Source: a virus (lineage: Duplodnaviria; Caudoviricetes). From it: a stretch of DNA of 36,988 nucleotides. A model generated the notes under the pieces. It searched no databases. It saw only the letters and a list, made by a program, of their open reading frames with translations, and had not been told where the DNA came from. The stretch spans positions 1-36,988 of the IMG/VR virus record IMGVR_UViG_3300037313_000101; one strand, written 5' to 3'. Both the position numbers and the translations under genes were made by a program. Below are positions 1 to 36,988 of the stretch, one piece after another. Position 1 is the first letter of the stretch; the number at the start of each line of letters is the position of its first letter.

Positions 1-150
1 CCTGTCTCCAAATCCGATTCCAGACATACCTTTGGTCATTTCCCTGTCTGGATTGGTGTAGCCAGCCGTAGGCTCGCCAGTGTTGTCTGCAAACGCCAGT
101 ATGTCAGCGTAAATAACAGACTCCAAGGATTCTTTGGCGTAACGAGGCAT
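1..150 (-). CDS. hypothetical early protein, truncated by window edge (MPRYAKESLESVIY...)
   Basis: ATG at 150 overlaps the TAA of the upstream ORF; frame is open to position 1. Confidence 0.6.
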   Translation of the reverse strand, partial: MPRYAKESLESVIYADILAFADNTGEPTAGYTNPDREMTKGMSGIGFGDR

Positions 151-347
151 TATCGCCTCGTCAATGGTTGTTGCCCGATACGGCCAATGGTCCAGTAGGC
201 GCAGTCCTGATGCTTCACGCCCATACCATCCGTCCTTACAACAGGAACGTTGCAGGACGCCACATCATCCACTGAACGAGTGGCACAGCCGGGAAGAATG
301 CCTGCCAAGACAGCGCAGGCAACAACCAAAAGAATGGCTTTCAGCAT
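150..347 (-). CDS. small secreted/lipoprotein-like early protein
   Basis: Hydrophobic N-terminus ending ILPGC (imperfect lipobox); tightly packed with neighbours. Confidence 0.6.
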   Translation of the reverse strand: MLKAILLVVACAVLAGILPGCATRSVDDVASCNVPVVRTDGMGVKHQDCAYWTIGRIGQQPLTRR

Positions 348-493
348 GATAGCAATCTCCTTTCCTCGTCCTTGAGTTCCACTTGGCGCATACGGATACG
401 AGGCACATCCGGGTGCAATGGGTTAATCTCTCTCATGGCCCATGCATAAAAGTGTTGCAAGAGCCAGTTAATCATCAGTTTCAAAATCTTCAT
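341..493 (-). CDS. hypothetical early protein (MKILKLMINWLL...)
   Basis: ATGA overlap with the stop of 490..693 favours this start over 589. Confidence 0.55.
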   Translation of the reverse strand: MKILKLMINWLLQHFYAWAMREINPLHPDVPRIRMRQVELKDEERRLLSC

Positions 494-693
494 ATTGTCC
501 CTTGGCCGCGAGCGACAGGATTCTGCTGCCACCGAAAGTCGGTGCAATACACGACATGATGTTTCGCAGAACGATCCTTCTCGATCCACGAGCTCATCAC
601 CTTCATGATGTTGAACGGCAGATGCGAACAGTCGCGCTCACGATGAATGCATGTTGAACACATCCCGCCTTTGGGTTGGTATTCGTTCTTCAT
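490..693 (-). CDS. small Cys/His-rich protein (CxxC, possible Zn binding)
   Basis: YQPKGGMCSTC motif; operon packing. Confidence 0.65.
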   Translation of the reverse strand: MKNEYQPKGGMCSTCIHRERDCSHLPFNIMKVMSSWIEKDRSAKHHVVYCTDFRWQQNPVARGQGTI

Positions 694-699
694 GTTGTT

Positions 700-894
700 C
701 TAAAAGAGTTCGCACACTCGTTTCAGTTTATATTTCCGGCAATAGGCTTTCTGTTCGGAAGACTTGACAATGCTGTAACACTGAGACCTATTAGGGCCAA
801 CAACGCACCATCCACGCCCATATTCCGACCTACCGTACTCGATTACCTGCCTTACATTTGTCCAATCGAGTTCCAGCGGATTGATCTTGGTCAT
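700..894 (-). CDS. hypothetical early protein
   Basis: ORF track; ATG at 894 with GAGG upstream. Confidence 0.6.
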   Translation of the reverse strand: MTKINPLELDWTNVRQVIEYGRSEYGRGWCVVGPNRSQCYSIVKSSEQKAYCRKYKLKRVCELF

Positions 895-896
895 GG

Positions 897-1037
897 TCAA
901 CCTCTAACCAACAATACTAAGGCGGTAGCCGCCGTAGCTAGTAGCACTACAACCCATAAGGTCAGAATCAACGTCCATGGGTCTGACGCCCACCGGCAAC
1001 ACTCCCGTGCCAAACGGTCGATCATCAATTTCAGCAT
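897..1037 (-). CDS. 46-aa single-pass membrane protein (not in ORF track)
   Basis: AAGGA RBS; MLKLMIDRLARECCRWASDPWTLILTLWVVVLLATAATALVLLVRG; fills the gap between neighbours. Confidence 0.6.
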   Translation of the reverse strand: MLKLMIDRLARECCRWASDPWTLILTLWVVVLLATAATALVLLVRG

Positions 1038-1069
1038 GGCATCTTCCTTTAACTGGCTTTCTTATAAAC

Positions 1070-1085
1070 ATTAACAATAGTTAAT
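1070..1085. promoter_or_regulatory. 16-bp palindromic motif copy 1 (ATTAACAATAGTTAAT)
   Basis: Recurs at seven intergenic sites. Confidence 0.75.
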
Positions 1086-1091
1086 GCCCAT

Positions 1092-1124
1092 AAAAAAACC
1101 AGCCCGTTAGGACTGGTTCTCTTT
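1092..1124 (-). terminator. intrinsic terminator after the 296-aa gene
   Basis: Minus strand AACCAGTCC-TAAC-GGGCTGGTT followed by a T run. Confidence 0.8.
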
Positions 1125-1138
1125 GTTGCTGCGGCCTG

Positions 1139-2029
1139 TTACTTGGCGCGGGCAGTTGCACGCTCTGTCTTCTCGGCAGTCACACGTTCACCGCTGACAC
1201 CGGGTTTCAGCGCACGGCCGGACGGGGTGGCAGGCACTTGCCGCTTGGTCATATCTTCCACCAGTGAATCGGCGATGCTGCGCACGCCCTTGTTCCCCAT
1301 CTTTTCGGCAATGAAGAACAACAGTTGTTGAGTCAGCTTCTCGACGTCATGGATGGGCCGGTCCTTGATGAGTTCGAGGACGGAATCCCACAGCGGTTTC
1401 TCTTGGCGCTTGCGGCCACGCGCCGACTTGCGGGCAGTGGGCGAGGCAGACTCGACCGGCATCTGGTGACGCAAGATCGTGATCTCAGCCTGTTTGACTT
1501 CGGCCGGCTTCGACTCGTCAGACTCGATAGCCTTGATCCGCTCGTTGATCTTAGCCTGAGCTTCAGCAGCGGCTTGAGCCTTCAGCTTGTCACTGGCACC
1601 TAGCGAGATTTCCGCCCATGACTTGTCATAGTTCGGACGGTAGCCCGCTTCACAAGCCCGGCTCATGCGGTCCCACATTGACAGACGGTTGTAGATCGTG
1701 CGGTCAACGGTATTCGCTTCGAGGTACTTGGCAACCCCGAGCTTCACCTTGGCCGCTTCTTTGCCGATCAAGTCGCGGCGCTCATCCAACCCCTTGCGGA
1801 ATTCGAGATGATCCTCGCGAGCGCATTTCTCCAGCTCACGCAGACGGTCCTTGTAGCTGACCTCAGCTCGAAGCTCTGCCTGCGCTGACTCTTCGGCTTC
1901 CTTGATGAAGACCAGCGCCAGCCCAGCACCGTAGGCACCGGCCGCGCCTTTCGCAGAGACCTTCTTGCCTCTGGGCTGCTTCTCCACCATGTTGGTGGCA
2001 GAGATTTTCTTCACGATAGCTTTCGCCAT
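1139..2029 (-). CDS. 296-aa Ala/Lys/Glu-rich early protein, function unknown
   Basis: Long ORF with AAGGT RBS and its own terminator; GC-rich third positions. Confidence 0.85.
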   Translation of the reverse strand: MAKAIVKKISATNMVEKQPRGKKVSAKGAAGAYGAGLALVFIKEAEESAQAELRAEVSYKDRLRELEKCAREDHLEFRKGLDERRDLIGKEAAKVKLGVAKYLEANTVDRTIYNRLSMWDRMSRACEAGYRPNYDKSWAEISLGASDKLKAQAAAEAQAKINERIKAIESDESKPAEVKQAEITILRHQMPVESASPTARKSARGRKRQEKPLWDSVLELIKDRPIHDVEKLTQQLLFFIAEKMGNKGVRSIADSLVEDMTKRQVPATPSGRALKPGVSGERVTAEKTERATARAK

Positions 2030-2064
2030 GATTTACCTTTCAGGGCACCTAGCCCTAACCCGGG

Positions 2065-2080
2065 ATTAACAATTGTTAAT
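2065..2080. promoter_or_regulatory. 16-bp palindromic motif copy 2 (perfect palindrome ATTAACAATTGTTAAT)
   Basis: Direct sequence; in the leader of the 296-aa gene. Confidence 0.75.
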
Positions 2081-2230
2081 GGCCGCTATCCGGGAATCGA
2101 CCATCAAACGAGGAAAGCGCCTAGCTTTCCGACGTACTTACATTCTAGCTCAGGTGTGTTGTTACTAGGTGTTATATTTGGTAACAAGATGTAACTATCT
2201 CTTGACTGCCTAACGACAGTCAGCAGACAG

Positions 2231-2377
2231 CTAATTGATCCCGTGCCAGTATCGAAGTCTGTATGGCTTGATTTGTCTCGGCCAGATTGATCCGGTTAGG
2301 TCGGACGGTTCAGGAGGATAGCAGGGTATTTGGAAGAATCTCCAGTTAAACCTGCGCCTACGTTGTCTAAGTTTCAT
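2231..2377 (-). CDS. 48-aa Arg-rich peptide (not in ORF track)
   Basis: AAGAG upstream; MKLRQRRRRFNWRFFQIPCYPPEPSDLTGSIWPRQIKPYRLRYWHGIN. Confidence 0.45.
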   Translation of the reverse strand: MKLRQRRRRFNWRFFQIPCYPPEPSDLTGSIWPRQIKPYRLRYWHGIN

Positions 2378-2410
2378 AGCTTCTCTTAAGCAGGACCAAT
2401 TCGCAGGATA

Positions 2411-2668
2411 CTAACTGCAATTGAAGCAAATTCCATACCGAATCAACCATTTGATTTGGTACATGGCTGTATCGGATGTACTGCCGCAATCGAACCAGCA
2501 GAAATATTTGTCAGATTGACTGTCCTCAGGCACATAGAGATTGAAAATCAAAGGTGGCATCGGTGCATTTTCAGCCGAAACTGTCCATGTGCCGTCTTCA
2601 TGTTGGGTTGATTTGCAGGTAGTTGTAGCCAGCAAATCATCATAACTAAAAGTCACTTGCATACCCAT
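2411..2668 (-). CDS. hypothetical early protein
   Basis: ORF track; AGGA RBS. Confidence 0.6.
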   Translation of the reverse strand: MGMQVTFSYDDLLATTTCKSTQHEDGTWTVSAENAPMPPLIFNLYVPEDSQSDKYFCWFDCGSTSDTAMYQIKWLIRYGICFNCS

Positions 2669-2676
2669 GAGATTTC

Positions 2677-2862
2677 CTAAGCGGGATAGATTCCCAATTG
2701 TTGAGCCATGCTGTATGAATGCGCCAGCTTGGCAACGCGCAGTACAAGCCTGAGCTTGCGGGAAGCTTCAGACTCGTTAGGTTTGTACGGCTGACCACAA
2801 ACAGCACAAACCATCTGATGCCTGTGATTCAGCACATACTTGTGCTCATGCTGAGTTTGCAT
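2677..2862 (-). CDS. small early protein with CxxC (MQTQHEHK...)
   Basis: AAGGAG RBS before ATG at 2862. Confidence 0.65.
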   Translation of the reverse strand: MQTQHEHKYVLNHRHQMVCAVCGQPYKPNESEASRKLRLVLRVAKLAHSYSMAQQLGIYPA

Positions 2863-2952
2863 GTTAGCTCCTTTAGGCGTAATGCCCCTACTGCCCACTG
2901 TCACTAGGCAGATAGCGCACTGCTAGGGATTTACTGCTCCTAGCTCCATGCT

Positions 2953-2969
2953 ATTAACAAATTGTTAAT
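2953..2969. promoter_or_regulatory. palindromic motif copy 3 (17-bp variant ATTAACAAATTGTTAAT)
   Basis: Direct sequence. Confidence 0.7.
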
Positions 2970-3052
2970 GCCTTCGCCTTGCGGCTCATGGCGCTACCCT
3001 AGAGGTAGCGAGCTATTGCAGGCTAGATGACGATTCACCTAGCCATACTCGT

Positions 3053-3081
3053 ATTCTGACAGGAATCAATAACCCTGTCAA
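3053..3081 (-). promoter_or_regulatory. sigma70-type early promoter
   Basis: Minus strand TTGACA-17 bp-CAGAAT, overlapped by inverted repeat TGACAGG-N10-CCTGTCA. Confidence 0.6.
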
Positions 3082-3151
3082 CACTAAGGTCATTTAGGGT
3101 TTTCCCCTATTTCTAGATAGCTGTATTCCCTAGCGTGCAGCTAGGGCGGAT

Positions 3152-3167
3152 ATTAACAATAGTTAAT
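3152..3167. promoter_or_regulatory. palindromic motif copy 4
   Basis: ATTAACAATAGTTAAT. Confidence 0.75.
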
Positions 3168-3258
3168 CTCCCTTGGAAATGTGAATACCCTGTTGATAAG
3201 TAAATTCTGGAAACAGAGGTATTACATCCTAGAAAGCTCCAGAATGGCCTACAACGAG

Positions 3259-3267
3259 TTATCCACA
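3259..3267 (+). promoter_or_regulatory. DnaA-box consensus match
   Basis: TTATCCACA, only one copy seen, in the non-coding region. Confidence 0.35.
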
Positions 3268-3891
3268 GGCACCCTTATCCGGGTATTCCGAAGCCTAGAA
3301 AACGGCTGTAAAGCCCGTTTAAGGGCTTTTAATACCTATTTCGTAGTGAGTAAATAAACAGTGGTTTCACGGCCTAGTCTGCGCTATCTATTTGATAGCA
3401 AATGTTGTGTCTCCAACCACAGGTCGATCATCAAGCTCTAGCCCGCGCCAATACTTGATTCCAGCATTATTCAAGTATCAAAATCCTCACACTGAAGCTA
3501 TTAAACCATAAATATTTTAGGCTTAAATGAAATCTAGAATTTCAGGATTGGATAAATTGATTGAGGGAGGGGTGGGGGAAAAGATTGGGGATGGGAAAAT
3601 TGCGTAAGGCATCATGACAAATTTTTATAATTTTCCATAAAATGCCCGGTTAATGATTTAAAGGCTCTGTAAGCGATTTTAGTAATAGATGGCTATCTGG
3701 GTATAGGCAGGACTAAATAAACGGCTCTAAGGCCGTTTTAATCGGTTTTACAGGTATTTCTATCTGGTAGGCTCGCTACAACGCTCGCAGAGCGTTTAAA
3801 GAGCGATTTAGCGATAAGATCGCTCGCAGAGGCAGAAATGCCTCCTTAAAAGAAGAAAAGAAAGTAACATAAAGAAAAGAAGAAAATATAT

Positions 3892-3981
3892 AATACAAAT
3901 CCCTAAAGGATTTGTATTTATTAACAATAGTTAATAATAGAATCCCTTAAGGGATTCTATTTATATATATATATATATATA
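3892..3981. repeat. inverted repeat - motif copy 5 (3920-3935) - 26-bp perfect palindrome - (TA)10 tract
   Basis: AATACAAATCC-N5-GGATTTGTATT; ATTAACAATAGTTAAT; AATAGAATCCCTTAAGGGATTCTATT; TA repeat. Confidence 0.85.
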
Positions 3982-4075
3982 ATATTAATATAATATATAA
4001 AATAGCATAAATTCTGTAAAAGTCAAGGACTTTTTACAGATTTGTTAAATATTCCTGTTAAATGTCAATTTACTA

Positions 4076-4104
4076 TTGACATTTTGTTACAAATATGGTA
4101 TAAT
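4076..4104 (+). promoter_or_regulatory. consensus sigma70 promoter for the late/packaging operon
   Basis: TTGACA-17 bp-TATAAT with extended -10 TG. Confidence 0.85.
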
Positions 4105-4174
4105 ATAGATATAGGCTCACTAATTGTGAGCATTTTTTATTACATATCCTGTTCAACTCCGATAGGAGTCTTCA

Positions 4175-4393
4175 ATGAAGAAAACCATTGCTGCCTGTGT
4201 GGCAGCCACCTTGACCACCCTCGCTGCTATCTCGGGTGGATTCTACATTTACCAGCATTACACCTTCGTTGAAGGTTCCATCCTGTCGGATGAATTCATC
4301 AATTCTGAAATGCAGACCATCCAGAATGTTTATCGGTTGGGGGCTATGCAAGGTTACGCTGCTGGGCGAAAAGCCTGCAATTCTGATACTTAA
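4175..4393 (+). CDS. small membrane-anchored protein
   Basis: AGGAG RBS; N-terminal hydrophobic helix. Confidence 0.7.
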   Translation: MKKTIAACVAATLTTLAAISGGFYIYQHYTFVEGSILSDEFINSEMQTIQNVYRLGAMQGYAAGRKACNSDT

Positions 4394-4397
4394 GGTT

Positions 4398-5102
4398 ATG
4401 GATTTTAAAGAACGACTGAATAAAATCACCCTTCGGAATATGAAGGTCAAGCACGAAAAGAACAAGTCTTGGCCTATGGAAAAGAAGATTGAAGTGGTAT
4501 CTCAATGGCTTGTTATTGGGAACATGAAGCAGGTTGCTGCTATCACCGGAGTCTCTTACGACCTCATTCGGCAATGGAAAACACAACCTTGGTGGAAAGA
4601 ACTAGAACTTGAAATCCGCCAAACTCAGAACATTGAAATGGACACAAAGTTGTCCAAAATCGTTGATAAGTCCCTAGATGCTGTCCTTGATCGGGTGGAG
4701 AACGGGGACTTTATTTACGACCAAAAATCCGGTGAAATTAGGCGTAAACCTGCTGCTCTACGTGATATTCATCGTGTCGCTGTAGACACTGTAGAGAAGC
4801 GAGAACTCCTTCGTGGTAATGCCACTGAACGAAAAGAAGTAACCCAAATCTCCATTGAGGAGCAATTGAAATTACTGGCCGCTGAGTTTGCCAAATGGCA
4901 GAGTAAGCCTAAAGATGTTATTGAACTAGTGGAGGTCGAAGATGTGGAATATCGTGAAAACGATAATCCTACTGATTCACCTCGGAATGAAAGCGAGGTG
5001 AATCGTGCCGTATATGCGGAACGGGAAGAGGGACTACAAGAAGGAGAATCAGAAGTACAACTCTCGCCCAGAAGTGGTGAAGAAGAGGGAGGAGCGGAAT
5101 AA
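4398..5102 (+). CDS. putative terminase small subunit (HTH)
   Basis: HTH-like NMKQVAAITGVSYDLIRQWKTQPWW; upstream of terminase large subunit; start uncertain. Confidence 0.65.
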   Translation: MDFKERLNKITLRNMKVKHEKNKSWPMEKKIEVVSQWLVIGNMKQVAAITGVSYDLIRQWKTQPWWKELELEIRQTQNIEMDTKLSKIVDKSLDAVLDRVENGDFIYDQKSGEIRRKPAALRDIHRVAVDTVEKRELLRGNATERKEVTQISIEEQLKLLAAEFAKWQSKPKDVIELVEVEDVEYRENDNPTDSPRNESEVNRAVYAEREEGLQEGESEVQLSPRSGEEEGGAE

Positions 5103-5316
5103 CGCTCGTCGTCAATTAACTCGTGAAGGGTTAGTGCATAAAGGGGATGGTAAAGATGTTGACCACAAAAAACCTTTATCCACTGGAGGTTCTACTAGCC
5201 GAAGCAATCTACGTGTCGTACCTGCATCAGAGAACCGATCATTCTCCAGAAACAAAGACGGCTCTCTTAAATCCCAATATTCCAAAAAAGAACGAGCCTC
5301 TAGGAAACGTAAATGA
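5005..5316 (+). CDS. HNH endonuclease
   Basis: DVDHKKPLSTGG...NLRVV...NRS motif; GAGGTG RBS, GTG start. Confidence 0.85.
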   Translation: MPYMRNGKRDYKKENQKYNSRPEVVKKREERNNARRQLTREGLVHKGDGKDVDHKKPLSTGGSTSRSNLRVVPASENRSFSRNKDGSLKSQYSKKERASRKRK

Positions 5317-5759
5317 ATCCGTTATTCATCGGCCCATTAGCCGAGATAATCAAAACAGTAATCAGTAGGATTCTTCCTGAAGACCCTGAAAAGGCTGCTG
5401 AAGCTCAGTTAAAAGTGATGGAATTACAGCAGTCTGGAGAACTTGCTCAACTTACTGCTGAGACAGATTTAGCAAAAGCCCAATTACAAGTTAATGTCGC
5501 GGAAGCGCAGAACCCTAATTTATTTGTTTCTGGCTGGCGGCCTGCTATTGGTTGGGTAGCTGCTATTTCGTTATTTACTTATTATGTGCCTTATTGTCTT
5601 GTTGCTACGTATGTTTGGGCACATCAAGTTTATGTAACTGAAAAACTTGTTTCTCGTCCTGATCTTGGTATCACTGATCTTCTTGGTCTTGTAGCGGGTA
5701 TGCTTGGTATGGCTGGAATGCGTACCTTTGAGAAAATCAAAGGAGTTGCTGCCAAATAA
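5313..5759 (+). CDS. holin (GTA-type 3TM holin family)
   Basis: FVSGWRPAIGW and GMLGMAGMRTFEKIKG motifs; transmembrane segments. Confidence 0.8.
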   Translation: MNPLFIGPLAEIIKTVISRILPEDPEKAAEAQLKVMELQQSGELAQLTAETDLAKAQLQVNVAEAQNPNLFVSGWRPAIGWVAAISLFTYYVPYCLVATYVWAHQVYVTEKLVSRPDLGITDLLGLVAGMLGMAGMRTFEKIKGVAAK

Positions 5760-5769
5760 AGGAGAATGC

Positions 5770-7287
5770 ATGTTAACAGCGGATGTCATTGAAGGCTTCT
5801 CGGCCTCGTTGTTACAGAAGAACTTCGATGGCGCTGTTAAGTCTCCTGCTTGTCATAAAGAATGGTGGGCACTCTTTTGTAGTGAACACAAACAAGTTGC
5901 TATTGCTGCCCCACGAAGGCACGCAAAGACAACAGCGGTTACGCAAACCTGTGCATTAGCCGCTGCTTGTTTCCGGGAACGTGAGTACATCCTGATTGTG
6001 TCTGACACCATTACTCAGGCAGAACAGTTTCTCGGGGATATTAAATCAGAGTTAATGGAGAATGAGGCTTTACGAAGCCTCTTCAAAATCAAGGGATTCA
6101 TCAAGGAATCCCAAGATGATTTTATCTGTATCACGGAAGATGGTCATAAGTTCCGCATGTCCGCCAAGGGCGCGGAACAAAAACTTCGTGGTTTGAAATG
6201 GGACCATAAGCGTCCTGATCTAATTATTTGCGATGACCTTGAAAACGATGAAATCGTTATGAACAAGGAACGTCGTGCTAAATTTAAAAGATGGTTTTAT
6301 GCCGCATTGTTGCCTAGCTTGTCGTACAAGGGTAAGATCATGTATGTTGGGACGATTCTACACAATGACTCATTGTTGGAATCCCTTATGCCCAAACGCT
6401 TTGAAAAATACACAAATATTGAGCCACTTAAAACCTACTCCACTCGTCCAAAACCGGGTTGGAAGGCCGTAAAGTACCGGGCTCATACAGCAGACTTCTC
6501 CGATATTCTGTGGCCTGAGCAATACGACAGAGAATGGTTTATAACCAAACGACAGGAATATGTAGATCAAGGTCTTCCTGATGTTTATTCTCAGGAATTC
6601 CTGAATATTCCTTTAGATGAAAGTATTGCTTACTTTCGTCGGAATGATTTTAAAGATTTCACCGATCAAGATCGCTCAATCCTATCTAAACCTGATTGGA
6701 AAAAACACTTTAACTTTTACATTGCGACTGATTTAGCTGTTTCAACTAAAGAAGTAGCCGACTGGAGTGTTTTTACAGTAGGTGGTGTAGACGAGAATAA
6801 CATTCTGTATATTTTTGATGTTATTCGTGGGCGAATGGACTCCAAGGAGATTGTGGAAACATTACTTTCGTTAGAACGTATCTATCAACCTATCTGTATT
6901 TCTATGGAAAAAGGCCAAATTGAGAAATCAATTGGCCCATTTTTACGTCAGCAAATGCTAGAAACTAGCACATTTCCACATATTCTAACGATTGCTCCTT
7001 CTATGGATAAACTTACACGGGCTAGGTCAATTCAAGCTCGTATGAGAGCTGGCGCAGTTAAGTTTGATAAAAAAGAAGAATGGTTTTTTGAGCTGGAAGA
7101 AGAATGTACTTTGTTCCCGCGAGGAAAACATGATGACCAAGTTGATTCTCTAGCATATATTGGTTTAATTCTTGATCGAATGATTCAAGGACGTACTGAA
7201 CGTGAAATTGCAGATGAAGAATATGAAGAAGAATTTGAAGAATCTGGGCTTGTTGAAGCAGGCAGAAACACACACACTGGTTATTAA
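5770..7287 (+). CDS. terL: terminase large subunit
   Basis: Walker A-like APRRHAKTT, Walker B LIICDDLE, nuclease ATDLA and FPRGKHDDQVD; AAGGAG RBS before ATG 5770. Confidence 0.95.
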   Translation: MLTADVIEGFSASLLQKNFDGAVKSPACHKEWWALFCSEHKQVAIAAPRRHAKTTAVTQTCALAAACFREREYILIVSDTITQAEQFLGDIKSELMENEALRSLFKIKGFIKESQDDFICITEDGHKFRMSAKGAEQKLRGLKWDHKRPDLIICDDLENDEIVMNKERRAKFKRWFYAALLPSLSYKGKIMYVGTILHNDSLLESLMPKRFEKYTNIEPLKTYSTRPKPGWKAVKYRAHTADFSDILWPEQYDREWFITKRQEYVDQGLPDVYSQEFLNIPLDESIAYFRRNDFKDFTDQDRSILSKPDWKKHFNFYIATDLAVSTKEVADWSVFTVGGVDENNILYIFDVIRGRMDSKEIVETLLSLERIYQPICISMEKGQIEKSIGPFLRQQMLETSTFPHILTIAPSMDKLTRARSIQARMRAGAVKFDKKEEWFFELEEECTLFPRGKHDDQVDSLAYIGLILDRMIQGRTEREIADEEYEEEFEESGLVEAGRNTHTGY

Positions 7288-7295
7288 GGAGCCGT

Positions 7296-9380
7296 ATGGA
7301 CGAAGAGCAAAATAAATCGCCCTTAGCGGCTATGATTGAGTCAGTTAACCTTGCTGAACGAATCAACGAAGACGATCTCATCAAGATTGGACAAGATGCA
7401 AAGCAAGGTTATGAAATGGACTGTTCTTCTAGGGAAGAATGGTGTAAAGCTGTTGATGACTGGACAAAATTAGCTAAACAAACAGTAGAACAAAAAGTCT
7501 TTCCTTGGCCTAATGCCTCGAATGTAAAATACCCGCTGCTGTCTACCGCTGCTATGCAGTTCGCAGCTCGTGCCTATCCTAGCCTCTTACCTTCTGACGG
7601 TAAGGTTGTGAAGGCTAAGGCAACTGGAAAAGACCCTGATGGATCTAAAACCAAGATCGCTGAAGCTGTGTCCATTTATATGTCTTGGCAACTGATGGAC
7701 GAAATGCACGGATGGGAAGAAGAAATGGATCGCTTGTTGATTATGTTGCCCATTGTAGGCACGATCTTCAAGAAGACTTATTGGGATTCTATCAAACAAG
7801 TTAATTGCTCCAAGATGATTCTTCCTAAGCATCTAGTAGTTAACTACTGGGCTAAGAATCTCTGTGAAGCGGAGCGTATCTCTGAAGTCCTAGAGGTTAA
7901 TCCTAGAGTCCTTAAGGAACGCCAACAAGCTGGCCTATGGTTAGACATTGATCTCGGTGGTCCTACTATCGAAGAGGCAATGGAGTTTAGTGTTGATGAA
8001 AATAATCCTGCTGAACTGGATGACACTACTCCATACTTATTTATCGAACAACATACCTATCTTGATTTAGATAAGGATGGGTATAAAGAACCTTACATTG
8101 TAACTTTTCACAGACCTACTGGAAAGGTGTTCCGTATTGTAGCTCGTTATGATGACAAGACAAGTTACTACAATGATAAGGGTGATATAATTAAAATTGA
8201 GCCAATCCAATATTACACAAAATATGGATTTGTTCCTAACCCTGATGGTGGCTTTTACGACATTGGTTTTGGAGTTCTACTCGGACCTTTGAATGAGTCT
8301 GTCAATACTTTAATTAATCAGTTAATTGACTCTGGCACGTTAAACAACCTTCAAGGTGGATTCATCGGCAAGGGACTACGGCTACGTATGGGAGAAACCA
8401 AGTTTACTCCCGGAGAATGGAAAGCTGTTAATGGGACTGGTGACGATCTTAAAAAGCAAATTGTTCCGTTACCGTCCAAAGAGCCTAGTAATGTTCTATT
8501 TCAATTAATGGAAGCACTGATTACTTCTGGCAAGGAACTTGCGTCTGTTGCTGAAATTTTCGTTGGAAAGATGCCGGGGCAAAATACTCCTGCCACAACG
8601 ACAATGGCTAGTATTGAGCAGGGTATGAAAGTATTTACGGCTGTATATAAGCGTATTTACCGTGCTATGTCGGAAGAATTCCAGAAGTTATATCGCTTGA
8701 ACGGAATTTACCTTAATCCTCGTACTTACGTCGAAGTTGTTGGGATGGAAGTTAATCCTGAAGACTTCAATAATGAAGATCATAAGATATTTCCGGGAGC
8801 AGACCCTACTGCTGTTTCTCAAACAGAGAAACTTTTGAAGTGGCAAGGGTTGATGGAAATGCTTCAATCGGGAATGCCCCTTGATCCTGTTAAGGTAATG
8901 ATTCGTGGCTTGGAAGCTCAAGAACAACCTAATTGGCAAGAACTGATTCCTCCGCAAATTCTGCAAACCGGCCAAATGCCCCCGCCTCCGCCTGATCCCA
9001 AAGTGATGGCTCTGCAAATGAAGGCACAAATTGATGGTCAGAAAGCTCAAAGCGATATGCAGTTGCAAGCACAGCAAGTTGAGATGGATCGTCAGAGTCA
9101 GCAAGCAGAGTTGGCTATGAAACAACAAGAACATGATATGGAAATGCAGCACAAGCAACAAGATATAGCTTTGGATGCTGCTAATTCTATTATGACTCAA
9201 AGGGCAAAGATTGCCCAAGAGAAGATGAAAGTACATCAACAAGCTCAGCAAGGTCAACAAGCCTTGCAACATGCTGAGCAAGCGCATCAGCAGAATTTAC
9301 AACATACTGCTGAGCAGAGTAAAGCCAAAGCCGAGGCTACTAGGAAATCGGCCAATTCTAAAGGAGCTAATAAGAAGTGA
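7296..9380 (+). CDS. portal protein with Q-rich C-terminal coiled coil
   Basis: Follows terL; PWPNASNVKYPLL motif; helical C-terminus like the P22 portal barrel. Confidence 0.9.
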   Translation: MDEEQNKSPLAAMIESVNLAERINEDDLIKIGQDAKQGYEMDCSSREEWCKAVDDWTKLAKQTVEQKVFPWPNASNVKYPLLSTAAMQFAARAYPSLLPSDGKVVKAKATGKDPDGSKTKIAEAVSIYMSWQLMDEMHGWEEEMDRLLIMLPIVGTIFKKTYWDSIKQVNCSKMILPKHLVVNYWAKNLCEAERISEVLEVNPRVLKERQQAGLWLDIDLGGPTIEEAMEFSVDENNPAELDDTTPYLFIEQHTYLDLDKDGYKEPYIVTFHRPTGKVFRIVARYDDKTSYYNDKGDIIKIEPIQYYTKYGFVPNPDGGFYDIGFGVLLGPLNESVNTLINQLIDSGTLNNLQGGFIGKGLRLRMGETKFTPGEWKAVNGTGDDLKKQIVPLPSKEPSNVLFQLMEALITSGKELASVAEIFVGKMPGQNTPATTTMASIEQGMKVFTAVYKRIYRAMSEEFQKLYRLNGIYLNPRTYVEVVGMEVNPEDFNNEDHKIFPGADPTAVSQTEKLLKWQGLMEMLQSGMPLDPVKVMIRGLEAQEQPNWQELIPPQILQTGQMPPPPPDPKVMALQMKAQIDGQKAQSDMQLQAQQVEMDRQSQQAELAMKQQEHDMEMQHKQQDIALDAANSIMTQRAKIAQEKMKVHQQAQQGQQALQHAEQAHQQNLQHTAEQSKAKAEATRKSANSKGANKK

Positions 9381-9571
9381 CTTTAAGTGAATGGAAGAGT
9401 ATGGCTATTACACAAGAGTATATGGCCGAACTAAAACGTAGGAGTGATGAGCAAACGGAAGCTCTTGTTGGTAGTGCAGGACATAATCCGATTCTCGACT
9501 CTTACCGCAGCGGAGTAATCGCTGCATACAAAGATGCAGTGGATTTCCACTTTGAGGAGGACTCAGCTTGA
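9377..9571 (+). CDS. small head-morphogenesis region protein
   Basis: GTG start overlapping the portal stop; operon packing. Confidence 0.7.
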   Translation: MTLSEWKSMAITQEYMAELKRRSDEQTEALVGSAGHNPILDSYRSGVIAAYKDAVDFHFEEDSA

Positions 9572-9933
9572 TCGAAGTTATTTTACACAGAGTTCTAGTT
9601 GAACGGGATATTCCCGAAGATACAGATGCTGTTATCACACAGAAGGAAATGAAGCGTCTTGGCTTGTTAACTGCTCCGACAGTGGAGAAAGAGTTAGAAA
9701 AGAAAGCCTTGCGTGAAAATGCTTCTATGGATAAAGGCCACGTGGTTTCTATTGGACCCACGGCCTTCAAAGATTATGGGATCGAGTGCCCTATCAAAGT
9801 AGGAGATTATATCTCTTATGCAAAGTTCGGTGGTAAAGACATCACTGATCCTGAAACTGAAAAGACATTTGTTGCGATAAACGATGAAGATGTTATTGCA
9901 ATTCTTAGTAGAAAGGAGCCTTTAGATGGCTGA
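9568..9933 (+). CDS. groES: GroES/Cpn10-like co-chaperonin
   Basis: HRVLVER...GHVVSIG...IKVGDYISYAKFGG...INDEDVIAIL; GAGGAG RBS, TTG start. Confidence 0.85.
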   Translation: MIEVILHRVLVERDIPEDTDAVITQKEMKRLGLLTAPTVEKELEKKALRENASMDKGHVVSIGPTAFKDYGIECPIKVGDYISYAKFGGKDITDPETEKTFVAINDEDVIAILSRKEPLDG

Positions 9934-10732
9934 AAATACGGAAGACCTTGGTAATACTCCTGAACCTCAGGAAGAAGTAAGTACAAATAACGAACCTGAA
10001 TATAGTGACGTTGAAAAACGTGCTATGGAGCAAGGTTGGGTTCCCAAAGAACAATATAGTGGAACTGGTAAGTGGCGTGATGCTGAAGAGTTTCTTGATC
10101 GTGGTGAGTTGTTTTCCAAAATCGACGATCTCAATCGTAAGAATCGATCTCTAGAGACTACCGTTCATGAAGTCAAACGTCACTATAAGAAGATTGCTGA
10201 AGCAGAATACAACCGTGCCTTGCGTGAACTGCGTGCTCAGAAAAAGGATGCTTTAGATATTGGCGACTCTGAGCGAGTTGTTCAAATTGATGAAGCAATT
10301 CAAAATACTAAGGTTCAGCAAGCCCAAGAACTGCGACAGCTTGATGCTACTCCGCAAATGCCTCCGGCTGAAAATCCTGTATTTATGGTTTGGCAAAACC
10401 GGAATCCTTGGTATTCCCAAGATCGTGCTATGAAAGTCTTTGCTGATACGTTAGGCGAAGAACTTGTTGTTAAGCATGGAATGCATGATCCTAAAGAAGT
10501 TCTTGCTGAGATTGAACGGCAAGTGAAAAAAGAATTTAGCCACAAATTTAACAATCCTAATCGTAATAAACCTGGGGCTGTTGAAGGTGGTGGTAAGTCT
10601 GGTGGTGGTAAGTCTAATGAGGCTTTCCAACTTACCGCTGAGGAGACTCAGGTTATGAACAAATTCGTGAAAAACAAGGTGATGACTAAAGAAGAGTACA
10701 TTGCTGAAATTAAAGCGAGTAGAGGAGTTTAA
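9926..10732 (+). CDS. capsid scaffolding protein
   Basis: Acidic coiled coil between portal and capsid; C-terminal LTAEE...MTKEEY motif. Confidence 0.75.
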   Translation: MAENTEDLGNTPEPQEEVSTNNEPEYSDVEKRAMEQGWVPKEQYSGTGKWRDAEEFLDRGELFSKIDDLNRKNRSLETTVHEVKRHYKKIAEAEYNRALRELRAQKKDALDIGDSERVVQIDEAIQNTKVQQAQELRQLDATPQMPPAENPVFMVWQNRNPWYSQDRAMKVFADTLGEELVVKHGMHDPKEVLAEIERQVKKEFSHKFNNPNRNKPGAVEGGGKSGGGKSNEAFQLTAEETQVMNKFVKNKVMTKEEYIAEIKASRGV

Positions 10733-10734
10733 TT

Positions 10735-11139
10735 ATGACTACCGAAAAATTAGGAAAAGCGCCAGAGCGCAGAGTTCGTCGGACACCTGTAACTGGGCGT
10801 AACCGATTGAGCGTTCGAGGGAAAGACCCGGACTTCGTTTATCGAATTGTCAATGACACGGAAGACCGTGTGCAAACTCTCCAAGAAGCCGGTTACGTCT
10901 TCGAGGAAAGTAATGAGGTTGTACTTGGTGGAGAACGTGTTGACGATACTTCTAGTTTAGGTAGAGTCAAGCATGTTTCTGTCGGTGGCGGGGTCAAAGC
11001 CGTTCTTATGAAACAACGTAAGGACTGGTACGAAGAAGACCAAGCTGCGAAACAGGAATATGTTAAAAAGACGGAGGATGCCATGCGACCTGATCCTAAT
11101 GATGGTGGTTATGGAAAGGTGGGGATTACCCGCCGTTAA
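10735..11139 (+). CDS. head-region protein, function unknown
   Basis: AGGAG RBS; YRIVND...GY...LMK motif; gene order. Confidence 0.75.
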   Translation: MTTEKLGKAPERRVRRTPVTGRNRLSVRGKDPDFVYRIVNDTEDRVQTLQEAGYVFEESNEVVLGGERVDDTSSLGRVKHVSVGGGVKAVLMKQRKDWYEEDQAAKQEYVKKTEDAMRPDPNDGGYGKVGITRR

Positions 11140-11191
11140 TTCTTCTACCCATTAGGATTGTCTATTTACACTTTTAAATGGAGAATTGCTA

Positions 11192-11815
11192 ATGGCAAGT
11201 GTATCTCGTATTAACGGCTTTAAACCCGTTAAACACATTAATGGCTCTCCGTGGAACGGCCAAGCAAATCTATACTTTGCGGCATCTGGTAACTCTGATG
11301 TGATTATGGTCGGTGACGCTGTGAAACTTGCGGGTGATGCCCGTAATCCTTCCGGTGCTCCCACGGTTGCTCGTTGTGGTGCTACAGATGTTCCGGTCGG
11401 TGTTGTGGTTGGTATCCTGTTTACAGGCGTTGGTGACTCTCAAAACGTCCCTCCGGTTACCGCTCTCGATACTCCGGTTTATCGTGCAGCTTCCACTAAT
11501 CGTTATCTTTTGGTCTGCGATGATCCTACAGTGGTCTATGAAACGCAGTATGCTGGCACTTCTGTTGCCGCCGCCACTATTACCGCTAACGTCGGTCTGA
11601 ACGGTCAGTTTGTTACAACTGCTGGTTCTACGACTACTGGTTCTTCTGGTATGCAGCTTGATAGTTCTGGTTTAGCCACGACAGCTACGCTTCCTTTGAA
11701 GATTGTTGGCTTCCCGAATCGTCCCGATAACGTCCCCGGTGACACCTATTTCTCTTACTACGTTAAGCTGAATGGTGCTCAGATGAGCGACGGTACTGGC
11801 ACGGCCGGTGTTTAA
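11192..11815 (+). CDS. putative capsid decoration/cement protein
   Basis: Beta-rich G/A/T/V protein directly before the major capsid gene; GGAG RBS. Confidence 0.65.
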   Translation: MASVSRINGFKPVKHINGSPWNGQANLYFAASGNSDVIMVGDAVKLAGDARNPSGAPTVARCGATDVPVGVVVGILFTGVGDSQNVPPVTALDTPVYRAASTNRYLLVCDDPTVVYETQYAGTSVAAATITANVGLNGQFVTTAGSTTTGSSGMQLDSSGLATTATLPLKIVGFPNRPDNVPGDTYFSYYVKLNGAQMSDGTGTAGV

Positions 11816-11834
11816 TCTATAAAGGAGAAATTAA

Positions 11835-12746
11835 ATGGCTGCTGGTATTATTACTTCTGGTAGTTTTCCCAAAGCACTATGGCCTGGTGTCAAAAAGTGG
11901 TATGGGATGGCTTATGAAGATTATCCCGTACAATATGACAAACTCTTTGACAAGAGTACATCTGACCGTGCATGGGAAGAAATCGTTGGTACGTCTGGTT
12001 TAGGTCTTGCGGTAGTTAAGTCTGAGGGTGCTCCGGTCACTTATGATTCGGAACAGCAAGGCTTCACTTCGCGCTTCCAGCACGTTAACTACGCTCTTGG
12101 TTTTATTATCACTCAGGAAATGATGGATGATGACCAATACATGATCGTGGGTGAACGTCGCTCGAAGGGTCTTGCGCGTGGTATGCGTCAGACGAAGGAA
12201 ATCAATGGCGCTAACGTGTACAACCGTGCTTTTAACACTTCCTATACAGGTGGTGATGGTAAGGCGATGATTGTTTCGGATCACCCGAACGTAGCTGGTG
12301 GCACTTGGTCCAACGTGATCGGTACTGCGGCTGACCTTTCGGAAGCCTCTCTGGAACAAGCGGTTATTGATATTCAAGGTTTCACGGATGATCGCGGTCT
12401 TCTGATTGCGGTGACTCCTAAGAGCCTGATTATCCCGCGTCAGTTGACTTTTGAAGCTCAGCGTATCCTTAAGGCTGATGGTCGTGTTGGCACTGACAAC
12501 AACGATCCGAACGTGCTGAAAATGCTCGGCTCTATTCCTGAAGTGGTGGTTAACCAATTCCTTACAGATTCGGATGCTTGGTTCATTCGTACTTCTGTGG
12601 AAGGTCTGCACTACTTTGAGCGTAAGGCTGATTCGTTTGCGCAAGATAATGACTTCGATACTGAGAATGCTAAGTTCAAAGCGTCCGGTCGTTATTCGTT
12701 TGGTTGGTCTGATCCGCGTTCCGTGTACGGTAGCGCGGGTGCCTAA
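11835..12746 (+). CDS. major capsid protein (HK97 fold, Mu gpT-like)
   Basis: Size and position, strong codon bias; KALWPG, KSEG, FLTDSDAWF, RYSFGWSDPR motifs. Confidence 0.92.
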   Translation: MAAGIITSGSFPKALWPGVKKWYGMAYEDYPVQYDKLFDKSTSDRAWEEIVGTSGLGLAVVKSEGAPVTYDSEQQGFTSRFQHVNYALGFIITQEMMDDDQYMIVGERRSKGLARGMRQTKEINGANVYNRAFNTSYTGGDGKAMIVSDHPNVAGGTWSNVIGTAADLSEASLEQAVIDIQGFTDDRGLLIAVTPKSLIIPRQLTFEAQRILKADGRVGTDNNDPNVLKMLGSIPEVVVNQFLTDSDAWFIRTSVEGLHYFERKADSFAQDNDFDTENAKFKASGRYSFGWSDPRSVYGSAGA

Positions 12747-12759
12747 CTATAGGTAATTA

Positions 12760-13128
12760 ATGATTGTAGGTTCTGCTAAAGAAGCCCGTAAAACTAAAGA
12801 CGGATGGGCTAAGTATATGCGAGAGTATAGAAAAGCCCGTCCTGATGTTATGCGGAAAATTGACATCAAGAAAAAGTTTGGATTAGAGTACGATGAGTAT
12901 TTGAAACTACTTGAGTCCCAAAATAACATTTGTGCTATTTGTAAACAACCAGAGACTAAGTTAGATTATCGGACTGGTAATGTATTAAATCTTTCTATAG
13001 ATCATTGTCATGCATCTGGAAAGATTAGAGGTCTTTTGTGTATGGACTGCAATAGGGCAATTGGTATGCTTAACGATGATGTATCAATTTTAGAATCTGC
13101 AATTTCCTATTTAAAGAAAGGAAATTGA
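12760..13128 (+). CDS. endonuclease VII-like HNH nuclease
   Basis: QNNICAICK...LSIDHCH..GKIRGLLC..CNRAIG. Confidence 0.9.
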   Translation: MIVGSAKEARKTKDGWAKYMREYRKARPDVMRKIDIKKKFGLEYDEYLKLLESQNNICAICKQPETKLDYRTGNVLNLSIDHCHASGKIRGLLCMDCNRAIGMLNDDVSILESAISYLKKGN

Positions 13129-13131
13129 CCT

Positions 13132-13554
13132 ATGGGTATTCTAGTTATCAATACACCTGCTGCGAGCGTCACTTCAACAGTTCCTGTTGCAAAAGATGTT
13201 CAAGCAAAGGTGTTTCAAGTTGCACGATCTGAAACTTCTTCTGTTGTTAAACTAATCCTTCCTGCGGATGCTACTATCCTTAGTGTTGTTCGAGAAGGAA
13301 GCACAGCATCAGATGCTGCTACTACTGCTACAGTAACTATTACAGTTGCCAACAATGGTGGTACAGTTAGTTCTAAAGCAGACGACGTTAAAGGTAGCGG
13401 AGCAACAACTGGCTTTGTAACTATGTCGAGTTTGCCTAACGCAGAACCTCGACCGCTGAATGGAGATTTAACCGTTTCAGCTATTTATGCCGAGACTGGC
13501 ACAGCTTCTACAACTGGCGGTCCTTGGAATTACGTAGTCAATTACGTGCGATAA
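13132..13554 (+). CDS. virion structural protein (beta-rich)
   Basis: T/S/V-rich; ends just before the capsid-operon terminator. Confidence 0.65.
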   Translation: MGILVINTPAASVTSTVPVAKDVQAKVFQVARSETSSVVKLILPADATILSVVREGSTASDAATTATVTITVANNGGTVSSKADDVKGSGATTGFVTMSSLPNAEPRPLNGDLTVSAIYAETGTASTTGGPWNYVVNYVR

Positions 13555-13556
13555 AC

Positions 13557-13587
13557 AAAGGGCCTCTTCGCAGGCCCTTTTCTTTTT
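13557..13587 (+). terminator. intrinsic terminator after the capsid module
   Basis: AAAGGGCCT-CTTCGC-AGGCCCTTT plus T run. Confidence 0.85.
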
Positions 13588-13598
13588 AAGGAAAATAA

Positions 13599-14669
13599 AT
13601 GCAAACTAACATTGCAAAACTTAACACAGATCGTACCAAGGTTCAGGAAGTATACGCTACTGCTAACGGCGAACTTGTAGTTACAGCCACAGCCACTGGA
13701 GCCTCTGCTATTCCAGTTCAAGGGGCAGATTCTGCTGGATCAAACGCAACAGCTAATCCCGTTCAAGTTGGTGGTGTAAATCCTACTGGTAAATCTACTC
13801 CGTTTAACACCGATGCTAATGGGAATTTGCAGGCGGTTGGTAACGTGGCTTCCGCCGCCACCGACAGTGGTAATCCGGTAAAGGTCGGGGGCAAATATAA
13901 TTCTACTCGTCCAACATTAACTGATGGTCAGCGAGGTGATTTTCAACAAGGTACACGAGGATCACTTGCTGTTCAATTAATGGCCCCGGATTCTGCTTCC
14001 AATATTACAGCAACTACGCCTTCTACAGATGGTAATTCAACTGGCGCAATCGCCTTGTCCGCCATTAATTATCCTTTAGTTTTTAATGGAACAAGTTGGG
14101 ACCGCGCGCCTGGTAACACATCTGGTACATTTGTGCAAGGTAAGACTGCCGATGGCGCAGCTCAAACCGCTAACTCTGTTTCTATTGCTGGTAAGGATGG
14201 CTCTGGAAATGTGCAAACCCCGCTTGCTGCTGCCGGTGTTACGGATGCAGTATCAAATGCGGTTGCTTTGCTTTACACCCGAGCATTCGATTCTGTTTTT
14301 AATGGGTCCACTTGGGATCGTTCAGTTAAATCCAACCTTACAGCTAGACTCTTAACCTCTGCTGCAACTACAAACTCAACTCTTGTTAAAAATGCAGCCG
14401 GTAATCTACATAAGATCACGTTAAACGTGGCAGTAGCTGGTAAGTTTTTAAAAATCTATAACAAAGCTAGCGCCCCCACAATTGGGACTGACACACCTGT
14501 TATGACTATCCCGCTTCCTACAACTGGATTAGTTCAGTTGGATTTTGGTGCGAACGGACATTACTTCAGTGCAGGTATTGGGTTTGGTCTTACAGGAGCG
14601 ATTGCTGATGCAGATACAACAGCCGTGGCTTCGGGAGATATTACAGGCATTAACGTCATATATAGCTAA
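13599..14669 (+). CDS. fibre-like virion protein with internal repeats
   Basis: G/A/T/S/N-rich; NPVxVGG and VFNGxxWDR repeats; beta-rich C-terminus. Confidence 0.65.
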   Translation: MQTNIAKLNTDRTKVQEVYATANGELVVTATATGASAIPVQGADSAGSNATANPVQVGGVNPTGKSTPFNTDANGNLQAVGNVASAATDSGNPVKVGGKYNSTRPTLTDGQRGDFQQGTRGSLAVQLMAPDSASNITATTPSTDGNSTGAIALSAINYPLVFNGTSWDRAPGNTSGTFVQGKTADGAAQTANSVSIAGKDGSGNVQTPLAAAGVTDAVSNAVALLYTRAFDSVFNGSTWDRSVKSNLTARLLTSAATTNSTLVKNAAGNLHKITLNVAVAGKFLKIYNKASAPTIGTDTPVMTIPLPTTGLVQLDFGANGHYFSAGIGFGLTGAIADADTTAVASGDITGINVIYS

Positions 14670-14671
14670 TC

Positions 14672-15445
14672 ATGTCGAAAGCCATTAAGAATACTATTTC
14701 TGCTAATGGAATTACTATAGCTTCTACTGATTACACAGCAGGAGCTATTACTTCTTTGATTTGGAATAGACAACAGTTCATTAATGCATATGACCATGGT
14801 AGAGAATTACAAAGTGCAGTATCTTTTGACAATCTAGGCGAGGCATTCAATCCTACAGAAGCAGGTAGTTATCTCGATGGTAATTGTCCTAATAACAGCA
14901 CTAGTGTGCTTCTATCGTCTTCTGTAGGAACTGGTGTTATGCAGACTAGAACTCAGATGGCATTCTGGAATCCGGTGAATGGAGTTGCTTTAAGCGATCA
15001 TATTGTAGATAAAACTACTAGGATCGGTTACAAAGGATTGACAAATGTAATTCAGCATACAATTACATTTACCATTCCAGCAAATGAAACACATTCTATT
15101 GGACAGTTTGAAGTCTTAACTGGCTACATGCCATCTAGTTTCTCAAGGTTTAATACTTTAAATTTATCGACTGGACAACTTAGTTCTTTGTCAGATGGTC
15201 CGGGAGAACAATCCGATCCAATTATTTTCACTGATAATAGAGGTAAGTTTGCTATGGGTTGCTACAGTCCGACTACGCTAACTAATGGTGGTTATGGCAG
15301 GTGGCGTTTCCAAGCAGACAACTGTGTGAAGTGGAATATGGTTAGCCGAATAAATAATCCTAGTGGTTCATATACGTTTACTGTTTATACGATTGTTGGA
15401 ACTCTAGCGAGTGTAATCGCTTCTATGAAAGCATTAGCATTATGA
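14672..15445 (+). CDS. beta-sandwich protein, possible receptor/carbohydrate binding
   Basis: Aromatic- and beta-rich 257 aa next to the fibre-like gene; function inferred. Confidence 0.55.
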   Translation: MSKAIKNTISANGITIASTDYTAGAITSLIWNRQQFINAYDHGRELQSAVSFDNLGEAFNPTEAGSYLDGNCPNNSTSVLLSSSVGTGVMQTRTQMAFWNPVNGVALSDHIVDKTTRIGYKGLTNVIQHTITFTIPANETHSIGQFEVLTGYMPSSFSRFNTLNLSTGQLSSLSDGPGEQSDPIIFTDNRGKFAMGCYSPTTLTNGGYGRWRFQADNCVKWNMVSRINNPSGSYTFTVYTIVGTLASVIASMKALAL

Positions 15446-15705
15446 CACATACTTATAAACCTGGAAGCTGGAATGCTATTTGTGATTTATGTGGATTTAA
15501 GTTTAAGTCAGATCAACTGCGTAAACGATGGGATGGTTTAATGGCGTGTGAGGCTGATTGGGAAATGCGTAATCCACAGGAGTTTATTAAAGTTCCTAAG
15601 GATAACCCATCAACACCTTGGCAACGTCCAGAAGCTACTGATACATTTGTTTCAGTTACTTTTAGACCCATCAACTCAACCACTAAAGATGTGACTCCAC
15701 CGTAA
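15442..15705 (+). CDS. small CxxC morphogenesis-region protein
   Basis: WNAICDLCGFKF...WDGLMAC...RPE. Confidence 0.7.
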   Translation: MTHTYKPGSWNAICDLCGFKFKSDQLRKRWDGLMACEADWEMRNPQEFIKVPKDNPSTPWQRPEATDTFVSVTFRPINSTTKDVTPP

Positions 15706-15713
15706 GGATAATT

Positions 15714-15884
15714 ATGCAACATTTTAAAGATTTTTTTGATGGGGTAGCAATTAGTGTCGGTGCCGCTGCACTTCTTCAAATTATTCCTGTGGTAACAGGA
15801 ATATTAACAATTGTTTGGCTTATATATCGAATTAAGGATATGAGGCTTGCAGTTAAATTAAAAGAAAAGCAACTAGGAGAATAA
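15714..15884 (+). CDS. 56-aa holin-like membrane protein (not in ORF track)
   Basis: AAGGA RBS; MQHFKDFFDGVAISVGAAALLQIIPVVTGILTIVWLIYRIKDMRLAVKLKEKQLGE; hydrophobic core, basic tail. Confidence 0.65.
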   Translation: MQHFKDFFDGVAISVGAAALLQIIPVVTGILTIVWLIYRIKDMRLAVKLKEKQLGE

Positions 15885-15887
15885 GCG

Positions 15888-16595
15888 ATGTCAACTAGCG
15901 GTAGTTATGATTGGAAGCTAAATCGAAATCAAGTTATTACAGCCGCTCTTCGTAAGTTGGCCGTACTTCCTTCCGGTGGAACTGCTTCCACTGCGCAGAT
16001 TAATGATGGAGTGGATTCTCTTAATGCTATCTTAAAGGCATTTCATGCTGATGGTATGCCTTTGTGGGTCATTACGTCTAAAACCTTTACTGTAACTTCG
16101 GGGACTAACACTTATACTATTGGTATAAGTCAGACCGTTAACGCCCCTCAACCTCTTAAGTTGATACAGGCATTCTATACTCCTTCTGGATCATCGTCTG
16201 TTCCTATGAATATTTATACAGGATATGACTACCATGTGCTTCCTGACTCTGGAGCTAATGGTCTTCCTGTTAATATTTATTACCAGCCGTTAATGGATAC
16301 TGGTACAATTAAATTGTGGCCTACTCCTAACGATAGTACAACAACTGTAACTGTGTACTATCAACGTCCCTTTCAAGATATGGATAATTCCACTGATGAT
16401 TTGGATTTTCCTAATTATTGGACACAAGCAATTATCTATAACTTAGCATGGGCTTTGGCTCCTGAGTATGGCATTCCTCCTACAGACCGTAGCATTTTGA
16501 TGAAGGAAGCTGTTTATTGGAAAGAATACGCCCTTAGCTTTGGAACAGAGGAAGGTGGTCTTTTTCTTCAACCCGATTGGAATGGTAAACAATAA
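15888..16595 (+). CDS. head-tail adaptor / tail tubular protein (P22 gp4 / T7 gp11 equivalent)
   Basis: ITAALRKL...LWPTP...FPNYWTQAIIYNLAWALAPEYG. Confidence 0.8.
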   Translation: MSTSGSYDWKLNRNQVITAALRKLAVLPSGGTASTAQINDGVDSLNAILKAFHADGMPLWVITSKTFTVTSGTNTYTIGISQTVNAPQPLKLIQAFYTPSGSSSVPMNIYTGYDYHVLPDSGANGLPVNIYYQPLMDTGTIKLWPTPNDSTTTVTVYYQRPFQDMDNSTDDLDFPNYWTQAIIYNLAWALAPEYGIPPTDRSILMKEAVYWKEYALSFGTEEGGLFLQPDWNGKQ

Positions 16596-18169
16596 TGGCT
16601 TTCACGACAGCACCGGCTTTAAGCACATATGAAACAACTAAACTACCTCCTGTTTATGATTTAGATATTCCTTTAGGAACAGCGTTTCCTTATGCTGGGT
16701 TAACAAATATTATTCCATTGAAGGATATACACTCTGATAAAATTTACGGGCAGACCCGATATTGTATTTCTTCTAAATGGGTTAGTTCTTCCTCCCACGA
16801 TCAATACTGTCGTGGAATGTATGTTTGGGAAAAATCTAACGGAGTTGTTTACTATTTTGTAGTTATCCATGAGGAGACTGTTAATACTTCTAAAGTGTAT
16901 TCTTCCACTAATGGAACTAGTTGGAGTGCTGTGAATACACTAACAACTGATGCAACTACCCCAGTTAGATTTACAGAGTTTATTGACTCTACTAATATTA
17001 AAAAGCTAGTAATGGTAGATGGCTTAGAAGGATATGTGTTTACTTCTAACGCTGCTGGTACAAAAATTACCGATGTGGATTTTCCTTCTCCACATGTACC
17101 CTTTCCTGTTTTTTTGGACGGGTATCTTTTTTTGGCTAAAGCAGATACTGCCGATATTTATAACAGTGATCTTAATGATCCAGCAGTGTGGACTGCCGGT
17201 AGTTTTATTAGTGCTGAAATGTATCCGGACAATATACAGGCATTGGTTAAAATTAATAACTATTTAGTGGCCATTGGGGCCCAGAGTTGCGAATATTTTT
17301 ACGATGCAGCGAATGCAACCGCGAGTCCGTTAGCTAGATTAGAGGGTGCTAGTGCTGGATTTGGAACATTATTTCCAAACAGCATAGCATCTTCTAAAGA
17401 TAAAATTGTAATGTTAGCTAATAATAATGATGGAGAGTCTTGTTTTAAATATATAGAGGGAACTAGGTCTCAAGACATCCCATGTCCATTTATTCAACTA
17501 TGGTCCTCAACATCTAATGCGCTTGCTTGCCGAGGTTCTTTTATTAGGCAGTACGGTAGTTTGTTTTACTGCTTTACCTTTGACGGCTTAAGTCAAGCTG
17601 TCCCTAACAGTTTTATGTATGCTTTAGAAACACAATATTGGATTAAATCTAGCATATACAATGGGGGTGTGCTGCCTGCTTTTTTTACTAACGAAGCTAC
17701 ATCCAGCGCCCCTACTACTTTTCTTGCCGGGCACATATACGGTACATCTAGTTTTAATGTGCTATTTGGAACATTAAATCCACTATCTAAATATGCTAGT
17801 CCTAAATCTATGGACTCGTTTACAGGAGATAGCACTGATTTAAAGGCTATTCCGCAAACAATAAGAACGCCGTCAATAGACTTTGGTACAGTTAATAGAA
17901 AGTTTATGTATAGATTTGGAATAGAGTTTTTGTCTATTATATATAATACCACATCTAGTACAGAAGGATTTACAGTCAATATATATGATACAGGGCAGAC
18001 AGGTCCTGATAGTGTTACCTTTTCCACTTATATTTATAAGGATTATAGTTTTCCTTTCGTAACTCAGTTAGGTACGTTTAGACAGCGGGCTTTTGAAGTA
18101 ACTACTACGTCTTCTTATCCGGTTAGATATAATGGATTTGAAGTAGATATAAACAAAGGACAACAATAA
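16595..18169 (+). CDS. tail hub / head stabilization protein (P22 gp10-like)
   Basis: VFLDGYLF, AEMYPDNIQAL and LGTFRQRAFEV motifs; gene order. Confidence 0.8.
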   Translation: MAFTTAPALSTYETTKLPPVYDLDIPLGTAFPYAGLTNIIPLKDIHSDKIYGQTRYCISSKWVSSSSHDQYCRGMYVWEKSNGVVYYFVVIHEETVNTSKVYSSTNGTSWSAVNTLTTDATTPVRFTEFIDSTNIKKLVMVDGLEGYVFTSNAAGTKITDVDFPSPHVPFPVFLDGYLFLAKADTADIYNSDLNDPAVWTAGSFISAEMYPDNIQALVKINNYLVAIGAQSCEYFYDAANATASPLARLEGASAGFGTLFPNSIASSKDKIVMLANNNDGESCFKYIEGTRSQDIPCPFIQLWSSTSNALACRGSFIRQYGSLFYCFTFDGLSQAVPNSFMYALETQYWIKSSIYNGGVLPAFFTNEATSSAPTTFLAGHIYGTSSFNVLFGTLNPLSKYASPKSMDSFTGDSTDLKAIPQTIRTPSIDFGTVNRKFMYRFGIEFLSIIYNTTSSTEGFTVNIYDTGQTGPDSVTFSTYIYKDYSFPFVTQLGTFRQRAFEVTTTSSYPVRYNGFEVDINKGQQ

Positions 18170-18783
18170 TGGCAAACAGAATAGGCGTAGCCCCAAAGAA
18201 TTCTGATATTTTAAAAGAAGTTCCATCTAACGACTTATGGTTTAAAACCGTAGAGTCACGCCTTAATATCTATTCAGGAAGTAGTGATCCAACGGCTTCT
18301 GATGTTCCAGATGGTCAATGGCTTCTATGGAGAAACACCACCACTGGCGCAATTAGTTTGTGGTCTAATTACAACGGCACAGTAACTAGCATTGGAACAA
18401 TAGGACCTAACATTGCTGTTTCCGGTTCTATTACTTCTAGTGGTGGTGGTATTGGATATGCTACCGGAGCCGGTGGTACAGTTACTCAGCTAACGAATAA
18501 AACTACTGGAGTTACTTTAAATAAACTTTGTGGGCAAATTACGATGGCGTTTGGCAACCTTACTTCACATGCTACGGCCTCATTTACGTTCACAAATAGT
18601 TTTATTGCTGCGGGTGATTTGCTTATTCTAAACCATGTATCTGGGGGTACTGCTGGAGCTTACGCATTTAATGCGCAGTGTACTGGCGGCTCTGCTTTAA
18701 TAAGTATAAATAATTTGTCTAGTGGTGGGTTGAATGAACAACCCGTTATAGGATTTGCTGTAATTAAAGCCGTCACTTCTTAA
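18169..18783 (+). CDS. tail needle/tail tip-like protein
   Basis: Follows the gp10-like gene; GGTVTQLTNKTTGVTLNKLCGQIT beta-rich C-terminal domain. Confidence 0.6.
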   Translation: MANRIGVAPKNSDILKEVPSNDLWFKTVESRLNIYSGSSDPTASDVPDGQWLLWRNTTTGAISLWSNYNGTVTSIGTIGPNIAVSGSITSSGGGIGYATGAGGTVTQLTNKTTGVTLNKLCGQITMAFGNLTSHATASFTFTNSFIAAGDLLILNHVSGGTAGAYAFNAQCTGGSALISINNLSSGGLNEQPVIGFAVIKAVTS

Positions 18784-18794
18784 AGGAACAAACA

Positions 18795-19235
18795 ATGCCT
18801 TACGATTTATCTAATCTGTCAAATGTGTCAAACTACTTGTCACAACAACGAAATTCTGGAATGTATGTGCCATCCAACGGAAGCATGAACATGCCTTCTC
18901 GCGGTTGGGATGGTTGGAATAACTACAACGCTAATAATACATACACTGCTAATGGAACTACGCCGTTGCCGGATACAATTAACAATATTCAACAACAAGG
19001 TCCACGTAACAATAATGGATTACGTAAACAATATCAGGATCAGTATGCATCATTGTTTCATCCACTATTACGTAATATAAATAACTATCCATTATTGTCT
19101 CCTGAAAGACGTAATTACGGTAATTATATACACAATACAATTCGGCCATTAATGGACCAATACCGATGGGATGGGCGCGGGCAAGCTCCTACGCTACCAC
19201 AAATCACTGCGTATGATCCCGCACAAACATATTAA
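18795..19235 (+). CDS. N/Q/Y-rich protein, possible internal virion protein
   Basis: AAGGA RBS; position before the ejection genes. Confidence 0.6.
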   Translation: MPYDLSNLSNVSNYLSQQRNSGMYVPSNGSMNMPSRGWDGWNNYNANNTYTANGTTPLPDTINNIQQQGPRNNNGLRKQYQDQYASLFHPLLRNINNYPLLSPERRNYGNYIHNTIRPLMDQYRWDGRGQAPTLPQITAYDPAQTY

Positions 19236-19257
19236 CACAATTCCCTAAGGAATAAAC

Positions 19258-20751
19258 ATGCCTGATTTAACACAAGCGAATTTAAACTCAGTTATTCAAA
19301 AACTGAATACCAGTAATGGATGGGGAAACTTCGATCCGAGTTTATATTACGCCGATGCCACAGGCGGGGGTTACCAGGATCAGGGTTACACGGACCCGTA
19401 TTACCACGGAGATCAGTCTCAGATCGGTGGTGACATCAATATAGATGGTTGGACCCTTTCTCCGTACATGCAAGGCTCTCAAACCGAGGGTTCGGATGGC
19501 TCTACTCAATACAAGGGCTACTGGACAGCCAGCCCTACGGGCACGCAACTTAAGCCCGGAGAGTCTTACTACACGTTCGTTCCCGGCCAGAACGGTAGCG
19601 TCGATAACATCGTGCGTCGCGGTGGCGACTATGCCGACATTCTGACTGAAACATGGCAGGACCTGTGGCCGGTTGTGGCGATGGTGGCGGGAGGCGCGGC
19701 ATTGGGTGGTCTCGGTGCGGGAGCTGGGGCGGGAGCTGGAGCAGGAGCCGACGCCATTGCCTTGGCGGATAGCGTGTATGGCGGCTCAAGTCTTGCGGCG
19801 GGATTGGGCGCGCCTGAGCTGGTGGGGGCCGCAGGAGGTGTCGGCGGCTTGGCCGACGGCGCGAGCCTAGATGCTTTCTACGGCGGTTTGGATGGCGGGG
19901 CTACCTTAGGTGGAGGTGCTTCTATAGATGGAGGTGCTGCTTTGGGAGCTGGCGGATTTGCTGGCGATCCATCGGCCGTAGGCTACGATCCCGGAGGCAT
20001 TGATACCGGAGTGGGAAGTTCTTCTGATTACAACTACGTCAACGGCTCAGACCTGAATAGCGATATTGCTACAAATACAGGAACGGTTCCCGCAGGCTCT
20101 GTTAATTCAGGAGTAACTACAACAGGCGGAGCACCCTCTAGTGGCCCCACTGTTAATGGCTCTGGAACAACTACTTCTCCTGGAACATCGAGTCCCGGAG
20201 GCACGGGTTCTGGCGGCACTGGTTCGGGAACAGGGACCGGAGGTATTAACTTAAACGGTTTACTCGGATTACTTTCTGGAATCTACGGAGCGAATCAGCA
20301 GAGTGGTGCAGCAAAAGATATGCTTGACTATCTTAAGCAGCGCCAACAAATGAATGACAACATGTATGCCCCCGGTTCTAATGAGTACAATTCTTTGTGG
20401 GATGAAATGTCTCGGAAAGATGCGGCTGCCGGTAGAAACAGCCAGTATGGCCCTCGCTCTGTTGATCTTGCTTCCAGAATCGCACAACTGAAGATGAACG
20501 CCAATACGCAACTTACTTCTAACATTGCTAAGTATATGGCAGATAGTTATAATCAACGAGCTAATGCAGGTACAAACATTACGTCGCTTCTTCCTTCGTT
20601 GCTCAGCAATTCAGGTTCTGGAAGTAACTTATCGTTGTCAAGTCTTACTCAATTGATAAACAGTTTAACTAACAATCCTTCAGTTATTCCTGATGTTGGA
20701 TTTGGCACAGGAAATGATTTTGGCAATTTAGATTTAGGCCAATTCCTTTAA
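19258..20751 (+). CDS. Gly-rich internal virion/ejection (pilot) protein
   Basis: Hydrophobic Gly/Ala segments; AAAGRNSQYG motif; gene order. Confidence 0.7.
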   Translation: MPDLTQANLNSVIQKLNTSNGWGNFDPSLYYADATGGGYQDQGYTDPYYHGDQSQIGGDINIDGWTLSPYMQGSQTEGSDGSTQYKGYWTASPTGTQLKPGESYYTFVPGQNGSVDNIVRRGGDYADILTETWQDLWPVVAMVAGGAALGGLGAGAGAGAGAGADAIALADSVYGGSSLAAGLGAPELVGAAGGVGGLADGASLDAFYGGLDGGATLGGGASIDGGAALGAGGFAGDPSAVGYDPGGIDTGVGSSSDYNYVNGSDLNSDIATNTGTVPAGSVNSGVTTTGGAPSSGPTVNGSGTTTSPGTSSPGGTGSGGTGSGTGTGGINLNGLLGLLSGIYGANQQSGAAKDMLDYLKQRQQMNDNMYAPGSNEYNSLWDEMSRKDAAAGRNSQYGPRSVDLASRIAQLKMNANTQLTSNIAKYMADSYNQRANAGTNITSLLPSLLSNSGSGSNLSLSSLTQLINSLTNNPSVIPDVGFGTGNDFGNLDLGQFL

Positions 20752-20760
20752 GGAGTAATT

Positions 20761-21861
20761 ATGTCTGATTTATCTTCTCTAATGCAGATTGCTCCTTATG
20801 CTGGAACATATATGGCGGGCCAGCAAAACGTAGCTGATCTGGCTCAGAAAAATGCTGAAACACAAAGGCTACAGCAATTAATCCAATCGTTACAGATTGC
20901 GAATCAGCAATCTCAAACAATGAATCCGTTATTGGTTCAACACCAGTCTTTACAAAATCAAGGGCTGGAGGCTGGACTCCCAGGTATTCAAGCGGAATCG
21001 AGTAAAAAGCAATCTGAAGCAAAACTAAAAGCTGGAACATTGGATTCAGATATAGAGGCGGGCAATTCTGCAAATCAAACTAAACTAACACAGGATAAAG
21101 TTAAGCAAATACAAGCAACAGGTCAATTGCTGTATGGAGCGGGAGCCTTTGCTATGAATGCGGAAGGTCCGGGTGGTGCTAAATTAGCAGTAGCGGATTT
21201 TCTAAAACAGCATAATATTCCTTTAGATCATCCCGGTGCGCAGATGACATTAAATATGTCTCCTCAGCAGATGATGCAATATGGTGAAACTATGATGAAG
21301 CATAGTGAAGATTACTTGAAGAGTATCGACACTGAGAAACTTCGTGCAGATAGCCATCTTAAAGGTGTTGGTATGCAAGTTCAAGGCCAAAAAGACGTTG
21401 AACAAATGCGTATTGATGCTGGAAAATATAAGAAGGCTGATAAGAGTCGTTTTGAAAATTATTTCAGTACTCTTAAAACGTCGCGTGATAAACATGCTGC
21501 TTTGGTCGATGAGGCCACTAAAGCTAGACTCGGTGGTGATATGTCTACCGCTGCAAACTTCATGGCTCGGGCTGAGGCGCTTCGTCCGCAAGCTGAAGCT
21601 GAAATTTCTGCAATCAATCCGAAACCGGGTACAGTTGATCTCAGTAAAATTGGTGGGGACAATACCATTCCTACCAATGCTAAGCCTTCAATTGCTCCTC
21701 AGGTTACAGGAGAAGGGGGACCCTCTGCCGCTGGCCAAGCCCAAGTTCCGAACCCTCAACATATAGCAGCACTACGGGCTAATCCTAGCGCCCAAATGAA
21801 GGCGTTCTTTGACCAGAAATTTGGCTCTGGAGCTGCTGACAAAATTCTTAATGGCAAATAA
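20761..21861 (+). CDS. internal virion/ejection protein
   Basis: Q/A-rich helical protein between pilot and large core protein. Confidence 0.7.
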   Translation: MSDLSSLMQIAPYAGTYMAGQQNVADLAQKNAETQRLQQLIQSLQIANQQSQTMNPLLVQHQSLQNQGLEAGLPGIQAESSKKQSEAKLKAGTLDSDIEAGNSANQTKLTQDKVKQIQATGQLLYGAGAFAMNAEGPGGAKLAVADFLKQHNIPLDHPGAQMTLNMSPQQMMQYGETMMKHSEDYLKSIDTEKLRADSHLKGVGMQVQGQKDVEQMRIDAGKYKKADKSRFENYFSTLKTSRDKHAALVDEATKARLGGDMSTAANFMARAEALRPQAEAEISAINPKPGTVDLSKIGGDNTIPTNAKPSIAPQVTGEGGPSAAGQAQVPNPQHIAALRANPSAQMKAFFDQKFGSGAADKILNGK

Positions 21862-21871
21862 AGGAAACTAA

Positions 21872-24800
21872 ATGGCTAATCCCTTTGATCAATTTGATGA
21901 ATCTACATCGAATCCGTTCGATCAATTCGATTCCCCTGAGGAAAAGAAAAAGAAAGATAAAAAGGGATTCTGGCAAGAGCAAGCCGCAAATACGCTAGGC
22001 ACCGCTGCGGCGCTTGGTGATGTTGCCTTGGGCGCACTTAAAATGCCCTTACAGGTTGGCACTACCGCTATCGGTAAGTTGGTTACTCCGGACGTTAGTA
22101 CGGAAGCCCATCGTATGGCTTCACAGGAAACTGTGGAGAAGGCATTTCCGTCTATAGGCCATTCTACAGGAGCAGATGAGAACCTAGCCTATCAGAACAT
22201 CATGAAGCCTTTCGAGCTTCTTGGTGAAGGCGTGGATTGGATTGGCAATCGTTTCGATGATAAAAATATATCAGGTGCGGTAAAGAACACCATTGATGCG
22301 GCTATGCTTGGTATTGGAATTCCCGGTGCTAGAGGTCTTGGGCGTGGTGCTGCTAAAATAGCAGAAACCATTGACCCAGGCATTCGGAATGCTGGTAAAG
22401 CTGGAACTCTCCGCAAAGAAGCAACTTTATTAGAAAACATTAAAGCAAAGCAAGCAGAATTAGATAAACAAAAAAATCTTACTAATAAAAATCCATTTGA
22501 CCAATTCGACGAAGTAAAACAACAAGAACTCCTTACTCCTGACAACCAAGGTAAAGCTGCTAATCCGTATGAAGCCCAAGAAGGTTACTGGACTGTAGAC
22601 GAAAACGGCATTCCTATTCGTGCAGACCTTTCTATGGAAGCACAGAACTTAGAGAATCCTCTTCAACGCAATCTTTTTGGCGATGAATTGCAGACTCGTG
22701 CGAATCCTGTTGGGCAATCTGCTCAACTTCCGATGGATCGTGATGTTATGGGTTTCCCAAAGATGACCGAAGACCCGCGTAGGATCATGGAAAACGATCT
22801 GGGTATGACTCAGGCTCTTGACAAGATGGAAGATACTCCTTGGCGTGGTCCTCGTGATGAAGCTATCGACTTGCTGAAAGGCGAAATAGAGGTTCCGGGA
22901 GAACTCAAAGCTGCCAAGATGGAAGCGGATATTCCTACCACCGTCCGTAGTCCTTACACGGATCCTACAGTTGCTGGTAGAGATTACAATGGAATTCCTC
23001 TTAAACAACGTGGTGCTATCAATCCTGAAGTCTTTAAAGAAGGATTTGAGAAGCTAAAAAAACTGGCTGATGGTACGTGGCTTCGTGCCCATAGCGATGG
23101 TCAAGCACTTACTATCGACGCTATTAAAGATAGCCATAAAATTGGCTCTTCTACTTTTGATCCAAAATACTTCGGTAATGAAAGAAATCTTGAGGCGTTT
23201 CATACGGGATTAAATGCTGATTCTCGTGGGAAAGGATACGCTTCTGAAATCTATAGATTTGCGTCCGAGTTAGGTAATGACATCCAGCGTTCCTCTGTCC
23301 AAACTAAGTTTGGTAAGGAAATGTGGGATGGGTTTGAGCGCAACGGTCTAGCCAAAGATGGGATGATTAAATCTCCCGGCAACCGTCAAATGGGAGCTGT
23401 TCGTTTAGGAGAAAAGAAGAACCAACAACTTGAAAAGGTTTTCGGTAAGAAGAACATGATCCCTGATGATCCTGACGTTAAGGCGGGTATTCAGGAAGCA
23501 TACGGCGATGTTGACTCTAAAGGTGGAATTACGGGTCCGTCGACTCTATTTGAATCTGGCTCTACATTGGGCTGGATGAAGCGGAGAAGCATGGTTGTTC
23601 AATTAGCTTCTCGCCTTCTACAGAACGCTGAAAAACGTGGTAGCTTGAACATCATCAAGAATGTGTTTCCTACTGAGAAAGCATTTCGTGCTCTCAGCAA
23701 ATCTGAATTCTCAAGTGTGGTCAGAGTATTAAAAGATGAGATGCTTAAAGGAGAAAGATTCTCTGCTGAAGCCTTAGATCATCTGACCGTTAAGCAGAAA
23801 CAGGCATATGTGAAACTCAGAGATTTGCTTGATGATACTCGGAATATTCAAAATGAGGCCCGTGCGATTAAAGGACAAAAGCCTTTCACTGCGTTAGAGG
23901 CTTATATGTCCAGCCGTTGGGATGGCGCACATCGTCGTCCTGTATTTCAAGCTATTCTTGATAAGAACGGTAACCCTAAGTTTGATGAAAAAGGTGAATT
24001 ACAGAAGCGTATTGTTTGGTATCTTGCTGACGACAGCAAACGGGGTTTGGAAAAACAATCCAAAGCTCTATTAAAAGATTATCCTGATCTTTTAGTTGAT
24101 CCTAAATACGATCACATGCTTCGGAACTATAAGAAGCAAACTGATCTGCAATCCGCATATACAACCATGCTGGATGCATTAGGCAGAGATGATCCTGCTG
24201 TTTCCCGTATGAAGGAACTTTTGGAAACTCAAACAGTCAACGAAGGAGCCTCGTTCTTGGGACAAGAGAAGCACTTCAAAGAGAAGACTGGAGTTCATGG
24301 ATTTGTCGGAGATAGGCCCGGTAAGGTTGGTACGTTCAAGGAAGACCTTGCGTTCATTCAACAGCAAATTCAGTATGCTAAGAACGCCTACAACTGGAGT
24401 GAAATCCAAAAGGCAAGCCAAGGTATTAAAGATATTCTATCTGATCCTAAACTTAAGCAAGAGCAACCTAACAATCTCAAGTACATTCGTGAATACTATA
24501 AGAACGCTGTGGGCCATGGCGAGGCTGCTGCAGTCGCCCACATGACGGATGCTCTTAGAGAACTTGGATTCAATGTTGATCGTGCTGCTAAATATTTAGG
24601 TGGAACTAAGACGTACTTTATTTTAGAAAAATTAGGTGCGAGCACTGGAAATTTGGTAGTCAACATGCTGCAATCAGCTAACATACTTACTCATTTTTTG
24701 AGTAACGAATGGGCTGGTAACAGGTTCAATATCCCGAAAGCTATTGCGGTCGGTATTCCCGGTGGTATTGCTATGGCTACAGGACACTACCTTAATCTAA

Positions 24801-26128
24801 TTCGGTCAGCCAAAGATATTCCTAATGACATGAAGGGATTCTACGAAAGAGCATTCCAGTACGCCGAGGACAACGGGATCACTGCTCGCTCAATCTACGA
24901 TGAATCTCCTATCGAAAGCTCGTTCTCTCCTATTATGAAAACGGCCAATGCTTTTGGTAGAACTATTTCGGTTCCCGAAACTTTTACTCGTTCTATTGCA
25001 TATAATATGGCAGTGCAGTTCTTAAAGGATTCTGGAAAGTTCACTAAAGACATTGATCTATTCCAACGGGCTGAGGAAATGGTGAATGCTGCTATGGTGG
25101 ATTATCGTACCAAAGAACGTCCGATGGTCTTTTCTAAACTAGGTGCAATGGGTAATTTCCTGAACACTTTGCAAACATATCCTATGAACTGGTACAACCA
25201 GTGGAATTATTTTGCTAGAGAAGGAATGAAAGGGAATATTGCCCCGTTCATGGGAGCATTTGCATTGCAGTATGCTTTAGCTGGTTCTATGGGAATGCCA
25301 TATTTCAACGATATGGACAAACTGTATCAGTTCTTTAAAGATCATCTACCTGCTAAGTATTATGCCCAAGTTCGTGAAAGCGAATTCTGGGATGATCCTA
25401 AGATGTGGATGATGAAGAACTTTGGTAGTGCTTCTGTATATGGTTGGCTTAGTGATAAGACTGGTATTGGATTAACTTCTCGCCTGTCTACTCCCGGCAT
25501 GGAAGATATGCTACAGTCTCCTATTGGGCCTGCAACTGATTTAGCTAAACAAGTATATAATGCTGGTAAAGCTGTTGTTAACCCCAACAGAGACAATGTC
25601 GCACAAGCAGCAATGTCTTCTGCTCCAGTAGGACTTCAAGGTCTTGTGGAATATGCTCCACAGTTCCAAGGTTCTACATATGAAAAAGGCCCCAACGGCG
25701 AGACAATCGCCATGAGGCCCGGGGCTATCGACCAGCACACAGCAGTTTATAAACGTACACCAGAAGAAGATACCATTCGGAAGTTTGGTCTTCGTAGTAC
25801 GAAAGAAAGTATCGAAAGAGAAATCAACTATCGTACTAATAGGAACGATTTAGTTGCTGCTGAAAAAGAACGCAGTCTACCTGCTGCTATTTATGCTGCT
25901 GCTAAACAAGGAGACAAGGAGGAACTTCGTGATCTGATGACTACCTATATCAAACTACATGGTAGTGATATGACAGAGCAGCAGTGGAATTCTCTTGTTG
26001 AACGTAACTATATGACCTCTTCGGAAAGAGCATTTACCAAGAACAATCTTACTCCTATGCAGTTGAGGAATCTTGTTCGTGCTAAATCTCTAATTGAGGA
26101 TGTTAGAAAAGAAATGCAACAGAAATGA
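21872..26128 (+). CDS. large internal virion (polyvalent-type) protein with GNAT-like domain
   Basis: 1418 aa; NPFDQFD x3; SRGKGYASEIY acetyl-CoA-binding-like motif. Confidence 0.75.
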   Translation: MANPFDQFDESTSNPFDQFDSPEEKKKKDKKGFWQEQAANTLGTAAALGDVALGALKMPLQVGTTAIGKLVTPDVSTEAHRMASQETVEKAFPSIGHSTGADENLAYQNIMKPFELLGEGVDWIGNRFDDKNISGAVKNTIDAAMLGIGIPGARGLGRGAAKIAETIDPGIRNAGKAGTLRKEATLLENIKAKQAELDKQKNLTNKNPFDQFDEVKQQELLTPDNQGKAANPYEAQEGYWTVDENGIPIRADLSMEAQNLENPLQRNLFGDELQTRANPVGQSAQLPMDRDVMGFPKMTEDPRRIMENDLGMTQALDKMEDTPWRGPRDEAIDLLKGEIEVPGELKAAKMEADIPTTVRSPYTDPTVAGRDYNGIPLKQRGAINPEVFKEGFEKLKKLADGTWLRAHSDGQALTIDAIKDSHKIGSSTFDPKYFGNERNLEAFHTGLNADSRGKGYASEIYRFASELGNDIQRSSVQTKFGKEMWDGFERNGLAKDGMIKSPGNRQMGAVRLGEKKNQQLEKVFGKKNMIPDDPDVKAGIQEAYGDVDSKGGITGPSTLFESGSTLGWMKRRSMVVQLASRLLQNAEKRGSLNIIKNVFPTEKAFRALSKSEFSSVVRVLKDEMLKGERFSAEALDHLTVKQKQAYVKLRDLLDDTRNIQNEARAIKGQKPFTALEAYMSSRWDGAHRRPVFQAILDKNGNPKFDEKGELQKRIVWYLADDSKRGLEKQSKALLKDYPDLLVDPKYDHMLRNYKKQTDLQSAYTTMLDALGRDDPAVSRMKELLETQTVNEGASFLGQEKHFKEKTGVHGFVGDRPGKVGTFKEDLAFIQQQIQYAKNAYNWSEIQKASQGIKDILSDPKLKQEQPNNLKYIREYYKNAVGHGEAAAVAHMTDALRELGFNVDRAAKYLGGTKTYFILEKLGASTGNLVVNMLQSANILTHFLSNEWAGNRFNIPKAIAVGIPGGIAMATGHYLNLIRSAKDIPNDMKGFYERAFQYAEDNGITARSIYDESPIESSFSPIMKTANAFGRTISVPETFTRSIAYNMAVQFLKDSGKFTKDIDLFQRAEEMVNAAMVDYRTKERPMVFSKLGAMGNFLNTLQTYPMNWYNQWNYFAREGMKGNIAPFMGAFALQYALAGSMGMPYFNDMDKLYQFFKDHLPAKYYAQVRESEFWDDPKMWMMKNFGSASVYGWLSDKTGIGLTSRLSTPGMEDMLQSPIGPATDLAKQVYNAGKAVVNPNRDNVAQAAMSSAPVGLQGLVEYAPQFQGSTYEKGPNGETIAMRPGAIDQHTAVYKRTPEEDTIRKFGLRSTKESIEREINYRTNRNDLVAAEKERSLPAAIYAAAKQGDKEELRDLMTTYIKLHGSDMTEQQWNSLVERNYMTSSERAFTKNNLTPMQLRNLVRAKSLIEDVRKEMQQK

Positions 26129-26538
26129 AAACTTCTGACAATGGGATTAAACGGATTGAGCAAAGGGAAGGTAAACGAAACAAGGCATACTTAGATTCTA
26201 AAGGCATCCCTACTATTGGGGTCGGTCATACTTCTCCTAACGTTTACATTGGATTGGTATGGACGGATCAGCAGATAGAAGATGCTTTACGTGACGATCT
26301 AAAAACGGCTGAGAATTGTGTCAATAAATATGTAATAGTACCGTTGACACAGAACCAGTTCGATGCTTTAGTTTCATTTGTGTTCAATATCGGAGTCAAT
26401 GCTTTCAGGAAGTCTACATGTCTTAGGCTACTCAATGAGAAACTTTATGACATGGCCGCTGATGCTATGCTGATGTTTAACAAACCTCCCGAAGTTATCG
26501 GACGACGACAAGGTGAACGAGAGCAATTCCTAAGCTGA
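26125..26538 (+). CDS. endolysin, GH24 lysozyme
   Basis: EG.R.KAYLDSKGIPTIGVGH catalytic E-D-T; LTQNQFDALVSFVFNIG. Confidence 0.95.
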   Translation: MKTSDNGIKRIEQREGKRNKAYLDSKGIPTIGVGHTSPNVYIGLVWTDQQIEDALRDDLKTAENCVNKYVIVPLTQNQFDALVSFVFNIGVNAFRKSTCLRLLNEKLYDMAADAMLMFNKPPEVIGRRQGEREQFLS

Positions 26539-26542
26539 AATG

Positions 26543-26585
26543 AAAAAAGGCCGGAGGACTAAAATCCTTCCGGCCTTTTGTTTTG
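26543..26585. terminator. bidirectional terminator between convergent operons
   Basis: A6-GGCCGGAGGA...TCCTTCCGGCC-TTTTGTTTT. Confidence 0.85.
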
Positions 26586-26588
26586 TCT

Positions 26589-26604
26589 ATTAACAATAGT
26601 TAAT
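26589..26604. promoter_or_regulatory. palindromic motif copy 6
   Basis: ATTAACAATAGTTAAT next to the terminator. Confidence 0.75.
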
Positions 26605-27047
26605 CAGAAATGAAATACCTTTACTCCGAACCCTGTATAAGCGTCATGCTTCATAGCAGCCTTTACTGCCTCTTTAGGAGTTAGACCAGCAGCCATTGCA
26701 CCTAGTGCCACAGGCTGACCACTTCCAATAGCCGCATAAGGTTGATCTACAGCAATCCACCTATCCCAATCATCCCAAGCAAAAATATCTCCTTGCTCTG
26801 TTAATACAAGCCCCTTAAGACCTTTGGTTTTCGGGGGCTTTGTTGTTTCTGGCATACTGAAAAATTCTGCCACAGCAATAATATCACTGGCTGTACCTGC
26901 AAATCCCATTATGAAATCACAGTGGGGATAGGTAAGTGCATTCGCTTTGAATCGATAAACTTTAGTTTTACCTTTCCACTTACTTGTCCCTTCCGTGAAT
27001 TGGAGATCGCAGGCCATTGCCTCCTTATTACAGACTACTGTAGTAAT
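26604..27047 (-). CDS. HslV/proteasome-beta-like Ntn-hydrolase peptidase (probable ATT start)
   Basis: (M)TTVVC...MACD, TKV, GFAG, AIGSG, D.YTG motifs; catalytic Thr lies upstream of the ATG at 27017. Confidence 0.8.
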   Translation of the reverse strand: MTTVVCNKEAMACDLQFTEGTSKWKGKTKVYRFKANALTYPHCDFIMGFAGTASDIIAVAEFFSMPETTKPPKTKGLKGLVLTEQGDIFAWDDWDRWIAVDQPYAAIGSGQPVALGAMAAGLTPKEAVKAAMKHDAYTGFGVKVFHF

Positions 27048-27356
27048 TTAAAGCTCCATTAATTCTTGTATTCTAGCTTTCCTGCGACTACATAGATATG
27101 GAAAGATATGAATAATAATATTACGACACTTCGGTCCAAAAGCATCAAATCTCCATCTAGGTTTATGATGGGGTTTGTTTTTATTGATGTATGGACCTCT
27201 AAGAGTTCCAAATGGGAAAATAGAATGCAATTTTTCCAACACATCCTTATCACACATATCTACCAGCAGATAGGGATGCTTCTCTGAATGAATAGTGAAA
27301 CATCCCTCTCCTTCAATTAATCCAGCCGCCCACGCTAAATCTGTTTCTTTATACAA
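27048..27356 (-). CDS. single-motif LAGLIDADG endonuclease
   Basis: LAWAAGLIEGEGCF motif; PYLCSRRK. Confidence 0.85.
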   Translation of the reverse strand: MYKETDLAWAAGLIEGEGCFTIHSEKHPYLLVDMCDKDVLEKLHSIFPFGTLRGPYINKNKPHHKPRWRFDAFGPKCRNIIIHIFPYLCSRRKARIQELMEL

Positions 27357-29214
27357 TTTCGCAAGCTCCGTTTACACAAGCAAACTCCGAGTAGTTAATG
27401 ACAGAATCGTCTACTTCATATTTGTCGAATTCATCCCAATTAATTTTTGGAAATTCCGAAATTAACTTATTGTATTGCTTTTCGTCAATGTCTTGATAAG
27501 GTGCTTGTTTGTAAACATGATCTGAAAACGGAAGAAAGCTAACGCCGCCAATATCATTGAGATTTTTATATACCCAAGCTCCGACCTCTAACCATTCATT
27601 TTCTTTCACATAAACAGTAATAGATGGATTATGTTCACACCAATATTTCTTAAACTTTAGATAATGTTCTAGTTGAGTAATGGCATTTACATCTTTTCTA
27701 AATACTGCGTTAGTAGGGCTTTTAATCGGAAATGAAAAAACTAGATTAGAAGGATTAGTTACATCAGGTTCGCACGGAACACCATTCTCTTTTAAAAACA
27801 CAGCAAGAGGGTCTTTATGGTCAGACCGAACTGTTCTGATATAGTAGGGATTATGTCGCGGATGGATCCCACTAGCACTGTCTACTAATTGGGAAACAGT
27901 TCCGGACGGCTTTACAGTAGTAATAGAAACGCTGGGAGAAATACCGAGATTTTTAGCAGTAATCTTGTTTGTTTCAATAGCAATTTTCTTCAAATCCTCT
28001 AATAAAGTTTCTGAAGGATTACTAGCTAGTAAAGGACTGTCCATAATCCCTGTTAAACTAACTCCTAGTAATCTTTCCTCTTCACAGTTTTTCTGCCATT
28101 GTTTCCGGATGTATTTGAAATCAGTGAGTGTAGATTGAAAGGTTCCGAGAATAGTCGCAAGTTCAATCTTTCGTTTAAGACTATCAATAGTATCCGATTC
28201 TCGAACGACAACCTCTGACAGATTGCAGAATTCGTATGGTCGGAGAATAATCTCTCCGCATGGATTGGTGCCAAATTCTGCGTCAAACTCTCTGCGACCA
28301 GTAGCCTCTGCCTGCTTTCGTGCAGCAATTCGATTAAATACGCCTCGTTCTCCGCTTTTACTTTCATAAAGAGTCTGCCACTCCTTCATAAAGATACCAA
28401 TGTCAGGACTCTCAGTATACGCCGCAGAGATATTTGCTAAAGCACGTTGCCCTTCGTCAAGCCACCATTGTCCGTTCTTGTAGTTTCGCATCCGTTCATC
28501 AGTAAGATTCGACAAGCAAATGAGCGCCGACCGTCGGACTCCCCCGACAACGACCACTTCAGCGATCTTACAGATAAGATCGGAACATTCAACTGAATTG
28601 AGTTTTCGCCCAGCAGCTTTTGTAAACAGGGCAACAGTAAATGCGAATAACTCTTCGAGGGGTTTTGGACCAGATGCTCGCCCACCAAAAGTCTTGAGTC
28701 TAGCTCCAGAGGCACGGACACGACTAGTATCCCAACTTGGGATTTGCCCTGAATAGAGTAACGAAATAAGTTGACGAAGCGCACTAGCCCAACCTTGTTT
28801 AGAATCTGCAACAACAATGACTGTATCAGTGTCATAAAATTCCTCCGACACATCTGGAAGTTTATTTATGTATTGCCGTTCTACAGAATACCCTACACCT
28901 GTTCCATTCATCAGAATATACATACACTCGTCAAAGGCACGCACATCATCAATAGGCAGATAGGAGCAGTTATAGCCCGCAATGTTATCTCGTTCTAGAG
29001 CAGGCCCAGCAGTCATTAGGGCTCGCATACTAGGCATAATTTCTAAATCATGGACAGCCTTGTAGATGGTGTCATAAGGAAATTGTTCTGGATAGCGTTT
29101 CAACCAAAAATCACAGTACCGTTTTACTGTTTCGTCCCATGTCTCTCGACGACCTTCTTTTTCTAACCATCGAGCATATCGGCTTTTTGCAATAAATTGT
29201 TGATAATCGTTCAA
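27349..29214 (-). CDS. nrdJ: class II (B12-dependent) ribonucleotide reductase
   Basis: PSMRALM, GYNCS, GTNPCGEI, TVKPSGTVS, C-terminal CVNGAC; no small-subunit gene in the window. Confidence 0.9.
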   Translation of the reverse strand: MNDYQQFIAKSRYARWLEKEGRRETWDETVKRYCDFWLKRYPEQFPYDTIYKAVHDLEIMPSMRALMTAGPALERDNIAGYNCSYLPIDDVRAFDECMYILMNGTGVGYSVERQYINKLPDVSEEFYDTDTVIVVADSKQGWASALRQLISLLYSGQIPSWDTSRVRASGARLKTFGGRASGPKPLEELFAFTVALFTKAAGRKLNSVECSDLICKIAEVVVVGGVRRSALICLSNLTDERMRNYKNGQWWLDEGQRALANISAAYTESPDIGIFMKEWQTLYESKSGERGVFNRIAARKQAEATGRREFDAEFGTNPCGEIILRPYEFCNLSEVVVRESDTIDSLKRKIELATILGTFQSTLTDFKYIRKQWQKNCEEERLLGVSLTGIMDSPLLASNPSETLLEDLKKIAIETNKITAKNLGISPSVSITTVKPSGTVSQLVDSASGIHPRHNPYYIRTVRSDHKDPLAVFLKENGVPCEPDVTNPSNLVFSFPIKSPTNAVFRKDVNAITQLEHYLKFKKYWCEHNPSITVYVKENEWLEVGAWVYKNLNDIGGVSFLPFSDHVYKQAPYQDIDEKQYNKLISEFPKINWDEFDKYEVDDSVINYSEFACVNGACEIV

Positions 29215-29456
29215 ATGCTATTGTCTTTCTGCTTTTTAATACGTTCTAATTTTTCTACTTGTTTATAAAGAATTGGAATAATCTCTTCAACAGAACCGGA
29301 AGCAGATGTATAGAACAAACCATCTTCATCCATCTCTAAAGAATTTTGTTTACGAGCCATGACTTCAGCAAAGGCACGAAGCTCATTCATGGTTTCATTG
29401 AAATCCAATTGAGCGGCCTCTAATCCACGTAGGAACTTCTGGAAGGGAGTTATCAT
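29211..29456 (-). CDS. hypothetical protein
   Basis: ATGA-coupled on both sides. Confidence 0.65.
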   Translation of the reverse strand: MITPFQKFLRGLEAAQLDFNETMNELRAFAEVMARKQNSLEMDEDGLFYTSASGSVEEIIPILYKQVEKLERIKKQKDNSI

Positions 29457-29638
29457 TTTTCTTCATTCAACCTAGCTAAAGCATCTTTAAGATACTCATC
29501 AAACTCTTCTTCTTCCTGCAATCGTTTACGATAACGAATCTTATTATGATTCTTGTTACGTAATTCTTGCAGGCGTTCGTCTGCTTCTTTTTTACTCACA
29601 CGCTTCAAGAAGCGCTTCTCGGTTTTGGTCAATTTCAC
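29453..29638 (-). CDS. small highly charged protein
   Basis: ORF track; packing. Confidence 0.55.
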   Translation of the reverse strand: MKLTKTEKRFLKRVSKKEADERLQELRNKNHNKIRYRKRLQEEEEFDEYLKDALARLNEEK

Positions 29639-29751
29639 TTTCCAATACTTCTACTAATTCCCACATAGTAAATCCGATAATATCCAGAAATTCTGTTACA
29701 TCCAGTTTACTAGCAATTAGTTCTTTTAATTCAACTGTCGTTGGTTTCATA
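29592..29751 (-). CDS. small acidic protein (MKPTTVELKELIA...)
   Basis: GGAG upstream of the internal ATG; start coordinate approximate. Confidence 0.55.
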
Positions 29752-30087
29752 TGCAAGGTACTCCACAGGGAGTCCAAGCAATGCCGCAAACTCAATCTCC
29801 CTTTTAATTCCATAACTCTTATCCCATCCCGGCATACAGTACACGTAGAGTTTGGAACATTTTTCTAAAATAGCGAAATCTTGACGTAGCCACCAGTCCC
29901 CATTTTTGATTTCTGTCATCCCATGAACTTCAATCGGGTGGGAGTGAGAGATCGGGCAGAAAATTAATTCTCCCTTTTCCATAAGCTCTGCTGCCTTCTT
30001 GCACACTTCATGAAAACGACGTGTGCGTTGCCGTGCAGAAGGAGCAGAATACGGACTGGCTAAATAAGCTAAACCATTAGTAGACAT
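29731..30087 (-). CDS. DUF1937 / nucleoside 2-deoxyribosyltransferase-like protein
   Basis: YLASPYS, FCPISHSH, GWDKSYGIKREIEFA. Confidence 0.75.
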   Translation of the reverse strand: MSTNGLAYLASPYSAPSARQRTRRFHEVCKKAAELMEKGELIFCPISHSHPIEVHGMTEIKNGDWWLRQDFAILEKCSKLYVYCMPGWDKSYGIKREIEFAALLGLPVEYLAYETNDS

Positions 30088-30337
30088 CGCCGTTCTCCTG
30101 AATCTTCTTATCTTCGTAAAGTGCAGCTACGCGCCTATAAAACTCTTGTTTGGCACCTTCTAAAGCCCCAAGCACATCGTTAATATATTGGTAACGAAGA
30201 CCATGGACCGTTATATACTGTGTCAGCAATACTGTAATACAGTAATTAAGTTCTCCTGCATTTTGTGGAGGGTCTTGGTCATTCATTCCTCCAAGTGGAT
30301 TGACGTAAATTCGTCTTGTAGCGTCAATGTACGGCAT
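30077..30337 (-). CDS. phage hypothetical protein (GELNY motif)
   Basis: MPYI...NAGELNYCIT...KQEFYRR...YEDKKIQENGDVY. Confidence 0.75.
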   Translation of the reverse strand: MPYIDATRRIYVNPLGGMNDQDPPQNAGELNYCITVLLTQYITVHGLRYQYINDVLGALEGAKQEFYRRVAALYEDKKIQENGDVY

Positions 30338-30479
30338 TAAGCATTACCTTTATCATAAATAGATTGGCGAGAGCATAACAACTCCAAACACCAAGCCAAT
30401 TCCAGTCTTGTTTCCATCCTTGTTCAATCCCTGTCCACAGATACGCTAGGCTTACTAGCAGTAGTAGTGTCTTGCTCAC
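30324..30479 (-). CDS. 51-aa two-helix membrane protein (not in ORF track)
   Basis: GTG start with GGAG; MSKTLLLLVSLAYLWTGIEQGWKQDWNWLGVWSCYALANLFMIKVMLNAVH; bridges an otherwise empty gap. Confidence 0.55.
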   Translation of the reverse strand: MSKTLLLLVSLAYLWTGIEQGWKQDWNWLGVWSCYALANLFMIKVMLNAVH

Positions 30480-30852
30480 GTAAATATAACTCCAAACTTG
30501 CTAAAGCATTCCATGCGATTTGAGCACGGTGCAGAAAACCATCAGGATCATAAGGACCGTCAATGGAAAGATTGACCACATGGCGGGCCATAGCATCTGA
30601 ATAGCGGTTAACACCATCGGGAACCGATTCCCAACCCTTCCAAGAATACTTCTTAGCTCCAGCGGCTGAAACGTCTGCCACGGCCTTACAAGCTCGTGGA
30701 AAATAGTCCAGCAATCCTTGAAAAACAGGAGACTTTCCTTCATCCAATTTAGAACCCGGTTCTTTTGGATTCTTACCATTAGGATCTTTCTCAGTTAAAT
30801 ACTTTTCAAAGTCTTCATTAGACATATGTGGAAAATCAAAGATGTTAATCAT
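30424..30852 (-). CDS. dATP/dGTP diphosphohydrolase-like (DUF5664)
   Basis: GSKLDEGK...GAKKYS..GW...RYSDAMARH...H.AQIAWNAL. Confidence 0.8.
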   Translation of the reverse strand: MINIFDFPHMSNEDFEKYLTEKDPNGKNPKEPGSKLDEGKSPVFQGLLDYFPRACKAVADVSAAGAKKYSWKGWESVPDGVNRYSDAMARHVVNLSIDGPYDPDGFLHRAQIAWNALASLELYLREQDTTTASKPSVSVDRD

Positions 30853-31595
30853 ACTCGTTCTGTAGTAAGTTCCAAAGTTGTCTTAATAGCTTTTCTAGCC
30901 CGGCTCCAAGCGCCACATCCCTTACACTGATAGCGTTGATACTTACCAGTAGAAGTGAAACTAAAGCCACGCTTATGAAGATCGGTACTAGCACAATGAG
31001 GGCATACAGCAGATTCTGTTTCTGAATAAAGTCCCATATTGGGATGCCCTTTGATCCAAGGCAGGAATTGGTAGTACACTTCTTCAAGCAAGATAACATC
31101 GTTCTTGTTATACTCCTCCATGACCTTCCATGCCTCTGGATCGTTATTCATACACTTGATCCAAAGCTCGAAGCCTTCATGTTTACTTTTCTTACCAACT
31201 CCTAATGCTTGCGCAACGTAGTCCAACTTGTTAGAAACAAACCGAAACTTATTACGTGCTGTTTTCAGCAAGTCGATTTGCTTGTAAGAAGATGGGGGTT
31301 TCATCCCATTAAGCAGGAACTCTTTATTCAACGTCGGAATATCAAATGCAGAACCATTATAGTGGATCACTGCATCAGCTTCTTCCAGAAGTTTGTGAAT
31401 GCCTTTAAGCATTTTTTTAACTTTAGAGTTAAAGATGCTATCAAAGAAAATCTCTTCGTCACCCAACCATTTAGCTGAGTAACATAACACCTGTCCAGAA
31501 TCAATTAATCTGCTGAGAGGAATATTTTCCTTCCATAAACTCCAGACATATGCTGTGTTGGGCGACGTTTCAACGTCGAGTAACAATAACTTCAT
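30849..31595 (-). CDS. RNase H-fold 3'-5' exonuclease with C-terminal Zn ribbon
   Basis: LLDVETSP, HYNGSAFD, YNKNDV; CPHC...QRYQCKGCG. Confidence 0.85.
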   Translation of the reverse strand: MKLLLLDVETSPNTAYVWSLWKENIPLSRLIDSGQVLCYSAKWLGDEEIFFDSIFNSKVKKMLKGIHKLLEEADAVIHYNGSAFDIPTLNKEFLLNGMKPPSSYKQIDLLKTARNKFRFVSNKLDYVAQALGVGKKSKHEGFELWIKCMNNDPEAWKVMEEYNKNDVILLEEVYYQFLPWIKGHPNMGLYSETESAVCPHCASTDLHKRGFSFTSTGKYQRYQCKGCGAWSRARKAIKTTLELTTERV

Positions 31596-31789
31596 TGAAC
31601 TGTATCTGTAGAAGGAGCATCGAATGTGTCATCATCTTCTTCCTCTTCTTCAGGAAGGAAATCCATTGCTCCGTTTGCCAATAGAAAATTAATTCCTACT
31701 TGTAGGACGAACTCAACTTGGTCTTTATTGAGAGTTCCCTCAAAGGCAATACTCCCGTCTTCATGTAATGTCTTAATTGTAATTTCTAT
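31592..31789 (-). CDS. 65-aa acidic-tail protein with probable ATA start (not in ORF track)
   Basis: GGAG 7 nt before ATA; EITIKTLHEDGSIAFEG...EEEEEDDD; exactly fills the gap, ATGA-coupled to the next gene. Confidence 0.6.
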   Translation of the reverse strand: MEITIKTLHEDGSIAFEGTLNKDQVEFVLQVGINFLLANGAMDFLPEEEEEDDDTFDAPSTDTVQ

Positions 31790-31791
31790 GA

Positions 31792-32136
31792 TTATTCTCC
31801 GTTCAGTCGCCGAAGCAACTGAAAAAAATGTTCTGCACTAACTACTGCTAATGGAATATCTCTATCCATCTTCACGATCACCAAAGGCTCATGCTCCCCA
31901 TGCTCTTGCGCTTGATCGTAATATGTATGAATTTGACTTCTGGCTTTTGATTTAACTTCGATACAATAAGGTACATAATATCTAGCTGCTGGGCTTAATT
32001 GTACATCTTCACCATTCTGGCCCATAGCAGTGCTTCTTACATCATCCTCTTGCAGTTTTGGAAACATACTAAGAATGTAATCTCGTACCCATTGTTGCGC
32101 TCTGCGGCCTTTGGCGCGCGCGCTTGCTGGTTTCAT
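31792..32136 (-). CDS. PD-(D/E)XK nuclease, Holliday-junction resolvase-like
   Basis: SARAKGR, GEDVQLSP, IEVK; GAGGGG RBS. Confidence 0.8.
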   Translation of the reverse strand: MKPASARAKGRRAQQWVRDYILSMFPKLQEDDVRSTAMGQNGEDVQLSPAARYYVPYCIEVKSKARSQIHTYYDQAQEHGEHEPLVIVKMDRDIPLAVVSAEHFFQLLRRLNGE

Positions 32137-32669
32137 TCTCCCCTCCAAATTTGACAGACACGACTAAAAGAAATATTGAACTCTTTAGCCACTTGAAAAG
32201 ATGTTTGAAATCCTTTTCGTGTTTTTATTTCTTCCTTGTCTTCCAAAGATAATTTACCCATAGGACGAACTTCTGTCGGATGTATGTAACGTCCTTTGAT
32301 AATCATATCTTGAACATTATCATTCCATGTACCCAAAAATAAATGCTCTGGATTTACACACCAAGGATTGTCACATGTATGACATATAATTTTGTCTTCT
32401 GGAATAGCTCCGTGATGTAAAAAGTAAGAGACTTGATGTGCCCTAGTCAATCCAAGTTGTTTACAATGCTTACTACCAACTACTTGTGGATAACCGTCCT
32501 TATCACCTGCTGTAGCAAATTTCCAACAGCCGTTCGTTTGCTCTACTCTTTGCCAGAAATATTCATCTAAAGATTTGGCGTGGCGATATTTATTAAGTGG
32601 TCGTAAATTTTTACCTGTGTAATGTTTCTCAGGTTTAGCTGTTCGCCACTTGGCAGACTGTGGGGTCAT
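32133..32669 (-). CDS. HNH homing endonuclease with C-terminal HTH
   Basis: RAHQVSY...ICHTCDNPWCVNPEHLFLGT..DNVQDM. Confidence 0.9.
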   Translation of the reverse strand: MTPQSAKWRTAKPEKHYTGKNLRPLNKYRHAKSLDEYFWQRVEQTNGCWKFATAGDKDGYPQVVGSKHCKQLGLTRAHQVSYFLHHGAIPEDKIICHTCDNPWCVNPEHLFLGTWNDNVQDMIIKGRYIHPTEVRPMGKLSLEDKEEIKTRKGFQTSFQVAKEFNISFSRVCQIWRGE

Positions 32670-32842
32670 TCAATAACCCGTTGGCTAACCGCTCCGCCCA
32701 TTTCACGTTCTCGCTTAGCGGTTCTGATTTCATCTAAAGAATGGCTTCGATAAACACTAACCCATTCTCCATCGCTATTCTTCTTCTCTAAGATATACTT
32801 AACAGAAAAATCTTCGTATGTTCGTTCTACAATCCTATACAA
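32666..32842 (-). CDS. 58-aa hypothetical protein (not in ORF track)
   Basis: GGAG + TTG; MYRIVERTYEDFSVKY...; ATGA-coupled to the HNH gene. Confidence 0.6.
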   Translation of the reverse strand: MYRIVERTYEDFSVKYILEKKNSDGEWVSVYRSHSLDEIRTAKREREMGGAVSQRVIE

Positions 32843-32844
32843 TA

Positions 32845-33598
32845 TTAATCTCCAAATTTAGGCGGCTGCCAAATATCGTTTTCCTTCCGCCAAATCCACA
32901 AAACTTTTGCATTCATTATGAACTCTTCGTCTGAAGAGAAGCAAGCTCTCGTAGCCTCAAAGAGTTCTCGTTCATTAGTTGCATCCAGTAAGATTCGTCC
33001 TGCTTTAACTTTTCCAATTCCTGCTGCACCTTTAACATTGTCAGCCGTATCTCCAACAAGGATTTGTGTATAGAAGTGTGTAAGTCCAGCAAACTCTTCC
33101 ACTCGTAATATTTCACTGGGTCGAACCCATCGAGTTCCATTGTTTATTCCACTAATTTCAAATGAGTAATGATTGCCGGGGATCATCCGTAAATCTTTGT
33201 CGATTGAGCAGATGATTGTTTCATCAGGAGGCCATTCCACTCCAATAGGGAGTGGTCCTTTTCTGAGTTTTTCAGCTTGGCATTGCGCTATTCCTAGAAG
33301 ATCGTCGGCTTCACAGCAGTCAGCTACTTGTGCGTTATACTTCTCGACTAAGTAGTTCTTTAGGTCTTTTAAGTGTCGCGGTTTTGGGGCCGTTCTATTG
33401 GCCTTGTATTCCGGATAAATGTCGTAGCGAAAGTTCTTTTCGCCAGAGAGAAATATTGAAAACTCGTCAGCACCTGTTTCGGCTAACGTGTTGTCAATCA
33501 TTTCCTCCATTCGCCATATCGCTCTGCCTAAATCGTCGTTTTCAGCAGATGCGGCTGATCGAAATGCAAAAAATGTCACCATCTAAAAGAGCTTTCAG
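32845..33598 (-). CDS. 5'-3' exonuclease (T7 gp6/FEN family), frameshifted near N-terminus
   Basis: NFR..IYPEYKANR, EADD, IDKDL, GDTADNVKG..GIG motifs; N-terminal KALLDGDIF is in another frame from a CTG start. Confidence 0.85.
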
Positions 33599-33612
33599 AT
33601 GGACCTCCTTCC

Positions 33613-33628
33613 ATTAACTATTGTTAAT
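33613..33628. promoter_or_regulatory. palindromic motif copy 7 (opposite orientation)
   Basis: ATTAACTATTGTTAAT between the tRNA CCA end and the exonuclease RBS. Confidence 0.75.
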
Positions 33629-33630
33629 AC

Positions 33631-33706
33631 TGGAGCGGGTAGTCAGTAACGATCTGATCTATTACAGTTTGGAAGACTGCCGTGTATCCATAAACACTTT
33701 ACCCGC
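33631..33706 (-). tRNA. tRNA-Gly(TCC), atypical T arm
   Basis: GCGGGTA/TACCCGC acceptor, U73, encoded CCA, loop CT-TCC-AA. Confidence 0.85.
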
Positions 33707-33707
33707 A

Positions 33708-33781
33708 TGGTGCCGAATGAGAGAATCGAACTCCCGTAAACGGATTACAAAACCGTCGTAATACCACTATACTAATCCGGC
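33708..33781 (-). tRNA. tRNA-Thr(TGT)
   Basis: GCCGGAT/ATTCGGC acceptor, GTTCGATTC T loop, loop TT-TGT-AA, encoded CCA. Confidence 0.9.
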
Positions 33782-33854
33782 TGGTCGGGATGCTTGGTGT
33801 CGAAACCAAGATTGTGCAGCCTACGGCTACCTGACTTCGTTAGTCGACATCCCT
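33782..33854 (-). ncRNA. tRNA-like RNA (non-canonical cloverleaf, CCA end)
   Basis: GGGATG/CATCCC acceptor, CTTGG-TTTCGACA-CCAAG T arm, ACCA end abutting tRNA-Thr; D and anticodon arms aberrant. Confidence 0.65.
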
Positions 33855-33860
33855 TATTCT

Positions 33861-34016
33861 TTATTTAGCGATAATAGAGAAGCCAAATTTAGAATAATCG
33901 TCCGAGTAAGAGCCGGTCAACTTAGTAACCAGTCGGCGGACATACTTCCTAGCTTCTTCATAAGAAGCAAACTTCTTACTGTTGTAACGCTTGTTAAGCA
34001 AACGGATAATATACAC
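33861..34016 (-). CDS. 51-aa basic protein (not in ORF track)
   Basis: AAGGA + GTG; MYIIRLLNKRYNSKKFASYEEARKYVRR... Confidence 0.6.
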   Translation of the reverse strand: MYIIRLLNKRYNSKKFASYEEARKYVRRLVTKLTGSYSDDYSKFGFSIIAK

Positions 34017-34032
34017 TTTATTTCCTTTTTCT

Positions 34033-34233
34033 TTATTCAACTAAATTACGAATCTTTGCAGCAATGTTAGTGGCTCTAGCAGATTCTTTATGGTGAAACT
34101 CAGAGGCTTCTTGGGCTTTCTGAACAATCTGCTCATAATCAAAAGCTGATTGTGTATGTTGAACTGCTTTGTCTTCTAATTGCTTTGCAAGTTTAACGAA
34201 CTTGCTGATTAATGAATCAACTGTTGAAAACAT
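34033..34233 (-). CDS. small coiled-coil protein
   Basis: ORF track; packing. Confidence 0.65.
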   Translation of the reverse strand: MFSTVDSLISKFVKLAKQLEDKAVQHTQSAFDYEQIVQKAQEASEFHHKESARATNIAAKIRNLVE

Positions 34234-34732
34234 CTAAACCACCCTTTTCGTCGTTATATTCTGTTGCAAACACCCAATCAGTATACTTCTGAGCTAACTC
34301 AATCACGGCATTGGGGTCCAAGGCAGCCTTTGCGCCCGGAGAGAGGGTTTCCACAGCACTCGACAGGCTGCTCTGTTTCACAATCAGCACTTGCCGTGCT
34401 GCCCTCTCCTCCTTCGTTTCGTAATTGCTGCCACTCACACGAGTCGTACCGGAAACACCCGGGCTGGCTACGTTTGTAGTGTTGTTTGCACCAACAGGTG
34501 CTACCGATTTCCATTCGTCGTATCCTGCATCATTTTTACCAGTAGTAACTTCTACTGTTTGTCCAACATATTCTTGAACTCGTTTAAAAACTTCCGGGTT
34601 ACTGAAAGAACGAATTGTCCACTTCTTTTCTTCACCACGAAGATCATAAATAACTACAGCGTTACTATAACCTTTACCCCGGCCACGACCGGGAACATTC
34701 TCAATACTAACCGATTTAATTAATACCAGCAT
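34217..34732 (-). CDS. putative single-stranded DNA-binding protein
   Basis: Beta-rich N-terminal half, acidic/aromatic tail, own strong promoter, next to the polymerase. Confidence 0.5.
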   Translation of the reverse strand: MLVLIKSVSIENVPGRGRGKGYSNAVVIYDLRGEEKKWTIRSFSNPEVFKRVQEYVGQTVEVTTGKNDAGYDEWKSVAPVGANNTTNVASPGVSGTTRVSGSNYETKEERAARQVLIVKQSSLSSAVETLSPGAKAALDPNAVIELAQKYTDWVFATEYNDEKGGLDVFNS

Positions 34733-34769
34733 CAATTTCCTTTATTAAAAATAAATACCTTATATAAAT

Positions 34770-34798
34770 ATTGTAACATTAATTGAACTTTAAGTCAA
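34770..34798 (-). promoter_or_regulatory. sigma70 promoter driving the SSB-like/tRNA operon
   Basis: Minus strand TTGACT-17 bp-TACAAT with extended -10 TG. Confidence 0.8.
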
Positions 34799-34827
34799 GT
34801 TTCGTTTCTACGAAACCCAGACGAGCT

Positions 34828-35538
34828 TCACAAGCGAAGCTCAACCATTTCCTTCTTGTTGAGTCCGTACTGGACCTCGGCAGTTAAGGGTAATGAAAAA
34901 TCATAATCAAAGACTTGTTTACATAGTTTAGGTACATCTTCAACTGCCTGATTCAAAATCCTACCAACTGCTTCTACTTCATTCTCTGGACAATCCGCAA
35001 CAATACTATCGTGAATCGTCGAGATCAAGATAGCAGTAAGAGCAGATTCCCTCAGCAACTTCCTCGCTTGTAAGCGGGCTAACATGACAAGATCGGCACC
35101 AAATCCCTGAACAGGATAGTTCTTGATGATTGTTTCCGGCCACGGTTTCCTCTTGCTGTAGTCCGGAGTGATCGGAAATATCCGTCCGCTGGGAATCTCC
35201 AGATACCGATTCTCGATTGCGAACTGAATTAGGTGTTTGTGCCATTCAGCAATTCCTTTATACTTGGTGTAGTATTTATCAATTACATCTTGCCAATAAT
35301 TCTGACTGCTTGAGATAGGAATGAATAAGGGATCAACAGTGAATCCGTAGGCTGATGTTCCGTATAACAATCGAAACTTAAAGAATTTCGCATCCCTACG
35401 CTCGTTAAAACCAAGTAACTTCCTGTTCTCTTCGTGAAAGTTAACCTTGTCTCGAACTTCTTGACAAAGAACTGGATCGCCACTTAGCTCCGCTGCTACA
35501 ACTACCTCTAGACCTGATACGTCACAATTAACTAACAT
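34828..35538 (-). CDS. polA: family A DNA polymerase, C-terminal palm/fingers part
   Basis: Motif A DVSGLE, motif B RRDAKFFKFRLLYG, NYPVQG, motif C IHDS. Confidence 0.9.
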   Translation of the reverse strand: MLVNCDVSGLEVVVAAELSGDPVLCQEVRDKVNFHEENRKLLGFNERRDAKFFKFRLLYGTSAYGFTVDPLFIPISSSQNYWQDVIDKYYTKYKGIAEWHKHLIQFAIENRYLEIPSGRIFPITPDYSKRKPWPETIIKNYPVQGFGADLVMLARLQARKLLRESALTAILISTIHDSIVADCPENEVEAVGRILNQAVEDVPKLCKQVFDYDFSLPLTAEVQYGLNKKEMVELRL

Positions 35539-35686
35539 TCATTCTCAATACCATAAACCAAGTGTTAGTTGCTGAGTTAACGGTAGCTGGTTGAAAAGGC
35601 TCCCATCCGTAATAAATGGCATTATCCACTTCTCTTTTAAAGTCAAGAAAGAGAAAACCGACTATAGTTTTGTATTTATATTTCAA
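35528..35686 (-). CDS. 52-aa protein between the polymerase halves (DUF1737-like; not in ORF track)
   Basis: TTG overlaps the upstream TGA; MKYKYKTIVGFLFLDFKREVDNAIYYGWEPFQPATVNSATNTWFMVLRMNVS. Confidence 0.55.
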   Translation of the reverse strand: MKYKYKTIVGFLFLDFKREVDNAIYYGWEPFQPATVNSATNTWFMVLRMNVS

Positions 35687-36861
35687 AATCTGCTCACCAA
35701 TAATTCATCTACATCACCACTGAAATTCTGCATGTTCGGATTGCTACTGCTAAGGCGACCAGTAGCAGCAACAACTTGGTTGTATTGCCCATGAAGATAC
35801 TCACCCCATTCCATTTTCTCTAGGAGTTCGGGCATCTTTCCGTAGTACGTATCCAGTAACTTCGCTTGTTCTGCACGTGCAAGTAGTAACTCCACGATAC
35901 GCTTATGGGTTTTGGTCGGGTTTTTGAGTTGTTTAAGTACATCTTCGCCTGTCGCATAGATCGGATATTCCTTTTCCTCAACTTTGCTTTTGAGCTTAGT
36001 CTCTGAACCTTTAATCGGATTGAACAATGTCGGGCACCTAACAATGTTCGTGACATATCTATTCCTCTCATACTCTTGTCCTTTACGTGGTCCTGACTTA
36101 TAGATCAGTTTATCAACGTGGGATACACGAGTAAGCTCAAATGCCCCGCCATAAAGTAGACAACTAAGCTGATGCCCGCTATCAAGGTTGCAATCGTCAG
36201 GAGCATTGAGCAGCTCACGAAGCTCTTTTGTAAGAACTTGGAGGGACTCTTCTGTCTCCACAGCTTTTTGTTTACATTTTTCAACATCAAACTTAATTCC
36301 ATTCCATTCCATTTCTTCCAGAACTAACAAATCTAAACCCATCACCATACACAGTCGTTTCTGACGGTCGGTCATAGCTTTTTGCTGAGCCAAATAAAGT
36401 TTATAGGTTAGCTCAACATCTAACTTATTGTAGGCCGTTAGTTCTTCGGCAGGAATCTCGTCTGTTTGAATTCCTAGATTCCAGTATTCCTCAATACGCT
36501 CACTCTTTTTCCACTCTGGATTAAATCTTGCTAGCGCCTCGTTAAGCGATGGATAAGAACCTTGTTGTCCTCGCAGGATAAACTCGGCAATCTGACAATC
36601 CCACACTCGAACCCTATCGTTCCATTTGATCCCATATCTGCGCGCCCAATGAAGATCGTATTTAGCATTGTAGGCAACAATCAGATCAGCATTCTCTAGT
36701 GCATACCGTAATGGTCTAAGGAATTCAATGTCTGTATAGTAGGCACAATCTATTTCCTTGTTGTCATCCACCTTAACTGAATAGCATACCATCTTGTTAC
36801 TCGCCGTAAACGGGTTGCCCTTGTTAATGGTGGTGGCTTCTACGTCGAAAGTTATAACGAT
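35683..36861 (-). CDS. polA: family A DNA polymerase, N-terminal 3'-5' exonuclease/thumb part (probable ATC/ATT start)
   Basis: ExoI TFDVE upstream of the first ATG, ExoII YNAKYD, ExoIII YNKLD, TGRLSSSNPNMQN. Confidence 0.88.
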   Translation of the reverse strand: MVITFDVEATTINKGNPFTASNKMVCYSVKVDDNKEIDCAYYTDIEFLRPLRYALENADLIVAYNAKYDLHWARRYGIKWNDRVRVWDCQIAEFILRGQQGSYPSLNEALARFNPEWKKSERIEEYWNLGIQTDEIPAEELTAYNKLDVELTYKLYLAQQKAMTDRQKRLCMVMGLDLLVLEEMEWNGIKFDVEKCKQKAVETEESLQVLTKELRELLNAPDDCNLDSGHQLSCLLYGGAFELTRVSHVDKLIYKSGPRKGQEYERNRYVTNIVRCPTLFNPIKGSETKLKSKVEEKEYPIYATGEDVLKQLKNPTKTHKRIVELLLARAEQAKLLDTYYGKMPELLEKMEWGEYLHGQYNQVVAATGRLSSSNPNMQNFSGDVDELLVSRF

Positions 36862-36988
36862 AATTCTTCCTCCGCCCTTTGTCTAGCTTTTAACGCCTCT
36901 TCATACGATGGGCCGGTATATAGTTGTATGAATTTTCGATTGATATTAATAAATGCTTGATATGTTTTAGTAACTAGGCCTTTAGCAT
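36852..36988 (-). CDS. C-terminus of an AP2-domain-like protein (probably HNH-AP2 endonuclease), truncated by window
   Basis: ...TYQAFININRKFIQLYTGPSYEEALKARQRAEEELSL*. Confidence 0.55.
   Translation of the reverse strand, partial: AKGLVTKTYQAFININRKFIQLYTGPSYEEALKARQRAEEELSL

What the first reader, a model, noticed from the sequence alone, without database searches (positions are those of the whole stretch)
26604..36873. Several replication-operon genes appear to start at non-canonical codons (ATC/ATT, CTG, ATA, ATT)
Seen: four genes have a Shine-Dalgarno sequence 5-7 nt before a near-cognate codon, with no in-frame ATG/GTG/TTG at that position. They are DNA polymerase (GGAGG-7-ATC 36861), 5'-3' exonuclease (AGGAGG-5-CTG 33598), a 65-aa gene (GGAG-7-ATA 31789) and the Ntn peptidase (GGAG-6-ATT 27047). 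Several neighbours use TTG or GTG, while most structural genes use ATG. Established: in three of the four, the extra N-terminal residues contain conserved catalytic motifs (ExoI DxE, FEN DGD, Ntn Thr1), and IF3 normally suppresses AUU/AUA/AUC/CUG initiation. Inference: the phage may tune or gate these enzymes through start-codon fidelity, possibly with a phage factor that relaxes IF3 proofreading.
Basis: partly seen in the sequence, partly recalled or inferred. Interest (0 to 1): 0.8.

Follow-up and report, generated by a model that had tools for sequence, protein, structure and literature searches.

The report
Leaky translation throttles phage DNA enzymes
Four genes of this soil phage (DNA polymerase, exonuclease, a peptidase and a small protein) have no normal start codon and likely begin at weak look-alike codons behind ribosome-binding sites, and the exonuclease gene also has one extra base that ribosomes would have to slip over, next to the spot where relatives carry a five-base gap that ribosomes likely hop.

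Summary
The four near-cognate codons and their Shine-Dalgarno (SD) sites are present as described. In this Zobellviridae-like family, ATT/ATA/ATC/CTG swap with ATG at the orthologous codon: 28 of 523 starts. They fall mostly in nucleases, polymerase, helicase and the HslV-like peptidase (0 of 70 virion/lysis starts) and have stronger SDs than ATG starts of the same genome (15 of 17 genomes). I found no IF3, kinase or initiator tRNA, so a cis-encoded low-output setting fits better than a phage IF3 factor. The scan reported this habit before in at least eight other genomes.

This is probably not an error. A 10-bp hairpin buries the CUG, and two close relatives show the same +1 offset with Phe where 100 of 100 intact ones have Tyr. 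Nine distinct relatives carry the same hairpin with GGU-UA-GGU around a UAG. In 6 of 8 of these checked, an endonuclease gene lies directly upstream: a likely miniature of the T4 MobA/gene 60 bypass. The scan found similar hops in other genes. No translation data exist.

The parts
35683..36861 (-). N-terminal half of the split family A DNA polymerase (3'-5' exonuclease domain plus start of the polymerase domain); likely start ATC 36861 (ATT 36864 and ATA 36855 also in frame)
   Evidence: ATG at the same codon in L081 and L082, ATT with no canonical codon in frame in L189
36869..36873 (-). SD GGAGG of the polymerase, inside the last codons of the upstream endonuclease gene
   Evidence: (duplex -9.5 kcal/mol)
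36852..36988 (-). 3' end of an HNH-type endonuclease gene cut by the contig end; its stop lies 7 nt past the polymerase ATC
   Evidence: (phrog_99, E 8e-5)
33613..33628 (.). copy of the dispersed palindrome ATTAAC-N4-GTTAAT; folds as a hairpin just 5' of the exonuclease SD
33604..33609 (-). SD AGGAGG of the exonuclease (strongest of the starts scored, -12.3 kcal/mol)
33579..33602 (-). 10-bp RNA hairpin that pairs the CUG start region with the Leu-Asp-Gly codons
   Evidence: (region z -3.3, 0 of 200 shuffles)
33542..33598 (-). frame opened by the CTG start: first 10 codons match the exonuclease N-terminus with the DGD motif; ends at TGA after 18 codons unless the frame changes
33568..33573 (-). 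T6 run with the extra base; candidate +1 shift site UUU_U (codon 10 at 33571-33569, next codon UGC)
32845..33567 (-). body of the 5'-3' exonuclease (FEN/T5 D15/T7 gp6 type), open and with the conserved acidic motifs
31592..31795 (-). conserved 65-67-aa gene of unknown family; start ATA 31789 by SD spacing or ATA 31795 (ATAA overlap with the upstream stop) by homology
27048..27356 (-). endonuclease gene (phrog_5046; weak LAGLIDADG_1 match) whose last codons give the GGAG and whose TAA directly precedes the peptidase ATT
26604..27047 (-). HslV/proteasome-beta-like Ntn peptidase gene; ATT is the first codon after a stop and precedes Thr-Thr
33631..33781 (-). tRNA-Thr(UGU) and tRNA-Gly(UCC) directly upstream of the exonuclease, where hop-carrying relatives have an endonuclease gene

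Best explanation
Polymerase, peptidase, 65-aa gene and exonuclease lack ATG/GTG/TTG at the codon where relatives start and likely initiate at ATC, ATT, ATA and CTG with the host's ordinary machinery, which would hold their output low, and full-length exonuclease would in addition need a +1 ribosomal slip at a UUU-U run ten codons in. Shown: the codons, the SDs, the swap with ATG at the orthologous position, the bias towards nucleases and replication enzymes, the frame break, the hairpin, and recurrent frame breaks at this 5' end in relatives. Inferred: initiation itself; low output through IF3 discrimination, partly offset by the strong SD; and the slip, likely helped by re-folding of the start-codon hairpin behind the ribosome. 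In relatives the same 5' end is supplied by an endonuclease cassette (new SD, ATG, hairpin, and GGU-UA-GGU around UAG) that would be read by a +5 hop restoring Asp-Gly-Asp. The gap likely protects the gene from the endonuclease, as the T4 gene 60 gap does. The window's allele is likely a parallel or left-over version without the endonuclease. Odds: near-cognate starts real about 0.9; cis-encoded low setting without a phage factor about 0.65; window's extra T real and recoded about 0.6; hop in relatives about 0.75.
For: Orthologous position: the codon before Thr-Thr in 23 distinct peptidase relatives is ATG 13, TTG 6, ATA 2, ATT 1, CTG 1 and nothing else. Of 33 genes with no canonical codon in frame, 23 have ATH/CTG at the family's modal start position, against 9 of 137 codons further upstream; the other 10 are 9 interrupted genes and one CTG a codon off. 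SD compensation: median -7.2 vs -3.9 kcal/mol in the same genomes, 15 of 17 genomes, Wilcoxon p=3e-4. Gene class: 23 of 270 in nucleases/polymerase/helicase/primase/peptidase vs 2 of 232 others (window excluded, class drawn after seeing the data); 0 of 70 virion/lysis starts. Output 1-2% of AUG in E. coli (bioRxiv 10.1101/063800) and about 10% with strong SDs in S. aureus (PMC13009471). Frame break: it is the only one found in 17.8 kb of the window covered by relatives. The same +1 offset with Phe appears in P0155 and P0234; Tyr stands there in 100 of 100 intact close relatives; the three shifted alleles sit apart on the tree. Hairpin: -10.7 kcal/mol, stronger than all 55 intact alleles (median -4.7) and like the 9 hop alleles (median -12.5, p=2e-6). 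In the 10-row alignment, 2 of 10 pairs change on both sides, 94.6% of cells pair vs 20-62% when slid. Hop alleles: 11 of 20 pattern hits are exonuclease genes with full bodies; all 4 catalytic motifs are kept in 9 of 9; an endonuclease lies directly upstream in 6 of 8 vs 1 of 57 intact alleles. Polymerase second halves show the same design in 3 loci (+6, +2, +4; hairpins -16, -18, -15.6 vs median -4.1 of 31; endonuclease upstream 3 of 3 vs 3 of 39).
Against: No RNA, ribosome or peptide data. The only run holding this DNA may be its source and is kept as contigs, so the T6 run has no independent check. The DNA of P0155 and P0234 was not seen, and a scan of IMG/VR for the +1 pattern found 0 matches. 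P0155 is very close to an intact protein (P0162), which also fits a recent mutation or error. The window has no endonuclease upstream of the exonuclease, no stop after Gly and no matched GGU pair. CUG, hairpin and slip multiplied could leave almost no protein, which also fits a silenced gene. The near-cognate state is labile (7 of 59 exonucleases, 0 of 34 relatives of the 65-aa gene), unlike infC. A strong SD may merely permit drift to a weak codon. PMC5499595 argues that non-AUG codons do not simply limit output and that their use depends on growth medium. The hop pattern was taken from L105, so its sequence identity among hits is built in.
Confidence: 0.6

Rival explanations
1. One reading: the phage makes a factor that relaxes IF3 proofreading and so switches these genes on together during infection.
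For: Near-cognate starts co-occur within genomes more often than chance (13 pairs vs 3.8 expected, p=0.001; 10 vs 2.8, p=0.003 after dropping two close kin). T7-like kinases phosphorylate IF1, IF2 and IF3 (PMC6375957). About a quarter of this genome is missing, and 58 of 77 early ORFs of complete relatives have no Pfam family.
Against: No IF3_C in 6 records; no kinase, ADP-ribosyltransferase or translation-factor family in 77 ORFs; no Met or Ile tRNA. 66 of 90 loci have no such start and 16 have only one. Strong SDs suggest the starts work unaided. The state flips repeatedly on the exonuclease tree.
Confidence: 0.1
2. Tolerated drift: where a gene has a strong SD and little protein is needed, or the host's initiation is permissive, ATG decays to a near-cognate codon without any selection for low output.
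For: Four different codons are used and the state is scattered on the tree; clustering by genome fits a host effect; SD strength would be a precondition rather than a compensation.
Against: TTG is also common in the same genes (11 of 59 exonucleases, 6 of 23 peptidases). The same exonuclease 5' end repeatedly gains other leaky devices. Virion genes with equally strong SDs show none.
Confidence: 0.2
3. The extra T in the exonuclease is an assembly or base-calling error in a homopolymer, and the real gene is continuous from CTG.
For: One contig at depth about 9, library not on record, T6 run; 0 of 59 relatives with DNA have a T5+ run there; 0 IMG/VR matches to the +1 pattern.
Against: An error should leave many intact Phe alleles, yet 100 of 100 intact close relatives have Tyr and all 3 shifted ones have Phe. 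The hairpin marks the broken alleles and not the intact ones. No other frame break was found in 17.8 kb.
Confidence: 0.2
4. The extra T is real but the exonuclease is dead or replaced by the shorter product from ATG 33582, which lacks the first Asp.
For: Three repressive features are stacked; ATG 33582 is in the body frame and is what gene callers pick (P0121).
Against: The body keeps all four motifs checked, and its branch (0.27) is close to those of its neighbours (0.17-0.25). ATG 33582 has no SD (-0.1 kcal/mol) and lies in the hairpin. That T7 gp6 and T5 D15 are essential is recalled, not checked.
Confidence: 0.17
5. The near-cognate starts are by-products of homing endonuclease insertions that replaced the genes' 5' ends.
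For: Two of the window's four starts directly follow endonuclease genes.
Against: Endonuclease upstream in 5 of 25 near-cognate vs 21 of 209 canonical starts (p=0.17); without the window 3 of 23 vs 20 of 207 (p=0.71).
Confidence: 0.06

Closest known systems
E. coli infC and pcnB (AUU); S. aureus infC, ccpN, citZ (AUA) and cvfC1 (AUU)
   Same: One-base variants of AUG behind a good SD; the S. aureus cases give about 10% of AUG output (PMC13009471, passages); only two confirmed cases in E. coli (bioRxiv 10.1101/063800, passages).
   Different: Here four genes in one 10-kb phage operon, about 5% of surveyed starts in the family, four different codons, and labile rather than conserved; no feedback loop or measurement shown.
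T4 gene 60 bypass carried by the MobA homing endonuclease element
   Same: In relatives: an endonuclease inserted at a conserved catalytic site supplies a new N-terminus, a stem-loop that includes the take-off codon, and a stop between matched Gly codons; the endonuclease can be lost while the gap stays (bioRxiv 10.1101/2022.08.31.505936, passages).
   Different: Gap of 5 nt instead of 50; GGU instead of GGA; only 6-9 codons before take-off, so no long nascent-peptide signal; host gene a 5'-3' exonuclease or polymerase half, endonuclease EndoVII-like. The window itself has neither gap nor upstream endonuclease, only hairpin and a one-base offset.
Synthetic stop-hops (+5, +6; Weiss et al. 1987) and the candidate bypass in Streptomyces phage Hau3 terminase
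   Same: Matched codons flanking a slow or stop A-site codon (PMC5009743, passages).
   Different: The 2016 review knows short stop-hops from synthetic constructs and lists few natural bypass cases; these would be natural, recurrent and cassette-borne.
+1 frameshifting at NUU_U sites (RF2 type) and upstream-hairpin stimulation
   Same: UUU_U is a studied though weaker +1 site (PMC5009743); a re-folding hairpin 5' of a shift site stimulated +1 shifting in yeast (PMC3639245, abstract).
   Different: A-site codon is UGC, not a stop; no internal SD at RF2 spacing; not tested in bacteria here.
T4 genes e, soc, 49 and I-TevI with hairpin-sequestered initiation sites
   Same: An RNA helix hides the start of a nuclease gene (PMC3014915, passages).
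   Different: There a late promoter opens the site; here the 3' arm is coding sequence, so no shorter transcript can remove it.
Zobellviridae-related podophages MEP401/MEP402 and Alcaligenes phage vB_Af_QDWS535
   Same: Split family A polymerase, same replication gene order, 38-48% protein identity (PMC10580990, passages).
   Different: QDWS535 has ATG at all eight replication genes looked at; no cultured phage matched the hop cassette.

Membership tests
Near-cognate initiation sites (infC/pcnB/ccpN type) | AUU, AUC, AUA or CUG at SD spacing | tested here: met
Near-cognate initiation sites (infC/pcnB/ccpN type) | No canonical codon in frame that would keep the conserved N-terminus | tested here: met
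   for the exonuclease true only with a frame change
Near-cognate initiation sites (infC/pcnB/ccpN type) | Same position as ATG in orthologues | tested here: met
   the 65-aa gene within two codons
Near-cognate initiation sites (infC/pcnB/ccpN type) | Non-canonical state conserved across relatives, as for infC | tested here: not met
   28 clear of 523 starts; 7 of 59 exonucleases, 3-5 of 23 peptidases
Near-cognate initiation sites (infC/pcnB/ccpN type) | Initiation shown at the codon and repressed by IF3 | not testable with these tools
   no RNA holder listed
HslV/proteasome-beta Ntn peptidases | Ntn fold with the first strand in place | tested here: met
   model pLDDT 95.9 with strand 3-7; best matches BPH and HslV, E about 1e-8, TM 0.71-0.76
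HslV/proteasome-beta Ntn peptidases | Thr at the mature N-terminus, with conserved Asp, Lys and Gly-Ser-Gly | tested here: met
   Thr-Thr follows the ATT; D14, K29, G108, G110 invariant in 40 sequences; profile aligns to an HslV chain from residue 1, weakly; catalytic roles recalled
HslV/proteasome-beta Ntn peptidases | Proteolytic activity and ring assembly | not tested
   no assay, no complex prediction run
T4 gene 60 / MobA bypass element | [quoted passage not shown] | tested here: not met
   not in the window; met in 9 distinct relatives
T4 gene 60 / MobA bypass element | Homing endonuclease gene adjoining the site | tested here: not met
   window has tRNAs there; met in 6 of 8 relatives
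T4 gene 60 / MobA bypass element | Stem-loop at or 5' of the take-off codon | tested here: inconclusive
   present with compensatory pairs in window and hop alleles; role untested
T4 gene 60 / MobA bypass element | 50-nt gap in a topoisomerase gene with a nascent-peptide signal | tested here: not met
   gaps of 1-6 nt, 6-10 codons from the start, in exonuclease or polymerase; works like it, not a member
Programmed +1 ribosomal frameshift | P-site codon can re-pair one base on and the two frames together match the intact protein | tested here: met
   UUU_U; both frames match P0122/P0125 with Tyr to Phe
Programmed +1 ribosomal frameshift | Shift site conserved at DNA level in relatives | tested here: inconclusive
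   same offset in two proteins; DNA not obtained, 0 IMG/VR matches
Programmed +1 ribosomal frameshift | Trans-frame product detected | not testable with these tools
   needs reporter or mass spectrometry
Zobellviridae | Split family A polymerase and replication module like MEP401/ICP2 | tested here: met
Zobellviridae | Placement by whole-proteome phylogeny | not tested
   called Zobellviridae-like only

The most novel reading that the evidence does not exclude
This phage family uses an interchangeable kit of leaky translation at the 5' ends of its DNA enzymes: near-cognate starts, a start-codon hairpin that re-folds behind the ribosome and pushes it forward, and tiny coding gaps (+1, +2, +4, +5, +6) brought in by homing endonucleases that hide their own target this way. 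The window's exonuclease is made only by CUG initiation followed by a hairpin-driven +1 slip, and relatives show natural five-base stop-hops, the smallest counterparts of T4 gene 60.
Probability: 0.45. Interest if true: 0.85.

Novelty: new variant of a known kind. Interest (0 to 1): 0.65.

Why it matters
Near-cognate starts are a known device, but here they affect about 5% of surveyed replication genes of a common phage family and make gene callers cut off catalytic N-termini. About 41 of 120 database relatives of the peptidase, and 13 of 119 of the exonuclease, are called from an internal Met (DNA not seen for these). The exonuclease 5' end matters more. Natural translational bypassing has few known cases, and a hairpin-plus-five-base hop short enough for a simple reporter, recurring with a homing endonuclease, would make it directly testable whether mRNA re-pairing behind the ribosome drives forward movement and whether such gaps arise as shields against endonucleases. 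It also warns that essential phage genes filed as broken may be recoded.

Tried and rejected
Motif count alone: GGAG-N5-8-ATH is at chance level.

Sequencing errors at the start codons: rejected, because the same codons stand at the same positions in unrelated samples.

Propeptide instead of a near-cognate start for the peptidase: impossible in the window, where a stop directly precedes ATT; possible only in L082 and L016, counted as doubtful.

Translational coupling as the general explanation: three of the four window starts abut the upstream stop, but in the family a nearby stop is no more frequent for near-cognate starts (15 of 28) than for ATG (252 of 379) by a crude test.

Altered initiator tRNA: none seen.

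An automatic all-ORF screen was dominated by shadow frames and its output was cut; I dropped it for family-anchored counts.

Trees: L105 was wrongly labelled near-cognate (it is a hop allele) and L195 is doubtful, so its count of 8 changes is too high by up to two. The tree left out 15 intact rows and L195 and is a FastTree without bootstrap.

No RNA holder listed. Peptidase searches in viral contigs with the single protein and with alignment A3 found nothing. None of the 19 genome contigs pattern hits was a relative. No cultured phage matched the hop cassette or the close peptidase P0016.

Literature: ten searches showed no paper on near-cognate starts, frameshifts or hops in this family; the library lacks most subscription papers. 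The SPP1 paper was irrelevant. Supplements were not read; those of the bioRxiv bypass preprint are closed and may list further cassettes.

Full report
Setting. The window is a 76%-complete record of a lytic podophage from a soil metagenome run. Virion genes lie on the + strand and the replication operon on the - strand. The polymerase is split as in MEP401/MEP402, ICP2 and Alcaligenes phage QDWS535, its nearest cultured relatives at 31-41% identity (PMC10580990, passages). I therefore call it Zobellviridae-like without having classified it.

The observation. The four codons and SD spacings are as stated. The first canonical codon in frame lies 23, 36 and 10 codons downstream for polymerase, 65-aa gene and peptidase. 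Starting there would remove the F-D-V-E motif of the polymerase and the Thr-Thr of the peptidase (catalytic roles of these motifs recalled). The SD-plus-ATH motif by itself is at chance level, 50 found against 52 expected, so homology has to carry the case. One statement fails: the exonuclease CTG frame reads KALLDGDIF and then stops at codon 19; the body is one base on, across six T's at 33573-33568.

Are they starts? I fetched relatives by protein and by start-blind DNA patterns. In 23 distinct peptidase genes the codon before Thr-Thr is ATG 13 times, TTG 6, ATA 2, ATT 1 and CTG 1, never anything else. In the window a stop directly precedes the ATT, so no propeptide is possible. The model built from that codon is a confident Ntn fold with the first strand in place, closest to BPH and HslV. 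I then took 107 loci of the family, clustered their ORFs, removed near-copies at 92% identity and classed the starts of 21 gene families. Of 523 starts, 379 are ATG, 67 TTG, 29 GTG, 28 near-cognate with no canonical codon in frame (ATT 14, ATA 8, CTG 4, ATC 2; three are the window's), 10 doubtful and 10 interrupted or cut. Among 33 genes of nine tight families that lack any canonical codon, 23 have ATH/CTG at the modal start position, against 9 of 137 codons further up. For the polymerase, ATG stands at the position of the ATC in the two closest relatives and ATT in L189. For the 65-aa gene all 34 relatives are canonical, and the start could be 31795 or 31789.

What governs them? Near-cognate starts have stronger SDs than ATG starts of the same genome (median -7.2 vs -3.9 kcal/mol; 15 of 17 genomes), and the codon was picked without regard to the SD. 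They concentrate in the Holliday junction resolvase (5 of 17), helicase (4 of 27), peptidase (3 of 23, plus 2 doubtful), exonuclease (7 of 59), phosphoesterase (3 of 40) and polymerase. There are none in the putative SSB (50; name inferred from position, no family hit), lysin (21), ribonucleotide reductases (36) or 70 virion and lysis starts; the enzyme class was drawn after seeing the data. The state flips repeatedly on the exonuclease tree (with one mislabelled and one doubtful row). It is not tied to an upstream stop or an upstream endonuclease. Published outputs are 1-2% of AUG in E. coli (bioRxiv 10.1101/063800, passages) and about 10% behind extended SDs in S. aureus (PMC13009471, passages). 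IF3 discriminates against such codons and against SD-less re-initiation (PMC2268962, passages), although PMC5499595 (passages) finds medium-dependent use and doubts that limiting output is the only purpose. A cis-encoded low setting, possibly responsive to host state, is my best reading. For a phage factor there is one positive sign, co-occurrence within genomes above chance (p=0.001, and 0.003 without two close kin), and one precedent, the T7 kinase (PMC6375957, passage). Against it are no IF3_C in 6 records, no kinase or translation factor among 77 early ORFs (58 without any family), and no Met or Ile tRNA. A permissive host explains the clustering equally well. Earlier notes of this scan describe the same habit in eight other genomes; they are leads, not support.

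The exonuclease 5' end. The extra T is the only frame break in the 17.8 kb of the window that relatives cover, and the single contig holding it may be the window's source, so I first took it for an error. Three results changed that. First, the CUG is buried in a 10-bp stem with the Leu-Asp-Gly codons (region z -3.3, 0 of 200 shuffles), stronger than in all 55 intact alleles scored. Second, among 119 close database relatives (57-73% identity), P0155 and P0234 were called from the same out-of-frame ATG as the window and show Phe where 100 of 100 intact ones have Tyr. The three lie apart on the tree. Their implied DNA is NUU followed by a pyrimidine, a site where the P-site tRNA can re-pair one base on; the DNA itself was not seen, and IMG/VR gave no match. 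Third, four more proteins (P0123, P0135, P0139, P0210) and locus L105 read as if GAY GGT were followed by TAG GT GAC. A pattern scan gave 20 hits, 11 of them exonuclease genes of this family (8 distinct; three pairs from separate assemblies). Each has an SD, an ATG 5-8 codons before the Asp, a stop after Asp-Gly, and a full body of 226-271 residues resuming five bases on at a second GGU. A hop between the matched Gly codons gives exactly Asp-Gly-Asp. All nine distinct alleles keep the four catalytic motifs checked and have the same start-codon hairpin (median -12.5 vs -4.7 kcal/mol), with compensatory changes in 2 of 10 pairs (related sequences inflate the shuffle control). The hop state needs at least five changes on the tree.

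Why such gaps recur. Prompted by an earlier scan note on an endonuclease-linked stop gap, I looked upstream. An EndoVII-like endonuclease ends 23-32 nt before the Asp codon in 6 of 8 hop alleles, against any endonuclease in 1 of 57 intact ones. In L228 and L234 it begins with an exonuclease-like N-terminus, so it sits in the old 5' end and supplies a new one. Three second halves of the polymerase (L182, L183, L197) show the same design, with offsets of +6, +2 and +4 after a CUU codon, strong hairpins and an endonuclease upstream; the +4 case has no stop and the +2 case no exact landing match. This parallels the MobA element of T4, where the endonuclease brings a replacement N-terminus, the gap blocks further nicking, and the endonuclease is often lost while the gap stays (bioRxiv 10.1101/2022.08.31.505936, passages). 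Re-pairing of mRNA leaving the ribosome has been proposed as the forward drive in gene 60 (bioRxiv 10.1101/2024.12.09.627546, title and abstract), and an upstream hairpin stimulated +1 shifting in yeast (PMC3639245, abstract). A 2016 review knows short stop-hops from synthetic constructs and few natural bypasses (PMC5009743, passages). The window is not a member of that element: it has tRNAs upstream, no stop after Gly and no matched codon. It shares the hairpin and a frame break three codons from the same Gly, so I read it as a parallel or residual allele read by a +1 slip (about 0.6), with error (0.2) and a dead gene (0.17) as rivals. T4 also hides nuclease starts in hairpins (PMC3014915, passages).

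Verdict. The finding as given is real and of a known kind, repeatedly seen by this scan, and its IF3-factor idea is unsupported. Following it exposed a recurrent set of tiny, hairpin-linked coding gaps at the exonuclease and polymerase 5' ends of this family, which my ten literature searches did not show in print and which simple reporters can test. Nothing here measures translation. Interest 0.65; new variant of a known kind.

Noticed in passing
window 1070, 2065, 2953 (5-nt spacer), 3152, 3920, 26589, 33613: Palindrome ATTAAC-N4-GTTAAT in six exact copies between genes or at gene ends (chance mean 0.18 even with one mismatch); one precedes the exonuclease SD, one overlaps the peptidase stop. 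Complete relatives have similar sets: ATTACA-N3-TGTAAT (G001 three sites, G002 seven) and ATTAAC-N3-GTTAAT (G003 five). Operator-like.
   Followed up: partly
window 33782-33853 (-): tRNA-like cloverleaf ending in CCA next to tRNA-Thr and tRNA-Gly, with a shortened anticodon loop around GUA; missed by ARAGORN and Rfam.
   Followed up: partly
window 33635-33604 (-): The 3' end of tRNA-Gly can pair with the exonuclease SD (CUCC/GGAG), so tRNA processing might unmask the SD.
   Followed up: no
L228, L232, L234, L236, L240, L242, L244, L246, L105; proteins P0123, P0135, P0139, P0210: Exonuclease genes with GGU-UA-GGU around UAG in the Asp-Gly-Asp motif, start-codon hairpin and mostly an EndoVII-like endonuclease upstream: candidate natural +5 stop-hop cassette.
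   Followed up: yes
L182:2306, L183:2107, L197 (- strand, offset 2207): Second polymerase halves broken by 6, 2 and 4 extra bases after the Leu codon of the motif-A-like D-V-K-x-L-E stretch, each with a strong start hairpin and an upstream endonuclease.
   Followed up: partly
L015, L082, L092, L114: Second polymerase halves interrupted by inserts with group I intron-like sequence (seen; identity recalled, not tested).
   Followed up: no
L185 (+) near 6090: Phosphoesterase gene with a frame break a few codons after its ATG, inside a predicted hairpin; error or another recoding site.
   Followed up: no
window 35538-35683 (-): 145-nt AT-rich spacer with a 52-58-codon ORF between the two polymerase halves; no family match.
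   Followed up: no
window 5005-5316, 12760-13128, 27048-27356, 32133-32669, 36852-36988: Five free-standing endonuclease-like genes; the one after the major capsid gene matches the same EndoVII PHROGs as the hop-cassette endonuclease.
   Followed up: partly
window 9568-9933 (+): GroES-like gene (phrog_3188) among the head genes, with a TTG start behind a very strong SD.
   Followed up: no
L056, L058, L063 against L163, L054; L137: More distant exonucleases also swap ATG without SD for ATC or ATT behind a strong SD, so the habit extends beyond the surveyed loci.
   Followed up: no
L226:15886-16018 (QDWS535): The GenBank phosphoesterase is annotated from an internal ATG and lacks about 44 N-terminal residues, although an ATG start exists.
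   Followed up: yes
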